From Chloroflexia bacterium (GTDB lineage Bacteria > Chloroflexota > Chloroflexia > DTKN01), in NCBI GenBank assembly GCA_034433695.1, contig DAOUAK010000160.1, positions 1 to 63,929 on the forward strand: a stretch of DNA of 63,929 nucleotides, read 5' to 3'. Shown here one piece after another: positions 1 to 63,929 of this stretch. The position numbers and the translations under genes are program-made. Numbering within the stretch: position 1 is the first letter of the stretch; each line of letters opens with the position of its first letter. The notes beneath the pieces are model-generated. The model saw only the letters and a list, made by a program, of their open reading frames with translations. It searched no databases and was not told the DNA's origin.

Positions 1-467
1 AGGCCGACATCAAGGCGCTCAAGGACGATATGGGCTCCGTCAAGGGACGCCTTCTGGAGATGGACTACCGGGAAAAGGCCCCGGCATATTTCGGTCGCCT
101 GTTGCGTCGGGTGCGGGTGCTTCCGCTGGTCGAGTGGCTGGAGGAATTGGAAGCGCATCTTTCGCCGGAGGAGGTGGATGAGGTCTGGCGGCTGGACCTG
201 GTGGTGGGTGGGGTGGTGAAGGAAGGGCCGGAGGTATGGCTGGCGGTGGAGGTTTCGGCCGTCATGGATCGGAACGATGTCGAGCGGGCGGCGCGGCGGG
301 CGGGACTTTTGCGCCGGTTGGGTCGGCCGGTTGTGGCGGCGGTGGCCGGGGAGGAGGCAACCGAGGGAGGAGTGGAAGCAGCACGAACCTATCGGGTCGC
401 GCTTTTTCAGGATGGACGCCCCCGCTTTTGGTCGGAAGCCCTGGAGGCGGCAGTCGGGGGGGCTTGA
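1..467 (+). CDS. hypothetical protein, 3' part (5' end lies upstream of the window); small nuclease-fold protein suspected only
   Basis: The frame is open from position 3 (ADIKALKDD...) to the stop at 465-467. The pattern RLDLVVGG...VWLAVEVS loosely resembles D...E-x-K/S cores of PD-(D/E)XK-like proteins. Family not verifiable here. Confidence 0.4.
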   Translation, partial: ADIKALKDDMGSVKGRLLEMDYREKAPAYFGRLLRRVRVLPLVEWLEELEAHLSPEEVDEVWRLDLVVGGVVKEGPEVWLAVEVSAVMDRNDVERAARRAGLLRRLGRPVVAAVAGEEATEGGVEAARTYRVALFQDGRPRFWSEALEAAVGGA

Positions 468-523
468 CCCGCTTGTGTCGTCGGCCCGGGAATGTCCCTG
501 TACTTCGCCCGAAAGGAAACCCG

Positions 524-2059
524 ATGCCTGAAGCGAGCAAAAAGAGGGTGGTGCTGGGCCTGTATCAGGACACGCAGGGTTGCACGGCCGTGCTGATGGA
601 TGCGGATGGCCGGCTTTTGGGTCGCAGTTATGCGATGGTCTCCCAGCATCGGCCGCAACCCGGCTGGGTGGAGTACGACCCCTACGAAATCTGGCACCGT
701 TCCTGGCAATCCATCGACCAGGTGTGCAAGGCCACAGGTGTGGCGCGCCAGGAGGTGGCGGCACTGGGTATCACCACGCAGCAGGGGACGGTCGTCGTCT
801 GGGAACGCTCCGGCGGTCGTCCGCTGGGCCCGGCCATCTCCTGGCGTTGCCAGCGCACAACCGAAATTTGCCAGGCTCTGCGAGACTCCGGCCGGGAAGC
901 CTTCATTCGCGGGCGCAGCGGCGGTTTGCTGGATACCACCACCGCCGGCCCCAAGTTGCGCTGGCTTCTGGAAAACATCCCCGGTCTGCGCGACCGGGCG
1001 GCCCGAGGGGAAGTATGCGCCGGAACGGTGGATTCCTGGCTTCTTTGGAACCTCACCGGGGGAGCCGTACACGCCACCGATCGCACCAGTGCTTCGGATA
1101 CTCTCCTTTTCAACCTGCATACCGACGACTGGGATGAGGAACTTCTCTCCCTGCTGGGCGTCCCGCGAGCCATGCTGCCGGAAGTCCACCCTTCGGGCCA
1201 CTTCTACGGCCATTTTGCCGAACAGGTGCCCATCACCGCACTTTGTGCCGACCAGCAGGCCGGCCTGGTGGGGTTGGGTTGTCTGGGGCCGGGCCTGGCC
1301 AAAGCAACCTACGGGCGCGATGCCATCGTGATGATGGATATCGGCCCGACGCCCCTGGATACGTCCGGCCGGTTGCGGTGCGCGGCTGCTCCGACGCTGG
1401 AGGGCGAGGCGCCCCGTTTTGCGCTGGAGGGGCGAGTTCTGACGGCCGGCCTGGTGATCGAGTGGTTGCGCGATGAACTGGCCCTTATCCCTACCGTGGC
1501 CGAGTCCGAGGTGCTGGCCCATCAGGTTCCCGGCAGTGGTGGCGTGTACGTTATTCCGGCCTTCCAGGGCCTGGGGGCGCCCTACTGGTTGCCTCAGGTA
1601 CGGGGGAGCATCGTAGGACTGGGGCCCACAAGCAGTCGAGCCCAGATCGTCCGTGCCGCGCTGGAGGGATTGGCCTACCGCGTCCGCGACATCGTGGAGG
1701 AGATTGGTCGCTGGAGCGGGCAGGAATTGCGTGAGTTACGCGCCGATGGCGGGGCCGCCGCCAACAACTTTCTCCTCCAGTTCCAGGCGGACATCCTGGG
1801 GGTCCCGGTGCGCCGACACCGTTTTATCCACGCCGCAGCCACCGGTATCGCTTACCTGGCCGGAAGGCAGGCCGGCCTGTGGGAAGATCTGGGGAAGTTG
1901 ACCGCCCCCTGGCCCGAGGAGCGCCTCTTTGCGCCCTCAATACCGGAGGAAACCCGACAGATGCTTTACAAGGGTTGGCAGGAAGCCCTCGGCCATCTGA
2001 TCGCCCGCCCGGAAAATTCGCCCGACCTTTTCTCCGGTCGGGAGGAGAGGTCATCGTAA
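524..2059 (+). CDS. glycerol kinase (GlpK)-like FGGY-family protein with degenerate phosphate-binding and glycerol-binding motifs
   Basis: ATG at 524 is preceded by GAAAGGAAA; the ORF-track start at 236 is an extension. The 511-aa product is collinear with glycerol kinases (GWVEYDPYEIW, TVDSWLLWNLTGG, ADQQAG, VIPAFQGLGAPYW, ADGGAAANNFLLQFQADILG). The phosphate-1/2 loops and glycerol contacts are substituted (see finding). Confidence 0.85.
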   Translation: MPEASKKRVVLGLYQDTQGCTAVLMDADGRLLGRSYAMVSQHRPQPGWVEYDPYEIWHRSWQSIDQVCKATGVARQEVAALGITTQQGTVVVWERSGGRPLGPAISWRCQRTTEICQALRDSGREAFIRGRSGGLLDTTTAGPKLRWLLENIPGLRDRAARGEVCAGTVDSWLLWNLTGGAVHATDRTSASDTLLFNLHTDDWDEELLSLLGVPRAMLPEVHPSGHFYGHFAEQVPITALCADQQAGLVGLGCLGPGLAKATYGRDAIVMMDIGPTPLDTSGRLRCAAAPTLEGEAPRFALEGRVLTAGLVIEWLRDELALIPTVAESEVLAHQVPGSGGVYVIPAFQGLGAPYWLPQVRGSIVGLGPTSSRAQIVRAALEGLAYRVRDIVEEIGRWSGQELRELRADGGAAANNFLLQFQADILGVPVRRHRFIHAAATGIAYLAGRQAGLWEDLGKLTAPWPEERLFAPSIPEETRQMLYKGWQEALGHLIARPENSPDLFSGREERSS

Positions 2060-2079
2060 AAACGATTTCTGGGAAAAAG

Positions 2080-3546
2080 ATGGAGCCGACACCGCTTCGA
2101 CAACTGCAGGAACTTTTAAACGAACTTGCCGCTGCCCAGGCCCGCTGGAAAAGCCTTCTGGAAGAAGGGGAGGACGCCCGCCGACGCCGGCCTTCCGCAG
2201 ACTTCCTGAACGAACTTCGCCGGGCCAGTGAGTTTGTCTCCCAACTGCTCCCGCTCCTGCAATCGCTTCGACAGGAATTCTCCCTCGTCCAGCGAGAACG
2301 GGAACACCTAGTCACCCTCTTTGAAATCAGCCAACTGGTCAACTCGACCCTGAAACTGGAGGACCTGCTCGAGATCGTCATAGACCGGGCCATTGCCGTA
2401 ACCGGTGCAGAGCGAGGTTTCCTTATGCTGCGGGACATGGCCAGCGGCCAACTCCATTTTGCCGTGGCCCGAAACATGCGCCAGCAAGATATCGAGGAAT
2501 CGGCCTTCCAGGTGAGCCGCAGCATTGTCAATCGGGTGGCCGAGACGGCCGAACCGATCCTCACCGACAACGCCAGCCAGGATCCCCGTTTTGCCGATAG
2601 TGTCAGTATCGCCACCTACGTTCTACGCTCTATCCTCTGCGTGCCCTTGCAGGTAAAGAACCACACCATCGGTGTGCTCTATGTGGATAACCGGGTGCGC
2701 ATCGGCCATTTTACTCCCGAGGACCTCAGCCTGCTCACCGCCTTCGCCAACCAGGCCGCCGTAGCCATCGAAAACGCCCGGCTCTTCGAACACGTCTGCG
2801 TCCTGGACCGACTCAAGGGCGACTTCCTGGAGAGCGTCTCTCACGAATTGCGCTCGCCCCTGACTTCGCTGATCCTGGGCCTGGAACTGGTCCAGGCATC
2901 GCTCCAGGGGACGGACCTCGATCTGCTGGATACGGTGGTGGAAAGCGCCCGGCGGCTGGGCGACATCGTGGAGCGGCTGACCCGGTTCTCCGAAATCGAG
3001 CGTGAGGGGGCGGCCTGGATCGGCGCCGAGGGTAGCCAGACCATCCCGCTGCGGGAACTTCTGGGAGAAGCCTTAGAGCCGCACCGGGCTGAGGCCGAGA
3101 AGAAAGGGTTGATGATGAACCTGGTCATCGAGGGAGAGATGGTTTCCCTGCCGGTGCCGCGGGGGCTTTTACGGGCGCTGCACGAACTTTTGACCAACGC
3201 GGTGTCCTATACCGAGAAGGGGGTCATCTTTGTTACCGCCCGGCGTGCCGGCCAGGAGATGCTCATCAGCGTGGCCGATACCGGGATCGGTGTGCCCTCA
3301 GATGAGATGCCCTATATCTTCGATAAACTCTTCCGCGGCCGTAAGGTACGTGCTCTGGCCCGGACGCAGGGGTTAGGACTGGGGCTGGCCGTGGCGCGCT
3401 GGGTGGTAGAGACTTTGGGCGGATCTATCTGGGCCGAAAGCATGGAAGGCAAGGGCAGCGTCTTCACCATCTCTCTGCCGCTGGAGGAAACGAAACAGGG
3501 CTGGCAGGTCAAGGCGGTCACTGGAGTGGGAGACGCTCCCCGGTAA
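2080..3546 (+). CDS. GAF-domain sensor histidine kinase
   Basis: ATG at 2080, 20 nt after the GlpK-like stop. GAF-like segment (AERGFLML...ILCVPL), H-box SHELRSPLTS, N box LLTNAVSYT, and G boxes DTGIGV and GLGLGLAV. Confidence 0.85.
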   Translation: MEPTPLRQLQELLNELAAAQARWKSLLEEGEDARRRRPSADFLNELRRASEFVSQLLPLLQSLRQEFSLVQREREHLVTLFEISQLVNSTLKLEDLLEIVIDRAIAVTGAERGFLMLRDMASGQLHFAVARNMRQQDIEESAFQVSRSIVNRVAETAEPILTDNASQDPRFADSVSIATYVLRSILCVPLQVKNHTIGVLYVDNRVRIGHFTPEDLSLLTAFANQAAVAIENARLFEHVCVLDRLKGDFLESVSHELRSPLTSLILGLELVQASLQGTDLDLLDTVVESARRLGDIVERLTRFSEIEREGAAWIGAEGSQTIPLRELLGEALEPHRAEAEKKGLMMNLVIEGEMVSLPVPRGLLRALHELLTNAVSYTEKGVIFVTARRAGQEMLISVADTGIGVPSDEMPYIFDKLFRGRKVRALARTQGLGLGLAVARWVVETLGGSIWAESMEGKGSVFTISLPLEETKQGWQVKAVTGVGDAPR

Positions 3547-3641
3547 CAGGACGCCGCCGGGAATAGAAACGCGGAAAAGGTTGTCCATCGTAGAAACGGC
3601 TGGCCGCCCGAAAAAGCATGGGCTATTCTCCGGGGGGACTT

Positions 3642-5402
3642 TCAAATTGTGCCCTCCTGCCTCCCCATCCGCTCTACTTCCTCCGCGACGATGCTTTCCT
3701 CCAGTTTGCGGAAAAGGGGCTGCGGCCGGCCCAGTTTTTGCCCCACAGGGAGTGTACTGGAAGCCCAGCGTCCTTCCCAATTTCCGGGATACCAGCGGTA
3801 TACGCGGTGTTTCTCTCCTTCCTCGTCCACTTCCTCGAAGCGCATTTCCCCGCTGATGGTGCCGCTGTAGCCTAGCATCAGGTGAAGGGACTGGGAGGCA
3901 TGGGGAGTAAAGGGGCAGAAAAGCACCTTCAGGCTATCTACCAGTCGCAGGGCGGTAAAAAGCGTGGTAGCCGTGCGGGCCGGGTCGTCTCGAACCGTAT
4001 GCCAGGGGGCGCACTCCTCCAGATAGCGGTTGCCCTCCTGGGCCAGGTCCATAACTGCCTGGACGGCGGCCTTGAACTTGCACTGGCCGAGAAGGGTCCC
4101 CACGCTCTGGAAAGCCTCTTCCGTCCGGGCCAGAATTTCCCGATCGCGGGCGTTCATCTCGTCCGGGGCAGGCACGGCTCCGCCGAAGTAACGGTGGGTC
4201 ATGCTCAGAACCCGGTGAACCAGGTTGCCCCAGGTAGCCACCAGTTCGTCGTTGTTGCGGCGGAGAAATTCGGCCCAGGTAAAGTCGGTGTCCCGCGTCT
4301 CCGGGCCGTTGATGGTCAAATAATAGCGGAGGGGATCGGGCTCATAACGGGAGAGGAAGTAGGGCAACCAGACGGCCACATTCCGGCTGGTGGAGAAGCG
4401 CTTGCCCTCCATCGTCAGGAACTCGGAGGAAACCACGTCATAGGGCAGTTGCAATGTCTCATCGTAGCCCATGAGCATGGAGGGCCAGATGATCGTATGG
4501 AAGACGATATTATCCTTGCCCATGAAGTAGTAATGGCGGGCCGACGGATTCCTCCACCACTCCTGCCAGCGTTCCGGATCGCCCACCAGTACGGCCCACT
4601 CCTGGCTGGCGGAGAGGTAGCCGATGACGGCCTCGAACCAGACGTAGATGCGTTTATCGTCATAGCCGGGCAGGGGAATGGGCACGCCCCATTCGATGTC
4701 GCGGGTGATCGGGCGGGGGCGCAGGCCTTCTTCCAGAAGGCCGTGGGTGAAGTTGAGCACGTTAGGCCGCCAGTAGGCCTCTTTCCCCTGGAGATACCGG
4801 CGCAATCGTTCCTCAAAGGCCGGCAGATTCAGGAAAAAGTGCTCCGTTTCCCGAAAGACGGGCGGGTTGCCGCACAACTTGCAGCGCGGATTCCGAAGTT
4901 CGGTGGCGTTGAGCGGCCGGCCACAGGCATCGCACTGGTCGCCCCGGGCCTCTTCATAGCCGCAGAAGGGGCAGGTCCCCTCCACGTAGCGGTCGGGAAG
5001 AAAACGCCGGTCATATTCACAGTAGGTGCCGGTCATCGTATCGGCGAAAATCGTACCTCGTTCCTTGTGCCGGAGAAAAATGTCCTGTACCACCCGAAAA
5101 TGGTTGCGGGTATGGGTCCGGGTGAAGAGGTCGTAGGAAATACCCAACTGGGCCAGGTTCTCGGCAATCTCGCGGTTGTAGTAGTCCGAGATTTCTTGAG
5201 GCGTCTTGCCTTCCCGTTCGGCACGCAGGGTGGTCGGTGTTCCGTGGTCGTCCGTGCCGGAGACCATCAGCACATCATTTCCGACCAAACGATGGTAACG
5301 GGCAAAGATGTCGCAGGGAATGCCAAAACCGGCCACGTGGCCCAGGTGCCGTGAGCCGGAGGCATAGGGCCAGGCAACGCCGATATAGATTTTCTCAGCC
5401 AT
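3642..5402 (-). CDS. metG: methionine--tRNA ligase
   Basis: WPYASGSRHLGH (HIGH-type motif), Cys knuckles CPFCG..CDACG and CKLCG, MetRS-like throughout. ATG at 5402 has GAGG 7 nt upstream; the ORF-track start at 5423 is an extension. Confidence 0.95.
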   Translation of the reverse strand: MAEKIYIGVAWPYASGSRHLGHVAGFGIPCDIFARYHRLVGNDVLMVSGTDDHGTPTTLRAEREGKTPQEISDYYNREIAENLAQLGISYDLFTRTHTRNHFRVVQDIFLRHKERGTIFADTMTGTYCEYDRRFLPDRYVEGTCPFCGYEEARGDQCDACGRPLNATELRNPRCKLCGNPPVFRETEHFFLNLPAFEERLRRYLQGKEAYWRPNVLNFTHGLLEEGLRPRPITRDIEWGVPIPLPGYDDKRIYVWFEAVIGYLSASQEWAVLVGDPERWQEWWRNPSARHYYFMGKDNIVFHTIIWPSMLMGYDETLQLPYDVVSSEFLTMEGKRFSTSRNVAVWLPYFLSRYEPDPLRYYLTINGPETRDTDFTWAEFLRRNNDELVATWGNLVHRVLSMTHRYFGGAVPAPDEMNARDREILARTEEAFQSVGTLLGQCKFKAAVQAVMDLAQEGNRYLEECAPWHTVRDDPARTATTLFTALRLVDSLKVLFCPFTPHASQSLHLMLGYSGTISGEMRFEEVDEEGEKHRVYRWYPGNWEGRWASSTLPVGQKLGRPQPLFRKLEESIVAEEVERMGRQEGTI

Positions 5403-5440
5403 CGCCTTACCTCGCCGGTCCAAGATAAAGGTACAGGGCC

Positions 5441-5469
5441 ATTATAGTGCATCCTTTCGGGTTTCGCAA
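5441..5469 (-). promoter_or_regulatory. sigma70-type promoter for metG (TTGCGA-17-TATAAT on minus strand)
   Basis: Reverse complement reads TTGCGA (5469-5464), a 17-nt spacer, then TATAAT (5446-5441). It lies about 35 nt upstream of the metG ATG. Confidence 0.45.
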
Positions 5470-5477
5470 GCGGCGGC

Positions 5478-5506
5478 TTGACGCCACAGCCCTGGTGTGA
5501 TAAAAA
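5478..5506 (+). promoter_or_regulatory. sigma70-type promoter for the C25 peptidase gene (TTGACG-17-TGaTAAAAA)
   Basis: TTGACG at 5478-5483, 17-nt spacer, extended -10 TGa + TAAAAA at 5498-5506. It lies about 27 nt upstream of ATG 5533. Confidence 0.4.
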
Positions 5507-5532
5507 TGTAGAAAAGCGCTCCGGAGGTGAAG

Positions 5533-8500
5533 ATGCGAGGGCTACGGCCCGACCGCCGGTTTTTTGCCCTGGTTTTGCTGGTTTTGCTCGGCCTGGGGAA
5601 CATGCCGGCCGCAACTATGGAGGGGTGGGGCCGGCCCTCTTTCTTTCGGGCGGAAAATGCCCCATCCGGCCCCGTCCTGATCGAAGCGGGCGAACGCCAC
5701 ATCGTCCTGGAGTGGACTGCGCCGCCCTACCAGGTTTCGGTCGTGGAGATAGGAGGGCAGGCTTTCCAGCGCCTTTCCGTCCCGGACTGTCCCCCCGCCG
5801 GCCAGACCGGAGAGCCGGAGATGCCTGTCTGCACCGCCGTCCTAGGGGTCCCGCCGGACGCCTCCCTCTCTCTGCGTATCCTGGAGGCGGAAACTGTTTC
5901 GCTCCCGGGGAACTGGATGCTTCCTCCCCTGCCCGAGCCGGAAATCGAGGAACAGGTGCCCTGGACCGGTCCGGAGTCCATCCGCATCGTGGGGAAAGGT
6001 TACCTTCCGGGGCCGGCCTACCGGAACGATGCGCTTTTTCCTCCCCAACCGGCCGCCCTGGGAGAGCCGGCCTTTCTCCGCCACCAGCGGCTGGTCTCTA
6101 TTTCCTTTTTCCCCTTCCAGTATAATCCCTCGAGCAGACGTCTCCTCCATGTTTCCCGCCTGCGTCTGGAGATTGCCTTTGGGGAAAGCCGTGAGGGAAT
6201 GGGGGAGGTCCCCGAACCACCCGGTTTCGAGCGCCTCCTGGCCCGCACCCTGCTCAACTATGCCCAGGCCCGCTCCTGGCGTCGGGTGACTTCCGTGCCC
6301 TCCGATCTCCCCCCACCGCCTCCGAACCCCGGTTTCCGCATTCCGGTGGAGCAGGAGGGACTGTATCGGCTGACCTATTCCTTCCTCCAGCAGGCCGGCC
6401 TGCCGGTAGATAGCCTGGACCCGCGTACTTTCCGCCTCTTCCGCTACGGGCAGGAGGTGGCCATCCGCGTCCTGGGGGAAAAAGACGGACGTTTTGACCC
6501 CCAGGATGTCGTGTTCTTCTACGGCCGGCCGCTTTCCGACAACCGCTACACCGACGCCGAAGTCTACTGGCTGACCTACGGGGGAGAGGCCGGCCGGCGT
6601 ATGGCCCAACGCGACGGCACGCCCAGGGGTGGTTCCGTTCCCACCTCTTTCCCTGCGGTCGAACCTCTGGAAGAAAACCACCTGTATTACCCTATGATGC
6701 CCTGGCGTCCCGACCACGACCACTGGTTCTGGAACTACACCTACCCGGAGGGCGGGATCTTCGTCCAGACCTACCTGTTTCCGGCCCATCCCCTGGCCGG
6801 GGAAGGCTACACGGCCACCCTCCGTCTGCACCTGCACGGCGGCAATCGGGACGACTCTGTGAACCCGGACCACCATATCCGTGTCTTCCTGAACGATGTG
6901 CTCCTGGGAGACCTCTGGTGGGACGGGCGGATCGAACTTACCCCAACCTGGACCTTTCCTTCCACCCTGTTACAACCTTCGGGAAATGCGGTCCGCGTCG
7001 AGGCTCCCGGGGATACCGGCGCCGTCGCCGATTGGGTCGTCTACGACTGGCTGAAACTGGAGGAACGCCGGCGCTTCGCCGCCGAGGGGAACTCTCTTTC
7101 CTGGGAGGGCCCGGCCGGCACCTGGGAATACCACCTGACGGACTTTACCCAGCCCGGGGTCTTTCTCCTGGATATCACCGAGGCCGATGCCCCGGTCGAG
7201 ATTGTCAGCGCCACGGTCGTTCCGATGCCCCCTTCGTATTCCGTTCATTTTACCGATGCCGCTGCTCAGCCGAGGCGCTACCTGGCCGTGACCGAAGACC
7301 GGGTGCTGGAGCCGGCCTCTATCGAACCGGCCGACCCCGCGAACCTGCGCGACCCGGCCAACGGGGCCGATTACTTGGTCATTACCTATGGCGATTTTTA
7401 CACCCAGGCCCAGGTCCTGGCTTCCTTCCGCGCCAGCCGGGGACTGCGGGCCCGGGCGGTGGATGTCCAGGATGTCTACGACCTCTTCGCCTACGGCCGG
7501 CGCATTCCCGAGGCCCTCCACGACTTCCTGGCCTATACCTACGAGAACTGGACTCCTCCCGCCCCCGCCTATGTCGTCCTCCTGGGCGACGGCCATTTCG
7601 ACCCCAAAGACCACCGGGGGTACGGCCTGCGCGAATACATCCTGCCCTACCTGGCCCTTGTGGACCCTTGGAACGGGGAGACAGCGGCCGACAACCGCTA
7701 CGTCTGCCTGAGCGGGGAAGACCTCCTGCCCGATATGGACCTGGGCCGGATGCCGGCCAACACGCCCACCGAGGCCCAGGTGATGGTCAACAAGATCATC
7801 GCCTACGAAAGCGCCCCACCTCCCGGAGATTGGCGGACCCGAGGCCTTTTTGTGGCCGATAACCCCGATCAGGCCGGAAACTTTCCGGGCCTTTCGGATG
7901 CATTGATCGCCGGCTTCTACCCTCCGCCCTACCAGGCCCAACGGGTTTACCTGGGGAATACGTGCGCTTATGAGAACCCTTCGGTCGCCTGTCGAACCGA
8001 AATCCTTTCGGCACTCAACGAGGGCCGTCTGCTGGTCAACTACATCGGCCACGGCGGTATCTGGCTCTGGGCCAACGAACGCCTCCTGGATAACTTTGCC
8101 CTGCCGCAACTATCCAACGCGCCCTACCTGCCGGTGGCCCTGGCCATGACCTGCTACGAGGGGATGTACCACTGGACCTATCTGAACCCGAACTACTTTT
8201 CCCTGGCCGAGACCTTTCTACGGGCCGAGGGCAAAGGCTGGGTGGCTTCCTGGTCCCCCACCGGATTGGGCGTGGCTACCGGCCACCATTACCTGAACGA
8301 GGGCTTTTTCCAGGCCCTCTTCCTGGATGACGAACATCGCCTGGGACCGGCTACTCTGGCGGGAAAGTTGCGTCTGTGGCAGGCCAGCTCCTGGCAGGAC
8401 CTCCTGGACACCTATCTTCTCCTGGGCGATCCGGCCCTGGAGATGCCCCTTCTGGAGACCGACCTGGCGCTGGAGAAAGAGAATTCCCAGACGCCCCTGC

Positions 8501-10614
8501 ATCCCGGCGACCCGCTCACCTTTACCCTGCACCTTTCGGCTACCGGCCCGGCCACGGCCCATCACGTCGTCCTGACCGATACGCTCTCTCCCCTTCTCCT
8601 TAGCCCGAGCGTCCGGGCTGCCGGAATCACCCTGACCCAGCGGCCGGGTACGCGCTACGTATGGGACGTGGAAGACCTGGTCGCCGGCCAGGCCGGCCTC
8701 GTCACCGTTACTGCCCGCCTCTCCTGGCAGGCCCCGGCCGGCCTCCTCGTCAACCAGGCTCGCGTGGCGACTACGGCGAAGGAAACCGATCTCCAGAACA
8801 ACGCCGATACGGCCAGCTGGTCCATCGTCCCCGGTCCACCTTACCGGATTTCGGTCACGGCCACGCCCCCGGCCCTTCCGGCCGACGGACTTTCCCTTTC
8901 CCTGATTCGCGCCCTGGTTCAGGATACCGCCGGCAACCCGGTGGCCGACGGCACACCCGTGGCTTTTGCCACCGATGCCGGCACATTTCTCGGCGACGGC
9001 ACCTATTCCACCACGACCACCGACCAGGGTGCGGCCGAAGTCTTCTTGCAGGCCGCAAACCAGGTGGTTACGGCCACCGTCACGGTTACTTCCGGGCAGG
9101 CTCTGGGCCAGGTGCAGGTTCCCTTTGTCTCTACGGCTCCCCACACCGTCCTGGTGGAGGCCTTCCCCACCGCCATCCCGGTTACCGGCACGGCCCAGAT
9201 CACCGCCACGGTGCTGGACGTGCTGGGCCATCCGGTGCGGGACGGCACCGCCGTCACCTTCACCACCTCGCTCGGCACGCTCACGCCCACGGTGGCGGCG
9301 ACCACCGCCGGCATCGCCAGGAGTACGCTGCACGGCGATGGACTCTCCGGCCTGGCGACCGTCCTGGCCCGCAGCGGCGACGCCGCCGACACGGCTACGG
9401 TGCGCATCGGTAGCGGCAGCAGTTTCACCCTGACCCTGGAGGCCGCGCCGCTGGCCATCCCCGCCGATGGGCAGTCCCGGTCCACGATCACGGCCACGCT
9501 GGAGCGCGCCGACGGCTGGCCGATTACCCTGACCTACTGGATCTCGTTCAGCACCACGCTGGGGAACATCCCTTCCCGCTCGCTTGCGCTCAGCGGAACT
9601 GCGGTCGTCTCCCTCACCGCCGGGACGACCGCCGGTAGGGCCGTGATCGTAGCCACAGCCCAGCGGGCCTCGGCTTCGACGGTGGTGCAACTTCTGCCCG
9701 GTGAAGCGGCGCTCCTCACCCTGACGGCGGAGCCGGCCGGGGTGCCGGTGGGCGGGAACCGCTCCGCATTGCTCGCGGTCGTGCGCGATGCCTACGGCAA
9801 CGCGGTGGCCGACGGCACTCCGGTGGCCTTAAGTACCACCCTGGGTACGGTGTCGCCGACCCTGACGACCACCTGGAACGGGGAGGCTTATTCCTGGCTC
9901 ACCTCGGGCCATCAGGCCGGCATGGCCTGGGTCCTGGCCCGCTCCGGTCCGGCCAGCGATACGGCATCGGTGCGCTTTCTTCCGCTTTCCCCGGCCACGC
10001 TGACGCTGGCGGTCTTCCCCTCCGTCATTGTCGCCGACGGCATCTCCAGTGCCACCCTCTCCGCCCGGGTCGCCGACGCCTTCGGCAACCCGGTCGAGGA
10101 CGGCACGGTGGTGCAATTCTTCACCAGCCTGGGATATGTCCGCCCGGAGCGGGCGGGCACGGTGGGCGGATGGGCCACGGCGGTGTTGACCGGCACCCAG
10201 GTGGGCACGGCCACGGTGCGGGCGCTGGTCGGGGGACTTGAGGAGCGAGAAGCGGTATCTTTCATCCCCGCCGCGCCGGCCCGCATTCTGGTCACCGCCT
10301 TCCCGTCCAGCCTCTATGCCAACGGGGTGAGCACGGCCACGGTCACGGCCTACCTGTGGGATGCGCTGGGTCACCCCGTGGCCGACGGAACGCCGGTCTC
10401 CTTCACGACCTCCCTGGGGACGATTACCCCAACGCTGGGGCAGACGGGAGGCGGTCGGGCGCAGGCCATCCTGCGCTCCGGGTACGAGGTGGGCTGGGCG
10501 GTCGTCCGGGCGAGCAGCGCCTCGGCCTGGGGAGAGACGCGGGTGCGCTTTTTCTTCTATCGTATTTATCTGCCGCTTATCCAACGAGTCTGGGCCGGCA
10601 AGACGGCCCGATAG
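5533..10614 (+). CDS. secreted peptidase C25 (gingipain-like) fused to a DUF11-type repeat and six Ig-like (Big_1-type) domains
   Basis: ATG at 5533 with GGAGG at 5523-5527. Signal-like N-terminus MRGLRPDRRFFALVLLVLLGLG. C25 core ADYLVITYGDF...LGRMPANTPTEAQVMVNKIIAYE, with catalytic-type His (NYIGHGG) and Cys (AMTCYEG). Six repeats of about 95 aa each carry the ...ADG.S...A.V.DA.GNPV.DGT.V.F.T.LGT... pattern. Confidence 0.8.
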   Translation: MRGLRPDRRFFALVLLVLLGLGNMPAATMEGWGRPSFFRAENAPSGPVLIEAGERHIVLEWTAPPYQVSVVEIGGQAFQRLSVPDCPPAGQTGEPEMPVCTAVLGVPPDASLSLRILEAETVSLPGNWMLPPLPEPEIEEQVPWTGPESIRIVGKGYLPGPAYRNDALFPPQPAALGEPAFLRHQRLVSISFFPFQYNPSSRRLLHVSRLRLEIAFGESREGMGEVPEPPGFERLLARTLLNYAQARSWRRVTSVPSDLPPPPPNPGFRIPVEQEGLYRLTYSFLQQAGLPVDSLDPRTFRLFRYGQEVAIRVLGEKDGRFDPQDVVFFYGRPLSDNRYTDAEVYWLTYGGEAGRRMAQRDGTPRGGSVPTSFPAVEPLEENHLYYPMMPWRPDHDHWFWNYTYPEGGIFVQTYLFPAHPLAGEGYTATLRLHLHGGNRDDSVNPDHHIRVFLNDVLLGDLWWDGRIELTPTWTFPSTLLQPSGNAVRVEAPGDTGAVADWVVYDWLKLEERRRFAAEGNSLSWEGPAGTWEYHLTDFTQPGVFLLDITEADAPVEIVSATVVPMPPSYSVHFTDAAAQPRRYLAVTEDRVLEPASIEPADPANLRDPANGADYLVITYGDFYTQAQVLASFRASRGLRARAVDVQDVYDLFAYGRRIPEALHDFLAYTYENWTPPAPAYVVLLGDGHFDPKDHRGYGLREYILPYLALVDPWNGETAADNRYVCLSGEDLLPDMDLGRMPANTPTEAQVMVNKIIAYESAPPPGDWRTRGLFVADNPDQAGNFPGLSDALIAGFYPPPYQAQRVYLGNTCAYENPSVACRTEILSALNEGRLLVNYIGHGGIWLWANERLLDNFALPQLSNAPYLPVALAMTCYEGMYHWTYLNPNYFSLAETFLRAEGKGWVASWSPTGLGVATGHHYLNEGFFQALFLDDEHRLGPATLAGKLRLWQASSWQDLLDTYLLLGDPALEMPLLETDLALEKENSQTPLHPGDPLTFTLHLSATGPATAHHVVLTDTLSPLLLSPSVRAAGITLTQRPGTRYVWDVEDLVAGQAGLVTVTARLSWQAPAGLLVNQARVATTAKETDLQNNADTASWSIVPGPPYRISVTATPPALPADGLSLSLIRALVQDTAGNPVADGTPVAFATDAGTFLGDGTYSTTTTDQGAAEVFLQAANQVVTATVTVTSGQALGQVQVPFVSTAPHTVLVEAFPTAIPVTGTAQITATVLDVLGHPVRDGTAVTFTTSLGTLTPTVAATTAGIARSTLHGDGLSGLATVLARSGDAADTATVRIGSGSSFTLTLEAAPLAIPADGQSRSTITATLERADGWPITLTYWISFSTTLGNIPSRSLALSGTAVVSLTAGTTAGRAVIVATAQRASASTVVQLLPGEAALLTLTAEPAGVPVGGNRSALLAVVRDAYGNAVADGTPVALSTTLGTVSPTLTTTWNGEAYSWLTSGHQAGMAWVLARSGPASDTASVRFLPLSPATLTLAVFPSVIVADGISSATLSARVADAFGNPVEDGTVVQFFTSLGYVRPERAGTVGGWATAVLTGTQVGTATVRALVGGLEEREAVSFIPAAPARILVTAFPSSLYANGVSTATVTAYLWDALGHPVADGTPVSFTTSLGTITPTLGQTGGGRAQAILRSGYEVGWAVVRASSASAWGETRVRFFFYRIYLPLIQRVWAGKTAR
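8830..10555 (+). repeat. six tandem ~285-nt coding repeats (Ig-like domain array) inside the C25 peptidase gene
   Basis: Protein-level periodicity is visible: PADGLSLSLIRALVQDTAGNPVADGTPVAF, PVTGTAQITATVLDVLGHPVRDGTAVTF, PADGQSRSTITATLE, PVGGNRSALLAVVRDAYGNAVADGTPVAL, VADGISSATLSARVADAFGNPVEDGTVVQF, YANGVSTATVTAYLWDALGHPVADGTPVSF. Confidence 0.7.
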
Positions 10615-10622
10615 GAGGATTC

Positions 10623-11534
10623 ATGAAGGATCGAATTTCCCTGCATCCGGAAGTGGCGGCGGCCCTGGAGGAAGGGCGGCCGGTGGTGGCGCTCGAGTCG
10701 AGCCTGATCGCCCACGGATTGCCCTACCCCCGCAACCTGGAGGTGGCCCGCCGGATGGAAGAAGTGGTGCGCCAGTCCGGGGTTGTCCCGGCCATCATCG
10801 CCATTCTGGAGGGAAAGATTCGGGTGGGCCTGACGGCGGAGGAACTGGAACAGGCCTCCGCACCCGGCCGGCTGAGCAAGGTGAGCCGCCGCGACATCCC
10901 GCTGGTGGTGGCCCGGGGCGGTTACGGCGGCACGACCGTGGCCGCCAGCATCTGGGTGGCGGAGCAGGTGGGCATCGCCATCTTCTCCACCGGCGGTATC
11001 GGCGGCGTCCATCGGGGGGCCCCGCAGAGTTTCGACATCTCTTCCGACCTGCCGGCCCTGGCCCAGACCAACGTCATCGTCGTCTGCGCCGGTGCCAAAT
11101 CGGTGCTCGACATCGGCCTGACTCTGGAGCAACTGGAGACACTGGGGGTCCCCGTCCTGGGCTACGGCACGGCCGAGTTTCCGGCCTTTTTCTCCCGCCA
11201 TAGCGGCTTTCCCGTGGACCTGCGCGTGGAGACGCCGCAGGAGGTCGTGGAAATCGCCCGGGCGAAATGGGAACTGGGGATGCGCGGGGCGGTGGTGGTC
11301 GGCGTGCCCATTCCGGCCGAGGCCGGGATGGACTTTCAAGAGATGGAGGAGGTCATCCAGCGGGCCATCCACGAGGCCCGGCGGGAGGGCATCCACGGCC
11401 GTGCCCTGACGCCCTACCTCCTGGCGGCGGTGGAGCGGGCCACCGGAGGATGCAGCGTCCGGGCCAACGAGGCCCTCCTGGTGAACAACGCCGCCGTGGC
11501 GGCCCAGATTGCCAGGGCCTGGACTGCGGGATGA
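10623..11534 (+). CDS. psuG: pseudouridine-5'-phosphate glycosidase
   Basis: ATG at 10623 with AGGAGG at 10613-10618. Motifs VVALESSLIAHGLPYP and STGGIGGVHRGAPQSFDISSDL are typical of PsuG/YeiN. Confidence 0.9.
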   Translation: MKDRISLHPEVAAALEEGRPVVALESSLIAHGLPYPRNLEVARRMEEVVRQSGVVPAIIAILEGKIRVGLTAEELEQASAPGRLSKVSRRDIPLVVARGGYGGTTVAASIWVAEQVGIAIFSTGGIGGVHRGAPQSFDISSDLPALAQTNVIVVCAGAKSVLDIGLTLEQLETLGVPVLGYGTAEFPAFFSRHSGFPVDLRVETPQEVVEIARAKWELGMRGAVVVGVPIPAEAGMDFQEMEEVIQRAIHEARREGIHGRALTPYLLAAVERATGGCSVRANEALLVNNAAVAAQIARAWTAG

Positions 11535-12751
11535 AGGAGGTTTCGGTGGCCGTCCCCTCTAGACAGCGGGCCGATCTGGGAAATGTCGTCGCTCTGGGAT
11601 TGGTCAGTTTCCTGACCGATATCTCCAGCGAAGTTACCCTGACCTTTCTTCCCCTTTTTCTCAAGGAGGTTCTGGGGACGGCCTCGGCTCTGATCGGGGT
11701 CATCGAGGGATTGGCCGAGAGCACGGCCACTCTGCTCAAGTTCGTTTCCGGCTGGCTTTCCGACCGGCTGGGTCGGCGCAAGATGCTGACCTTGCTGGGC
11801 TATGGCCTCTCGGCGTTTTCCAAACCGTTCCTCTATCTGGCCGGCTCCTGGGGGGCAGTGCTGGCCCTCCGTTTTGCGGATCGGGTCGGCAAGGGGGTCC
11901 GCACCGCTCCCCGGGATGCCCTGGTGGCCGATTCGGCGGCAGAGGGAGGCCACGGCCGGGCTTTTGGCCTGCACCGGGCGCTGGATACGGCCGGTGCGGT
12001 CTGGGGCACCGGCATGATCGCCATCATCGTCTACCTGAGTCAGCAGATGGGAGCCGCCCTGGACCGTTCGACCTACCAGCGGCTGGTTCTCTGGGGGATC
12101 CTTCCCGGATTTCTGGCGCTCCTTATTCTGGCCCTCTTTGTGCGAGAAGTCCGGCCGGCGGCTTCTTCCGGCCGGCTCCACCTTTCGCTGCGCGGCTTTG
12201 ACCGACGCTTTTACATCTTTCTGGCGGCTCTGGTCCTCTTCACCCTGGGCAACTCCAGCGACGCCTTCCTTCTTTTGCGGGCCCGCACGTTGGGGTTGAC
12301 CCCACTCCAGGTTGCCCTGATGGTGGTGGCCTTTAATGTCGTCTACAGCCTGCTCTCGATGCCGGCCGGGAGCCTTTCCGACCGCATCGGTCGGCGACGG
12401 GTCATCCTGATCGGCTGGACGGCCTACGGGCTGATTTACCTGGGCTTTGCCCTGGCGAGGAACGGCCTGCAAATGGGGCTGCTCTATGTCCTTTACGGGC
12501 TGTACTATGCCGCCTTCGAGGGCACCAGTCGGGCGCTGGTGGCCGACATCGTCCCCGATTCGGCGCGGCGGGGCACGGCCTACGGGGTTTACCACGTGGC
12601 CGTGGGCATCACCGCGTTCCCGGCCAGCGTGCTGGCCGGCCTGCTGTGGGACCTCTTCTCGCCGGCGGCGGCCTTTTACTTCGGCGCGGGTATGGCCATC
12701 CTCGCCGCCGTCCTTTTCGGATTGGGCGTGCGCGTTCATCAGGAGAGGTAA
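11531..12751 (+). CDS. MFS transporter
   Basis: ATG at 11531 overlaps the psuG stop (ATGA). About 12 hydrophobic segments, with MFS-like loops GWLSDRLGRRKML and GSLSDRIGRRRVI. Confidence 0.85.
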   Translation: MKEVSVAVPSRQRADLGNVVALGLVSFLTDISSEVTLTFLPLFLKEVLGTASALIGVIEGLAESTATLLKFVSGWLSDRLGRRKMLTLLGYGLSAFSKPFLYLAGSWGAVLALRFADRVGKGVRTAPRDALVADSAAEGGHGRAFGLHRALDTAGAVWGTGMIAIIVYLSQQMGAALDRSTYQRLVLWGILPGFLALLILALFVREVRPAASSGRLHLSLRGFDRRFYIFLAALVLFTLGNSSDAFLLLRARTLGLTPLQVALMVVAFNVVYSLLSMPAGSLSDRIGRRRVILIGWTAYGLIYLGFALARNGLQMGLLYVLYGLYYAAFEGTSRALVADIVPDSARRGTAYGVYHVAVGITAFPASVLAGLLWDLFSPAAAFYFGAGMAILAAVLFGLGVRVHQER

Positions 12752-12752
12752 G

Positions 12753-13253
12753 ATGCCCAAAGTAACCGTTCGGGAGGGCCGGGCGGAAGACCTGGATGAG
12801 GTTTTGCGGCTGTGGGTGCAGATGGTGGAATTCCACGCCGGTCTGGACCCTTCTCTGAGGATGCGCACCGATTCCGAAGGGCAGGAAAGTATGCGCCTTT
12901 TCCTGCAGGTATGCCTGGAAAACCCGGATAGCCGCCTCTGGGTGGCCGAGGTGGCCGACAGGGAGGGGCTGGCCGGCTTTCTCCTGGCCCATATCCGGAC
13001 GCTCTCGCCGGTCGCTCTGCCGCCCACGACGGGCTATGTGAGCGACATCTGTGTGGAAGAAGGCCTCCGCCGGCAGGGTATTGGCCGGGCGCTCTACCTG
13101 GCCGCCCGGGAGTGGTTCAGGGAGCGCGGGCAAAGCACCATCCGCCTGAACGCGGCCACGGCCAACCCGGTCGCACAGGCCTTCTGGCGGGCTATGGGGG
13201 CGGTGGAGCAAATGGTGTTGATGCGGATCGAACTGACACTCCCCGGGACCTAG
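12753..13253 (+). CDS. GNAT family N-acetyltransferase
   Basis: ATG at 12753, 2 nt after the MFS stop. Acetyl-CoA motif A-like RRQGIGRALY; 166 aa. Confidence 0.75.
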   Translation: MPKVTVREGRAEDLDEVLRLWVQMVEFHAGLDPSLRMRTDSEGQESMRLFLQVCLENPDSRLWVAEVADREGLAGFLLAHIRTLSPVALPPTTGYVSDICVEEGLRRQGIGRALYLAAREWFRERGQSTIRLNAATANPVAQAFWRAMGAVEQMVLMRIELTLPGT

Positions 13254-13374
13254 AACCGGGGTAGATTTCCCGATAAAAGGCGCGGGATTCGTGGAACGTT
13301 CTTCGGGAAGCCGGCCGGGCGATGAAAGCGGCGGAGGAATTCCCGGAAACGGTAAGAATTCAAGAGGTGCAAAA

Positions 13375-14313
13375 ATGGCCACTACCCGTCTTTCGACCGT
13401 TGCTGTCTGGCTGCGCGGGATGCGCGCTCCTTTCTTCACCGCCTCGGTCGTGCCGGTGCTGGTCGGCGGGGCGGCGACCGTGTATGCTGCCGGCAACCTG
13501 GACTGGGGAAAATTTCTCCTGACGCTTCTGGGGATGGTGGCGCTCCATGCGGCGGCCAATATCCTGAACGACTATCTGGACTATAAAAGCGGCTGCGACC
13601 CGAACAATCCGGCCCGCACCACCTTCAACGGCGGGAGCAATGTCATCGCCGAGGGGCTTTTGACCGAGCGGGCCGTGCGCAACGCCGCCCTTCTGGCCTA
13701 TGGCATCGGGGGAGGGTGCGGATTGGTCCTGGCGGCTTTGATGGGCCGGTCGGGCTGGGTGGTCCTTCTTCTGGGGGCCGTCGGCATCGCCATCAGTTAT
13801 GCCTACACCACCCGCCCCATCTTCCTGGCCGGCCGAGGGTTGGGGGAACTTGGAGTGGCCCTCTCCTTTGGCCTTCTCGCCGTGTCGGGTACATTTTTCG
13901 TGCAAACGGGGAACTTTTCCTGGAGTGCCTTTTTCGCCTCTCTTCCTGTAACCGGCTTGATCGTTGCCGTCCTCTGGATCAACCAGTTCCCCGACGTCCC
14001 GGCCGACCATGCCGTGGGCAAGGACAACCTGGTCGTTCGCCTGGGCCGGGCCCGCGCCCGCTATGGCTACTACGCCTTGCTGGGGCTGACCTATGGGGGA
14101 GTCATCCTCGGCTGTATCGTGGGGGTGCTCCCGCCCTGGGCGCTGCTTGCCCTGGCCACCGTGCCGCTGGCCCTGCGCTCGGCCCGCATCCTGCATGGCA
14201 ACTATCAAGGGACGACGACGCTACTTCCGGCCCAGGCCGGCACGATCCAGGCCCACCTGTTCACCGGCCTGCTGCTGGCCCTGGGGCTGATCCTGGGCGG
14301 GGTATGGCGCTGA
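13375..14313 (+). CDS. UbiA-family prenyltransferase, MenA-like (1,4-dihydroxy-2-naphthoate polyprenyltransferase-like)
   Basis: ATG at 13375 with AGAGG upstream. NILNDYLDYKSG (NDxxDxxxG motif), multiple TM helices, second Asp-rich region around VPADHAVGKDN. Confidence 0.8.
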   Translation: MATTRLSTVAVWLRGMRAPFFTASVVPVLVGGAATVYAAGNLDWGKFLLTLLGMVALHAAANILNDYLDYKSGCDPNNPARTTFNGGSNVIAEGLLTERAVRNAALLAYGIGGGCGLVLAALMGRSGWVVLLLGAVGIAISYAYTTRPIFLAGRGLGELGVALSFGLLAVSGTFFVQTGNFSWSAFFASLPVTGLIVAVLWINQFPDVPADHAVGKDNLVVRLGRARARYGYYALLGLTYGGVILGCIVGVLPPWALLALATVPLALRSARILHGNYQGTTTLLPAQAGTIQAHLFTGLLLALGLILGGVWR

Positions 14314-14344
14314 TCCCCTTTTTCAGCATCCCGGCCGGCTTTTC

Positions 14345-15415
14345 CTACACCAGACTCACCTGGCTGTTATCCGCCAGCAAGAACTTGTGCGTCCGCGGCA
14401 GGTGATCGGCCCGCAGGAGGGTGATGTTGCGCCCGAAGACGCTATCGTCAATGCGGCCGTCAATGTTGCAGATGGTGCAGCCGTCCATGACGATGCTGTG
14501 TTCGATCTCGCTGTGTTCGATGCGCACCTCCCGGCCGATGGAGGTAAAGGAGCCGATGAACGAATCCACGATGCGGCTCTGTGCCCCGACGATCACCGGG
14601 CCGCGGAGCATACTGTTGACGATCTGCACCCCATCCTCCAAAATTACATCCCCGATGATTTGAGAGCGCTCGTCTACCGTAACGTCGGCGCCGATGCGGG
14701 TCTCGATCTGACGCAGGACCAGGCGGTTGGCCCGGAGCATGTCGGAAGCGTTTCCGGTGTCCACCCACCATCCCTTGACGAAAAAGGGCATGACCTGGAG
14801 TCCCCGGTCGATCAGCCCCTGGATGGCGTCGGTGATCTCGTATTCGCCGCGCCAGGACGGTTTCAGGCGGTCGATCACCTCGAAGACCCCGGGTTCAAAG
14901 ATATAGGCACCGGTCAATGCCCACCGGCTCTTCGGCTCCTTGGGCTTTTCCACCACCCGGACGACACGGTCGCCCTCGAGTTCGGCCACGCCGTAGGCCC
15001 GGGGGTCTTCCACGGCGTAGAGGAAGGTCATCGCCGCCGGCCGGTGAAGTTGGAAGAGTTTGACCGCCTCCTTCAAGCCATGCTGGAAGATGTTATCCCC
15101 CAGGTACATCAGAAACGGCTCGTCCCCGACAAAGTTCTGGGCCACCTTGGCAGCATGGGCCAGTCCCCGGGGTTCCTCCTGCACAATGTAGGAAAGGTGC
15201 ACCCCCCAGCGCTCGCCGGAGCCCAGTTCCCGGACAAAGTCGCTGCGGTTTTCCCCGACCACGATGCCGATCTCGGTGATGCCGGCCTCGGCGATGGCCT
15301 CCAGGCCGTAGAGCATGACCGGCTTGTTGGCGATGGGGATGAGGTGTTTGGCGTTGCTGAAGGTCAGGGGGCGGAGGCGCGTCCCCCGCCCGGCACACAG
15401 GACGATCGCTTTCAT
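14345..15415 (-). CDS. sugar-1-phosphate nucleotidyltransferase, long glucose-1-phosphate thymidylyltransferase-like form with left-handed beta-helix tail
   Basis: ATG at 15415 (MKAIVLCAGRGTRLRPLT, G-x-G-T-R-x motif). The C-terminal hexapeptide-repeat region follows. The ORF-track start at 15727 is an extension. Confidence 0.85.
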   Translation of the reverse strand: MKAIVLCAGRGTRLRPLTFSNAKHLIPIANKPVMLYGLEAIAEAGITEIGIVVGENRSDFVRELGSGERWGVHLSYIVQEEPRGLAHAAKVAQNFVGDEPFLMYLGDNIFQHGLKEAVKLFQLHRPAAMTFLYAVEDPRAYGVAELEGDRVVRVVEKPKEPKSRWALTGAYIFEPGVFEVIDRLKPSWRGEYEITDAIQGLIDRGLQVMPFFVKGWWVDTGNASDMLRANRLVLRQIETRIGADVTVDERSQIIGDVILEDGVQIVNSMLRGPVIVGAQSRIVDSFIGSFTSIGREVRIEHSEIEHSIVMDGCTICNIDGRIDDSVFGRNITLLRADHLPRTHKFLLADNSQVSLV

Positions 15416-15447
15416 CGCTTTCTCCTCTCGGCAGAAAGGGGCGGGTT

Positions 15448-16266
15448 CTAAACCCGCCCGCTCGGGCCGGCCGGTTCCAAGGCGGATACGGGGCCGGCCC
15501 AACCGCGTCGGCGCCAGATTTCGTACAGGATCACCGAACCGGCCACGGCGGCGTTCAGGGAACCCACCCGGCCGGACATGGGCAGGTATACCAGCCCATC
15601 GCAACGCTCCCGCACCAGCCGTCGCAACCCCGTCCCTTCGCTGCCCACGACCACGGCCACCGGACGCACCCAATCGGCCTCTGTATAGAGGATGGCCCGG
15701 GGGTCTTTTTCCAGTCCCAGCACCCATATTCCGGCTTCCTTCAGCCGGGCCATGGCCCGCACCAGGTTGTTCACCCGGGCGATGGGCAGATGCTCGCAGG
15801 CGCCGGCCGAGGCTCGGACCACGGCCGGGGTGACCGCCACCGCCTCATGTTCCGGCAGGAGGACGCCCTGTACCCCCACCGCCTCGGCCGTGCGGAGGAG
15901 GGTGCCCACGTTCTGGGGGTCCTGCAGGCGATCCAGAAGGAGCACGAGGGCCTGGGGGCCGGCAGCCTGGGCTGCGGCGACGGTCTCGTCCAGGGCTACG
16001 TAGGGGTAGGGGCCGGCTTCCAGAACGACCCCCTGGTGTTCGCGGGTGTGGGCCAGGCGGGCAAGGTCGCTCCTGGGCCGTTCCTCGACCGGGCAGCCCC
16101 GCTTGTGGGCCAGGGCGACGATTTCCTCGAACAGGACGTTGTGACGTCCCCCTTCGGCCAGCAGGAGCCGGTGGAAGGACCGCCGGCCGGCCCGCAGGGC
16201 CTCGAAGACCGCGTTACGGCCATAAAGCGTTTCTTGGACTGGAAGACCGGCGCGGGTAATGGACAT
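15448..16266 (-). CDS. rlmB: TrmH/SpoU-family 23S rRNA 2'-O-methyltransferase (RlmB-like)
   Basis: N-terminal substrate-binding part YGRNAVFEALRAGRR and SpoU motifs DPQNVGTLLRTA, VVVGSEGTGLR, PMSGRVGSLNAAVA. Confidence 0.85.
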   Translation of the reverse strand: MSITRAGLPVQETLYGRNAVFEALRAGRRSFHRLLLAEGGRHNVLFEEIVALAHKRGCPVEERPRSDLARLAHTREHQGVVLEAGPYPYVALDETVAAAQAAGPQALVLLLDRLQDPQNVGTLLRTAEAVGVQGVLLPEHEAVAVTPAVVRASAGACEHLPIARVNNLVRAMARLKEAGIWVLGLEKDPRAILYTEADWVRPVAVVVGSEGTGLRRLVRERCDGLVYLPMSGRVGSLNAAVAGSVILYEIWRRRGWAGPVSALEPAGPSGRV

Positions 16267-16313
16267 GATACCGTGGTCCTGTAACCGCCAATTCCCTACC
16301 GGATATGGCCTGG

Positions 16314-16811
16314 TTACGGAAGGCGACCTGGAGCTGGTATAGCGGAATTCGGTTGTTTGAGCTCGATGACCCAGATTGGGTAGGAAAGGATATGCCGGTA
16401 TACTTCCAGGTCGCGCACCACTTTGCTCAGGTGGGGCAGGTTGTTGCCCTGGACGCTATCGTCATAGACGATCTCCACGGCTACATCAATGTCTCCCAGG
16501 TTGTAGGCGAGTAGAAACTTCAAGAAGTCGTTGTAGCAGTCAGCGGGATCAGAGAGCTGGATCTCAATGGCCACCTGGCCCTTCTTTAAGTCAAAGCGAA
16601 GGTGCTGGTGAGTCGCTGTAACGGGTTGCTGTCGTGCCCATCCTTTTTGCGCCAGGAGTTCTTCAAGGGTTTGTGCTGCAGTGGGACGTACCCCACGTCC
16701 CAGCGGCGTGCCGAGTGCTCCGATGGCCTCCTTGATTTCCCTAAACAATTCCGGAAAGTGCTCCTGTAGGATGGTCTTGGCATATTTAAAATCGTGCTCG
16801 GAGTAATCCAT
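16314..16811 (-). CDS. BglII/BstYI-like restriction-endonuclease-fold protein (orphan, 165 aa)
   Basis: ATG at 16811 has AGGAGG 8 nt upstream. FDLKKGQVAIEIQLSD gives D-x8-E-x-Q, the spacing of the BglII catalytic triad (DFGKRDTLVEVQFSN). The N-terminal KTILQEHFPELFREIKEAI parallels BglII EILNPQLWKEIEETL. GC is clearly lower than in the flanks. Confidence 0.6.
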   Translation of the reverse strand: MDYSEHDFKYAKTILQEHFPELFREIKEAIGALGTPLGRGVRPTAAQTLEELLAQKGWARQQPVTATHQHLRFDLKKGQVAIEIQLSDPADCYNDFLKFLLAYNLGDIDVAVEIVYDDSVQGNNLPHLSKVVRDLEVYRHILSYPIWVIELKQPNSAIPAPGRLP

Positions 16812-16939
16812 AGCTATTTCCTCCTGAGACAAACCTGGCTTGAGCGGCGAGTGCACCCTACTCTATGAAGCCTGTGATGACCAGGCCCATCGCCCTGTTC
16901 AATACCTCATCCATCTGTTCGCACGATTGTAGAATCGAT

Positions 16940-18415
16940 CTACCGCTCCAGTCGCCACCGTGTTCCCTCCGGGCCGTCCTCCAGAATCACCCCGAACTGG
17001 GCCAGCCGGGCCCGGATGGCATCGGCCCGCGCCCAGTCCTTCTGCGCCCGATACTCGGCCCGCAGTTCGATGAGGAGACGCAGGAGGTCTTCCGTCAGGC
17101 CGGCCATCTCTTCCCGGCCCAGTTCGTCGGGGATGAGACCGAGCACCGTGTTCCCGAGTTCGCGGTAGAAGGCGTCATAGGCCAGCAGGGTCCCCCGGCT
17201 CACCTCTCCGGCCTCGACTCGGGCATTGCTCTCGCGGACGACGTCAAAGAGGACGGAGATCGCCACGGGGGTGTTGAAGTCGTCGTCCATTGCGGAGAGG
17301 AAACGGGATTTGTAGGCGGCCAGTTGTTCCTCCACCTCGGGGGCGGCCGGCCCTTCGGGGGCGGTAGGAAGGCGCGACCGCACCCGGCGCACGGCCTCGT
17401 GCAGCCGGCCCAACCCCCGTTCGGCGGCCTGTAGCCCGGCGTCGGAAAAGTCCAGTGGGCTGCGGTAGTGGCTGGAGAGGACAAAGAGGCGGATGGCCAG
17501 GGGAGAATAGGCCCGCGAAAGGCGGGGATGCTCTCCCCGCAGGGCCTCCTTGATGGTGATATAGTTCCCCATCGACTTCCCCATGCGCGCCCCGTCCACC
17601 GTAACCATGTTATTATGCATCCAGTACCGCACAAACGGCTTTCCGGTGGCCGCCTCCGACTGGGCAATCTCGCTTTCGTGGTGAGGAAAGATGTTATCCA
17701 GGCCGCCTCCATGGATGTCCAGCGTCTCGCCCAGGTACTTCATGGACATCGCCGAGCACTCCAGGTGCCAGCCGGGGAAACCCCAACCCCAGGGGCTTGG
17801 CCAGCGCAGGATATGGCCGGGCTCGGCTCGTTTCCAGAGGGCAAAGTCGGCCGGATGGCGCTTATCGGGATTCGGCTCGATCCGCACGGCCTCCTGGAGT
17901 TCCTCGATCCGCCGGCCGGAGAGTTTCCCATAGTCGGGAAAGGTCTCTACCGAGAAGTAGACCGAGCCGTTTACTTCGTAAGCATGGCCCCTCTCCAGGA
18001 GGACCTTGCAGAGTTCGATCTGCTCGGGGATGTGGCCGGAGGCACGGGGGGAGATGTCCGGCCGGGTCACCCGCAGGGCATCCATATCCTCAAAGTAACT
18101 GCGGGTATACATTTCGGCAATCTCCATCGGCTCCAGGCGCAGGAGGGCGGCTTTGCGCAGAATCTTGTCCTCACCTGCGTCGGCGTTGTCCGTCAGGTGG
18201 CCGACATCGGTGATATTCTGGACATAGCGGACGTGGTAGCCCAGATAACGCAGGTAGCGCAGGACGACGTCGAAGGAGACATAACTTTTTGCATGGCCCA
18301 GGTGAGCGTGGTCGTAGACGGTGGGGCCGCAGACGTACATCCCCACCCGGCCCTCATGCAGAGGGACGAAGGCTTCTTTTTGCCGGGTCAGGTCGTTATA
18401 GATATACAGGGCCAT
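16940..18415 (-). CDS. cysS: cysteine--tRNA ligase
   Basis: [19 protein letters not shown] (HIGH), [27 protein letters not shown] (KMSKS-type), CysRS-like throughout. Confidence 0.95.
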
Positions 18416-18465
18416 CGCAACCTCCTCATTTCGGGAAAGGTTCAGGAGAGCAGATACACTCGAGA

Positions 18466-18505
18466 AAACCGAAAAGGGGACATCAGGCTAAGCCCGATGT
18501 CCCCC
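18466..18505 (-). terminator. rho-independent terminator after the zinc-ribbon gene
   Basis: The minus strand reads GGGGACATC-loop-GATGTCCCC followed by TTTTCGGTTTT. Confidence 0.6.
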
Positions 18506-18566
18506 TGGACACAGGCAGGTCGAGAGAGGAAAAGAGTGAATCCCCAAGGACACGAGGGCGGCGTAA

Positions 18567-18839
18567 TTAGGCCATGCCCTTCTTGACCTCTGACTCGCGT
18601 TCCTTTTCTTTTCCGGCCTTGTCACCTTCCGAGTCTCCGTTGGAACCGTTGCCGGGCGAACTTTTACGGTGATCGGTGCAGTACCAGCCCGAACCTTTGA
18701 ACACGATTGCCGGGGGGAAAAGGAGGCGCGAAAGGTTCCCCCCGCAATGCGGGCAAAGCGTCAGCGGGTCGTCGCTGAAGCGCTGGACGACCTCGATCGT
18801 CTTCTGGCAATCCCGGCAGCGATAGACGTAGGTTGGCAT
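18567..18839 (-). CDS. FmdB-family zinc-ribbon protein
   Basis: MPTYVYRCRDCQ...CPHCGG (CxxC...CxxC) and an acidic/Ser-Gly tail. ATG at 18839. Confidence 0.75.
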   Translation of the reverse strand: MPTYVYRCRDCQKTIEVVQRFSDDPLTLCPHCGGNLSRLLFPPAIVFKGSGWYCTDHRKSSPGNGSNGDSEGDKAGKEKERESEVKKGMA

Positions 18840-18930
18840 TTCCAAACCTCCGCACACGCTGTACGAATGCCATCACCACTGCGCCCTGTCCATACCAGGC
18901 GCGATCGATCATACCCCGACAAGGCTTATT

Positions 18931-18959
18931 ATTATACACCCTAACCGTCGTTTTGGCAA
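18931..18959 (-). promoter_or_regulatory. sigma70-type promoter (TTGCCA-17-TATAAT, minus strand) for the zinc-ribbon gene
   Basis: Reverse complement of 18954-18959 is TTGCCA, then a 17-nt spacer, then TATAAT at 18936-18931. Confidence 0.45.
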
Positions 18960-18986
18960 CATTGTGCCAAATTTCACCAGGCGCCC

Positions 18987-19322
18987 TCAGGCCAGCGGAT
19001 CCCATTTCCCTTCGGTGGAAGCCCGTAGCCATTCCAGGAAGGCCGGGGACGATTCTCCCACCTCCAGGGCCTGGACCTCCGGCACTTCGTAAGGGTGCAG
19101 GTCGTAGATTCGCTGGAGCAACCGGGAGAAAAGGTTACGCCGGGTTTTTATAAGGAGGAGCAGTTCAGGGTCGTCACAGATGCGATCCCGCCAGCGGTAG
19201 ATCGAGCGAACGCCGGGGACGATCGAGATGCAGGCAGCCAGGTGCTCCTCTACCAGTGTCTGAGCAATGCGCTGGGCATGTTCCTCACTCGGTACGGTAC
19301 ATAGAACCAGAGCGGCTTCCAT
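18987..19322 (-). CDS. cutA: divalent-cation tolerance protein CutA
   Basis: 111 aa. LAACISIVPGVRSIYRWRDRI...LLLIKT...HPYEVPEV is typical of CutA1. Confidence 0.85.
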   Translation of the reverse strand: MEAALVLCTVPSEEHAQRIAQTLVEEHLAACISIVPGVRSIYRWRDRICDDPELLLLIKTRRNLFSRLLQRIYDLHPYEVPEVQALEVGESSPAFLEWLRASTEGKWDPLA

Positions 19323-20187
19323 CGTTTTCCCCTTTCTCGGCGACGGCAGGTCTTACCGTCCGGGGATTTTTCCGGCCGGCCAGGCGAACCCGGACGATGT
19401 CGCCGATACGCAATCCCAACCGGGCCGCGGCGCTGTCTTCCCGCAGGGCGATCTCCAGCCGGCCATGGCTGCCGATCAGGGCCAGAGGACGGCCGGGCTG
19501 CCCCTCGGCGTAGGTACGCCCCAGTCCCCTCAGACGGAGGTCTTTGCAGAGAATCTCCAGCCTGCCCTGGCCGGACAGTTCCATGAGCAGGTCCGCCCCG
19601 ATATTGGTGCAACCGTTGCCAAAGCGATCGATGTGCACGATCTGCCCGACAATGCTTCCGTCTCCTTCACGGAGCGGCCGGCGACCTTCCAGGAGAAGGA
19701 GGCTTTCCCTCGGCCGGCCGAGGGAATCCAGCGGCAGGCCGGCCGCCAGGTGGGCCGCTACCGGAGCGAAGATGTCCCGTCCGTGGAAGGTGGAACTCAC
19801 CGGAGAACGCCAGTACCGTGGCTCGGTCAGTTCGACCAGACGGCTGGCTGCTCGTTCCTCGGCGCTCAGGTTTTCCCAGACGCAGGAAAGCAGCCCGTTA
19901 TCCGGGGCGACGAAAAAGGCCTGGGGGGTTTCCAGGGCGATAGCCCTCCGCTCTGTGCCGACTCCGGGATCCACCACGGCCAGGTGCACCGTGCCGGGAG
20001 GGAAGTAGGGGTAAGCCTCCGCCAGGAGGAAGGCACCCTGCAGGATGGCCTGGGGAAGAACCTGGTGGGTCAGGTCCACGATCCGGGCCTGGGGGTAGAT
20101 GCTCCAGATGACGCCTTTGAGGATGCCGACGTAGGGATCGGCCAGCCCAAAGTCCGTCGTGAGGGTGACGATGCCCGATCGTTCCAT
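19285..20187 (-). CDS. SAM hydrolase / SAM-dependent halogenase family protein (DUF62)
   Basis: ATG at 20187. IVTLTTDFGLADPYVGILKGVI, LAVVDPGVGTERR and STFHGRDIFAPVAAHLA are hallmark DUF62 motifs. Its 3' end overlaps the cutA start by 38 nt. Confidence 0.85.
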   Translation of the reverse strand: MERSGIVTLTTDFGLADPYVGILKGVIWSIYPQARIVDLTHQVLPQAILQGAFLLAEAYPYFPPGTVHLAVVDPGVGTERRAIALETPQAFFVAPDNGLLSCVWENLSAEERAASRLVELTEPRYWRSPVSSTFHGRDIFAPVAAHLAAGLPLDSLGRPRESLLLLEGRRPLREGDGSIVGQIVHIDRFGNGCTNIGADLLMELSGQGRLEILCKDLRLRGLGRTYAEGQPGRPLALIGSHGRLEIALREDSAAARLGLRIGDIVRVRLAGRKNPRTVRPAVAEKGENDGSRSGSMYRTE

Positions 20188-20269
20188 CGCCCACCTCCGC
20201 AAGTCCGGCTACCGGGATTTATTGTAGGCACTTTCGGCGGAATTGTCAAGAAGTGCTGTTCCGGCAAAT

Positions 20270-20298
20270 TTGACAAATCGCCCCGGTTGTGGTAAAAT
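20270..20298 (+). promoter_or_regulatory. consensus promoter for tRNA-Gly (TTGACA-17-TGgTAAAAT)
   Basis: TTGACA at 20270-20275, 17-nt spacer, TGg + TAAAAT at 20290-20298. The tRNA begins 10 nt downstream. Confidence 0.6.
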
Positions 20299-20307
20299 AA
20301 GAACTGT

Positions 20308-20380
20308 GCGGGAGTAACTCAGTTGGTAGAGTTCCTGCTTCCCAAGCAGGCTGTCGCGGGTTCGAGTCCCGTCTCCCGCT
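20308..20380 (+). tRNA. tRNA-Gly (anticodon CCC)
   Basis: Cloverleaf folded by hand: acceptor GCGGGAG/CTCCCGC, D arm ACTC-AGTTGGTA-GAGT, anticodon stem CCTGC/GCAGG with loop TTCCCAA, T arm GCGGG-TTCGAGT-CCCGT. No encoded CCA. Confidence 0.95.
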
Positions 20381-20384
20381 TTTA

Positions 20385-20429
20385 TACAAGCGCCGGCACT
20401 CGGGCTGGGCGAGATGGCCGGCGCTTGTA
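20385..20429 (+). terminator. perfect 13-bp stem-loop directly after tRNA-Gly (possible terminator or processing signal)
   Basis: TACAAGCGCCGGC - 19-nt loop - GCCGGCGCTTGTA. Only a weak T-tract (AAATTT) follows. Confidence 0.3.
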
Positions 20430-20577
20430 AATTTGAGCCGGGATTTCAGGGGGTGTCGCAGATTTCGGTAGCCCAATGGCCGCCTCATCTATCTTCAGGC
20501 GCAGATTAGGCAGACGGAATGCAAAAGGCAGACCGTATTATCTGCCCTTACGGATTGCCCGGCCTGGATGGGCCGCG

Positions 20578-20937
20578 TCATTCGGAGAGACGCCCGGCCG
20601 GATGCCTTCCCGGCCGCAGACAAGGGGTCCACCGGTGCGCCCCAGATCGGCCTGGCTCTCGTCGCGATCCGGCGGATGTTATAGCGAGTGCAGACCTCGT
20701 GCACCGAGGCAGATAGCCGGCCGCGGGGAGGAGACCGCTGCCCTCGCCCCGGGTCGGCTCGACCAGGAGGGTGGCGGTGTCTGGGGTGATCGCTGTCTCC
20801 GGGGTAGCGGCATCCCTGTAAAGGGTGATCCGAAAGCCCGGTATGGAGGGGACAAGCCCTTCGCAGTACCGCGGCCCGCCGGACAAACTCCCGATCGTCG
20901 CGGTGCGGCCGGGAGAGCGCCCCACGCAAGCGATCAT
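20578..20937 (-). CDS. hypothetical protein or gene remnant (unassigned)
   Basis: In 20761-20820, 16 of 20 third positions are G/C in this minus frame versus 11 of 20 in each of the other two phases. No recognisable motifs. The Arg/Pro/Gly-rich C-terminus suggests decay. Start uncertain. Confidence 0.25.
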   Translation of the reverse strand: MIACVGRSPGRTATIGSLSGGPRYCEGLVPSIPGFRITLYRDAATPETAITPDTATLLVEPTRGEGSGLLPAAGYLPRCTRSALAITSAGSRREPGRSGAHRWTPCLRPGRHPAGRLSE

Positions 20938-21056
20938 CCCGGTCCGATTTCTCGGCACATCCTCGACGGTGTAGACATGTGCGGACCACCTTGCCCCCTG
21001 TTGCTCTTCGCTAGCATCATCTTGTAGCCGCTCGGTTCGCGAATTTCTTTCCCTTC

Positions 21057-21084
21057 TTGCAGTAAATCCGGCCTGTGGTATCAT
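21057..21084 (+). promoter_or_regulatory. candidate promoter for phoB-phoR (TTGCAG-16-TGgTATCAT)
   Basis: TTGCAG at 21057-21062, 16-nt spacer, TGg + TATCAT at 21076-21084. It lies 25 nt upstream of ATG 21110. Confidence 0.35.
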
Positions 21085-21109
21085 AGGCTTGTGCTGTAGG
21101 AGGGCAAGG

Positions 21110-21817
21110 ATGTCGAACAAGGTGTTGGTGGTCGAAGATGACATGGCTTTGCTGGATGCGCTGGAATACAGCCTGGCCCGGAGGGGCTATAGGGTCTATA
21201 CCGCTGTAGATGGTCCTTCTGCGCTGGAAGTCGCACGCCGAGAGTCGCCGGACGTGATCATCCTAGACATTATGTTGCCGGGCATAGACGGCTTTGAGGT
21301 TTGTCGTATCCTGCGCCGGGAATCGAATGTGCCCATTCTCATGTTGACCGCCCGCGGTGAGGAGATCGATCGGGTAGTGGGGCTCGAGGTCGGAGCAGAT
21401 GATTACCTTACCAAGCCGTTCAGCATGCCGGAACTTCTGGCCCGTGTGAAAGCCTTGCTACGCCGGGTACGCCTGATCCGGGAGGAACTGGCTGCCCAGG
21501 ACCAGGGTGTCGGTCGGGGCGAACTCACCTCCGGAGACCTGACGATCGACCTCGCCCGCCGGGAAGTACGGCGCTCAGGAATCCCCCTTCGGCTCAAGCC
21601 TAAGGAGTACGACCTGCTGCTCTTTTTGGTGCGCAACCAGGGAATTGCCCTTTCGCGCGATCTGATCCTGGAGCGGGTGTGGGGTTGGGATTACACGGGC
21701 GGTAGCCGCACTGTGGATGTGCACGTGCGTTGGCTGCGGGAAAAGATCGAGCCAGATCCTGGCCAACCTGCACGCATCGTCTCTGTGCGCGGGGTAGGCT
21801 ATCGGTTCGAGGGATAG
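21110..21817 (+). CDS. phoB: OmpR/PhoB-family response regulator
   Basis: ATG at 21110 with GGAGGG upstream. [32 protein letters not shown], and a winged-helix C-terminus ([13 protein letters not shown]...VRGVGYRF). Confidence 0.9.
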
Positions 21818-21818
21818 C

Positions 21819-23600
21819 ATGTTCCGGAGCATCCACTGGCGCATCACGATATCCTATACTGTCCTCATCCTGGCCGCCATGGCCGGCCTGGCTGTGTACC
21901 TCTCCAACCTGGTACGAGATGCGCATCTGGCAGACTTGGAAGCCCAGTTGACGGCGGAAGCCCGGCTCCTCGCGGATGCACTGGCTCCCTCGCTCGCCAC
22001 GGACGCACCGGACGGGAAAGCGAATGACTTTGCCCAACGCTATGCCGGCCTGCTCGACGTAAGGGTTACCATCATCGGGCCGGATGGGGCGGTCCTGGGG
22101 GAATCGCACGAGGACCGTGCGCGGATGGACAACCATCTCCACCGGCCAGAGGTGCAGCAGGCCCTGGCCGAGGGCAAAGGCCGGAGCATCCGCTTCAGCC
22201 ACACATTACAGTACGAGATGATGTACGTAGCCGTCCCCGCAACGCAGGAGGGCCAACTGCTCGGCTTCGTTCGGGCGGCCCTTCCCCTGCATCAGGTGGA
22301 AAGCCACGTCGCACGGATGCGCCGTGCCGTTTTGCTGGTTGCCTTGCTCGCTGCCGTGGGGGCCGCCGGTCTCGCCTTCTTCATTGCCGAACGCACAGCC
22401 CGACCGATTCGCAGGCTAACCCAGGCCGCCCAGCGCATGGCAGCGGGCGACCTGGGCATACGGCTGTGGCCATCTACCCGCGACGAAGTGGGCACCCTGA
22501 CCCAGGCATTCAACCAGATGGCCGAACACCTGCACGACACCCTCGCTACGCTCAAGCAGGAACAGGCCCGGCTACAGGCGGTGCTGGAAAACATGGCGGA
22601 CGGAGTGTTGATCACCGATGGCGAGGGGTGTGTACAGCTCATCAACCCTGCGGCGGCGCGTCTCCTCGGAGTCGGCAACGAAGCCAGGGGCCGCTCTTTC
22701 GTCCAGGTCTCGCAGGATCACCGCCTGGTGGACCTGTGGCAACGCTGTCGCCGAGAAAGACAGGAACAAGCGGAACTGGTCGAGATGGGATATCGGGGAT
22801 ACTACTTGCAGGTAATCGTTACCCCGCTTCATGGTGCCGGGGAGAGGACATGCCTGGTGATCCTGCAAGATCTCACCCATATCCGACACCTCGAAACCAT
22901 GCGGAGGGATTTCGTCAGCAACGTCTCTCACGAGTTGCGCACGCCCCTAGCCTCTCTGAAGGCCCTCGTGGATACGCTTCGCGACGGGGCGCTCGGCGAT
23001 CCGGCCGTTGCCCGGAGATTTCTGGATCACGTCGAGAACGAAGTAGATGCCATGAGCCAGATGGTCCAGGAACTGCTGGAACTGTCGCGTATCGAATCGG
23101 GGCAGGTACCCTTTCGCCTGGAACCGGTTTCTGTCGCCGATGTGATACGCCCGGCTGTGGAGCGCCTTCGCCCACAGGCGGAGAGAGCGAGGCTGGAACT
23201 CGAAACGAACCTTGCAGCCGATCTTCCCCCGATCCTGGCGGACCGGGAGCGTATCGAGCAGGTCATCACCAACCTGGTCCATAACGCGATCAAGTTTACT
23301 CCCCCTGGAGGACAAGTTGTCCTCTCCGCAGCGCGACGCGGGGAGGAAATGGTAATCTCTGTTGCGGATACCGGCGTTGGCATCTCGCCCGAGGATCTGC
23401 CGCGGATCTTTGAGCGTTTCTACAAAGCTGACCGTGCCCGCCGAAGTGGGGGTACCGGCCTGGGACTGGCCATCGCGAAGCACATCGTACAGGGACACGG
23501 CGGACGTATCTGGGTGGAGAGCCGGGAAGGGAAAGGGAGTACCTTCTACTTCACCTTGCCGCTGGCAAGTCCGGACGCCCTAGAGTCGTCGCAACGTTAA
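21819..23600 (+). CDS. phoR: PhoR-like sensor histidine kinase (TM-sensor-HAMP-PAS-HisKA-HATPase)
   Basis: Starts 2 nt after the phoB stop. HAMP (RPIRRLTQAAQRMAAGDL), PAS (LENMADGVLITD), H-box VSHELRTPLASL, and NLVHNAIKFT, DTGVGI, GTGLGLAIAK. Confidence 0.85.
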   Translation: MFRSIHWRITISYTVLILAAMAGLAVYLSNLVRDAHLADLEAQLTAEARLLADALAPSLATDAPDGKANDFAQRYAGLLDVRVTIIGPDGAVLGESHEDRARMDNHLHRPEVQQALAEGKGRSIRFSHTLQYEMMYVAVPATQEGQLLGFVRAALPLHQVESHVARMRRAVLLVALLAAVGAAGLAFFIAERTARPIRRLTQAAQRMAAGDLGIRLWPSTRDEVGTLTQAFNQMAEHLHDTLATLKQEQARLQAVLENMADGVLITDGEGCVQLINPAAARLLGVGNEARGRSFVQVSQDHRLVDLWQRCRRERQEQAELVEMGYRGYYLQVIVTPLHGAGERTCLVILQDLTHIRHLETMRRDFVSNVSHELRTPLASLKALVDTLRDGALGDPAVARRFLDHVENEVDAMSQMVQELLELSRIESGQVPFRLEPVSVADVIRPAVERLRPQAERARLELETNLAADLPPILADRERIEQVITNLVHNAIKFTPPGGQVVLSAARRGEEMVISVADTGVGISPEDLPRIFERFYKADRARRSGGTGLGLAIAKHIVQGHGGRIWVESREGKGSTFYFTLPLASPDALESSQR

Positions 23601-23650
23601 GGCGTGCTTCCTCCTGGCACGCGCACGTCACCCGGCCATAGGAGATTACG

Positions 23651-23735
23651 TTGACACTTGTATACTACAGGTAACCAAACCCTAACAAACCATTAACCCT
23701 CCCTTGCAGTGCCCTTAACTTCCTCCTGTTATGAT
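23651..23735 (+). promoter_or_regulatory. Pho-box-like array (TAAC cores phased at 11 bp) plus -10 TATGAT upstream of pstS
   Basis: Hexamers TTGACA (23651), TATACT (23661), TAACCA (23672), TAACAA (23683), TAACCC (23694), TGCAGT (23705) and TAACTT (23716) are spaced 10-11 bp apart. The last box ends 9 nt before TATGAT (23730-23735). Confidence 0.5.
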
Positions 23736-23773
23736 GCAGACGTAGACCGTCAAAAACTAAGGAGGTGAAAGCT

Positions 23774-24781
23774 ATGTCTCAACGGCTACGTCTGCTCATG
23801 CTACTGATGGCCGTCCTGATGTTGCTGGGGGCCTGCACGCCCCTAGCGACTCCCGTTGGAACCGTAGAGGGCACCATCCTGGTGGATGGCTCCAGCACCG
23901 TGGCCCCCATCACGATGGCTGTCGCCGAAGAGTTCCAGAAACTCTACCCGGATGTGCGCGTTCCCGTGGGTATCTCCGGTACTGGCGGCGGCTTCAAGAA
24001 GTTCTGCCCCGGCGAAACCGATATCTCCGACGCCTCCCGCCCCATCAAGGCTTCCGAGATAGAACTGTGCCAGCAGAATGGGGTGGAGTTCATCGAACTC
24101 CCCGTGGCCTTTGACGGCCTGGCCGTCCTGGTCAACCCGCAGAACGACTTCGTGGACTGCCTGACGGTGGAGGAACTGAAGAAAATCTGGGCGCCGGAAG
24201 CGGAGGGCCGGATCACCAATTGGAGCCAGGTCCGCCCCGGATTCCCGGACCGTCCGCTCACCCTCTACGGCCCCGGGGTGGACTCCGGCACATACGATTA
24301 CTTCACCGAGGCCATTGTGGGGAAAGAGGGTGCCAGCCGGGGAGACTTTCTGCCCAGCGAGGACGACAACGTCCTGGTGCAGGGGGTTAGCGGTGACCCC
24401 AACGCGCTGGGGTTCTTCGGTCTGGCCTATTACGAAGAGAACAAAGACAAACTCAAGCTGGTCGCGATCGATGCGGGTCAGGGTTGCATCCTGCCCACTA
24501 TGGAAACGGTGAGCAAAGGCGTGTATCAGCCTCTCTCCCGCCCCCTCTTCATCTACGTCAACCGGGACCGGGCGGTCTCCAAAGACGAGATTGACTTCTT
24601 CGTGCGGTTCTATCTCCAGAACGCCAAGAAACTGGTACCCGATGTGGGCTACATCCCGCTGACCGACGAAATCTACGCCCTGGCCCTCCAGCGCTACGAG
24701 AAGCGCATCACCGGCTCCGTCTTCGAAGGAGGCTCCCAGGTCGGGGTCTCCCTGGCGGACCTGCTCAAGAAAGAGCAGTAA
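23774..24781 (+). CDS. pstS: phosphate ABC transporter substrate-binding lipoprotein PstS
   Basis: ATG at 23774 lies 8 nt after AAGGAGG. Lipobox [13 protein letters not shown] and [10 protein letters not shown] are typical of PstS. Confidence 0.9.
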
Positions 24782-24847
24782 TCGGCGATGGGCGACCGGC
24801 GCGGTGCGCCCTGTGGGGTGTGCCGCGCCGGTCCTCTGGAGGTGTGG

Positions 24848-25759
24848 ATGCCATCCGGCGTGTTCCGTTCCGCAGTCCGCCGTCGGAAAACCGAGGAGTA
24901 TGTCGTCCGGGGGGTGATGTTCCTCTTTGCTCTTGTCTCGGTCGTTACCACCCTGGGCATCATCTACATCCTGCTGCAGGAGACCGTCTTCTTTTTCCGG
25001 GAAGTTTCCCCCGCCCGGTTCTTTCTGGACACCCGCTGGACGCCGCTCTTTGTCTCCCAGCGGTTCGGTATCTGGCCGCTGGTCAACGGGACGCTGCTGG
25101 TAGCCGCCGGTGCGATGCTGGTGGCGCTCCCACTGGGATTGCTGGCGGCGATCTATATGAGCGAGTACGCCGGCGAACGGATGCGCCGTATCCTGAAACC
25201 GTTTCTGGAGATCCTGGCCGGTATCCCGACCGTCGTCTACGGCTACTTTGCCCTCACCTTCATCACGCCGATCCTGCGCACCATCTTCCCGGAGACCCAG
25301 GTGTTCAACGCCGCCAGCGCGGCCATCGCGATAGGATTTATGGTCCTGCCGATGATCGCCTCCCTCTCCGAGGACGCCCTCTACGCGGTGCCCAACTCCC
25401 TGCGCGAGGCCGCCTATGCCCTGGGCGCCACCCGATGGGAAGTCGCCACGCAGGTTGTGCTACCGGCGGCCCTTTCGGGCATCGCCGCCGCCTTCATCCT
25501 GGCCGTCTCCCGCGCCGTCGGCGAGACGATGATTGTCGCCATCGCCGCCGGGCAACAGCCCCAACTGACCCTCAACCCCCTGGAGTCCATTGAGACGATG
25601 ACCGCCTACATCGTCCAGGTCAGCCTGGGTGATACCCCCCATCAGAGTCTCGCCTACAAGACCATCTTCGCCGTCGGTATGCTCCTCTTCCTGATGACCC
25701 TGGGGATGAACATCGCCAGTTACTACCTGACCCGGCGCTTCCGGGAGGTGTACGAATGA
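24848..25759 (+). CDS. pstC: phosphate ABC transporter permease PstC
   Basis: ATG at 24848 has GGAGG 5 nt upstream; the ORF-track start at 24788 lacks an RBS. Six TM segments with an EAA-type loop ([15 protein letters not shown]). Confidence 0.85.
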
Positions 25760-26625
25760 GCGCTCCCATTTTTGAACCGAACCTGCCCTGTCGGAGAAGG
25801 GCCGGATGGGTTTGGAAAATCGTCGCGCTGACGGCTGTCCTGCTGGGGATTGCCATGCTGCTGACCCTGCTGATACGGGTGTTTGTGGACGGTCTGCCCT
25901 ACCTGCGGCCGGAACTGTTCACCAACTTCCCGTCCCGCTTCCCGGACAAGGCCGGATTGCGGTCGGCGCTCCAGGGCTCCATCTGGCTGATGGTGCTGAC
26001 AGCGCTTCTCTCCTTCCCGCTGGGCGTCGGGGCGGGGATTTATCTGGAAGAGTTCGCGCCCCAAAACCGGTTGACCCGTTTCATTGAGATTAACGTCGCC
26101 AATCTGGCCGGCGTGCCGTCCATTATCTACGGTCTGCTGGGGTTGGGGTTGTTTGTCCGCGGCCTGGAATTGGGGCGCAGTTTGCTGGCCGGCGTGCTGA
26201 CGATGACCCTGGTCATCCTGCCGGTCATCATCGTCTCCACGCGCGAGGCGTTGCGGGCCGTCCCGCCCTCTATTCGCGAGGCCGCGCTGGCCCTGGGGGG
26301 CAGCCGCTGGGAAATGGTGCGAGACCACGTCCTGGTCTACAGCATGGGTGGCATCCTGACGGGGATGATCCTGGCCCTCTCCCGCGCCATCGGCGAGACC
26401 GCCCCGCTCATCACCATCGGCGCGCTGACATACATCGCCTTTGACCTGCGCGGCCCGATGGATATGTTCACCGTCCTTCCCATCCAGATATTCAACTGGA
26501 TCTCCATGCCCCAGCCGGCGTTCCGCCAACTGGCCGCGGCAGGAATCATCGTTCTGCTGGCTGTGCTCCTTTCCATGAACGCGCTCGCCATCTGGCTGCG
26601 CAACCGACTACAGAAGCGGTGGTAA
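25756..26625 (+). CDS. pstA: phosphate ABC transporter permease PstA
   Basis: ATGA overlap with pstC. The loop [17 protein letters not shown] is typical of PstA. Confidence 0.9.
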
Positions 26626-26628
26626 TCC

Positions 26629-27408
26629 ATGGAGCAAGCGCTGGAAATCCGAAACCTGCGCGTCTACTACGGCGATTTTCTGGCCATCCAAGATGTCTAT
26701 CTGACCATCCCGCGCCGCCAGATCACGGCCGTTATCGGCCCCTCCGGCGTGGGAAAGAGCACCCTCCTGCGGGCGATCAACCGGATGAACGAACTGGTTC
26801 CAACCTGCCGTACTGAGGGGGAGATCATTTTTGAGGGACGAAACATCTACGACCCGCGGGTGGACCCGGTGGAAATTCGGCGGCGGATCGGGATGGTCTT
26901 CCAGAAGCCCAACCCGTTCCCCAAGTCGATCTACGAAAATGTCGCCTGGGGGCTGCGCATCAACGGTTTCCGGGGGAACAAGGCGCAGATGGATGAGGCG
27001 GTGGAGCGGGCGCTGCGCGCGGCCACGCTATGGGACGAGGTCAAGGACAAACTCCACCAGAGCGGCCTTTCCCTGTCCGGAGGACAACAACAACGGCTAT
27101 GCATCGCGCGCGCCCTCGCCGTCGAGCCCGAGGTCATCCTTCTGGATGAGCCGGCTTCGGCGCTGGACCCGATCTCCACGTTCAGGATTGAGGAACTGAT
27201 GCGGGAACTCAAAAGTCGCTATACCCTAATCATCGTTACCCACAATATGCAGCAGGCAGCGCGTGTATCGGATTACACCGCGATGATGACGGTTGTGGAA
27301 GAGGGTTGCCGGGCCGGCACGATCATCGAGTTCGACCGGACGAAAGCGATCTTTACCAACCCGAAGAACCGACTGACCGAGGGTTACATCACAGGGCGAT
27401 ATGGGTAA
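26629..27408 (+). CDS. pstB: phosphate ABC transporter ATP-binding protein PstB
   Basis: Walker [10 protein letters not shown], signature [15 protein letters not shown], Walker B ILLDEP. Confidence 0.95.
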
Positions 27409-27420
27409 GCACGGGAGGCA

Positions 27421-28110
27421 ATGGCGATGTTTCGGAAGACCTTCGAGACGGAGCTGGAGCGACTGAAGGATGAAGTGCTCTGGCTCGGGAGCCTGGTCGC
27501 TCAGGCGATCTTGGACGCGGTGGAAGCACTGCAAAAGCACGACCTGGATACCTCTAGGGGTGTCTTGGCGATGGACAGCCAGATCAACGCCAAGCGTTTC
27601 GAGATCGAGAACCGGGTGATCACGTTGATGGCCACACAGCAGCCGATGGCGTACGACCTCCGACTGCTTGCTTCTATTTTCGAGATCGCGAGCGAACTGG
27701 AGCGGATAGGCGATTATGCCAAAGGCGTTGCTCGTGTCAGCCTCCGTATAGGGGACCAGCCGTTGCTCAAGCCGCCCCATGACCTGGCGCAGATGGCCCA
27801 GAAGGCAACGGACATGCTTCATCGTGCCTTGAGGGCCTTTGCTCAAGATGACGTGGAAGCGGCGCGCATTATTCCCCTGCAAGACGACGAGGTAGATATC
27901 CTCTACGACCGGGTATACGGTGAGTTAATGGCACACGTCATCCGGGATCCCCGGTTGATCGCACAGGCAAACTGGCTGCTGTGGGTTGCGCACAATCTGG
28001 AGCGTGTCGGAGATCGCGTTACCAACCTCTGCGAGCGGATTCTCTACACCGTAACCGGCGAGATGACGGAACTGGACACGAGCGACGACGAGTTCCGCCG
28101 ATGGTTGTAA
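27421..28110 (+). CDS. phoU: phosphate signalling complex protein PhoU
   Basis: GGGAGG RBS. Two PhoU repeats with ELERIGDYA and NLERVGDRVTN motifs. Confidence 0.9.
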   Translation: MAMFRKTFETELERLKDEVLWLGSLVAQAILDAVEALQKHDLDTSRGVLAMDSQINAKRFEIENRVITLMATQQPMAYDLRLLASIFEIASELERIGDYAKGVARVSLRIGDQPLLKPPHDLAQMAQKATDMLHRALRAFAQDDVEAARIIPLQDDEVDILYDRVYGELMAHVIRDPRLIAQANWLLWVAHNLERVGDRVTNLCERILYTVTGEMTELDTSDDEFRRWL

Positions 28111-28398
28111 CGCTCTCATTTCGCATGCCTGAAGAAGGGGCAACCGTCTGGTCGCCCTTCCCGTTCTCTGGGCCGTGGCCCTCGGCCCGGTCTGCTCCTC
28201 GCCGGTAGCCATCCGCAGGCAGGGGGGATAAGCGTGCCTTGTCCATAAAGGCCCATTGCCGGAATCGGGCATCTCCCGGCTACCTTCCCACCGGGCCTGC
28301 GTTTCCCCTCCATGACGCCCGCAGCATGGGTGTGCCTGGGGGCGGGGGCAGAGGATATCCTTACATAAATCCATAAAGGCGGAGGCCCCGGAAAAATG

Positions 28399-28427
28399 TT
28401 GCGCTGAAGACAAAAGTGTGCTATACT
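28399..28427 (+). promoter_or_regulatory. strong promoter for the seven-gene operon (TTGCGC-17-TGcTATACT)
   Basis: TTGCGC at 28399-28404, 17-nt spacer, TGc + TATACT at 28419-28427. GTAGGAGGTAGG RBS precedes ATG 28451. Confidence 0.5.
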
Positions 28428-28450
28428 GGGAGCAGTAGGAGGTAGGTCAT

Positions 28451-28753
28451 ATGCCCCTTTATACCCAGGGCGAAATGAAAGGCCTGGATGTAGAGGCAGC
28501 GGCGGCCCGGTTGGTCGAAACCGGATGGGCCGGGCCAACTTACCTTTTGCTCCAAAGCCTCCGCCCCTTGTCTTTCCTTGGGGGACAGGGCTTGCTCTTT
28601 TTGCAGCCCTTCCTCCCGTTTGCCCGGGCGCGTTCGGCGGTAAGCAGGCTGGCCGAACTGCTTTCCGACCGTTCCTACCTGGAAGCCCTGCTGTCGGCTC
28701 TGGAGGCCCGATTGCGCTCCGGAAACATGCAGGGACAGGAGGGGAAGCGATGA
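28451..28753 (+). CDS. hypothetical small protein (operon gene 1; one hydrophobic segment)
   Basis: Good RBS. 100 aa with the hydrophobic stretch PTYLLLQSLRPLSFLGGQGLLFLQPFLPF. Its stop overlaps the next start (ATGA). Confidence 0.6.
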   Translation: MPLYTQGEMKGLDVEAAAARLVETGWAGPTYLLLQSLRPLSFLGGQGLLFLQPFLPFARARSAVSRLAELLSDRSYLEALLSALEARLRSGNMQGQEGKR

Positions 28754-29559
28754 CGTTACGTTTCGGAGGTGCGACCGTCCTGGCCGGGCTGCTCCTGCTC
28801 CTTTTCTGTCTCCTTTTCTACTTCTTCTGGGTGCTCTGGCAGCGGCGCGGCCGGCTGGCCGATATCGTGTTGCGTCGCCTGCGGCCGGTCGAGGTACTGC
28901 GCTCCTTCCTGCATCGGGCCGCTGAGATGGGCGATGGGGTTCACCTTTCGCCCGGGCGGGGAGCGATCCACGATCCGGGCACCATCGCCGAAACGATGGC
29001 CGGCCTGGATGTCCTGCAGGCGGCGGCGAAGGAGGCCCTGGCAGTAGGCGTTCCGGTGCGGGCAACGGCCAACGATTCCCTGGTCAATACCGTGGTGGAG
29101 AACCGTCTGGGACGAGCCTGGCTGGCGGCCGGCCGGCCGGAGGTGGAGGTCCGGGGCGAACTCCTGGCCCAGCAGGATCGGGTGGCCTACACGGCCGGCG
29201 TTGTGGACCTCCTGGGCCGGCCCGAGGTCCAGGGCAATGTGATGCTGGGTGCCCTGGGGGAAGAAGTGCTCCTGATGGGCGAGGTCGGAGCCCATCAGAC
29301 CCGGTTTCAGGTAGTCGGCGCGGCACGGCCGGCTGCGGCCACCTTTTTGCCGCTCCTGACGGATGATTATCTCCTGGGAGAAGAACTCTACGCGGCCGGG
29401 GCCTATCTGGAACCCCGTCCGGAGCGCATCGTCAGCCTGATGGCCCAGGATGGCATCCGGATGCTCCTGCTGGGCCTGATCTTGCTGGGCACGATTCTGG
29501 CGACGGCAGGTGTACTGGAAGGTATCCTGGGGCCGCTTTTCCGGGGGATTGTGCCATAG
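28750..29559 (+). CDS. hypothetical bitopic membrane protein (operon gene 2)
   Basis: ATG at 28750. N-terminal TM ATVLAGLLLLLFCLLFYFFWVLW, a soluble middle of about 200 aa, and C-terminal TM IRMLLLGLILLGTILATAGVL. Confidence 0.7.
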   Translation: MTLRFGGATVLAGLLLLLFCLLFYFFWVLWQRRGRLADIVLRRLRPVEVLRSFLHRAAEMGDGVHLSPGRGAIHDPGTIAETMAGLDVLQAAAKEALAVGVPVRATANDSLVNTVVENRLGRAWLAAGRPEVEVRGELLAQQDRVAYTAGVVDLLGRPEVQGNVMLGALGEEVLLMGEVGAHQTRFQVVGAARPAAATFLPLLTDDYLLGEELYAAGAYLEPRPERIVSLMAQDGIRMLLLGLILLGTILATAGVLEGILGPLFRGIVP

Positions 29560-29659
29560 GGCCGTTGCACGATTTAGCCGCAGATACTCGGAAATAAGTC
29601 CGCGCTTGGGTATACCGGCTGCCACAGATGCCGGGGCTTGAAAATCGAGGGGCCGGCCG

Positions 29660-30301
29660 ATGCTCAAAAGAATTGTCACGGTGATCGTTCCCTGGGTTCT
29701 GGCCTCTACCGTAGGGCTTCTGGTCCTGCTGCACTACTTTGTCTCTATTCCTGGGCTGGACCTGGTCTTCAACGGCCTGGTCGAGTGGGCGACGATCATT
29801 GCCGCCTTCGGTCTCCTTCTGGGTCTGGTCAATGTGGCCCGGGTACACGGAAAACGGGTGGTGCAGCGGGAGAAGGACTGGCCCTACAGCCTGGTGTTGA
29901 TTCTTTCGGCTCTGGCAGTGCTGGTGCTGGGCCTCTTGCCCGGTTCCATCGGCAGCGGAAGTCGTTGGGTACAATGGGTCTTTCACTACGTCCTGGAACC
30001 TTTGTCGACCACCTTCTTTTCTCTCCTGGCCTTTTTCCTGGCCTCGGCCTTTTTCCGCTCCCTGCGGTTGCGCAACCTGGAAGCCGTTCTGGTTACCGTA
30101 ACGGCGGCGATTGTCCTTTTGGGTCAGGTGCCGCTCCGGTTACCCTGGCCTTTTCTGGAGCCGATTGCCCGTTTCCAGGAGTGGTTGCTGGAAGTGCCGG
30201 CCATGGCCGGGATACGGGCGCTCTTGCTGGGGGCCGGCCTCGGAGCGATGGCCACTGCCATACGGGTGATCCTGGGTGTGGATCGCCCCTATACGGAATA
30301 G
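29660..30301 (+). CDS. hypothetical polytopic membrane protein, ~6 TM, 213 aa (operon gene 3)
   Basis: ATG at 29660. Six hydrophobic segments judged by eye. No recognised family motif. Confidence 0.7.
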   Translation: MLKRIVTVIVPWVLASTVGLLVLLHYFVSIPGLDLVFNGLVEWATIIAAFGLLLGLVNVARVHGKRVVQREKDWPYSLVLILSALAVLVLGLLPGSIGSGSRWVQWVFHYVLEPLSTTFFSLLAFFLASAFFRSLRLRNLEAVLVTVTAAIVLLGQVPLRLPWPFLEPIARFQEWLLEVPAMAGIRALLLGAGLGAMATAIRVILGVDRPYTE

Positions 30302-30350
30302 CGGGTAACGTGTCCGGAGACGAAGGACCCGGACGCGGGAGGATCGAGCG

Positions 30351-32390
30351 GTGATACTCTGCCCAAACTGCCGTGCACCCAATCCGGACTCTTTCCGGTT
30401 CTGCGGGCGCTGTGGTAAACCGTTGCGCGAAGAAAAGGCCGAAGAACTCCCCAAGGGCGAACCGGTCCCTTCCTGGCTTCGGGAACTGGGCCAGGGGCTG
30501 GAAGCCGGTCCGGAGCCGGCCCCGCGACGGGAAAAAGCCCCAGAGGAGGAGGCGGGTCTTCCGCCGTGGCTGGCGGAGGCGCCGGCCGAGGCCCCGGCGG
30601 AGGAGGCGGGTCTTCCGCCCTGGCTGGCGGAGGCGCCGGCCGAGGCTGCGGTGGAGGAGGCGGGTCTTCCGCCCTGGCTGGCGGAGGTGCCGGCCGGAGC
30701 CCCGGTAGGGGAAGTGCCGGCCGAGGAAGCAGCCGGCCTGGTAGGTGAAGAGGAACTGGAACTGCCGCCATGGCTGGCGGAGGCCGTTCCCGAGGCCCCG
30801 GTGGAGGAGACGCCGGCCGGAGTCCCTGTGGCGGAGGTGCCGGTTGAGGAGGAACTTCCTCCGTGGCTGGCGGAGGAGGCGGCCGAGGCCCCGGTGGAGG
30901 AGATGCCGGCCGGAGTCCCTGTGGCGGAGGTGCCGGTTGAGGAGGAACTTCCGTGGCTGGCGGGGGCGCCGGCCGAGGCCGAGGCTGTGGAGGCCCCTGT
31001 AGAGGCGATACCGGAGGAGGAACTTTATGCCCTGCCGGTAACTCCGGAGGAAGAGGCGGCGCTCCCGGAGTGGGCCCGAGCGCTCAAGCCGGTGGAAGAA
31101 GAGGCGGCTTCGACGCCGTTTCTGGAAGGGGTGGAGTTGCCCGAGTGGCTACGGGTGGAGGAGCGACCGGCTGAAGAAGCCGTCGAAGTTCCGGCACCGG
31201 AACTGGCCTGGCTGGAACGGCTGGCCGGCGAAGAGGAGGAAGAGGTTCCCACGCTCGCCGCCGTCGAGCGCCTGCCGCGGCCACCTTTGCCTCCGCCGTC
31301 CCTGGCCCGCCGGCAGGCGGCAGAACTTTTTGCCGCTCTGGTGGCCACCCCGGAGCCGGAGAGGCGGCCGTTGGAGAGACGGGCCCCTTCCTTCTCCCGA
31401 CGACTGCTCCACTGGCTGGCGGAGCGCTGGCCCATGCTGGCCCTGGCACTCCTGATGATCGTGATGCTTGCGGCCAACGTCTCTCTGCCCGGTGTACGTG
31501 CGGCAGTTTCGGAGGCCGATCAGGCCTTTGCTACGGTGGAGCAGGCCATCGCCTGGTCCCCGGAGGCCGGGGAGAATCCCCGGCCGGCACTGGTAGCTTT
31601 CGACTGGGATCTCCACCGGGTGGCAGAGATGCGGCCGTTGGCGCTGGTCGTGATTCGCCATCTTCTGAAGTGGAAGTCGCCCGTGATCGCGGTCAGCACG
31701 ACTTTCCAGGGAAGCCAGTTAGCACAAGAGGTGCTGGAGACCGCGCTCCTGGAAGTTTTGTCCAGGGGAAATCTCGGGGAACCGGGAACCGGGCAAGTTT
31801 TCCAGGCCGTCGAACAACTGGTAGCCCAGGGCTATGGGGAATTTCGGGACTATACCTACGGCGACCACTTTGTCAACCTGGGGCTACGCACCGGGGCGGA
31901 GAGCGCCCTCCGCCTGCTGGCCGACCAGCCGCTGGCCTGGACCTTCCCGCGGGACTTTTTCCGAGGTCTCCCTTCGGCCGATTACCCTCTGCTTCAGCAG
32001 GTTCCATCGCTGAAGGACGTTTCTCTTCTGGTGGTCATGGTGGGGGAGGAGGACCGTGCCCTGGGCTGGTTGGAGCAGGTGATCAGCCGGTATCCGAACA
32101 AACCCTGTCTGCTGGTCATTCCGACCGAACTGGGGCCGCTGGTACAGCCGTACCGTCAGGCCTGGGCCGGAGCACCTGCCCTCCTGCGGGGGGTGGCCGC
32201 CGCTGCCCGGTACGAGGCTTTGCTCCGGGAGCGGGAACTGGTTTCCCTGAGCCCGGAACTTTCGGTGGAACGGCGCCTGAGCCTGCTTACGGTAGCCCAA
32301 TTCGGGCTGGTCATCCTGATCCTGGCAGGAAATCTGGCCCATCTGGGCCGATGGCTGGGTCGCCTGCGGAAAGGGCCGCCCCAGGTATAG
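30351..32390 (+). CDS. zinc-ribbon protein with acidic LPxWL repeat array, TM segment and large C-terminal domain (operon gene 4)
   Basis: GTG at 30351 with GGGAGG upstream. CPNCRAPNP...FCGRCG zinc ribbon, about 9-10 copies of (L/V)P(P/E/S)WL(A/R)E, TM WPMLALALLMIVMLAANV, and terminal TM LLTVAQFGLVILILAGNLA. Confidence 0.75.
   Translation: MILCPNCRAPNPDSFRFCGRCGKPLREEKAEELPKGEPVPSWLRELGQGLEAGPEPAPRREKAPEEEAGLPPWLAEAPAEAPAEEAGLPPWLAEAPAEAAVEEAGLPPWLAEVPAGAPVGEVPAEEAAGLVGEEELELPPWLAEAVPEAPVEETPAGVPVAEVPVEEELPPWLAEEAAEAPVEEMPAGVPVAEVPVEEELPWLAGAPAEAEAVEAPVEAIPEEELYALPVTPEEEAALPEWARALKPVEEEAASTPFLEGVELPEWLRVEERPAEEAVEVPAPELAWLERLAGEEEEEVPTLAAVERLPRPPLPPPSLARRQAAELFAALVATPEPERRPLERRAPSFSRRLLHWLAERWPMLALALLMIVMLAANVSLPGVRAAVSEADQAFATVEQAIAWSPEAGENPRPALVAFDWDLHRVAEMRPLALVVIRHLLKWKSPVIAVSTTFQGSQLAQEVLETALLEVLSRGNLGEPGTGQVFQAVEQLVAQGYGEFRDYTYGDHFVNLGLRTGAESALRLLADQPLAWTFPRDFFRGLPSADYPLLQQVPSLKDVSLLVVMVGEEDRALGWLEQVISRYPNKPCLLVIPTELGPLVQPYRQAWAGAPALLRGVAAAARYEALLRERELVSLSPELSVERRLSLLTVAQFGLVILILAGNLAHLGRWLGRLRKGPPQV
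30545..30706 (+). repeat. three tandem 54-bp coding repeats (EEAGLPPWLAEAPAEAPA units)
   Basis: GGAGGAGGC unit starts at 30545, 30599 and 30653 (period exactly 54 nt). The copies are near-identical. Confidence 0.9.
30792..30974 (+). repeat. two tandem ~93/90-bp coding repeats (EAPVEE(T/M)PAGVPVAEVPVEEELP(P)WLAE units)
   Basis: GAGGCCCCGGTGGAGGAGA starts at 30792 and 30885. The second copy lacks 3 nt. Confidence 0.9.
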
Positions 32391-32405
32391 AAAGGTGGCG
32401 GAGAG

Positions 32406-33047
32406 ATGGAACAGGTCCTTGGCCTCTGGGTAGCGGCACTTCTCACCCTGATGGTCTACAGTTTCCTGATCGCCGACAACCCTCTTTTTCGTTTGGCCGA
32501 GCATCTGCTGGTGGGGACGGCGCTGGGGTACGCTGCGCTGCTGGTCCTGGAGCGGGTGCTTCTGCCGAGTTTGGGCATGGCGCTGGCCGGCTCTTCGGTC
32601 GCGGACCCTCTGACCCGTCTGATGACTGCGCTGGGCATCGTATGGGGCGTCCTGCTCTGGTTCTGGCTGGCGCGGCCGGTACGGTGGCTGTCCTCCTGGC
32701 CTCTGGCCATTGTCTTTGGGGTGGGGTCTGCCCTAGCCATCGGGGGAATCCTGATGGGCACTCTCCTCCCCCAGGTGCGGGCGAGCATGTTACCCCTGAG
32801 CGGGCCCGGTCTGCTGGATAACCTCATCATTGTGGTGGTTGTGCTGGCCGGCCTCACCTACTTTTTCTTCGCCATCCGTCCGGATCGCCCGGTAGGGCGC
32901 TTGATCGGACGAATAGCCCAACTGGGCCGCTGGTTTCTGCTGGTGGCCCTGGGTTCGTTCCTCGGCACCCGGGCCCTTTCGCTTCTGAATGCCCTGGCCG
33001 AGCGTTTCGAGTTTCTGGCCCGCTGGTTGCGAACGATTTTGCCCTGA
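32406..33047 (+). CDS. hypothetical polytopic membrane protein, ~6 TM, 213 aa (operon gene 5)
   Basis: ATG at 32406, 15 nt after gene 4. Six hydrophobic segments, and the same length as gene 3. Confidence 0.7.
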   Translation: MEQVLGLWVAALLTLMVYSFLIADNPLFRLAEHLLVGTALGYAALLVLERVLLPSLGMALAGSSVADPLTRLMTALGIVWGVLLWFWLARPVRWLSSWPLAIVFGVGSALAIGGILMGTLLPQVRASMLPLSGPGLLDNLIIVVVVLAGLTYFFFAIRPDRPVGRLIGRIAQLGRWFLLVALGSFLGTRALSLLNALAERFEFLARWLRTILP

Positions 33048-33059
33048 GGAGGCTCCCGG

Positions 33060-34958
33060 ATGGATGCCGATGCCGATTTTCGGGCCGTCCTGGTGGCGGA
33101 TTGCGGAATCGAACGTACCCGCGTATCGCTGGTGGATGTCGTCGAGGAGAACGAGTACCGCCTGGTGGCCCAGTGCGAAGTTCCCTCGACGGTGGACCCT
33201 CCTCTGACCAATGTGACCGTTGCCGTTCGGCAGGCCATTACTGAACTGGAGGGCTGTACCGGACGACGGCTCCTGGAGGACGGCCGATTGCGTATCCCCC
33301 AGGGGAGGGACGGGCAAGGGGTAGATGCTCTTGTGGCTACCTGTAGTGCCGGCGGCCCCCTGCCGATCCTGGTACTGGCCGTTACCGCCGACATCACCGC
33401 ACAGAGTGCCATACGTGCCCTGGAGGGGACCTATGCCGTGCCCATCCGGGTGGTAACGATGGAGGAGGTTCTGCGGAACGATCCCCTGGCCGAGGCGACC
33501 CAGGGAGATGAGGTCTGGTGGAAAGTTATCGAGAGGCTTCATCCGGGTGGCGTGCTTCTGGTGGGTGGGGTGGATGGTGGACATATCGCCCCGGTGCTGG
33601 CTCTGGCCCGGCTTCTGGCCGAAGCCCTGCCTCCACGCCCCACGAGGCTGGAGCAGGAACTTCCCCTTCCTCCTCTGCCCGTGATCTATGCCGGCAACCG
33701 GCGGGCGCAGGAGGCGGTACGGAATTATTTGGCCGAACAGGTAGACCTGCGTTTGGCCGAGAACGTCCGTCCCGCAATACGAGAGGAAAACCTGTTGCCG
33801 GCCCGGCAGGAAATTGCGCGGCTGTACGAGGAGCAAATCCTCCGGCATCTGCCGGGCTATGAGGAACTGGCCTCCTGGGTCCAAAGCCCGGTGCAAATGC
33901 CCTACCTGGGGCTCCAGTTAGTGGCCCGTTTCCTGGCCGCCCATTACCGGCGTCGGGTTCTGGCCGTGGACCTGGGAAGTGCCTCCACGACGATGGTGTG
34001 GGCTGCCGGGGAAGAGTGCGGCCGGGTGGTATTGGGGCAATTCGGCCTGGGGTACGGGTTGGCCCGCCTTCTGGCCCGTCGGGGGGCCGGCCGCATTCGG
34101 CGATGGTTGCCTTTTCCCATTTCGGAGGAGGAGGTGCGGACCCGGGTGCTGAACCGCTATCTGCGGCCGCGCACCTTGCCCACGACGGTGGAGGACTTGA
34201 TCCTGCAACAGGCCCTGGCCCGGGAGGCGCTGGCCGGGGCCTGGGCCAAAGTGCAGGAGGAGGCCGGCCAGCCGGAGATGGTGGTGGCGACCGGCGGAGG
34301 GCTTGCCCGGATGCCGCGTCCTGTCCAGGCCGTGCTGGTCCTCCTGGATGCGCTTGCCCCCAGCGGCGAAAATCCGACCGGCCTGGTGGACCTCTACCTG
34401 GACCGCTCCTGCCTCCTTCCTTCAGTTGGAGCCCTCGCCACGTTGAATCCCGATGCCGCGGCCTGCGTCCTCCTGAGGGATGCCCTGTGGCATCTGGGCC
34501 CGTGCCTCGTTCCTCTGGGACGGGCGAAACCGGGCGCTCTGGCCCTCTCCCTGGAACTGGAATACGCCGGCGAGATGCGGCAGGAGGTCGAGGTACGCTG
34601 GGGGGATATAGTCCTGGTCCCTTTCCGTATGGGGGAGGAAGCGCACCTGACGGTGCGGCCGGCCCGGGGGGTCTACGTGGGCCAGGGCCGGCCGGGCGAG
34701 CAACTCACCACCCGGGGTGGGGAAATGATCCGCGGCGGTGCCCTGGGGCTGATCGTGGACGCCCGAGGCCGTCCGCTCCTCCTGCCCGAGGCCGAAGAGC
34801 AACGCCCGGAGTTGCTGCGGAAATGGTTGAGGCGGTGTGGGGCCTGTACGGAGGAAGAACTGGCCGAACTCCAACGTAAGCCGCCTGCGGAGACGTTGCC
34901 GGGCTCCGAAATGACGGTGGAAGAACCCCTGGCCGAATCCATAAGGAGTGCAGAGTGA
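33060..34958 (+). CDS. GlmL/MutL-type (glutamate-mutase-L-like) actin-fold (ASKHA) ATPase homologue with long C-terminal extension (operon gene 6)
   Basis: GAGGAGG RBS. The N-terminal phosphate-1-like strand VLVADCGIERTRVSLVD, LLVGGVDGGH (GlmL-type GGxDGG motif), PVIYAGNRRAQE and VVATGGGLA (adenosine-type GGG) are in the order expected for GlmL-like proteins. Confidence 0.7.
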   Translation: MDADADFRAVLVADCGIERTRVSLVDVVEENEYRLVAQCEVPSTVDPPLTNVTVAVRQAITELEGCTGRRLLEDGRLRIPQGRDGQGVDALVATCSAGGPLPILVLAVTADITAQSAIRALEGTYAVPIRVVTMEEVLRNDPLAEATQGDEVWWKVIERLHPGGVLLVGGVDGGHIAPVLALARLLAEALPPRPTRLEQELPLPPLPVIYAGNRRAQEAVRNYLAEQVDLRLAENVRPAIREENLLPARQEIARLYEEQILRHLPGYEELASWVQSPVQMPYLGLQLVARFLAAHYRRRVLAVDLGSASTTMVWAAGEECGRVVLGQFGLGYGLARLLARRGAGRIRRWLPFPISEEEVRTRVLNRYLRPRTLPTTVEDLILQQALAREALAGAWAKVQEEAGQPEMVVATGGGLARMPRPVQAVLVLLDALAPSGENPTGLVDLYLDRSCLLPSVGALATLNPDAAACVLLRDALWHLGPCLVPLGRAKPGALALSLELEYAGEMRQEVEVRWGDIVLVPFRMGEEAHLTVRPARGVYVGQGRPGEQLTTRGGEMIRGGALGLIVDARGRPLLLPEAEEQRPELLRKWLRRCGACTEEELAELQRKPPAETLPGSEMTVEEPLAESIRSAE

Positions 34959-36130
34959 CGGTTTACTATCCTACCTTCCAGCCTATGGTCAACCCGCTTA
35001 CGATGGTTACCCGGGTGCGGGAACTTCCCTATGCCGGGGAAGTGCTCGTGCGGGTGGGCAACCGGGTGGAACCGGACGAGGTGGTGGCCCGGACGCTTCT
35101 TCCATCCCGGGGCCGGAGGCTTCCGGTGGCCCGCCTCCTGGGGATACCGGAAAAAGACCTTCCTGCTGCCGTGCTCCTGGAAGACGGTGCCGAGGTCGAG
35201 GCCGGCGACATTTTGGTACGGGTGGGGCGGGTACGGCCGCGGGTCTTTCGTAGCCCGCTTTCCGGGACCCTCTCCACAGCCGAGGCCGCCCGGGGCTATC
35301 TGGTTATCACCCCACCGGCCCAGACCTTTGAACTCCGGGCCGTCCTCAAGGGCTTTGTCCTGGCCGTGGAGCCGTATCGCTCGGTGACCATCCAGTCCCC
35401 GGCGGCGGTGGTGCAGGGGGTCTTTGGCCTGGGTATGGAGCGGCACGGCGTCCTGCGCGTGGCGGTGACCTCGGCCGGCGATGAACTTTTGCCCGAGATG
35501 ATCGACGAGCGCTCCGCCCTGGCCATCCTTCTGGGAGGCGGACCGGTGAGTGCGGCAGCGCTGGAGCGGGCCATATCGTACCGGGTGCGGGGACTGGTGG
35601 TGGGCAGCATTCCGGTCGAGGAACTCGAGGCCTTCCTGGGTTATCGCGGCGATGCCGACTGGGAACGGGACGGTTGGGGCTTTCCTCCCGGCACCATGGG
35701 GCGCGACTTTCCCCTGACCCTGGTGGTGACCGAAGGGCTGGGGCGCCGGCCGATGTCCTCGCGAGCCTTTGAACTCCTGGCTTCTTACGACGGCCGGGAG
35801 GCGTTGATCGAGGGTCGGACCTGCCTGCACGGGACGGAAATGTACCGGCCGCAGGTTGTGGTACCCCTTCCCCGGGCCGATCTGGCCGAGATTCCCCCGG
35901 CGGAGGCGGCGGAGCACCTGGTTGTGGGTATGGAGGTCCGGTTGCTGGGCGAGGATTTCCTGGGGCAAATCGGTACGGTGGTGGCTTTCCCGCGGGGCCT
36001 TCGGGCCATGCCCTGTGGAGCACGTTACCGGGTGGCAGAGGTACGTCTGGAGACGGGTTCGGTGGTCACCGTTCCGCTGGAAAATCTGGAGGTGCTGGGG
36101 CCGGGAAAGGCCAAGCGAGTAGCCCGGTAG
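34955..36130 (+). CDS. hypothetical protein with barrel-sandwich (lipoyl/HlyD-like) N-terminal motifs and KOW-like C-terminus (operon gene 7)
   Basis: GTG at 34955 overlaps the gene 6 stop (GTGA). GEVLVRVGNRVEPDEVVA, VEAGDILVRV and SPLSGTL resemble hybrid-barrel motifs. The C-terminal VGMEVRLLGEDFLGQIGTVV...VPLENLEVL is KOW-like. Confidence 0.65.
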   Translation: MTVYYPTFQPMVNPLTMVTRVRELPYAGEVLVRVGNRVEPDEVVARTLLPSRGRRLPVARLLGIPEKDLPAAVLLEDGAEVEAGDILVRVGRVRPRVFRSPLSGTLSTAEAARGYLVITPPAQTFELRAVLKGFVLAVEPYRSVTIQSPAAVVQGVFGLGMERHGVLRVAVTSAGDELLPEMIDERSALAILLGGGPVSAAALERAISYRVRGLVVGSIPVEELEAFLGYRGDADWERDGWGFPPGTMGRDFPLTLVVTEGLGRRPMSSRAFELLASYDGREALIEGRTCLHGTEMYRPQVVVPLPRADLAEIPPAEAAEHLVVGMEVRLLGEDFLGQIGTVVAFPRGLRAMPCGARYRVAEVRLETGSVVTVPLENLEVLGPGKAKRVAR

Positions 36131-36192
36131 GACCTGGATTGGCGCGGGGCCGAAAAAGCGTTATCTTCAGTGTGTCGGGGCGGGCCGGGAAA

Positions 36193-37287
36193 TCATCTGC
36201 CGCCGGCCCTATTCGAGGGCTGTAAGGTGCGGATCATCCGGACAAAAGTGCGCACCAGTTCGGGATGAAAGGCTTTGCCGGCCTGCTGGAGCAGAAAGGA
36301 ACAGGCCTCGTCAATGCTCAGTCCCCGGTGGTAGGGCCGTTCGGTGGTCAAAGCGTCGAAGGCGTCGGCGATGGCCAGAATCTGCGCCCCCAGCGGGAAA
36401 CGGGGATCGCCGTAACGGAGGCCGTCGGGGTAGCCGGTTCCGTCGTAGCGCTCATGGTGGCGGAGGATCAGCGGAATCAGAGGTTCCAGGTACGGGATAC
36501 CGCTCAGAATGGAAGCCCCGACCAGGGGATGGGCCTCGACGATGGCCCGTTCCTGGGGCGTAAGCGGACCGGGTTTGAAGAGGATGGCCTCGCTGATGCC
36601 GATCTTGCCGATGTCGTGCAGAATGGCGGCGTAGCGGATGGTGTTCACTTCCTCTTCGCTTAGGCCCAGCGCTTCGGCCAGGGCCACGGACAGTTCGGTG
36701 ACCGCCTGGGAATGCCGGTGGGTGGTGGGGTCGCGGGCATCAATGGCCGAAGCCAGGGCGCGGATGGTGCTGGTATAACTTTCGGAGACGATCTGACCCA
36801 GCAGCCGGTTTTCGATGGCAAAACGGAGATGGTGATGGAACAGCCGGAGCACCTGAACGGGTTCCTGAGGCGGTGTCTGGTCGTAAAACGTGGTCAGAGC
36901 GGCCCGGAGGCTGGGTCTCAGGCCCAGGATTTGTCCTTCGTAGACCAGGGTGGTCAGGGCGATGGCCGGCCCGGGTTCGGGGAAGGGGGAATCGACCCGG
37001 ACGATGGATGGGGTGGGAGGGTTGATCCCTTCGGCCGGCGGAGGGAACGCTGCCAGCCGGGGGAGAAGGAGAGGGCCGAGGGGCAGAATCTCGGCGGAGC
37101 CATAGTACTCCGGGGGCTGGGATGGGGGAAGGTAAATGAGGAGGCTACCGTGAGTGGCGCAGCACCTTTCGGCCGCTTCGGCGATGGCCCGAAAGATTTC
37201 GGGCAACGGTGCCTTGCCGAGGATCAAGTCCCCGATGCGGTCGAGGCAGGAAAGCAAATGATTTTCCGGTTCGTCGAATCGGGCCAT
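36193..37287 (-). CDS. HD-GYP domain protein (putative cyclic-di-GMP phosphodiesterase) with uncharacterised N-terminal sensor domain
   Basis: ATG at 37287 (MARFDEPENH). AILHDIGKIG and HHERYDGTGYPDGL motifs. The upstream 275 codons of the 640-aa ORF-track entry are Pro/Gly/Arg-rich junk antisense to the next genes. Confidence 0.85.
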   Translation of the reverse strand: MARFDEPENHLLSCLDRIGDLILGKAPLPEIFRAIAEAAERCCATHGSLLIYLPPSQPPEYYGSAEILPLGPLLLPRLAAFPPPAEGINPPTPSIVRVDSPFPEPGPAIALTTLVYEGQILGLRPSLRAALTTFYDQTPPQEPVQVLRLFHHHLRFAIENRLLGQIVSESYTSTIRALASAIDARDPTTHRHSQAVTELSVALAEALGLSEEEVNTIRYAAILHDIGKIGISEAILFKPGPLTPQERAIVEAHPLVGASILSGIPYLEPLIPLILRHHERYDGTGYPDGLRYGDPRFPLGAQILAIADAFDALTTERPYHRGLSIDEACSFLLQQAGKAFHPELVRTFVRMIRTLQPSNRAGGR

Positions 37288-37376
37288 CTCTTTTCCCGGC
37301 CCAGGTTTGCCGGGGGCTGGAACCCCCGACCCTGGGCCGTGCCCATTATACCACAGGTCCGGCTGAGAAGAAAGCG

Positions 37377-38045
37377 ATGCGCGTAACCATCGTTTTTTCC
37401 AGAGGGAAGCCCTTGCGCTTCCTTTCGCACCTGGATATGATGCGGCTATGGGAACGGGCCCTGCGACGGGCCGGCCTGCCGCTGCGTTATTCCCAGGGCT
37501 ACCATCCCCATCCCCGTCTTTCCCTGGCTCTCCCCCTGGCCGTCGGCATGACGGCGGAGGCCGAGTGGATGGAGGTCGAATTCCTTTCGCCCGTCCCGAC
37601 GGAAACGATCCGGGAACGGCTGTCGCCCCAGTTGCCGGCCGGCCTCTCTCTGCAAGACATCCTGGAGACGCCTTCCGGTGCACCCTCGCTCCCCGCCCGG
37701 GTGCGGGGGAGCGAGATCGAGGTGGTGCTCCCCCAGCCCCCCCCATACGAGGAGGTTCGGGAACGGGTACGCCGTTTCCTGGAAGCCGAGGCCGTTCCGG
37801 TCGTAGAAACGCGGCAGGCCGGGTCTGGCCGCAGAAAGCGGCCTCGGGTAGTAGACCTGAGAAAGACGGTGGAGGCGATCGAAATCGGCCCCTGGAGCGC
37901 GGACCGGGGGATCCTGCGCCTTCGCCTGAAGGCATCGGGCCGGCCACTCCTCCTCCTGCAGGCCCTGGGCCTGGGGGGAGAGGCCGAAGGCAACCCACCC
38001 CTTCCCCATCGTCGGCGGTTGTTTCTGGCGGAGGTTTCCGGGTGA
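37377..38045 (+). CDS. radical-SAM-linked protein (DUF2344 / TIGR03936-like)
   Basis: ATG at 37377. The N-terminus MRVTIVFSRGKPLRFLSHLDMMRLWERALRRAGLPLRYSQGYHPHPRLSLALPLAVG is characteristic of this family. Confidence 0.75.
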   Translation: MRVTIVFSRGKPLRFLSHLDMMRLWERALRRAGLPLRYSQGYHPHPRLSLALPLAVGMTAEAEWMEVEFLSPVPTETIRERLSPQLPAGLSLQDILETPSGAPSLPARVRGSEIEVVLPQPPPYEEVRERVRRFLEAEAVPVVETRQAGSGRRKRPRVVDLRKTVEAIEIGPWSADRGILRLRLKASGRPLLLLQALGLGGEAEGNPPLPHRRRLFLAEVSG

Positions 38046-39679
38046 TGCTTACCGAAGGAAGGTCTCTCCCGAACGGAACGGCTCGTATCCTGGTTCTGGA
38101 CGACGAAGTGGCCATCTGCGAACTCTGCTCGCGTACTTTGCAGAAGTACGGCTATAGCGTGGCCACGACCACCAGTTCCCGACAGGCCCTGGAGATGCTC
38201 CGCCAGGAACCGTTTGATCTGTTGCTTCTGGATATCCGTATGCCCGAACTCGACGGATTGGAGGTGATGCGCCGGGTGCGGGAGTTTTCCCCCGACATTG
38301 CCATCGTGGTGATGACCGGCTATGCCTCGGTGGAGGCGGCCATCGAGGCCGTTCGGCAAGGTGCCTCCGATTTCCTCCAGAAGCCGTTTCGGTTGGATGA
38401 CCTGCGCCTGGCTGTGGTCAAGGCGCTGGGGAAACGCGACCTGAACCGGGAACAGGCCCGCTCGCGGGTCCTGATGCGCCTGGTGCGGGTGAGCGAAGAG
38501 ATGGCTTCTCTGCTGGAAGAAGACCTCCTGGTCCAGGTGGCCCTGCGTGCGGCGATGGAGGAGACCGGGGCCCGGCGGGGTTCGGTGATGCTCCATGAGC
38601 CGGGGCATAAAGTGCTCTATATATCGGGGGCCATGGGCCTGCCGTCAGAGGTGGGGCCGGGATATTCGGTGAGGCTGGATGAGGGGGTGGCCGGGCTGGT
38701 CTTCCAAAGCGAGGAGGCGCTCCTGGTGGAGGATGTGCGCACCGACCCTCGTCTGGCCGGGCTTGCCCTGCCCCATCGGGAACGTTACCGGAATCCCTCT
38801 TTTCTCTCCGTGCCGATCCGGGGCAGCGAACGCGTCCTGGGAGTGCTCAATTTAAGCGAGAAAAGCGGGGGAATGCCCTTTCGCCCCAGCGACCTGGAGG
38901 TGGCCGGCCTCCTGTGCAGCCAGTTGGCCGTCGCCCTGGAAAAAGTGCGCCTCTTCACCGAAATCCAGGAGTCGTACCGCCGGCTGCGGGAGGTGGACCG
39001 GTTGAAGAGCGAATTTCTCAGCATCGCCGCTCATGAACTGCGCACTCCGCTCTCCATCATCGTCGGCTACACCATGATGCTGAGGGACGAACTCCAGGGA
39101 CCGGCGCAGAGTTACCTGGAGGCGGTTCTGGATAGTGCCAACCAGCTGGTTCGCCTGGTGGACGATATGACCAACCTGCGCTACCTGGAGGCCCGCGAGG
39201 TGGGGCTTGTGGCCGTTCCGCTCCGCCTGCAGGACCTGGTGCCCGGCATCGTCGAGCATTACCGTCGGTTGGCCTGTGAGAAGCAGCAGGAAATCGCCTG
39301 TGACCTCCCCGCCGACCTGCCCCCGGTCCGGGCCGATGGGGAAAAGGTCGGGGTCATTTTGGGCAATCTTCTGAACAACGCCGTCACCTTTACCCCGGCC
39401 GGAGGGCGAATCGGCATCCGGGCAGAAGCGCAGGGAGACAAGGTGCTGGTGGCCGTGGAAGATACAGGTCGTGGCATCCCCCGAGAAGAGTGGGAACGCA
39501 TCTTTGAGCCTTTTTACCAGGTGGGCGATTCTCTTCGACGCGAACACGGAGGCATGGGATTGGGACTGGCGATCGCCCGCGAACTGGTTACGCTTCACGG
39601 CGGTTCGATTTGGGTCAAAAGCGAGGTGGGGCGGGGTAGCACCTTTTATTTTACCCTGCCCCGGGCAGAGACGGACTGA
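38045..39679 (+). CDS. hybrid receiver-GAF-histidine kinase
   Basis: ATG at 38045 overlaps the preceding stop (TGATG). Canonical receiver (LVLDDE, DLLLLDIRMPELDG, VVMTGY, QKPF), GAF-like (ARRGSVMLHE...FLSVPI), H-box AAHELRTPLS, and NLLNNAVTFT, DTGRGIP, GMGLGLAIA. Confidence 0.85.
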   Translation: MLTEGRSLPNGTARILVLDDEVAICELCSRTLQKYGYSVATTTSSRQALEMLRQEPFDLLLLDIRMPELDGLEVMRRVREFSPDIAIVVMTGYASVEAAIEAVRQGASDFLQKPFRLDDLRLAVVKALGKRDLNREQARSRVLMRLVRVSEEMASLLEEDLLVQVALRAAMEETGARRGSVMLHEPGHKVLYISGAMGLPSEVGPGYSVRLDEGVAGLVFQSEEALLVEDVRTDPRLAGLALPHRERYRNPSFLSVPIRGSERVLGVLNLSEKSGGMPFRPSDLEVAGLLCSQLAVALEKVRLFTEIQESYRRLREVDRLKSEFLSIAAHELRTPLSIIVGYTMMLRDELQGPAQSYLEAVLDSANQLVRLVDDMTNLRYLEAREVGLVAVPLRLQDLVPGIVEHYRRLACEKQQEIACDLPADLPPVRADGEKVGVILGNLLNNAVTFTPAGGRIGIRAEAQGDKVLVAVEDTGRGIPREEWERIFEPFYQVGDSLRREHGGMGLGLAIARELVTLHGGSIWVKSEVGRGSTFYFTLPRAETD

Positions 39680-39689
39680 GGAGGAACGT

Positions 39690-40577
39690 ATGGCCAGACG
39701 TGTGCTCATTGTGGCCGGTCGAGAGGGCTATCCTCCGGCCCTCCAGGCCCAGATCGAACTATGGGGAGATAGCCTTGATTTTACCCTGGCCGCTTCCGGC
39801 AACGAGGCCCTCTGGGAGATCCGGGGTTCGCCCTATGACCTGGTCCTGGCTCCGGCCCAGTTGCCCGAGATGGCCGGAATGGAGTTTGCCGAGGTGGTCC
39901 AGGCCCTGTCTCCGGCGACCAAAGTCGTCCTGGTGGGAGCCAAGATCACGCCGGCCCTGCAATCGCAGGCCGAAGCCCTGCGCCTCTTCGCCCTCCTGCC
40001 GGAGGTCTCCGTCCAGGAGGTGGCCACCGTGATCGGTCGAGCGTTGGGGCTATCTGTTCCCCGGCCGAAGCCGCCTCCTCCGCCTCCGCCCAAGGAGGTC
40101 ACGCCCCCGGCACCATCGGCTCCGCCTCCGCGCAAACCGGCCGCGCCGCCTCCGGAGGCTCCTCCTCCCCCGAAGGTAACCCTGACCCCGGCCCAGCAGG
40201 AAGCCGTGCGTCGAGCGCTGCGAGACCTGGTGGCCTCCATCGGGCCGCAACTGGCCCTCCTGGTGGCGCTTTCGGGCGAGACGCTCCTGGCCGAAGGTTT
40301 GGCCGGCGATCTGCCCATTTCGACTCTGTCGGCCCGGATGACCTCCGGTCTGGCCGGCGTCGGCGAACTGGCCCGCCTCCTCAAGGATGAAAGGTTCCTG
40401 GGCCTCAGCCTCTTTTCGGGCTCCCGCTATGACCTTTACGCCTTTACCGTCACCTCGACGACCGTGCTCCTTCTGGTGTTTGATAAAATGGTTGTGGAAA
40501 GCAAACTGGGTTCGGTCTGGCTGTATACCCGACGTGTCGTGGAGGAGTTGCGGACCGCCCTAGAGGAAAAAAGATGA
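39690..40577 (+). CDS. pseudo-receiver domain - proline-rich linker - Roadblock/LC7 (MglB-like) domain protein
   Basis: ATG at 39690 with GGAGGA RBS. The receiver-like fold lacks the acidic pair (LIVAGREG) and the phospho-acceptor Asp (DLVLAPAQLPEMAGME). Linker PRPKPPPPPPPKEVTPPAPSAPPPRKPAAPPPEAPPPPK. The C-terminal LALLVALSGETLLAEG...YDLYAFTV...VLLLVFD matches the Roadblock pattern. Confidence 0.7.
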   Translation: MARRVLIVAGREGYPPALQAQIELWGDSLDFTLAASGNEALWEIRGSPYDLVLAPAQLPEMAGMEFAEVVQALSPATKVVLVGAKITPALQSQAEALRLFALLPEVSVQEVATVIGRALGLSVPRPKPPPPPPPKEVTPPAPSAPPPRKPAAPPPEAPPPPKVTLTPAQQEAVRRALRDLVASIGPQLALLVALSGETLLAEGLAGDLPISTLSARMTSGLAGVGELARLLKDERFLGLSLFSGSRYDLYAFTVTSTTVLLLVFDKMVVESKLGSVWLYTRRVVEELRTALEEKR

Positions 40578-41479
40578 TCCGGTGGCAGACCTATGCCAAG
40601 ATTAACCTGTGTCTGGAGGTGCTGGGCCGTCGGCGGGACGGCTACCACGACGTGCTCACCATCCTGCAGACCATAGACCTCTCTGACATCCTTTCCTTCG
40701 AGCCGGCCGAGGGCCTCTCGTTCACCTGCAACGTCCCCGACTTGGTCGGCGAGGATAACCTGATCCTGCGGGCGGCGCGTCTGCTCCAGCGGGCTACCGG
40801 CCGGAGGGACGGAGCGGCCATCCATTTGGAGAAACGGATTCCGATCGGGGCCGGGCTGGGAGGCGGAAGCAGCGATGCCGCAACAACCCTGGTGGCGCTC
40901 AGCCGGATGTGGGGACTCCATATGACCGAGGCCAACCTGAACAACCTGGCCTCGGCCCTGGGTAGCGACGTCCCCTTTTTCCTCCTCGGTGGAACAGCCC
41001 TGGCCGAAGGGCGCGGAGAGATCCTTACCCCGCTACCCCCGTTGCCGGAACACTGGCTCGTCCTGGTCCTCCCGCCGCTGGAGATACCGGAAAAGACATC
41101 CCTGATGTACGCCAGCCTGACGCCCCGGGAGTATACCTCCGGCTCCGTCACCCGCCACATGGTCCGCTCCCTCCAGGCCGGCCGGCCGCTGGAGCCCGGC
41201 CTGATCTTTAACGCCTTCGAATGGGTGGCCTTCCGCCGCTTCGAACTGGTGGACGCCATCCGCCAGCGTGTGGTGGAGGCCGGCGCCGACCACGTCCGCC
41301 TCTGCGGTGCCGGGCCGGCCCTCTACGCCATCTATGCCCAGGAACCTCCGGCACGGGCCCTCTACGAACGTCTCCGCTCGGAGGGCCTGGACGTGTTCCT
41401 GACCCGCACGATCCAGGCTCGCCCCACCTGCCTCGAGGGGGAAGGCGAAGAGTCGCTTCCCCCGGTTCCCATCGAATAA
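40574..41479 (+). CDS. ispE: 4-(cytidine 5'-diphospho)-2-C-methyl-D-erythritol kinase
   Basis: ATGA overlap with the previous gene. AKINLCLEVLGRRRDGYH and IPIGAGLGGGSSDAA (GHMP kinase motif). Confidence 0.9.
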   Translation: MIRWQTYAKINLCLEVLGRRRDGYHDVLTILQTIDLSDILSFEPAEGLSFTCNVPDLVGEDNLILRAARLLQRATGRRDGAAIHLEKRIPIGAGLGGGSSDAATTLVALSRMWGLHMTEANLNNLASALGSDVPFFLLGGTALAEGRGEILTPLPPLPEHWLVLVLPPLEIPEKTSLMYASLTPREYTSGSVTRHMVRSLQAGRPLEPGLIFNAFEWVAFRRFELVDAIRQRVVEAGADHVRLCGAGPALYAIYAQEPPARALYERLRSEGLDVFLTRTIQARPTCLEGEGEESLPPVPIE

Positions 41480-41496
41480 GGAGCGCTGGACAGGCC

Positions 41497-43089
41497 ATGC
41501 GACGCTGGAACGGCTGGGGCGACGATACGGTGACCTACCCGCTGCCCGATGGGGCCGTCCGCTTCCTGCTCGAGCGTCTGGGGCCGGCTTCGCCGCCCCG
41601 GGATGCGGAACTGGCTACCGTGTTGGCCTCCGTTCCGCCCTCCCAACTCCCTCCGCACCCGCTTATCTCCACCGATCCCTTCCAGCGTCTCCGCCACGCC
41701 CGCGGCCAGAGCCTGCCCGACTGGATCGCCCTGCGGAGCGGACGCCTGGAGGCCTTTCCCGATGGGGTGGCCTGCCCCGAGACGGCCGCCGAGGTGCGCG
41801 ATGTGCTGCGCTATGCCGCCGAGGTGGGCGCGTGCGTTATCCCTTACGGGGGAGGGACCAGTGTGGTGGGACATATCAATCCCCTGCCCGGCGTCCCGAC
41901 GGTCACGGTGGACATGGGGCGGATGAACCGTCTCCTTCGCTTCGACGAGCGTAGCCATCTGGCTACCTTCGAGGCCGGAGTTTGCGGGCCGGACCTGGAG
42001 GCGGCCCTGCGGGCACGGGGCTACACTCTGGGGCATTTTCCCCAATCGTTCGAGTATTCCACTCTGGGCGGCTGGATTGCCACCCGTTCCAGTGGGCAGC
42101 AGTCGCTTTTCTATGGGCGCATCGAGCGCCTCTTTGCCGGGGGAAAACTGGAGGCGCCGGCCGGCACCCTGGTCCTTCCGCCTTTCCCGGCCTCGGCGGC
42201 CGGCCCCGACCTCCGCGAAGTCGTCCTGGGATCGGAAGGCCGGTTGGGCATCCTTACCGAGGCCACGGTGCGGGTGATGCCCCTCCCGGAGGGCGAGGAA
42301 TTCCCCACCGTCTTCTTCCCTTCCTTCGAGCAGGGGCTGGAAGCCGTCCGGCAGATCGTCCAGGCCCGGTTGCCTCTCTCGATGCTCCGCCTCAGCACTG
42401 CGGCCGAGACGGAGACCACCCTGGCCCTGGCCGGCCACGAGCGCCTCATCGCTGCCCTGGAACGTCTGCTGGCCCTCCGTGGGGTGGGAGCGGGCAAATG
42501 TATGCTGATCTGCGGCCTTAGCGGCAAGGAGGCGCTGGTACGCACAGTCCGCCATGAGGCACTGGAAATCGCCCGGCGCCACGGGGGTGTCGGCGTGGGG
42601 CGCATCTTCGGCCGGCAGTGGTACAAAAGCCGCTTCCGCACCCCCTACCTGCGGAATACCCTCTGGGAGATGGGGTACGCCGTGGACACGCTGGAGACGG
42701 CCTGCGATTGGACGACCCTTCCCACCCTGCTCCGGGCCGTCGAGGAGGCGCTGCACCGGGCGATGGAAAAGTACGGCGAACGGGTACACGTCTTCAGCCA
42801 CCTTTCCCACCTCTACCCTTCCGGCTCCAGCATCTATACCACGTATATCTTTCGTCTGGCCTCCGATCCGGAGGAAACCCTCCATCGCTGGCAGGAGATG
42901 AAGGAAGCGGCCTGCCGGGCCATCGTGGCCCACAGAGGGACGATCAGCCACCAGCATGGCGTCGGGCTGGACCATCGGCCCTACCTGGCGGCCGAGAAGG
43001 GGGAGTTGGGGATGAAGGTGCTGCGCGAGGTGTGCCGGGTGCTGGACCCGGGAGGGGTGATGAATCCGGGGAAGATGGTAGGTGCGTGA
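41497..43089 (+). CDS. FAD-linked oxidase, alkyl-dihydroxyacetonephosphate-synthase-like (AGPS/GlcD superfamily)
   Basis: ATG at 41497 (MRRWNGWGDD..., a typical N-terminus of bacterial AGPS-like flavoproteins). FAD-binding PCMH region VIPYGGGTSVVGH. C-terminal DPGGVMNPGKM. The stop codon lies inside the heptamer array. Confidence 0.85.
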   Translation: MRRWNGWGDDTVTYPLPDGAVRFLLERLGPASPPRDAELATVLASVPPSQLPPHPLISTDPFQRLRHARGQSLPDWIALRSGRLEAFPDGVACPETAAEVRDVLRYAAEVGACVIPYGGGTSVVGHINPLPGVPTVTVDMGRMNRLLRFDERSHLATFEAGVCGPDLEAALRARGYTLGHFPQSFEYSTLGGWIATRSSGQQSLFYGRIERLFAGGKLEAPAGTLVLPPFPASAAGPDLREVVLGSEGRLGILTEATVRVMPLPEGEEFPTVFFPSFEQGLEAVRQIVQARLPLSMLRLSTAAETETTLALAGHERLIAALERLLALRGVGAGKCMLICGLSGKEALVRTVRHEALEIARRHGGVGVGRIFGRQWYKSRFRTPYLRNTLWEMGYAVDTLETACDWTTLPTLLRAVEEALHRAMEKYGERVHVFSHLSHLYPSGSSIYTTYIFRLASDPEETLHRWQEMKEAACRAIVAHRGTISHQHGVGLDHRPYLAAEKGELGMKVLREVCRVLDPGGVMNPGKMVGA

Positions 43090-43115
43090 TGCGTGGTGCG
43101 TGATGCGTGGTGCGT
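43081..43115 (+). repeat. tandem heptamer array, 5 x (G/A)(G/A)TGCGT
   Basis: GGTGCGT GATGCGT GGTGCGT GATGCGT GGTGCGT. This is the inverted complement (6 of 7 nt per unit) of the downstream CACGCAA array. Confidence 0.9.
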
Positions 43116-43129
43116 GTGAGGAGGAAAAA

Positions 43130-43570
43130 ATGGACTTCCAGGAGTGGCAGGCTTTGGTTCCAGGGGAGATTACCCGGGATGCCCTCTGGCGGATGGAAGT
43201 GTACCGTCTGGCCCTTTTTGCCGGGGAACTGGCCTGGCAGGATGTGGGTGAATTGGTGGAGGACAGGAGGACGATTAGCCTGTCGGATCAACTCTATCGG
43301 GCCGTCTGTTCTATTGGGGCCAATATTGCTGAAGGATACAGCCGGGGGTCAGGGAGAGATCAGGCTCGGTTCTACGAATACGCTCTTGGTTCTGCCCGCG
43401 AGGCACGTGGATGGTACTATCATGGCCGGCACGTTCTCCACGAGGATGTGGTACGCCACCGTATCGATCTTTTGACCCGGATTATTCGTTCGCTGTTGGC
43501 CATTATTCCCACCCAGCGGGGAGTCCGGATAAGAGAAGCAGAAGCCCATTATGACGTAAATAACACGTAA
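43130..43570 (+). CDS. four-helix-bundle protein (23S rRNA intervening-sequence protein family, TIGR02436-like)
   Basis: ATG at 43130 with GAGGAGG upstream. LSDQLYRAVCSIGANIAEGYSRGSGRDQARFYEYALGSAREARGWYY is the family signature. Confidence 0.85.
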   Translation: MDFQEWQALVPGEITRDALWRMEVYRLALFAGELAWQDVGELVEDRRTISLSDQLYRAVCSIGANIAEGYSRGSGRDQARFYEYALGSAREARGWYYHGRHVLHEDVVRHRIDLLTRIIRSLLAIIPTQRGVRIREAEAHYDVNNT

Positions 43571-43633
43571 CACGCAACACGCAACACGCAACACGCAACA
43601 CGCAACACGAAACACGAAACACGAAACACGAAA
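43564..43633 (+). repeat. tandem heptamer array, 10 x CACG(C/A/T)AA
   Basis: CACGTAA, 5 x CACGCAA, 4 x CACGAAA. It begins within the last codons of the four-helix gene, and its final A is the A of the glpD ATG. Confidence 0.95.
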
Positions 43634-45477
43634 TGTGGCACTCGAACTGGCGTGAAATCGTCTGGTCCAGACTATCCGGCCCCTGGGACGTCCTGGTGAT
43701 CGGCGGGGGCATCACCGGGGCCGGAATCTTTCGTGAGGCCGTCCGGCTGGGGTTACGTGCCCTCCTGGTGGAACAGCGCGACTTTGCCTGGGGGACGTCC
43801 AGCCGCTCTTCCAAGATGGTGCACGGCGGATTCCGATACCTCAAGGATGGGCATGTCCGGCTGACCTGGGCTTCGGTGCGCGAGCGGCAGCGCCTCCTGG
43901 CGGAAGGCGCCGGCCTGATCGAGCCGATGGGTTTCCTGATCGCCACCTATCGGGGCGACCGCCCCGGCCGCTGGGCTTACCGCGCCGGCCTCTCCATCTA
44001 CGACCTTCTGGCGCTCCAGTGGAGCCACCGCTACTACAGTGCCGAGGACTTTCAATTCCTGGCCCCTCACCTCTCCATCGAGGGCCTCCAGGGGGGCTAC
44101 CGCTACGGCGACGCCCAGACCGACGATGCCCGCCTGGTCCTGCGCGTCCTGCGCGAGGCGGCATCCGCCGGCGGCATGGCGTTGAACTATGCCCGGGCGG
44201 AATCGCTTCTCCTGGGCGAGGAGGGGACGCCTTCTTCCGGCCAGGTGGTGGGGGTGCGGTTGCGCGATACCCTGAGCGGACGCACCGCCGAGGTGCGGGC
44301 GCGGGCGGTCATCAACGCCACCGGTGCCTGGGCCGACCGGCTGCGGGCCGAACTCGGCCGGCCGCCCCGCATCCGCCCCCTGCGCGGCAGCCACCTCATC
44401 TTTCCCGGGTGGCGGCTGCCGGCCGCCCAGGCCCTCACCTTCCTCCACCCCCTCGACCGCCGGCCGGTCTTTATCTTCCCCTGGGAAGGCATCGCCCTGG
44501 TGGGGACGACCGACCTGGACCACGACCGCCCGCTGGACGAGGAGCCGGCCATCAGCCCCGAGGAGGTGGCTTACCTGATGGCCGGCGTGGAGGCCCAATG
44601 CCCCCGCCTGAACCTCTCCCTGGAGGACGTCCTTTCTACCTTCTCCGGTGTTCGCCCCGTCATCGGCACCGGGCGAAGCGATCCTTCCCGCGAACCCCGT
44701 GACCACGTCGTCTGGGAGGAAAACGGCCTCCTCACCGTGACCGGCGGAAAACTCACCACCTTCCGCCTCATCGCCCGCGATGCCCTCCGGGCCATCCGCA
44801 GCCGTTTTCCCGCCTTGCCCCCTTTCGACGAGCCATCCCCGGTGTTGGACCCGGTGGATGAGACCCTGGAGGGGTCCGGCCTGGATGCCCGGACCTGTCG
44901 GCGCCTCCTGGGCCGCTACGGAGCCGAGGCCCCCGCTCTCCTGGCGGCGGCCGGAGATGGGGAACTGGAGACGATCCCCGGCACCGACTTCCTCTGGGCG
45001 GAGATACGCTGGGCCGCCCGGGCCGAAGGAGTGGTACACCTGGACGACCTCCTCCTGCGCCGCGTGCGGGTGGGATTGCTCCTTCCTCGGGGAGGGGAAG
45101 CGCTTCTTCCCCGGGTACGGGCTATCTGTCAGGAAGAACTCGGTTGGAGCGATGCCCGCTGGGAGGAGGAAGAAGCCGCCTACCGCGCCCTCTGGCAGGC
45201 CTGTTACAGCCTTCCGGAGCGGTCGGCCATCCCGGACTGGCGGGATCGGGCGTTTCGGATGGTCTGGGAGAAACCCCGACCCTCCCCTCCGCAGCCGCCT
45301 CTCCCTCGCCGGCCCTCCTTGCGGGCCTGGACGGCCCGGATTCGCTCGCCCTTCCGCTCCGGCCTCTCCCGGGCCCTGAAGCGACTGAATCGGCGAACGA
45401 TGGCCCGCCTCTGGGAGCGTTTCCGTCGAGGCTCCCAGGGAGCGGGCCAACCCGGCGGAAAGGAAAGATCCCCATGA
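43633..45477 (+). CDS. glpD: FAD-dependent glycerol-3-phosphate dehydrogenase
   Basis: [18 protein letters not shown] dinucleotide fold, [15 protein letters not shown], and a GlpD C-terminal domain. Has an unusually long basic, Pro-rich tail. Confidence 0.9.
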
Positions 45478-47033
45478 AGCGCGACCTTATCCTGGCCCTC
45501 GATAGTGGCACTCAGAGTGTGCGGGCGATCCTTTTCGACCTGCAGGGAAACCTTCTGGCCAAAGCGCGGGTGCTGTTGGAGCCGTACTTTTCTCCCCAGC
45601 CGGGCTGGGCCGAGCAGCACCCGGAGTACTACTGGGATTCCCTGGCCCGGGCCTGTCGGGAGTTATGGCAGGAGGACGATGCCCGCGACCGGCTGGCCGG
45701 CGTGGCCCTGACCTGCCAGCGGGCCACCGTGGTCAATGTGGACGAGGAGGGCCGGCCGCTGCGCCCGGCCATCCTCTGGCTCGACCAGCGCCGCACCTAT
45801 GGGCTGAAGCCGATAGGCGGCTGGTGGGGATTGGCCTTCCGGCTGGCCGGCGTCAGCGGGACGGTGGCCTACCTCCAGGCCGAGGCCGAGGCCAACTGGA
45901 TTCGCACCCACCAGCCCGAGGTCTGGGAGCGCACGTACAAGTACCTCCTCCTCTCCGGCTACCTCACTTATCGGCTGACCGGCCGCTTTGTAGACTCGGT
46001 GGGCTGCCAGGTGGGGTACATCCCCTTCGATTACAAAGGGCTGAACTGGGCCCCCCGCTGGGATTGGAAATGGCGGGCCGTGCCGCTGGATCCGGCCCGT
46101 CTGCCGGAACTCGTGCCGCCGGCCGGCCTGCTGGGCGAGATTACTCCCCAGGCGGCCGAGGCCACCGGCATCCCGGCCGGCCTGCCGCTCATCGCCGCCG
46201 CTGCCGATAAGGCTTGCGAGGTCATCGGGGCCGGCTGCCTCTCCCCCCAGATCGGTTGCCTCTCCTACGGCACCACGGCGACGATCAACGTGACCTCCCC
46301 CCGTTACGCGGAGGTTATCCCCATCATCCCTCCCTATCCGGCAGCGGTGCCCGGAGCCTATAGCCTGGAGGTGCAGGTCTTTCGCGGCTACTGGATGGTC
46401 TCCTGGTTCAAGCGGGAATTCGGCTACCCCGAATGTCGCCTGGCCGAGGAACAGGGCTGCGAGCCGGAGGCGCTTTTCGATGGTCTGGTCGAGGGGGTGC
46501 CACCCGGCTCGATGGGACTCGTCCTGCAGCCGTACTGGTCGCCGGGCCTGAAGGTGCCGGGGCCGGAGGCCAAGGGGGCGATCATCGGCTTCGGCGATGT
46601 GCACACCCGGGGCCACCTCTACCGGGCCATCCTGGAGGGAATCGCCTATGCGCTGCGCGAGGGCAAAGAACGGATCGAGCGACGCAGCGGCACCCCTATC
46701 CGGGAAGTGCGCGTCTCCGGCGGCGGTTCCCAGAGCGATGCGGCCATGCAGATCACCGCCGACGTCTTCGGTCTGCCGGCCGCCCGTCCCCATGTCTACG
46801 AGACGGCCGGCCTGGGCGCGGCGATAGATGCCGCCGTCGGGCTGGGCCTCCACCCCGATTTCGCCTCGGCGGTGGAGGCCATGACCCGCGTCGGCCGGGT
46901 CTTTCAACCCGATCCCCAGGCCCATGCCCTCTATGAGGGCCTTTACCGCCGGGTCTATCGCCGGATGTACCACCGGCTACGTCCCCTCTACGCGGAGATC
47001 CGGGCCGTTACCGGTTACCCGGAGCAGTTGTGA
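45474..47033 (+). CDS. FGGY-family carbohydrate kinase (canonical motifs)
   Basis: ATG at 45474 overlaps the glpD stop (ATGA). [16 protein letters not shown] (intact DxGT phosphate-1 loop), [35 protein letters not shown]. Confidence 0.85.
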
Positions 47034-47039
47034 TTTGCC

Positions 47040-47606
47040 ATGGAACCCTATGAGAAAAGCCGCCAGGAAGAACAGAGGAAGCGTGAGGAGGCGGCGCGCA
47101 AGTACCTGGCCCGGAAGATGCCTGACGAGAGGACAAGGTTTTTCCGGAAGTGGCGCAACACGCTGGCCTGGCTTTCTCCTTTCCTGGTGGCGATGTTGCT
47201 GCTTTGCCTTGTGCTTTCCCTCCTCCTGGGCGGACTGCAGAGTTTCATCGGCGAGCGGTGGATGAGGCCGCCGCGCTACCCCGACGCCCAGAAGGTGGAC
47301 TACCGCCGGGGAGAGGTCTGCTCGATGCCGGCGCCGGCAGTATACTGTTTCGAGTGGTGGTACCGGACGCCGGATTCTCCAGAGAAGGTCAAGGCCTATT
47401 ACGAGAACCTGGAGTGGTGGGGGCATCCCAAAATCTCATTCGAGTGGAAGCGAAGCCGTCGCTACGGCTCCGCCTGGACGGCCGATTCCTGCACTTCCAT
47501 CATCGGGGCCGTCTCCTGTTATCAAATCGTCCTGCTTCCCCAGGAGGACGGCACAACCGTCTACATCCTGGAAGCCGGTTCGATGGGGGGAAACCCGTTA
47601 CAATAG
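47040..47606 (+). CDS. hypothetical membrane-anchored protein
   Basis: Charged N-terminus, one TM (WLSPFLVAMLLLCLVLSLLLGGL), and a Trp/Cys-containing C-terminal domain. Starts 6 nt after the kinase stop. Confidence 0.6.
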   Translation: MEPYEKSRQEEQRKREEAARKYLARKMPDERTRFFRKWRNTLAWLSPFLVAMLLLCLVLSLLLGGLQSFIGERWMRPPRYPDAQKVDYRRGEVCSMPAPAVYCFEWWYRTPDSPEKVKAYYENLEWWGHPKISFEWKRSRRYGSAWTADSCTSIIGAVSCYQIVLLPQEDGTTVYILEAGSMGGNPLQ

Positions 47607-47655
47607 GCAGCCCGGGTATTCCGGGCGTCCGATTGTCCGGTCCTCCTAGGATCGG

Positions 47656-50600
47656 CTATCCCGTCGCCAGGCCCTGGTTCCCCTCCAGCGCGGCCAGAAG
47701 GCCGTAGGCCAACCAGAAGGTGGCTGCCCAGTCAGGGGCGAAGAAGAGTCCGTCCAGGAAGCCGTGGAACAGGGCGTAGGCGACGCTTCCCAGCAGGCCC
47801 AGGGCAAGGATTCGTCCGGCCTCCTCCGCCCCGCGCCGGCAGGTGCGGAAAGCCCGGACCAGGAAGGCGCCGTAAAGCCATATCCCTGCGGCCAGCCCCA
47901 ATAGCCCCAGGCGCGTCCAGAACTCCAGCACGCCGTTGTGGGGGTTCCAGTAGGCCTCCTTTTCCCCGAAGAGGGCCCGATAGTGGCTGTAGAAGGCGTC
48001 CAGCCCCAGTCCCACCCAGGGACTTTTTTCCACCAGCACCCAGGCCCTGCGCCACAATTCCAGCCGGTTGAGGAAGGTATCCAGCGCCAGTAGCCGGCTC
48101 CAGCCTCCCGTAAGCCAGGCAAAGAGCCCCACCGCTGCACCGGCCCCCAGTTCGATCCAGAGCACCAGCCGGCTGTACATCAGGCCGTAAAGGAGGAGGG
48201 TCAGGGCAACGGCGATGTAGCCGGCCCGGGAGTAGGTCAGGACAAAGGCCAGCGTTATCGGTAAAAGCGCCAGGCCGTAGAGCAGCCGCCGACGTCCCCG
48301 GGGGAGGAAAAATGCCGCCGCCACGGTCAGGACCAGCACACGCCCCAGGAAAAGGGCCAGGGCGTTGGCCGAGAAGGTGCCGTAGACCGAGGTGGCCCGG
48401 CGCACCCCGTCGGCCACCTCGGCGTGCATCCAGGGGGTGAAGACCTGCACGATGCCGCCCAGTCCTACCAGCGCCCCGCTCAGCACCAGGGCGTCCACCG
48501 GCCACCAGAGATGCTCCCGCCGGCCGCGATAGGCCAGCACCAGCAAGGGGTAAAGGAGCAGGGGCTCCACGACCGTCACCCGATACTCCCGCAGCGAAAG
48601 GCGCAGCAGGCCGCCCCCCTCGACCGTCGGGAAAGAGGGGTCGGTGCTCCAGAGGAGCGAGCCGGTGCAGACCAGCAGGAAGGCCAGGGCCGGCAGGAGC
48701 AGTCCCCTCGGCCCGTTCTTGCCGAGGCGCAGGACCTCCGGATGCCGTAGAACGTGCATTCCCCCGGCGACGGCGCAGGCCAGGAGGGCCATTTCCAGCA
48801 GGGAAAAGCGTCCCCCGGCCAGTGTGGCCGGCTGGGCGTACAGGGGGATGACGAAGATGGCTCCCAGGAGGGCCAGGTCCAGCCGCAGGAGGGCCAGAAG
48901 CACCAGGGCGACCCAAGCGGCCAGCGCCACGGGAAGCGGCAACGGACGGTAGATGGCGGCCAGGGCCAGGGCCATTCCCCCCAGGACGACCGGCCGCTGC
49001 CAGCGCTCGGGCAGTCCCCGGAAGCGTTCCACCCGGCGCCACAGCCAGGCCCAGAGGGCCTCCAGTCCGGCCGGTAGGCTCAAAAGGAGCAGGACCAGCA
49101 CCGCCACCAACCCCAGCGAAAGGACCGCCGTAAGTGTGGGGAAGAGCCACGGGTAAGGAACTTCCCGCACCACGTAGCAGCCGCGCAGTGCCCCGGCCGG
49201 CCCTTCGATGACGAAGGTGTGCCGCCCCTCGGCCAGGCCTTCGGCGGCGATATATCGGACTTCGTCGCCCTCGTTCCTCCAGAACCGTAGGGGGCGGGGT
49301 TGCCCATCTACCACGACGTGGACGGTCGAGGGGGAAATCCCGCTCGGGAGGACCAGGTCCAGGCGTGTGCCCAGGAAAAGTTGCTCCTGGCGCCCGACAG
49401 CCTTCAGGGTGTGATAGCCCACGCCCAGGGGAATGCCTTTTTCCGTCCAGGCGCGCACCATCTCATAGGCCGGCAGGGGGGTAAAGTCGTAGCCGACCAG
49501 GGCGAAGAACTGGGTCGGGTCTTCGGCCTTCGGGGGAGGACCGCCCCAGCGCAGAAACCACAGGTTTCGCACTCCCATCCAGGGCCACTCGCTCAGGGAA
49601 CGTTCCAGCGCCTCCACGATGTACCGGCCCTTGACCTCCTCGCTGACCGATGCTCCCCACGGGCTGGGCCGGCCGCTCCATCCCGGCGGCGTGGCGTTCC
49701 AGCCCAGTTCGCCCACCCAAATGGCCTTTTCTCTATCGCCGAAGCGCTCCATCACCTCACGCAGCAGCACCACCCGGGAGACATCGGTGCGGGTGACCGG
49801 ACGCCACTTTTCCCGGTCGAACCCCAGGGGGGAATGCTCGGTAGGGGGCTGTCCCAGGCCGTAGAGTTGGGCCGACATCACGTCGAAGCAATCCTTTCCG
49901 CCGACCCGGTAGACCGCTTCCAGAAAGGCCAGGTCGCTCATGTGGCGCGGGTCCAGGCCGTCGTTGGGAGCCAGGCTGGGGAAGAGGACGGTCACGGTCG
50001 GGTCGGCCTCTTTGGCCCGCCGGTAGCCCAGGCAGAGGAGTTCGACAAAGCGCCGGGGGTCAATCGGAGCCCAGTTCCACTCGTTGGCCAGGTTAGGCTC
50101 GTTCCAGATCTGGATGTAGCGCACCTTTCCCCGGTAGCGCGAGACGACGGCATGGACAAAGTCGCCATAGTCCTCCAGGCGGTCCGGCGGCCCGGTGATG
50201 TCGCGGTCCGGTTCCTCGGCCAGGGCGGCGCGGAGGCGCTCCGAGGCCAGGGCCTCCTTCCGGGCCCAATCCGGCGGTCGGTCCAGGCGGACGATGAGTT
50301 CCAGCCCATACTCCTGGGCCAGGGCCACGATGCGGTCGTAATGTTCCCAGGTGCTTCGGGCGTAGCGTTCGTCCCAGAAATCCCCTTTGGCGTTCGGTTC
50401 GATCTGGTCCCAGGGGAACTGCTGCTTGACCCAGTGGGCACCCATCTGCGCGGCCATCTCCAGCGTACGGCGGATGGCCGCCTCGTCCGGTTCGCGGTCC
50501 AGGAAGAGGTTGACCCCTAGAGGGGGGACATCGGCCTGGGGGATGCGGGGGAGGTCGGCGCCCCAGGCCACTCCGCGGCCGTGGACGTTATCCAGCCAGA

Positions 50601-50736
50601 GGGTGAGGCTCAGGCCGGCCGTAAGGAGGGCCAGAAGGAGAAAAAGTAGCCCGATTTGACAAAATTGGGATTTTGTGGTATACTGATTTTTTGAAGTTTC
50701 GCAAAAATCGGGCCTGTATTGCGGTGGGGCATCCAT
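47656..50736 (-). CDS. fusion protein: N-terminal clan GH-A glycoside hydrolase-like domain + C-terminal O-antigen ligase/polymerase (Wzy_C-like) polytopic membrane domain
   Basis: ATG at 50736. TM anchor, then IQIWNEPNLANEW (acid/base NEP) and IWVGELGWN (nucleophile-type E), then more than 10 TM segments with LTYSRAGYIAVALTLL (O-antigen-ligase-like loop). Confidence 0.8.
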   Translation of the reverse strand: MDAPPQYRPDFCETSKNQYTTKSQFCQIGLLFLLLALLTAGLSLTLWLDNVHGRGVAWGADLPRIPQADVPPLGVNLFLDREPDEAAIRRTLEMAAQMGAHWVKQQFPWDQIEPNAKGDFWDERYARSTWEHYDRIVALAQEYGLELIVRLDRPPDWARKEALASERLRAALAEEPDRDITGPPDRLEDYGDFVHAVVSRYRGKVRYIQIWNEPNLANEWNWAPIDPRRFVELLCLGYRRAKEADPTVTVLFPSLAPNDGLDPRHMSDLAFLEAVYRVGGKDCFDVMSAQLYGLGQPPTEHSPLGFDREKWRPVTRTDVSRVVLLREVMERFGDREKAIWVGELGWNATPPGWSGRPSPWGASVSEEVKGRYIVEALERSLSEWPWMGVRNLWFLRWGGPPPKAEDPTQFFALVGYDFTPLPAYEMVRAWTEKGIPLGVGYHTLKAVGRQEQLFLGTRLDLVLPSGISPSTVHVVVDGQPRPLRFWRNEGDEVRYIAAEGLAEGRHTFVIEGPAGALRGCYVVREVPYPWLFPTLTAVLSLGLVAVLVLLLLSLPAGLEALWAWLWRRVERFRGLPERWQRPVVLGGMALALAAIYRPLPLPVALAAWVALVLLALLRLDLALLGAIFVIPLYAQPATLAGGRFSLLEMALLACAVAGGMHVLRHPEVLRLGKNGPRGLLLPALAFLLVCTGSLLWSTDPSFPTVEGGGLLRLSLREYRVTVVEPLLLYPLLVLAYRGRREHLWWPVDALVLSGALVGLGGIVQVFTPWMHAEVADGVRRATSVYGTFSANALALFLGRVLVLTVAAAFFLPRGRRRLLYGLALLPITLAFVLTYSRAGYIAVALTLLLYGLMYSRLVLWIELGAGAAVGLFAWLTGGWSRLLALDTFLNRLELWRRAWVLVEKSPWVGLGLDAFYSHYRALFGEKEAYWNPHNGVLEFWTRLGLLGLAAGIWLYGAFLVRAFRTCRRGAEEAGRILALGLLGSVAYALFHGFLDGLFFAPDWAATFWLAYGLLAALEGNQGLATG
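50656..50684 (+). promoter_or_regulatory. consensus promoter TTGACA-17-TGgTATACT pointing toward rpoB
   Basis: TTGACA at 50656-50661, 17-nt spacer, TGg + TATACT at 50676-50684. It lies inside the first about 27 codons of the opposite-strand gene and about 390 nt upstream of the rpoB ATG. Confidence 0.5.
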
Positions 50737-50847
50737 TGATCGTCTCGATCACTCAGGAGATGGGCAACCGAAACGGTCTTTCCCATTCTCCTGTTTCTTT
50801 GGCTTTTAGGCCGGTCGCCGGTTCGATTCAGGCCATGGGCAAGGGCG

Positions 50848-50875
50848 GTAGGGGCGAGGTGCGTCTCGCCCGTAC
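50848..50875. repeat. 28-nt GC-rich palindromic (REP-like) element, copy 1
   Basis: GTAGGGGCGAG-GTGCGT-CTCGCCCGTAC. Near-identical, in inverted orientation, to the copy at 63581-63608. Confidence 0.75.
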
Positions 50876-50899
50876 TTCGCCTCTATGGAAGCGGAAGAC

Positions 50900-50929
50900 A
50901 TTATACCCGATAACCGGCCTTTTTGTCCA
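50900..50929 (-). promoter_or_regulatory. candidate promoter for the GH/O-antigen-ligase gene (TGGACA-18-TATAAT, minus strand)
   Basis: Reverse complement gives TGGACA (50929-50924), an 18-nt spacer, then TATAAT (50905-50900). Confidence 0.3.
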
Positions 50930-51077
50930 GCAGGCGGGGAATGAAGTTACGGGGTCTATCTAACCGTTCCTCGTGGTGCCCCTCAATCCGCGGAAAGGTG
51001 CCCGCTTGACCGGTGTACGAGGAAACGAGAATTCCCGCAATGGGCGCAGGCGGCCGGGCCGCGCCGAGGAGTAGAAG

Positions 51078-54989
<3,912 letters not shown>

Positions 54990-55003
54990 GGAGATAGAGC
55001 GAG

Positions 55004-58000
55004 ATGACCCGAATCAATGAGATCACGGCCATTCGTTTGGGCCTGGCTTCACCGGAGGAGATTCGCCGCTGGTCGCATGGGGAGGTGACCAAGCCGGAGA
55101 CCATCAACTACCGTACCCTGCGGCCGGAACGCGACGGTCTCTTCTGTGAACGCATCTTCGGCCCCCAGAAGGACTGGGAATGTGCCTGTGGGAAATATAA
55201 GCGGATACGCCACCACGGCATTATCTGCGACAAGTGCGGGGTGGAGGTCACCCGTTCCCGGGTGCGTCGGGAACGGATGGGTCACATCGAACTGGCCGCT
55301 CCGGTCAGCCATATCTGGTTCGTCAAGGGGACACCCAGTCGGCTGGGCCTGCTCCTGGACATAACCCCCCGCAACCTGGAGCGGGTGATCTACTTTGCGG
55401 CCTATATCGTCACCGAGGTGGACGCGGAGCGGCGAGATCACCTGCTCGAACGCCTTCAGCAGGAGATGGCCGAGGAACTGGCCCAGGTGGAAACCGAAGG
55501 TCAGGAAGAGATTGCCCGCATCCGGGAACGGCTGGCCGGCGAACTGGAACTTCTGGAACGGGCCCGGGAGACCACCCTGCAGCGTTATGAAGACGAACTG
55601 ATCGCCAAGACAGAGCACTTTGTTCAGGTGGCCCGGGAGATCGAGGCCCAACTGCATACCTGGGAGGGGAAGCCGGCACCGCAGGACATCGTCTTCGAGC
55701 CGACCGGGGACTTGATCGCCCAGGCCGGCGAGGTGATTTCCGGGGAAACGCTATCCCGCTTGAGCGAGGTGGCCCAGGCGGCCATCGAAAGGGCGGAACC
55801 GCCCATCCGAGAGCAGCAGGCCCAGGTTCATTTGCAGACCCAAAGCGAACGGGACCAGCGCATCTACGTCGCCGAGCAGGAAATTACCCGCATCGAGGAA
55901 AGGATCCGCGAGCAACAGGAGGCGATCCGCCAGCGCTATGAAGGTCGCCTGCGGATGATCCGGGAACTCCACCGGGGCATGCTCATGACCGAGGCCCAGT
56001 ACCACGAGTACCGCGAACAGTGTGGGGCCATCTTCCGGGCCGATATGGGTGCCGGCGCCATCCGCGAACTCCTCAGCCGGATGGACCTGGACCGGATGCA
56101 GGCCGAACTCAAGGAGGAGATGGAAAACAGCCCCTCGGCCCAGCGCCGCAAGAAGGCCAGCAAGCGCCTGCGAGTGGTGGAGGCCTTCCGAAAGTCGGGC
56201 AACCGCCCCGAGTGGATGATTCTGACCGTCCTGCCGGTCCTGCCGCCGGACCTGCGGCCGATGGTGCAACTCGACGGCGGCCGCTTTGCTACTTCCGACC
56301 TGAACGACCTCTACCGGCGGGTGATCAACCGGAACAACCGGCTACGCCGCCTGCTGGAACTCAAGGCCCCCGAAATCATTGTGCGCAATGAAAAGCGGAT
56401 GCTCCAGGAGGCGGTGGATGCCCTGATCGATAACGGCCGGCGCGGACGGGCCGTCTCGGGCCGGGGGAAGCACCGCCTCAAGTCCCTCTCCGATATGCTC
56501 AAGGGCAAGCAGGGTCGCTTCCGTCAGAACCTCCTGGGCAAGCGGGTGGACTATTCCGGCCGTTCGGTGATCGTGGTGGGACCGGAACTGAAACTGCACC
56601 AGTGCGGTCTGCCCAAGCGTATGGCCCTGGAACTCTTCAAGCCGTTCGTGATGCGGGGACTGGTGGCCCGGGGTTATGCCCACAACATCAAGAGCGCCAA
56701 GCGCAGTGTCGAGCGGATGCGGCCGGAGGTTTGGGATGTCCTGGAGGAGGTCATCCAGAATTATCTGGTGCTCCTGAACCGGGCCCCCTCTCTGCACCGT
56801 CTTTCCATCCAGGCTTTTGAACCGGTCCTGATCGAGGGCAGCGCCATCCAACTCCATCCCTTGGTCTGTACCGCCTTTGGGGCCGACTTCGACGGTGACC
56901 AGATGGCCGTACATGTTCCCCTCTCGGAAAAGGCTCAGGAGGAGGCCCGCCAGCGGATGCTTTCCACCCTTAATTTGCTCTCCCCGGCCACGGGTGACCC
57001 CATTATCACCCCGACCCAGGAGATGGTCCTGGGCTGCTACTACATGACCCTCATTCGCCCCGGAGCGCGAGGAGAGGGCAAGTACTTTGCCAGCATCGAG
57101 GAGGCCCGGATGGCCTATGAGGCGGGAGCCATTACCCTCCAGACCCGCATCCACATCCTCCTGCCCGGGGACTTTCGGGCCGGAGATGCTCCGGTGGAGA
57201 CCTGCCTGGGGCGGGTCATCTTCAACGAAGTTCTTCCCTCGGACCTGCGTTTCCGAAATGAAGTGGTAGATAAAAAGGCCCTCAAGCAGATCATCGCCGA
57301 TTGCTATCGTCTGCACGGACCGGAGGAGACGGCGGCGATGGCCGACCGCATCAAACGGCTGGGCTTTCAGTACGCCACCCGGGCCGGGCTGACGATCGGC
57401 ATTGATGACATCCAGATACCGGTCCGCAAGGCGGAGATCCTGGCCCAGGCCGATGCCGAGGTGGAAAACCTGGAGCGCCAGTTCCGACGGGGGCTCATCA
57501 CCGAGGGAGAGCGTTATCGGGGCACGGTGGAAATCTGGACCGAGGCCACCCAGAAGATCACCGCCGAGGTGGCCCAGACGCTGGACCGCTTCGGCCCGGT
57601 GTATATGATGGCCACCTCCGGAGCCCGCGGCAACATCGAACAGATCCGCCAGATGGCCGGGATGCGTGGTCTGATGACCGACCCGGCCGGCCGGATCATC
57701 GACCTGCCGATCCGCTCCAACTTCCGGGAGGGCCTTTCGGTCCTGGAGTACTTTGTCTCGACCCACGGCGGGCGCAAGGGACTGGCCGATACCGCCCTGC
57801 GCACGGCCGAGGCCGGTTACCTCACCCGACGCCTGGTGGACGTGGCCCAGGATGTAACCATCACTCAGGTGGATTGCGGAACCGAGGCCGGCATCTGGAT
57901 TCGGGAGTCTGACAACAATATCGAGGACATGCGGGCCCGGCTGGTCGGCCGCATGATGGCCGCTCCTCTGGTGGATCCTCGCACCGGCGAGGTGCTGGTC

Positions 58001-59416
58001 GAACGCAACCAGGAGTTTGATGAAAACGTCTGGGAGCGTGTCTCGGCCGTCAACCGGGAAGTCTGGCGGCGGGTGGCCGAGATCATGCGTGAGCCGCTGG
58101 CTTTCTTCCGCGACGATCGGCGCAAGGCCATCCTCCGGGGCGAGGAACAGGTGCCGGAAGAGGCCCGTAAGGTGCTGGAGGAGGCCATCACCTCCTTCTA
58201 CGTCCGTTCTCCGCTTTCCTGCCAATCGCCCTGGGGCATCTGTGCGATGTGCTATGGGCGTAACCTGGCCACCGGACGGCTGGTGGAGCCGGGCGAGGCC
58301 GTAGGAATCATCGCTGCCCAGTCCATCGGCGAACCGGGTACCCAGTTGACCCTGCGCACTTTCCACACCGGCGGCGTCAAGACGGAACTGGACATCACCA
58401 AGGGCTTGCCCCGCGTGCAGGAAATCTTTGAGGCCCGTCTGCCCAAGGGCAAGGCCGAAATTAGCGAGATCGACGGCCTGGTGGAGATCGTCCGCGACGG
58501 CGAGTACCGGGTGATCCGGGTGGTGCATAGCGAACCGTACAGCGATGTCTACGAGATCCCCGAAGGCTTTTCCGTCCGCGTGCGCGAGGGGGATACGGTG
58601 GAAGCCGGGGAAGTCCTGGCCGAGTCCAAGGATGATCGCCCTCCTATCGTGGCCGGCGTATCCGGAGAGGTCCTGGTAGAAGACGGCCGGGTGATTGTGC
58701 GGGGGAGCAAGGAAGAAGTACGCGAGTACCGGGTACCGGTTACCGTTCGGCTGAAGGTGCGCGAGGGCCAGTGGGTCGAAGCCGGATGTCAACTCACCGA
58801 AGGTTCCATCGACCCCCGCGCCCTGCTCCAGATCGCCGGCCGGGAAACCGTTCAGGCGTACCTGGTCAACGAGGCCCAGAACGTCTACTGCTCCCAGGGC
58901 GTGAGCATCAATGACAAGCATATCGAGATTATTGTCCGGCAGATGCTCCGCCGCGTTCAGGTGGACGATCCCGGCGACACCGACTTCCTGCCCGGCGACC
59001 TGGTGGACCGTTTCTTCTACCAGCAGGAAAACGCCCGCGTCATTGCGGCCGGCGGGGAGCCGGCCATGGCCCATCTGATTTTGCTGGGCATCACCAAGGC
59101 CGCCCTGAACACCGACTCCTGGCTGGCAGCGGCCTCCTTCCAGGAGACCACCCGGGTCTTGACCGAAGCGGCGGTGACGGGTAAGGTGGACTATTTGCGC
59201 GGACTTAAGGAAAACGTGATCATCGGCCGGCTGATTCCTGCCGGCACCGGGATGGACACGCGCCGCCGCCGCGCCGAGGAACGGGCCCGATTGGCCCGCC
59301 TGGCGCTGGAGGAGGAAGAAGCCCGGGCCCGGGAGATGGAACAGGCCCGACGTTTCCTCCTGGGTGAGGAGGAATTGCCTCCCGAATTCTTCCCGGAAGA
59401 TATGCCCTCCGTATAA
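55004..59416 (+). CDS. rpoC: DNA-directed RNA polymerase subunit beta'
   Basis: Zn finger [23 protein letters not shown], catalytic [12 protein letters not shown]-type motif ([16 protein letters not shown]), and trigger loop and bridge helix regions. Confidence 0.97.
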
Positions 59417-59426
59417 TATCCGAACT

Positions 59427-59464
<38 letters not shown>

Positions 59465-59495
59465 AACACGAGGAATACCTTCCCAGGAGGTCGAC

Positions 59496-59954
59496 GTGCG
59501 TCCATCGTGGGACGAATATTTTATGCGCATTACCCAGGAGGTGGCCCAGCGCAGCACCTGCCTGCGCCGACAGGTGGGGGCCATCCTGGTGAAAGATAAG
59601 CACATCCTGGCCACTGGCTACAACGGTGCCCCCACCGGCCTGCCCCACTGCGAGGAAGTGGGGTGTCTCCGGGAACGGCTGGGCATTCCTTCCGGAGAAC
59701 GGGCCGAACTGTGCCGGGGGCTGCACGCCGAACAGAATGCCATCATCCAGGCTGCCGTCCACGGAGTGCAGATTCGCGGTTCCACCCTCTACAGCACCAC
59801 CCAGCCCTGCATCCTCTGTGCCAAGATGCTTATTAACGCCGGTGTGGTGCGCATCGTCTACCGGGGGCCGTACCCCGATGAACTGGCCCGCCAGATGATG
59901 GACGAGGCCGGGCTGGAGGTCGTCCGCTGGGAAGAAAGAGGAGGACAGCCGTGA
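59496..59954 (+). CDS. deoxycytidylate (dCMP) deaminase / ComEB-type cytidine-deoxycytidylate deaminase
   Basis: GTG at 59496 lies 5 nt after AGGAGG. HAEQNAI and [13 protein letters not shown] zinc motifs. Confidence 0.85.
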
Positions 59955-60757
59955 GCGCTCAGGTCGTCCTGATCACCGGGGCTTCGTCTGGCATCGGGCA
60001 GGCCTGTGCCCGACATCTGGCCCGCCAGGGCTACCGCGTCTTTGGGACCAGCCGACGGCCGGATGCCTCTGCCACGGGCTTTACGATGATTCCGATGGAC
60101 GTAACCGACGATGGGTCTGTCCGCCGGGGGGTGGAGGAGGTGATGAGACAGGCCGGCCGGCTGGATGTGCTGGTGAACAACGCCGGCTTTGGCATCGCCG
60201 GCGCCGTCGAAGATACATCGCCGGAAGAGGCCCGGGAACAACTGGAAACCAACTTCTTCGGCGTGCTGCGCCTCTGCCGGTCCGTACTGCCGATCATGCG
60301 GGCCCAGGGTTCGGGGACGATCGTCAACATCGGCTCCCTGGCCGGCCTGATCGCCCTCCCTTTCCAGGGCCTTTATAGCGCCTCCAAATTTGCCCTGGAG
60401 GGGTTGAGCGAGGCCCTGCGGATGGAGGTCCAGCCTTTTGGCATCCGCGTGGTGCTCATTGAGCCGGGCGACGTCCGGACAAACTTTACCTTCAGCCGCC
60501 GTCGGACGCGGGCCTCGGTCGCCTCACCGTATGCCGAGAGGATGGAGCGGGCCCTGGCCGTGGCCGAGCATGATGAGCAGCACGGCGTCTCCCCGGAGGC
60601 CGTGGCCCGCGTGCTGGGACACGTTCTGCGCCTCCGTCATCCCCGTCTGCGTTACCGGGCAGGAAACTTTTTCCAGAAGTTTGCCGCTTCGGCCAAGAGG
60701 TTTTTGCCGGAGGTCCTTTTCGAGTGGGCGGTGAAGAAGTATTACCGCCTAGGATAG
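59951..60757 (+). CDS. SDR-family oxidoreductase
   Basis: GTGA overlap with the deaminase stop. [12 protein letters not shown] and YSASKFAL motifs. Confidence 0.9.
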
Positions 60758-62110
60758 GGGTTCACCCGGAGGGGTCCCCACACACAGTTCCCGGATAATG
60801 TCCCGGGCCATCTTGATTCCCAGCACCAGGTTCTCGATGGAGATACGTTCGTCGATCCCATGGGCCCGGCTGATGTCCTCCGGTTCCAGGACCATCGGGT
60901 CGAAGCCGTAGGCGGGATAGCCGCGCTGGCGGAAGTAACGCCCGTCGGTGCCACCGGTCATCAGGAGGGGATAAACGGTGCTTCCGGGCACGTGGCGCTC
61001 GACGGCCCGCGTTACGGCCCGGTAGAAGGCGCTGTCCAGAGGGGCAATGCCGGAAGGGGGTGAACTCTCCATCACTTCCACCCGGACTCGCTCGTCGGCG
61101 ATGCGTCCCTGGAGCCAGCGGTGGAACTCGGCGGCGTCGGTGTCCGGGAGCAACCGACAGTCGATCTCCGCCTCGGCCTGCTCCGGTATCACGTTGACCT
61201 TGTAGCCGGCCCGCAGTACCGTGAGGCTGACGGTGTCGCGCAGCATGGCATTGAGCCATTTATGGGCCGAAAGCCGCCGGCCGGCCAGTCGTAGACACCA
61301 GGGATGGGCAAGGAGACGGACCAGAGAGCGAGGAAACGTCTGCCCGCGCCCCAGGGCACGGAACATCTCTGCCGTGACCCCGTTCAGGCGCATCGGGCGA
61401 GGGGAGGAGAGGATGCGCTCCAGGGCCCGCAGAAGGGTAACGCAGGCATTGTCCGCATGCGGCATGGAGCCGTGCCCGGGCGTTCCCGTGGCCGTAAGCC
61501 GCAGATGCTGGATCTGGCGCTCCACAACGGCGATGCCAAAGAGGGTGCCTCGGCCGAAAATTCCCCGGATGCCTCCTCCTCCCTCATCCCAAACCCAGGC
61601 CGGGTCCAGTTCGGCCAGATGGTGTTCCACCAGCCAGCGCATACCGTTCTTTCCCCCCGTTTCCTCATCGGGGACGGCCAGAAAGATGACCGGGCGGCGG
61701 AAATCCCCCCCTTCCTTCCGAAGTTCCTGAAGCGCCAGCATGAAGATGACGCCCAGGCACTTGGTGTCCAGCGTGCCCCGTCCCCAGACGAAGCCGTCGG
61801 CCACCACTCCCTCGAAGGGAGGATGGGTCCACCGGGCAGGGTCGGCCGCAACCACGTCGATGTGGTGGTTGAGGAGGAGCGGCTTGAGCGGTTCGCTGCC
61901 GGGGATGCAGGCAATGAGCAGGCCGCGGCCGGGCATCGGCTCATACAGGGCCACATCCTGGCTGATGCCGCGCCGCACGATTTCGTCGCGTAGCCACTCG
62001 GCGGCGGGCAATTCGTTCCCGGGCGGGTTGGTCGTGTCGAATCGGACATAGCGGCTCAGAGTGTCCACCGCGTCCTGGCGGAGCGCTTCCCAATCGGTGG
62101 TGTAGGGCAT
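60749..62110 (-). CDS. M20-family metallopeptidase (ArgE/DapE/CPG2-like)
   Basis: ATG at 62110 has GAGGAAA upstream; the ORF-track start at 62137 is a TTG. HHIDVV, PDEETGG and GGTDGRYF motifs. Confidence 0.85.
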   Translation of the reverse strand: MPYTTDWEALRQDAVDTLSRYVRFDTTNPPGNELPAAEWLRDEIVRRGISQDVALYEPMPGRGLLIACIPGSEPLKPLLLNHHIDVVAADPARWTHPPFEGVVADGFVWGRGTLDTKCLGVIFMLALQELRKEGGDFRRPVIFLAVPDEETGGKNGMRWLVEHHLAELDPAWVWDEGGGGIRGIFGRGTLFGIAVVERQIQHLRLTATGTPGHGSMPHADNACVTLLRALERILSSPRPMRLNGVTAEMFRALGRGQTFPRSLVRLLAHPWCLRLAGRRLSAHKWLNAMLRDTVSLTVLRAGYKVNVIPEQAEAEIDCRLLPDTDAAEFHRWLQGRIADERVRVEVMESSPPSGIAPLDSAFYRAVTRAVERHVPGSTVYPLLMTGGTDGRYFRQRGYPAYGFDPMVLEPEDISRAHGIDERISIENLVLGIKMARDIIRELCVGTPPGEPLS

Positions 62111-62133
62111 GGTTTCCTCGCTTTCTGTGTGGC

Positions 62134-63336
62134 TCAATCACTGGCCATGATGAACAGAGGTTGCAACTGAAAACTGGTGTACTGGGGGCGCAACCGTTCG
62201 GTGTTGTAGTAGCGCTCCACATCTACCACCTTCTTGGAACTGATGACTACCTCGACGGGCACGTTGTCGTAGCGCCCGTTCTTCAGGACTACCATCCGGC
62301 CGTGGATACCCTTCAGGATGAGGTCCAGGGCCAGGTTGCCGTAGGCCATTGGGACGATGGAGTCGATGGCGTCCGGGTCGCCTCCCCGGACCATGTAACC
62401 CAGCCGCTGGGTGACGCACTCGACCGTCTGGCCGCTGTTATACCTGGGCGAGAGTTCCTTGAGTTTTGCTGCCACCAGGTCGCCGATGCCCCCCAGTTTG
62501 GCGTGCCCATAGGCATCGCGGGTCGTGTCTTGGAAGATCATCTCCCCGCCCTCGAACATCGCCCCCTCCGAGACCAGGACCACGGAGTAGCGGCTGGGGT
62601 TTCGGCGGCGATCTTCGGAAAGGAGTTCCGTCAGCCGCTCGATGTTGAACTTGTACTCGGGGATGACGCAGCGGTTGGCCGCGCCGGCCATGGTGGGGAG
62701 CATGGCGGTAAATCCGGCGTAACGCCCGAACACTTCCATCACCAGGAAGCGCTCATGGGAGCCGGCAATGGTGCGCAGGATGTTGCTCATCTGGATGGTA
62801 CGGGTCACGCAGGTGCTGAAGCCGATGCAGTAGTCCGTCCCCGGAACATCGTTGTCCATCGTCTTGGGGATGGCCACAAGTTTGACTCCCTCTCGGTAGA
62901 GCCGCACTGCATAACTGAGGGTGTCGTCGCCGCCGATGGGGATGAGGTAGTCGATGCCCAGGAAGTCGAGGTTTTTGAGCACTTCCGGCGTCAGATCGTT
63001 CTTCTCTTCCGTGTAGACATCCCGCAGGTGCTCCGGGAGGTCCTTTTGGGCGACCTGGGCCGGGTTGGTGCGCGAGGTATGGAGGAAGGTGCCGCCGGTG
63101 CGCCCGACCTTGTTGACGATCCCTTCGGTGAGCACCTGGTAGTTTTCGCTATTATCGGCCCCCTTGTCCCGGACGATGTCGATCAGGCCGGCCCAGCCCC
63201 GGCGAATGCCGATGACCTGGTAGCCCTCGCGAAGGGCGCGAATGGTGATCGCCCGGATGGCCGGATTCAAGCCGGGCACATCTCCGCCGCCGGTCAGGAT
63301 GCCGATGACCCCTCGGGTTTTACAGACATTCACCAT
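62134..63336 (-). CDS. pfk: 6-phosphofructokinase with PPi-type specificity residues
   Basis: ILTGGGDVPGLN, PIGGDDTLSYA (Asp at the position that is Gly in ATP-PFKs), IPKTMDNDV (Lys at the position that is Gly in ATP-PFKs). Confidence 0.9.
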   Translation of the reverse strand: MVNVCKTRGVIGILTGGGDVPGLNPAIRAITIRALREGYQVIGIRRGWAGLIDIVRDKGADNSENYQVLTEGIVNKVGRTGGTFLHTSRTNPAQVAQKDLPEHLRDVYTEEKNDLTPEVLKNLDFLGIDYLIPIGGDDTLSYAVRLYREGVKLVAIPKTMDNDVPGTDYCIGFSTCVTRTIQMSNILRTIAGSHERFLVMEVFGRYAGFTAMLPTMAGAANRCVIPEYKFNIERLTELLSEDRRRNPSRYSVVLVSEGAMFEGGEMIFQDTTRDAYGHAKLGGIGDLVAAKLKELSPRYNSGQTVECVTQRLGYMVRGGDPDAIDSIVPMAYGNLALDLILKGIHGRMVVLKNGRYDNVPVEVVISSKKVVDVERYYNTERLRPQYTSFQLQPLFIMASD

Positions 63337-63384
63337 CGTTCCACCTCCATCACCAGCCTGAAGGCATAAGCCATAGCCCGCTAT

Positions 63385-63412
63385 ATCCTACCATAACCGG
63401 CCCCAAAGTCAA
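63385..63412 (-). promoter_or_regulatory. candidate pfk promoter (TTGACT-16-TGgTAGGAT, minus strand)
   Basis: Reverse complement gives TTGACT (63412-63407), a 16-nt spacer, then TGg + TAGGAT (63393-63385). Confidence 0.3.
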
Positions 63413-63488
63413 GTGGGCGTATTCCCTCATGTAAAATGTTACCGAAATGCCTTCGTTCCCTCAAAAGATCATGTTACCGGAGGAAACC

Positions 63489-63929
63489 ATGACCGCAGAG
63501 GAAATGATGAACATTGACGAATGCTAAAAGTACCTGCGCATTCAAAGGCCACGCTATCTCGCCGCCAGCCGAAAAGAGAAGTAGGGGCGAGGCACGCATC
63601 GCCCCTACTGGACGAGATGGAAATGACAACCAGCTTGCATCGCAAGCACCTGATCCGGCTGATGAGCCATGAGCCCCAACGACGACCTCGCTCCAGGGAG
63701 CGGGGACCCCGCTACGGCCCGGAGGTAACCGACGCCCTGGCAGTCATCTGGGAAAGTAGCGATGACATCTGCGCTGAGCGCCTGACCCCCCAACCTGCTT
63801 CAGATGGCCCAGCACCTGGAAGCCCACGGCGAACTCTGCGTAACCCCGGAGCTCCAGGAACTCCTGGAACAAATCAGCCCTTCCACTGTGGAGCGCCGTC
63901 TGGCTCGGCTCCGCCAGGACCAACCTCAC
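63489..63929 (+). pseudogene. DDE transposase/integrase N-terminal region, disrupted (nonsense codon, palindrome insertion, frameshift)
   Basis: MTAEEMMNIDEC-TAA(63525)-KYLRIQRPRYLAASRKEK, then the 28-nt palindrome carrying TAG (63582). The frame then resumes as LDEMEMTTSLHRKHLIRLM...AVIWESSDDICAERLT. A C6 run at 63786-63791 shifts the frame before PNLLQMAQHLEAHGELCVTPELQELLEQISPSTVERRLARLRQDQPH. Confidence 0.6.
63581..63608. repeat. 28-nt GC-rich palindromic (REP-like) element, copy 2, inserted in the transposase pseudogene
   Basis: GTAGGGGCGA-GGCACGCA-TCGCCCCTAC. Removing 63582-63607 restores a continuous ...SRKEK|LDEMEM... reading frame. Confidence 0.75.

Follow-up and report, generated by a model that had tools for sequence, protein, structure and literature searches.

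Among described proteins, GlmL/MutL, an accessory protein of glutamate mutase, and Or-4 of ornithine fermentation share with the sixth product (g6) of the gene cluster reported here the whole of the Pfam profile PF13941 and the order of the ASKHA motifs. GlmL proteins, the nearest family members of g6, are thought to be chaperone-like and not motors. Unlike GlmL and Or-4, g6 possesses an additional C-terminal beta domain of ~130 amino acids with a DARGRP motif, is linked to a further gene (g7) and a membrane module, and was here never found beside B12 mutase genes. The best Foldseek matches of g6 (E values of 8e-11 to 1e-7) are of the hydantoinase A type, namely N-methylhydantoinase (9h03), acetophenone carboxylase (5l9w) and acetone carboxylase (5svc/5m45), but the TM-scores are 0.26-0.35, a HyuB-like partner is missing, and g6 differs in its C-terminal domain and its gene context.

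Several other systems resemble the cluster in part. In PilM-PilN, FtsA-FtsZ/FtsN and GspL, an ASKHA protein docks on a short cytoplasmic peptide of a bitopic membrane protein, and the cluster follows the same logic with its own ASKHA protein, bitopic partner and short linear motif. However, there is no family-level sequence match to these systems, neither the cluster nor the genes conserved beside it include a PilN/PilO/GspM-type partner or a secretin or pilin locus, pilus, secretion and division genes are lacking, and peptide binding by g6/g7 is putative. DdrA-DdrB combines an ASKHA ATPase with a small alpha/beta partner, as g6 is combined with its own partner, and Hsp70 has the domain order of g6 (ASKHA, beta domain, helices), but these are generic fold likenesses (TM-scores of 0.17-0.27), and the barrel-sandwich and KOW domains of g7 are unlike DdrB. 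Within the g7 family, the N terminus matches the barrel-sandwich domain of RnfC in 14 of 25 members (RnfC_N) and that of NqrA in seven (NQRA_N), and NqrA, in which an alpha/beta domain and then a small beta barrel come after the barrel-sandwich, may resemble g7 in its order of domains. By contrast, Fe-S and flavin motifs are absent from g7, g2-g5 match no Rnf or Na+-NQR membrane family and gave no Pfam match to the FMN-binding subunit, and the alignments of g3 and g5 contain no invariant or near-invariant cysteine. ECF transporters likewise have one cytoplasmic unit beside several paralogous membrane modules, which is an analogy and not a homology. The cluster encodes no P-loop ATPase according to Pfam and NCBIfam, the same searches gave no ABC_tran, BPD_transp or ECF match in any of the seven proteins, homology to EcfT or S-components is absent, and a transport role is putative.

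Here we analysed a window of 63,929 nucleotides (the whole stretch of DNA) from a Chloroflexia bacterium. The seven genes of its cluster, g1 to g7, represent a conserved, undescribed system of many bacterial phyla. Searches of Pfam, NCBIfam, PADLOC, the PDB (by sequence and by fold) and the literature assigned the seven proteins to no characterised pathway, in agreement with the earlier note on this DNA, which could not place the cluster in any described system. None of the proteins matched a PADLOC defence model at E <= 0.01, and in five of them Pfam gave no consistent family apart from generic domains (the zinc ribbon of g4 and the barrel-sandwich and KOW domains of g7).

Gene order and transcription unit

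ORF calling on the window identified seven co-directional, tightly packed genes on the plus strand at positions 28451-36130, placed as previously claimed. An ATGA overlap of g1 and g2 was read in the sequence at 28750, a GTGA overlap of g6 and g7 at 34955 was derived from the ORF coordinates, and the other intergenic gaps are between 12 and 100 nt (100 nt between g2 and g3, then 49, 15 and 12 nt). The N termini of homologues match all seven gene starts.

Upstream of g1, a promoter-like site on the plus strand (28399..28427) consists of a -35 element TTGCGC (28399-28404), a 17-nt spacer and a -10 element TATACT (28422-28427), which is immediately preceded by TGc and thus of the extended type. 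An AGGAGG sequence is located ~8 nt 5' of the g1 ATG. The description of this site as a near-consensus promoter was right about its presence but overstated its quality, given that the -35 element agrees with the E. coli consensus TTGACA at only 3/6 positions and that a consensus scanner missed the site. The core TTGCG-17-TGnTATACT is invariant in four relatives, whereas the DNA further upstream is unrelated, and this comparison of sequences provides good evidence that the promoter works. The pstSCAB genes upstream of the cluster form a separate unit. Upstream of the cluster, each of three close relatives has a different neighbour but the same promoter core, which supports the boundary of the unit.

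At its 3' end the cluster runs convergently, as proposed, against an HD-GYP gene on the minus strand (36193-37251), identified by an HD_5/HD match and the motif HHERYDGTGYP. No B12 mutase (glmS/glmE or oraS/oraE type) or lyase genes were found within ~10 kb of the cluster in the window, consistent with the earlier statement that glutamate mutase, diol dehydratase and ethanolamine lyase genes are not nearby. Across 168 related loci, no further gene family is kept beside the cluster in different phyla, and an adenosylcobalamin mutase family is not conserved.

Two modules recurring across phyla

The cluster recurs in Chloroflexota, Armatimonadota, Planctomycetota (including anammox bacteria), Zixibacteria and other phyla. 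It divides into two modules, which are found together in varied orders, a membrane module, g2-g3-g4-g5 (module M), and a cytoplasmic module, g1-g6-g7 (module C). The order g1-g2-g3-g4-g5-g6-g7 is found in Chloroflexia and Anaerolineae. Anammox and other Planctomycetota, as well as other metagenome contigs, have g1-g6-g7-g2-g3-g4C-g5, g4C being the only part of g4 that is conserved outside Chloroflexota. One MAG of Armatimonadota and MAGs labelled Clostridia and Bathyarchaeia have still other permutations. In a DUF6754-anchored scan, the order g2-g3-g4C-g5 was constant wherever the flanking sequence sufficed. Module M is a predicted four-subunit integral membrane complex of ~16 transmembrane helices. 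The position of g1 is directly 5' of g2 in Chloroflexota and directly 5' of g6 in other phyla.

The seven-gene operon of the earlier note is accordingly correct in linking the genes, but it is made of two modules and does not have one fixed order. A comparison of neighbourhoods, put forward at the same time as a check, revealed that g6 stays linked to the membrane genes across several phyla despite rearrangement, which supports the proposal of an ASKHA ATPase joined to a dedicated membrane complex; the roles put forward for it there, envelope assembly, filaments or transport, are putative. We strongly disfavour, as highly improbable, the view that the seven genes are adjacent without being related, or are transcribed separately, and have no common function. 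The 100-nt gap between g2 and g3 and the loci that have g6 without the other genes would agree with it, but the co-occurrence of the genes in several phyla has outlived rearrangement, there are fusions of g6 to g7 and of a repeat array to g4, and start/stop overlaps and a single conserved promoter characterise the unit.

The loci L088, L159 and L160 carry module M two or three times in tandem after one g6-g7 pair, and in L154 three copies follow a g7 that is cut by the contig end; module M was also found alone. Because one g6-g7 pair adjoins two or three paralogous M modules and module M can occur alone, module C may be a shared unit. Our best guess, with a probability of roughly 0.4, is that module C is a shared ATP-driven cytoplasmic unit which operates transporter-like membrane modules. 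Based on genomic context, module C would dock on the cytoplasmic face of module M, and ATP binding and hydrolysis by g6 would drive or gate changes in the conformation of module M. One module C could in this manner energise or regulate several transporter-like M modules of different specificities. An ASKHA ATPase is not known to drive any described transporter.

Some observations run against this model. Approximately 40% of the genome loci with room on both sides have no module M beside g6, and it is absent there in every locus labelled Ktedonobacteria or Thermogemmatispora. Moreover, g3 and g5 match no transporter family in Pfam, and the role attributed to GlmL is a chaperone-like one.

The g6 ATPase and its partner g7

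The g6 gene (33060-34958, plus strand) encodes 632 amino acids. Its protein is a member of the MutL/GlmL family, as the earlier note had recognised. The match to Pfam MutL (216 bits against a cut-off of 27, E = 1e-63) spans residues 10-471 and profile positions 1-446 of 450, and no other Pfam family matches at E <= 1. Membership in the ASKHA superfamily was judged by two RNase-H-like lobes together with the phosphate-1 (DxGxxxT), phosphate-2 (DxGxxxT) and adenosine (GG) motifs. In the ASKHA core (33087..34472, plus strand), D14/G16/T20, D304/G306/T310 and G412-G413 are invariant or nearly so in family alignments. Among the 247 PDB matches of the AF2 model (pLDDT 90.5) obtained with Foldseek at E <= 1e-3, the best 50 are all ASKHA proteins. 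Thus g6 is an ASKHA protein, and with its ATP-binding motifs kept and a confident model of the fold, it looks like an active ATPase. The C-terminal beta domain and helices (34488..34871, plus strand), which give the model its Hsp70-like domain order, are specific to the subfamily, lie beyond the Pfam MutL profile and contain the near-invariant DARGRP.

The label "actin-fold ATPase" is appropriate at the level of the superfamily, but the closest solved folds are of the hydantoinase/acetone-carboxylase type and filament actins are not prominent. We rejected an assignment of g6 to the filament-actin families MreB, ParM, FtsA and MamK, given that MutL is its sole Pfam match and that FtsA and PilM are generic fold matches (TMq 0.24-0.28). 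An identity with GlmL proper or Or-4 was likewise rejected. Scores against the NCBIfam equivalogs are far under the cut-offs, with 72.9 bits for NF040745 (cut-off 475), 95.8 for NF040744 (600) and 49 for TIGR01319 (204), and there are no adjoining B12 mutase genes.

The g7 gene (34955..36130, plus strand, GTG start) encodes 391 amino acids comprising a barrel-sandwich hybrid domain (~11-120), a beta-rich segment, a small alpha/beta domain (~190-304) with an invariant TEGFG, and a KOW-like barrel (~325-382); glycine-rich loops are also present. These domains bear out the barrel-sandwich motifs and KOW-like end noted before. The RnfC_N matches within the family reach an E value of 8e-7, the g7 of the window itself has none at E <= 1, and neither RnfC nor NqrA is among the best 50 Foldseek matches listed. 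Pfam and fold searches gave no recognisable catalytic family for g7. In some organisms g6 and g7 are joined in one natural fusion protein (two such proteins, of 995 and 1003 amino acids), and this fusion shows that the two work as one physical unit. In 49 of the 70 genome loci with room for it, g7 lies at most 3 kb 3' of g6; some Chloroflexales loci have no adjoining g7.

The fold matches of g6 bring to mind a different function, in which g6 would be a small-molecule kinase or an ATP-dependent carboxylase/hydrolase-type enzyme that chemically captures or converts a solute supplied by module M, and g7 would assist it in catalysis or regulation. We consider this distinctly unlikely. The top folds among the matches listed are the hydantoinase and the two carboxylases named above, followed by sugar and glycerol kinases, two homologues have a precomputed Hydantoinase_A match, and the glycine-rich loops and TEGFG of g7 could bind phosphate or a ligand. 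However, the TM-scores to these enzymes are low, neither a HyuB-type partner nor a conserved metabolic gene is found nearby, and g7 is of no catalytic family that we could recognise.

Membrane proteins and the LPxW[LM] motif array

The g1 protein (28451..28753, plus strand; 100 amino acids, no Pfam family) has a conserved, proline-containing hydrophobic stretch of moderate hydrophobicity and no clear transmembrane helix. Of the five products previously said to carry hydrophobic segments, transmembrane prediction thus upholds g2, g3, g4 and g5, but gives no clear support for g1 as a membrane protein. The g2 protein (28750..29559, plus strand; 269 amino acids) belongs to DUF6754 (PF20539; 114.8 bits, cut-off 27, E = 4.8e-33), a family without an attached function of which we found no mention in a literature search. 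It consists of an N-terminal transmembrane helix, a conserved alpha/beta-looking domain of ~200 amino acids with no PDB sequence match, and a C-terminal transmembrane helix; by the positive-inside rule, the domain is probably cytoplasmic. Both g3 (29660..30301) and g5 (32406..33047), on the plus strand, encode membrane proteins of 213 amino acids with ~6 transmembrane helices and no family.

The g4 gene (30351..32390, plus strand, GTG start) encodes 679 amino acids, arranged as a zinc ribbon, LPxW[LM] repeats, a transmembrane helix, an external domain and a second transmembrane helix. The N-terminal zinc ribbon CxxC...CxxC (30357..30428) scores above the cut-off of Pfam Zn_Ribbon_1 (E = 1.4e-6). 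The g4C part (31416..32339) comprises transmembrane helices at residues 356-374 and 645-663 and, between them, an extracytoplasmic alpha/beta-looking domain of ~270 amino acids, which matches nothing in Pfam or the PDB.

Invariant Glu/Asp residues in the aligned domains of both g2 and g4C would suit a membrane enzyme complex. It is conceivable, albeit unlikely, that g6-g7 is a two-subunit ATP-dependent chaperone or reactivase of the GlmL or DdrA-DdrB type, which assembles or repairs the complex g2-g5 or exchanges a cofactor or subunit, with these acidic residues being catalytic. The shared Pfam family of g6 and GlmL, the presence of DdrA (diol-dehydratase reactivase, 2d0o) among the structural matches, the Hsp70-like domain order and the unity of g6 and g7 seen in the fusions are in favour. 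By contrast, the cluster and its surroundings contain neither a cobalamin-binding motif nor a B12 enzyme, g6 is far from the GlmL and Or-4 equivalogs, the g2 and g4C domains match no enzyme family, and the likeness to DdrA and DnaK is generic.

Between zinc ribbon and membrane, g4 has a cytoplasmic, acidic low-complexity region (30465..31151, plus strand) with eight [LMIV]PxW[LMIVA] motifs, five of them LPPWL, compared with a mean of 0.14 in 10,000 shuffles. Together with the zinc ribbon, the array is part of the g4 protein, as a fusion, in Chloroflexia and Anaerolineae, whereas in loci labelled Ktedonobacteria or Thermogemmatispora it forms a protein without transmembrane helices that is encoded directly 5' of g6. 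These two arrangements tie the two modules together in Chloroflexota, the only phylum in which the array was found. A conserved amphipathic helix of the KRGLFEAIRxWF type forms the end of the stand-alone repeat proteins.

Such motifs raise the question of whether g6 is a PilM/FtsA/GspL-like platform, which may polymerise and which binds short peptides in the cytoplasmic parts of bitopic proteins, here the LPxW[LM] motifs and the g4 juxtamembrane helix, and organises an envelope, shape or division complex with ATP as a switch and not as fuel. The fold matches of g6 include PilM (also as PilM:PilN1-12) and FtsA (also with FtsN 1-29), the terminal amphipathic helix is in line with this role, and LPxW[LM]R may resemble the FtsZ C-terminal peptide IPxFLR, which binds FtsA. 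Nevertheless, we regard such a role as quite unlikely. There is no MreB, FtsA, PilM or actin Pfam match, the best folds are hydantoinase/carboxylase-type enzymes, and tandem paralogous membrane modules fit a single structural machine poorly. The restriction of the array to Chloroflexota means that it cannot be a general mechanism, and the very different envelope types of the host lineages, possibly including archaea, argue against a wall-specific role.

If module C is instead the shared ATP-driven unit that we favour, its docking in Chloroflexota could be aided by the multivalent motif array on the g4 N terminus. Among six-frame ORFs covering 1.63 M residues, all 41 with at least three motifs (41/41) are in the cluster. 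In the window, the motif region of g4 is partly encoded by tandem DNA repeats of 54 bp and 93 bp.

The seven-gene unit and its start

The seven genes belong to a conserved two-module system that comprises a predicted 16-helix, four-subunit membrane complex (the membrane module, g2-g3-g4C-g5, where g4C is the transmembrane (TM)/external domain/TM part of g4), a cytoplasmic unit of the ASKHA ATPase g6 and its partner g7, and the small protein g1. They lie co-directionally on the + strand as g1 (28451-28753, 100 aa), g2 (28750-29559, 269 aa), g3 (29660-30301, 213 aa), g4 (30351-32390, 679 aa), g5 (32406-33047, 213 aa), g6 (33060-34958, 632 aa), and g7 (34955-36130, 391 aa). These coordinates agree with those of the earlier note, as do the ATGA overlap of g1 with g2 and the GTGA overlap of g6 with g7; the remaining gaps are 100, 49, 15, and 12 nt. 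The cluster was also correctly described as ending convergently against an HD-GYP gene, which carries an HD_5/HD match and an HHERYDGTGYP motif and ends 62 nt past g7. The mechanically called HD-GYP ORF (640 aa, 36193-38115, - strand) overlaps a + strand DUF2344 gene (37209-38045); its probable start is near 37251, and the long low-complexity stretch that extends its N terminus is unlikely to be translated.

Upstream of g1, a promoter-like site consists of TTGCGC (28399-28404), a 17-nt spacer, and TGc-TATACT ending at 28427, and AGGAGG is located about 8 nt 5' of the g1 ATG. To call this site near-consensus, as was done earlier, was too generous because the -35 element scores 3/6 by the E. coli consensus and a pattern scanner did not report the site, but the putative promoter itself is supported by conservation of its core across four sequences. 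When the DNA preceding g1 in the window was aligned with that of three relatives (g6 identities of about 86%, 84%, and 68%), TTGCG, TGnTATACT, and the length of the spacer did not vary among the four sequences, and the sequence 5' of the -35 element was unrelated. The upstream genes differ (enolase in two relatives, HEPN/NTase in one, pst/phoU in the window), while the seven genes and the downstream synteny are common to all, which argues that the unit starts at g1. An Rfam scan of 27900-36500 identified no riboswitch or other element, its sole match being a chance miRNA (E=0.16).

The genes upstream of the cluster are cysS, a sensor kinase, pstS, pstC, pstA, pstB, and phoU. From the PhoR-like sensor kinase to phoU they make up a complete phosphate-uptake locus at 21819-28110, immediately upstream. 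We dropped a functional tie to this locus: close relatives have other upstream neighbors, and the adjacency thus looks incidental.

The g6 ATPase and its partner g7

The earlier assignment of g6 as a GlmL/MutL-type ASKHA (actin/Hsp70-fold) protein is borne out by a Pfam MutL (PF13941) match at residues 10-471 (E=1e-63), and the ASKHA phosphate-1, phosphate-2, and adenosine motifs show little or no variation among 63 homologues. Despite its place in the ASKHA superfamily and in Pfam MutL, g6 differs from GlmL proper in score, gene context, and architecture. Its scores are far under what NCBIfam requires for GlmL, for the Or-4 protein, or for the GlmL subfamily. No B12-dependent mutase- or lyase-like gene lies within about 10 kb, as had been noted before. 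Beyond the reach of the Pfam MutL profile, residues ~477-604 add a conserved beta domain with helices, and this C-terminal addition ends in a near-invariant DARGRP motif. Weighing family membership against these differences, we consider it unlikely that g6 is a GlmL/DdrAB-like chaperone servicing a membrane enzyme.

The AlphaFold2 model of g6 is confident (pLDDT 90.5, pTM 0.90). Its best PDB fold matches are N-methylhydantoinase, acetophenone carboxylase, and acetone carboxylase, followed by LsrK, DnaK, PilM, FtsA, glycerol kinase, and DdrA. The TM-scores of all these matches are low (0.2-0.35), and g6 thus has an ASKHA fold without a close solved relative. An enzyme of the hydantoinase or kinase type, acting to trap a solute after import, would have its counterparts in this list and, at such scores, is rather improbable.

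The partner, g7, had been credited with barrel-sandwich motifs and a KOW-like end, and both are supported. Window g7 matches no Pfam family above threshold; members of the family match RnfC_N barrel-sandwich (14/25), Biotin_lipoyl (9/25), and NQRA_N (7/25), and the C terminus matches KOW domains, in profile as well as fold searches, from Spt5, NusG, and L24. The model of g7 (pLDDT 85.9) runs from a barrel-sandwich through a beta-rich segment and a small alpha/beta domain, which contains an invariant TEGFG motif, to a KOW barrel. Among the Foldseek matches listed against the PDB, neither the whole chain nor the middle domain has a counterpart, and only KOW/Tudor-size domains are represented. 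Sequence and profile searches of the PDB gave nothing useful with g6, g2, or g4C, and the sole match was that of the g7 C terminus to KOW. None of the seven proteins has a close relative among solved structures.

Two natural g6-g7 fusions, P0233 (995 aa) and P0325 (1003 aa) of the representative protein library, align over their N-terminal ~590 residues to the entire g6 (E=4e-87 and 3e-82), and their C-terminal parts are recognized by the g7 profile (E=3e-136 and 8e-97). Based on these fusions, g6 and g7 very probably form one complex.

Variants of the pair were also observed. A Clostridia-labelled MAG (L084) has two g6-g7 pairs flanking one g1, beside one membrane module, and its first g7 copy contains a ~78-aa insertion in the barrel-sandwich domain; a ~450-aa g7 subfamily with this insertion was seen in the exhaustive profile search. 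A lone g7 homologue lies on a 4.8-Mb Planctomycetota-type contig (L087, 10001-11131), with neither g6 nor a membrane module within 10 kb.

Membrane proteins and the LPxW[LM] repeat array

Of five products earlier said to carry hydrophobic segments, g2, g3, g4, and g5 have TM helices, but g1 has no clear one. Based on hydropathy and the positive-inside rule, g2 consists of a TM helix, a ~200-aa domain that is probably cytoplasmic, and a second TM helix; g3 and g5 have about six TM helices each; and g4 has 355 cytoplasmic residues, a TM helix, a ~270-aa external domain, and a TM helix. In Pfam, g2 is a DUF6754 protein (E=5e-33) and g4 begins with a zinc ribbon. No consistent Pfam or PDB match was found for g1, g3, g5, or the C-terminal part of g4, and when members of the g3, g4C, and g5 families were scanned individually against Pfam, only scattered chance matches came up; generic domains aside, five of the seven proteins fall in no consistent Pfam family. 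A homologue search for the g4 external domain yielded 14 sequences. Profile-profile alignment with hhalign revealed no paralogy among g1, g2, g3, g4C, g5, and g7, and therefore neither g3/g5 nor g2/g4C is a duplicated pair.

The cytoplasmic N terminus of window g4 contains eight [LMIV]PxW[LMIVA] motifs, five of them LPPWL; 10,000 composition-preserving shuffles averaged 0.14 and never gave more than 3. The LPPWLAE-type repeats are encoded by tandem DNA repeats at 30537-30705 and 30758-31020, with units of 54 bp (3.1 copies, 90% match) and 93 bp (about 2.4 copies). Among relatives, stop-to-stop g4 ORFs range from about 620 to 1,400 aa, which suggests that the array expands and contracts.

In Ktedonobacteria- and Thermogemmatispora-labelled loci, no membrane module is present beside g6-g7; where the region upstream of g6 is available, the adjoining gene encodes a ~500-aa zinc-ribbon protein with six to nine LPxW[LM] motifs and no TM helix (L004, L006, L021, L024, L031, L036, L055, L075, and others). 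Nearly all of these stand-alone proteins share a conserved amphipathic C terminus of the KRGLFEAIRxWF type, a motif similar to the juxtamembrane segment SRRLLHWLAERW of window g4. In a census of six-frame ORFs from 88 loci (1.63 million residues), all 41 ORFs with at least three motifs were g4, the gene upstream of g6, or, once, g6 itself. The array is thus a part of the system specific to Chloroflexota, and it links the g4 membrane protein with the g6/g7 genes.

The motif appears similar to the C-terminal peptide through which FtsZ binds FtsA, an ASKHA protein, and the structures matched by the g6 fold include PilM-PilN and FtsA-FtsN peptide complexes. A PilM/FtsA-like scaffold would accord with both, and family-level sequence searches placed the cluster outside pilus or secretion platforms and filament-forming actins; we regard this alternative as rather improbable.

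Distribution, gene order, and predicted role

A scan for the g6 C-terminal motif, with one genome per species, identified at least 580 carrier genomes, whose labels include Chloroflexia, Anaerolineae, Ktedonobacteria, Armatimonadota, Planctomycetota (including Brocadiales and Scalindua), Poribacteria, Cloacimonadota, and Gemmatimonadota, plus single Clostridia and Bathyarchaeia MAGs. The g7 homologues add the labels Zixibacteria, WOR-3, and Thermoplasmata. The labels come from MAG records; the archaeal ones, on two MAG contigs, are provisional and rest on binning, and the neighbor genes on the Bathyarchaeia-labelled contig (L083) are uninformative on its label. An exhaustive profile search identified 1,200 g7 clusters (50% identity) at E<=1e-30 and 2,507 at E<=1e-10.

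The neighborhood search proposed earlier established that linkage of g6 to the membrane genes recurs across phyla in rearranged order. By iterated profile searches on fetched loci, the order is g1-g2-g3-g4-g5-g6(-g7) in Chloroflexia and Anaerolineae and g1-g6-g7-g2-g3-g4C-g5 in anammox and other Planctomycetota and many further contigs, with other permutations in single MAGs labelled Armatimonadota, Clostridia, and Bathyarchaeia. In lineages other than Chloroflexota, g4 has only 270-290 aa, corresponding to g4C. A DUF6754-anchored metagenome scan found the order g2-g3-g4C-g5 kept in every locus with room for it. About half of these loci have g1-g6-g7 directly upstream; in the rest, the module stands alone, belongs to an inverted pair, or is repeated two to three times in tandem behind one g6-g7. 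Chance adjacency of the seven genes is essentially excluded by this recurrence.

In line with the earlier note, profile searches place none of the seven proteins in a characterized pathway. The cluster likewise falls outside ABC/ECF transporters and defence systems and, by its membrane subunits, outside Rnf/Nqr, and a PADLOC scan of its proteins gave no matches. An Rnf/Nqr-like redox pump is brought to mind by the barrel-sandwich domain and by how large the subunits are; we dropped this candidate for want of family matches, conserved cysteines, and flavin motifs. Literature searches found no publication in the library covered that mentions DUF6754 or PF13941, and nothing relevant on GlmL/ASKHA, glutamate mutase with membrane, or actin-like proteins across phyla. 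The system is therefore rated as outside every described kind, although its function is only predicted.

We favor a transporter- or translocase-like role (probability about 0.4). The cytoplasmic unit would dock on the membrane complex, and ATP turnover by g6 would drive or gate it. Because membrane modules are multiplied or dispersed, one cytoplasmic unit may serve several of them. A more speculative reading, which we hold to be less likely than not, is a new class of membrane machine, such as a primary transporter or translocase of a new kind. An ASKHA ATPase locked to a barrel-sandwich/KOW partner would power exchangeable four-subunit membrane modules, and in Chloroflexota this motor would be tethered by LPxW[LM] arrays; a dozen phyla, most of them uncultivated, would carry the machine, and the classical model organisms would lack it. 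We know of no earlier case of a GlmL-type ATPase wired to a dedicated membrane complex, and such a link, if true, could revise the role of the whole MutL/GlmL family. Carriers include ecologically important groups (anammox bacteria, Chloroflexota, Armatimonadota, Zixibacteria), and there are cultured carriers such as Oscillochloris, Thermogemmatispora, and Ktedonobacter. The g6-g7 complex, docking of LPxW[LM] peptides, and modular membrane units are testable ideas.

Clustering of neighbor ORFs revealed lineage-specific synteny only, with no further gene family kept beside the cluster across lineages. A PspA/IM30 gene a few genes downstream in an Anaerolineae-type locus (L003, 16225-16920) and secD/secF downstream in a close relative (L169, 14714-17105) are not conserved across loci. 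A methyltransferase-type corrinoid protein gene (MtgC/MtbC-like; L083, 71-721, - strand) lies ~4 kb from the membrane module; it is worth noting in view of the ties between GlmL relatives and B12 enzymes, but this single case is probably a coincidence. Tandem membrane modules behind a single g6-g7 occur in L154, where only a g7 cut by the contig end precedes three modules, and in L159 and L160. In a Zixibacteria MAG (L088, 11533-21128), a single g6-g7 pair is followed by three tandem four-gene modules, and the DUF6754 protein of the first two copies is ~415 aa long, owing to an additional TM helix at its N terminus and a ~130-aa domain.

Follow-up and report, generated by a model that had tools for sequence, protein, structure and literature searches.

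A four-helix-bundle gene between inverted heptamer arrays at an operon junction of a Chloroflexia bacterium, and its relatives across phyla

RESULTS

Gene order and arrays at the oxidase-glpD junction

The window, that is, the whole stretch of DNA analyzed here, comprises 63,929 nt of the forward strand of contig DAOUAK010000160.1 from a Chloroflexia bacterium (GCA_034433695.1). A gene for a four-helix-bundle (4HB) protein lies in it between an FAD-linked oxidase gene and glpD, with ispE and an FGGY kinase gene among the surrounding genes (Table 1). The gene has its own Shine-Dalgarno (SD) sequence, is oriented in sense, and together with two inverted heptamer arrays forms a cassette that runs precisely from the stop codon of the preceding operon gene to the start codon of the following one.

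Table 1. Positions of the cassette and its adjoining host genes in the window
Feature	Position	Strand	Description and evidence
Upstream host gene, FAD-linked oxidase (FAD_binding_4 + FAD-oxidase_C)	41500..43089	+	Domain matches
Left (upstream) heptamer array	43081..43116	+	5 units RRTGCGT (= TGCGTGR register); sequence, TRF, pattern count
Shine-Dalgarno GGAGG of 4HB gene	43120..43124	+	5 nt 5' of ATG; kept in L001-L006
4HB gene, PF05635 / TIGR02436	43130..43570	+	146 aa; HMMs, AF2, Foldseek, dN/dS
Right (downstream) heptamer array	43564..43633	+	10 units CACGNAA, inverted complement of left array
Downstream host gene glpD (DAO + DAO_C)	43633..45477	+	ATG adjoins array; without SD

The left array reads GGTGCGT, GATGCGT, GGTGCGT, GATGCGT, and GGTGCGT (43081-43115), with an extra G at 43116. 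The right array consists of CACGTAA (43564-43570), five copies of CACGCAA (43571-43605), and four copies of CACGAAA (43606-43633). Both run into coding sequence. The oxidase frame ends in GTA GGT GCG TGA, with the TGA (43087-43089) within the first heptamer, and the array holds its last two sense codons together with the stop; compared with a relative that has an empty site (L156), the 3' end of the oxidase reaches two codons into the array. At the other end, the TAA of the 4HB gene (43568-43570; ATG at 43130) is inside the first unit of the right array, and the A of the glpD ATG (43633-43635) is the final base of the last heptamer. Reading of the sequence 5' of this ATG revealed no SD-like motif. 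The initial annotation had placed five heptamers at 43081-43115 and ten at 43564-43633, had drawn the oxidase stop from the upstream array, and had run the downstream array into an SD-less glpD start; on rereading the sequence and with TRF, it proved right in every detail.

TRF reported the left array as a 14-mer repeated 2.6 times (43081-43116, 100% matches) and the right array as a period-7 repeat of 9.9 copies (43562-43630, 96% matches); no other substantial period-7 array is present in the 64-kb window. With at most one mismatch, the pattern TGCGTGNTGCGTG has 10 matches in the window, all within the two arrays and on opposite strands; 0.27 were expected from shuffled sequence, and none of 100 shuffles reached 10. 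A scan of 40.5 to 47.2 kb returned no sigma70-like promoter, and the terminator-like matches within the 4HB frame were weak and no more convincing than those in shuffles. Apart from one tRNA, Rfam models gave nothing for the region (E ≤ 1) or the whole window (gathering threshold), rRNA included, and no PADLOC defense model matched.

The encoded protein

PF05635 is a very large family, with stand-alone genes numbering in the tens of thousands. It includes two orphan crystal structures as well as Avd, a cofactor of diversity-generating retroelements (DGRs), and we know of no biochemical activity for its proteins outside Avd. The 4HB frame scores 56.8 bits against PF05635 (cutoff, 33.8) and 65.2 bits against TIGR02436 (cutoff, 24). 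Its AF2 model has four long helices (pLDDT, 89.9), and Foldseek matched this model to 2RLD and 2GSC (TMt, 0.89 each) and to DGR Avd (4DWL, 0.83; 8UB7, ~0.8); the closest structures, 2RLD and 2GSC, are non-DGR members. Solved relatives have five chains per entry. Residues R57, S61, N65, and E68 are invariant, and the RxxxSxxxNxxE motif described for the family (PMC3936711) is present. Membership in a family first seen as open reading frames (ORFs) of 23S rRNA intervening sequences (IVSs), as had been suggested from the translation, is borne out by the HMM and Foldseek matches.

The composition of the gene (GC, 55.6%; GC3, 58.5%) departs from that of the neighboring genes (GC3, ~82%), and the AT content of the 4HB gene exceeds that of its flanks in 79 of 82 loci, which places the gene in a GC trough. 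Its dN/dS of 0.16 to 0.22 is comparable to that of glpD, and by this measure the gene is maintained by purifying selection.

Recurrence of the cassette at operon junctions

We collected 85 nonredundant loci from at least 10 phyla, across which protein identity is ~60%. Nearly all have inverted period-7 arrays; 73 of the 85 passed a strict detector of this period, and apparently array-less loci were rejected as true exceptions, nearly all of them bearing short degenerate arrays. The same TGCGTGR/CACGCAA units occur in L010 between two ABC permease genes, and the operons hit in other lineages include those for ABC permeases, accBC, araDA, and capsule export. The discrete cassette of the initial annotation is thus upheld as a package of array, SD, 4HB gene, and inverted array that recurs at unrelated operon junctions in many phyla.

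At 60 of 77 loci, both neighbors are codirectional, gaps are short, and the cassette lies in sense, with orientations called by a longest-ORF heuristic. The stop of the upstream gene is at the array edge (median, -2 nt), and in 34 of 45 loci it is within the array or no more than 10 nt short of it; the distance from array end to 4HB start has a median of 18 nt. The downstream gene has no SD in 28 of 42 loci; the array adjoins its start in 7, glpD of the window among them.

Five apparent direct-repeat exceptions among 30 loci (L035, L056, L067, L076, and L089) each proved to consist of a cassette with an ORF-less hairpin next to it. We also considered that the heptamers might place a stop codon in every frame, but inspection showed that this is not general, common units such as TGCGTAT and ACTGCGT having no stop triplet. 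No cargo other than 4HB was found between inverted arrays, whose spacing corresponds to a hairpin or a 4HB gene. Relatives of this subfamily were found neither on plasmids (tblastn, E ≤ 1e-8) nor in IMG/VR, and a search of fetched loci for 23S motifs gave an rRNA gene context in 0 of about 170. The genes called up to 5 kb on either side of the cassettes in L001-L010 include no transposase, integrase, or reverse transcriptase (RVT domain), although an enzyme acting in trans may exist.

Correspondence of the heptamer units within a locus

Within a locus, the upstream unit and the reverse complement of the downstream unit are identical at 5.67 of 7 positions, compared with 4.74 ± 0.18 across loci, a value not reached in any of 5,000 permutations. 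The duplex energy of the flanks behaves alike (-68.3 kcal/mol within loci versus -56.1 across loci; p = 1.7e-7). The units are constrained in sequence and have a polarity. Upstream, 58 of 71 units contain CGT; downstream, 60 of 65 contain ACG, the random expectation being ~11%. Unit distance tracks protein distance (Mantel r = 0.27; 0 of 2,000 permutations), with clustering by clade, although such codivergence is also expected from simple coinheritance.

The gene-plus-arrays architecture is repeated in three distant subfamilies, each with other units. Xanthomonas XCC0516, between accB and accC, is flanked by GGGAATC; L168 has GGGAATR/CCCCATT, Vreelandella has GTGAGTC/GACTCAC, BT_0352-type genes of Bacteroidaceae have AATTGAC/AATTGTC, and the second copy in L080 has GCGAATC/GATTCGC. 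Gene and arrays travel together across phyla.

Gain, loss, and instability

Comparison of the oxidase-glpD junction among relatives, proposed in the initial annotation as a way of defining the empty site, did yield one: L156 is empty and nests within the filled clade of the glpD tree, a neighbor-joining tree without support values. L134, L107, L110, and L157 carry deletion remnants at this junction, and L126, L118, L101, L102, and L121 carry arrays without the ORF. The latter are literally the ORF-less heptamers that had been held to speak for simple microsatellites; they leave the cassette interpretation standing, given the intermediate deletion remnants of L134, L107, and L110. Cassette loss can be nearly precise or can proceed by decay to ORF-less array hairpins. 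The junction footprints read 'gtggtgtgtg' in L156 and 'cacggagcacaacc' in L108.

The arrays themselves, hypervariable microsatellites, expand and contract in situ, starting from about one terminal heptamer. In L002, L003, and L004, the genes are 100% identical and the unit numbers differ, each variant being present in two independent assemblies; array length also differs between L169 and L170. L064 has two cassette copies with 95% nucleotide identity in different contexts, whose similarity begins at the last heptamer, with one unit in one copy and a long array in the other. No direct repeat or target-site duplication was evident between the window and L156 junctions or between the two L064 copies. 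The two L064 copies, the ~60% protein identity across phyla, and the low GC3 of the gene point to mobility and horizontal transfer. Most cassette pairs of high identity are orthologous, and movement is therefore rare.

Predicted RNA stem

RNAfold of 43070-43640 (z = -2.45) paired all five units of the left array with units of the right one, as the initial annotation had anticipated, and did so in the MFE and centroid structures alike. The predicted stem consists of 6-bp helices split by 1x1 mismatches, with an energy of -52.9 kcal/mol for the array-only duplex, and no pairing is predicted for the four CACGAAA units at the end (43606-43633), which lead into the glpD start. Across loci, the stems carry no RNA-strand signature, as the sense and antisense energies are equal (14 versus 14; p = 0.78); only 21 of 725 pairs are G-U. 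This comparison favors neither the RNA nor the DNA level. Complementarity may therefore stem from something other than RNA-duplex selection, such as protein-recognized inverted ends or DNA-level processes.

The IVS of Coxiella measures 428 nt and has a 28-bp terminal stem that is cut by RNase III, with the ORF in the loop (PMC4990558). Like an IVS, the cassette has terminal inverted repeats with a stable enclosing stem, as predicted by RNAfold, but IVSs lie inside an rRNA gene (23S helix 9, 25, or 45), whereas this cassette has two protein-coding neighbors. The proposal of an IVS-like element at an mRNA junction is thus supported in part, with respect to the discrete cassette, the empty site, the protein family, the predicted stem, the SD-less glpD start, and the Coxiella-like layout; in location the cassette departs from an IVS, and RNase III cleavage and decoupling of the cistrons are putative.

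ORF-less hairpins and dispersed arrays

Inverted array pairs have a bimodal spacing: 25 have a gap of <100 nt, and ~56 have a gap of 350 to 700 nt that encloses a 4HB gene. The ORF-less inverted hairpins are a second, related class of element. Array density is ~12-fold higher beside 4HB genes (160 arrays in 102 kb versus 89 in 620 kb), and period 7 is dominant among tandem repeats even far from these genes. Dispersed arrays share the unit of the local 4HB gene in 40% of cases (19 ± 5% expected; 0 of 2,000 permutations). The ORF-less arrays have the CGT/ACG core in only 52% of cases, and 60% differ from the local 4HB unit. Their units are far more diverse than those that flank 4HB genes, and many may therefore be unrelated slippage products.

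Arrays of this kind have been described before. Xanthomonas campestris has 186 genome-wide arrays with the unit GGGAATC, 70 of them in convergent pairs, and these heptamer arrays are transcribed (PMC4692102). The unit that flanks XCC0516 is this same GGGAATC, and the left array of this gene is the one that Rehm et al. numbered #15. Their G-quadruplex reading is inapplicable to the arrays described here, because TGCGTGR/CACGCAA cannot form such a structure.

DISCUSSION

On balance, we think that positions 43081 to 43633 hold a resident copy of a widespread promoterless 4HB cassette. We infer that the oligomer of the encoded 4HB protein recognizes the heptamers as its cognate sites, in which case the arrays would be inverted for the same reason as transposon ends or the REP sequences that flank a RAYT gene. 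The 4HB gene would act as autonomous partner to the ORF-less hairpins of inverted heptamers found at other gene junctions, and transcription of the cassette would come from read-through of the host operon. In the operon transcript, the arrays may zip into an imperfect stem of ~35 bp that loops out the cassette and would thereby juxtapose the oxidase stop and the glpD start. Such a stem might be cut by RNase III, as happens in the IVSs of 23S rRNA, and the unpaired CA-rich tail of four CACGAAA units would be the SD-less leader of glpD.

A purely RNA-level account is possible, if doubtful. The cassette would then be an analog of an IVS, maintained by selection for an RNA duplex, from which RNase III excises the 4HB mRNA while parting the oxidase and glpD cistrons. 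The predicted stem, the better pairing of flanks from the same locus than from different loci, and insertion in sense within operons all accord with it, as does the transcription of Xanthomonas arrays (PMC4692102). The resemblance to ORF-bearing 23S rRNA IVSs, such as those of Leptospira and Coxiella, goes further (PMC4990558): an element of ~430 to 550 nt, inverted repeats with a predicted stem of ~30 bp, a PF05635 ORF in the loop, a place within a host transcript, and a sporadic distribution explained by horizontal transfer. Yet strand asymmetry is absent and G-U pairs are rare, a stem alone leaves unexplained both the CGT core across phyla and the tracking of protein clades by the units, and the two arrays often differ greatly in length or have a competing hairpin nearby. 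Moreover, none of the loci is within rRNA. The cassette occupies an mRNA stop/start junction rather than an rRNA helix, and its ends are variable-length tandem heptamers rather than unique sequence. Its ORF, equipped with an SD of its own, is maintained by purifying selection; S23p of Coxiella, by contrast, is decaying and is not made. RNase III cleavage has been shown for IVSs; the stem of the cassette is a prediction.

It is unlikely that the cassette is instead a host regulatory module, neither selfish nor mobile, in which the arrays exert posttranscriptional or translational control and the 4HB protein is an array-binding regulator of benefit to the host. The SD-less downstream genes, some with an array that adjoins the start codon, would fit such a role, as would purifying selection on the 4HB gene and its long retention at the oxidase-glpD junction. 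MacGregor 2015 described the same geometry, with arrays that end just before start codons and few ribosome-binding sites (RBSs), and proposed a control role for TAACTGA (PMC4679880). However, occupancy of this one junction is patchy, some relatives having lost the cassette cleanly and others keeping decayed remnants, and unrelated operons are hit in different lineages. The GC trough, the similarity of the protein across phyla, and the duplicated copy of L064 in a new context are likewise at odds with a resident regulator.

Two further accounts carry little weight. Heptameric repeats are overrepresented in many bacteria, with polymerase slippage proposed as the cause (cited in PMC4692102), and the dominance of period 7 away from 4HB genes agrees with this, but it is very improbable that such microsatellites lie beside a small, horizontally acquired gene by coincidence alone, given the density of arrays beside 4HB genes, their consistent inversion with covariation, the fixed polarity of CGT upstream and ACG downstream, and the recurrence in three distant subfamilies with different units. 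Least credible is an orphan Avd gene from a decayed DGR: the fold and Pfam family are those of Avd (PMC10053308), which is a pentameric nucleic-acid-binding barrel in solved structures, but the identity is ~10 to 12%, the nearest structures are non-DGR, no reverse transcriptase was called near the cassettes surveyed, the neighbors at this junction are housekeeping operon genes, and thousands of similar stand-alone copies exist.

The resident-cassette reading can be extended, tentatively, to a broader one: PF05635 proteins could be the missing trans-acting partner of bacterial heptamer arrays, with subfamily-specific units, in a REP/RAYT-like system whose autonomous element would be the gene between inverted arrays and whose hundreds of ORF-less hairpins at operon junctions would be nonautonomous progeny. 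The arrays covered might include GGGAATC of Xanthomonas, STRR/GGGGAYT of cyanobacteria, TAACTGA, and the CGT-core units described here. As in REP/RAYT systems (REPINs), one protein gene lies between inverted short repeats. Like REP sequences, these appear in part to be dispersed as well, mostly as hairpin pairs, across transcribed intergenic DNA of the genome that carries the gene. Unlike a RAYT, which is an HUH/Y1 transposase, the cassette protein is a four-helix bundle; its repeats are tandem heptamer arrays rather than palindromes of 20 to 40 bp, and the dispersed heptamer units are heterogeneous within a genome.

The intergenic heptamer repeats in question are GGGAATC (Xanthomonas), GGGGAYT (Nostoc), TAACTGA (Beggiatoaceae, Cyanobacteria, and Bacteroidetes), and STRR (Calothrix). 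They share with the cassette arrays the period of 7, a copy number that varies between close strains, and a position between operon genes; often they end at RBS-less starts or form convergent pairs, and they are transcribed (PMC4692102, PMC4679880). Earlier studies read them in terms of G-quadruplexes or translation, with no tie to PF05635 genes, and we found no paper in the openly accessible full-text literature that links such genes to flanking heptamer arrays. The cassette also recalls integron cassettes and MITEs in being a promoterless single-gene unit with imperfect inverted repeats, inserted in sense and dependent on upstream transcription, with short ORF-less derivatives; it differs in having no integrase, attI, attC, cassette arrays, or transposase-derived terminal inverted repeats, and no evident target-site duplication.

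Our findings link the PF05635 family, the ORF-bearing rRNA IVSs, and the excess of heptameric repeats in bacterial intergenic DNA. If PF05635 proteins are indeed trans-acting partners of the arrays, this would account for the excess of period-7 repeats and for the origin of ORF-bearing rRNA IVSs, and it would amount to a REP/RAYT-like system in which the protein has the Avd fold and the mobilization or array-generating chemistry is novel. Among the operons hit are essential or central ones (accBC, araDA, ABC transporters, and glycerol catabolism), which the cassette does not destroy. On insertion, it swaps a native stop/SD/start junction for hypermutable repeats, through which operon expression could come to vary heritably. 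This architecture is also present in tractable hosts, with Xanthomonas campestris XCC0516, BT_0352-type genes of Bacteroides, and Vreelandella titanicae as examples, and the function of the family and its arrays is therefore directly testable.

Results

Between the FAD-linked oxidase gene and glpD, window positions 43081-43633 are occupied by a cassette in which a four-helix-bundle (4HB) gene and its Shine-Dalgarno (SD) sequence lie between inverted heptamer arrays. On re-reading the sequence, we found the initial annotation of this interval to be exact in every detail. According to TRF, the 64-kb window has no substantial period-7 arrays other than these two, and a two-unit pattern gave 10 matches, all of them within the two arrays, on opposite strands (expectation from shuffles, 0.27). 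The duplex that had been proposed between the arrays is also predicted by RNAfold, which pairs all five left-array units with units of the right array through 6-bp helices separated by single mismatches, leaving the CACGAAA x4 units ahead of glpD unpaired. No SD precedes the glpD start in the window. GC content drops by ~14 points in a trough that lies exactly over the cassette (43100-43700; 55% versus 68-71%), and GC3 of the 4HB gene is 58% versus 82% in both neighbors. The trough is present despite an apparently long vertical residence. Elsewhere in the window, 30537-31020 holds GC-rich tandem repeats (GCCCCGGAGGAGGAGGCGG...) with unit lengths of 54 nt (x3.1) and 93 nt (x2.4-2.5), whose product is presumably a repetitive, acidic/proline-rich stretch of protein, and a tRNA-Gly(CCC) at 20308-20380 is the sole Rfam or ARAGORN match.

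Features of the cassette and its junctions (window positions)
Feature	Position	Description
Left array	43081-43115	5 heptamers RRTGCGT
FAD-linked oxidase 3' end	stop 43087-43089	GTA GGT GCG TGA; stop within left array
SD of 4HB gene	43120-43124	GGAGG
4HB ORF	ATG at 43130, TAA 43568-43570	146 aa
Right array	43564-43633	10 heptamers CACGNAA: CACGTAA, CACGCAA x5, CACGAAA x4
glpD start	43633 (A of ATG)	A of ATG is the final A of the last right-array unit

HMM matches identify the ORF as a clear PF05635/TIGR02436 member. Its AlphaFold model is a four-helix bundle (pLDDT 89.9) whose top structural matches are 2RLD and 2GSC ("S23 ribosomal protein family"), followed by the accessory protein Avd of diversity-generating retroelements (DGRs). 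With a dN/dS of 0.16-0.22, similar to that of glpD, the gene is under purifying selection. PF05635 has been called functionally uncharacterized (bioRxiv 2024.02.27.582315), and members wedged within cas operons have been mentioned in passing (PMC3936711).

The cassette is not a local oddity of the window; it is a discrete, horizontally spread, promoterless unit whose ends are inverted heptamer arrays. Relatives of the protein number more than 5000 at E < 1e-5 (best 120, 64-91% identical), and orthologous oxidase-4HB-glpD loci encode 4HB proteins that are 91, 85, and 74% identical, with arrays in all. At least 545 loci came from a scan limited to a single genome for each species, and the best 80 of them (56-74% identical) belong to MAGs of Chloroflexota, Verrucomicrobiota, Poribacteria, Marinimicrobia, Binatia, Acidobacteria, Lentisphaeria, Latescibacterota, Armatimonadetes, and Pseudomonadota; the loci are for the most part contigs of MAGs or metagenomes. 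A strict detector placed a period-7 array on at least one side in 73 of 85 non-redundant loci and on both sides in 30 of 85, and nearly all detector-"negative" loci had short or degenerate arrays on inspection. Within 300 nt of the 4HB gene, arrays were ~12-fold denser than in the remainder of these loci, and the gene was AT-richer than its flanks in 79/82 loci. The window's 4HB subfamily was not found in the plasmid and viral contigs searched. In an Anaerolineae MAG (L010), the gene's neighbors are two ABC-permease genes, and its arrays have the units of the window (TGCGTGR/CACGCAA). Just 3' of that ABC-transporter operon, L010 6567-10468 holds a PIN/PhdYeFM toxin-antitoxin pair, an N6/N4 methyltransferase, and a BglI/MwoI-like endonuclease. 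Two Poribacteria loci, L053 and L090, have 4HB genes that are 96% nucleotide identical (4001-4450) and flanking genes with ~77-79% protein identity, which suggests that, at an orthologous site, lineages have recently exchanged or converted the cassette.

Insertion is in the sense orientation at operon junctions. Both neighbors were co-directional with the 4HB gene in 60/77 loci, with gaps of tens of nucleotides, where gene orientations (longest ORF) and starts were called heuristically. In 34 of 45 loci, the upstream gene had its stop codon within the array or no more than 10 nt ahead of it (median, -2 nt), and the array ended a median of 18 nt from the 4HB start. Only 14 of 42 downstream genes had an SD-like motif; the array abutted the start codon of 7, as at glpD in the window. 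From this geometry, the cassette stands in place of the native stop/SD/start junction between two co-transcribed genes. A sigma70-like promoter scan from ispE to the FGGY kinase gene found none.

Units vary by locus (TGCGTGR, TGCGTAT, GTGAAAC, AACGTAA, ACTGCGT, AGTGACG, and others), around the consensus CGT-R-W-W-R; CGT occurs in 58/71 upstream units and ACG in 60/65 downstream units (~11% expected). Upstream units matched the reverse complement of their own downstream units at 5.67 of 7 positions, a value reached by 0/5000 permutations, versus 4.74 +/- 0.18 for cross-locus pairs. Likewise, flank duplex energy was -68.3 kcal/mol within loci versus -56.1 across loci (p = 1.7e-7). Heptamer similarity increased with protein identity (Mantel r = 0.27; 0/2000 permutations). 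An apparently "direct" orientation in five loci was rejected, these being composites of an ORF-less hairpin abutting a cassette. The arrays expand and contract in situ: loci L002, L003, and L004 are 100% identical in 4HB genes and flanks and differ in unit number, each length variant occurring in two independent metagenomes. Growth in situ also shows in the two copies of L064, which are 95% nucleotide identical in different contexts. Their similarity sets in precisely at the heptamer closest to the SD on its 5' side, and the upstream stop is followed by one unit in one copy and by a long array in the other.

The initial annotation proposed comparing the junction among relatives for an empty site, and the 74 loci of a metagenome scan with glpD include such sites. 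Empty oxidase|glpD junctions are tight (8-40 nt), carry an SD, and occur in many lineages. Filled junctions (the window, L001, L002, L007, L103, and L105) have units that differ between clades; remnants in L134, L107, and L110 keep both arrays around an internal deletion, as does L157, which is also frameshifted; and L126, L118, L121, L101, and L102 have ORF-less arrays of other units. In a glpD NJ tree (no support values), empty L156 falls inside the clade of filled sites as the sister of remnant L107 (identity with the window, 86% for glpD and 94% for ispE), a placement that implies near-precise loss. The cassette is lost and decays to ORF-less hairpins. At this same site, L126 710-926 has ~13 GGTGAAC/GGTAATC units followed directly by inverted ACCGAAT/ACCGATT units, a gene-free "solo hairpin". 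Heptamer-like scraps between stop and SD in the "empty" junctions of L156 (2978-3000, gtggtgtgtg) and L108 (2984-3000, cacggagcacaacc) may be excision footprints. The junction of another lineage (L106, ~2800-3000) holds a different hairpin element, a long near-perfect non-heptamer palindrome (..caggctgcccctggtgcgcccgcgggcgcaccaggggcagcctg..). L115 5333-5788, located between glpD and the gene for the FGGY kinase, is filled over 450 nt by eight successive heptamer arrays with no ORF (ATGCGTA, CTCGTAA, GTAACTC, GTTACTC, TTACGCA x3), which looks like a nested multi-hairpin.

Distant PF05635 branches have the same design with other units. XCC0516 of X. campestris (PDB 2GSC; L165/L166 2424-2872) is encoded between accB and accC, with GGGAATC x4 on one side and CCCATTC x4 on the other; the host operon of this crystallized protein is the essential acetyl-CoA carboxylase operon. 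In a related MAG, GGGAATR and CCCCATT arrays abut both start codons. In a capsule-export operon of the cultured Vreelandella titanicae, the arrays are GTGARNN x8 and GACTCAC x14. AATTGAC and AATTGTC flank BT_0352-type genes of Bacteroidaceae, located between araD and araA or between aminotransferase and DAHP synthase genes, with unit number differing between near-identical loci. A second copy in L080 (40% identical) has GCGAATC and GATTCGC arrays.

Within the loci examined, period 7 was by a wide margin the most frequent tandem-repeat period, even at a distance from 4HB genes (80 arrays versus 21 of period 6), and 40% of dispersed arrays had the same unit as the local cassette, versus 19 +/- 5% expected. 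Spacing of adjacent inverted pairs was bimodal: 25 had gaps below 100 nt (ORF-less hairpins), and ~56 had gaps of 350-700 nt, which hold the 4HB gene; no class with other cargo was found between adjacent inverted arrays. ORF-less hairpins are abundant at other junctions of the same genomes (L014 928-1039, 3496-3603; L039 1246-1421; L046 1112-1240, 5414-5473; L060 2783-2867; L072 3311-3417; L089 723-826), with very diverse units (GGTTTCA, ATCCGAA, GTGACAA, AGGAGTC, TAATGAG, and others).

Discussion

The initial annotation called the cassette similar to 23S rRNA intervening sequences (IVSs). The likeness holds for protein family, size, and stem-loop layout, but IVSs are defined by their location in rRNA, and the cassette lies outside it. 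In logic it resembles REP/RAYT systems, although protein and repeat type differ, and its arrays are heptamer SSRs of a class already known in bacteria.

Beyond sequence architecture, the mechanistic steps are ones that we infer. In the reading we lean toward, the encoded 4HB oligomer would recognize the heptamers as its cognate sites, and their inverted arrangement would parallel that of transposon ends or of the REPs on either side of a RAYT gene; the unit would then be conserved, polar, and clade specific because it is what the protein recognizes. The ORF-less hairpins would have their autonomous partner in the cassette. In a read-through transcript, the arrays could zip up and loop the cassette out, bringing the oxidase stop next to the glpD start and offering RNase III a substrate, as in rRNA IVSs (PMC4990558), and the unpaired CA-rich tail may be the leader of glpD. 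A pure RNA-stem/RNase III model, for which the predicted pairing speaks, is less probable: it leaves the sequence constraint of the units unexplained, and the RNA-strand signature sought in the stems was not found, sense and antisense being equally stable (14 versus 14, p = 0.78), with G-U pairs at only 21/725. That the 4HB gene is a host regulator, considered beside both its purifying selection and its horizontal spread, is unlikely. Coincidental microsatellites, set against the clustering of arrays around 4HB genes, are scarcely credible, and a DGR remnant, the structural match to Avd included, is the least probable of all.

What is new is that, across phyla, PF05635 genes are tightly coupled to inverted heptamer arrays at operon junctions, so that genes and arrays alike acquire a testable function. 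Our search of the full-text literature found no description of this association, and published array catalogues were made without a link to PF05635. MacGregor described TAACTGA repeats that stop just short of start codons in RBS-poor intergenic regions (PMC4679880). Rehm et al. (2015) listed 186 GGGAATC arrays in X. campestris, 70 as convergent pairs and mostly transcribed, and interpreted them as G-quadruplex motifs (PMC4692102). XCC0516 was entered there merely as "conserved", its gene family unremarked (PMC4692102); array #15 of that catalogue is the left array of XCC0516.
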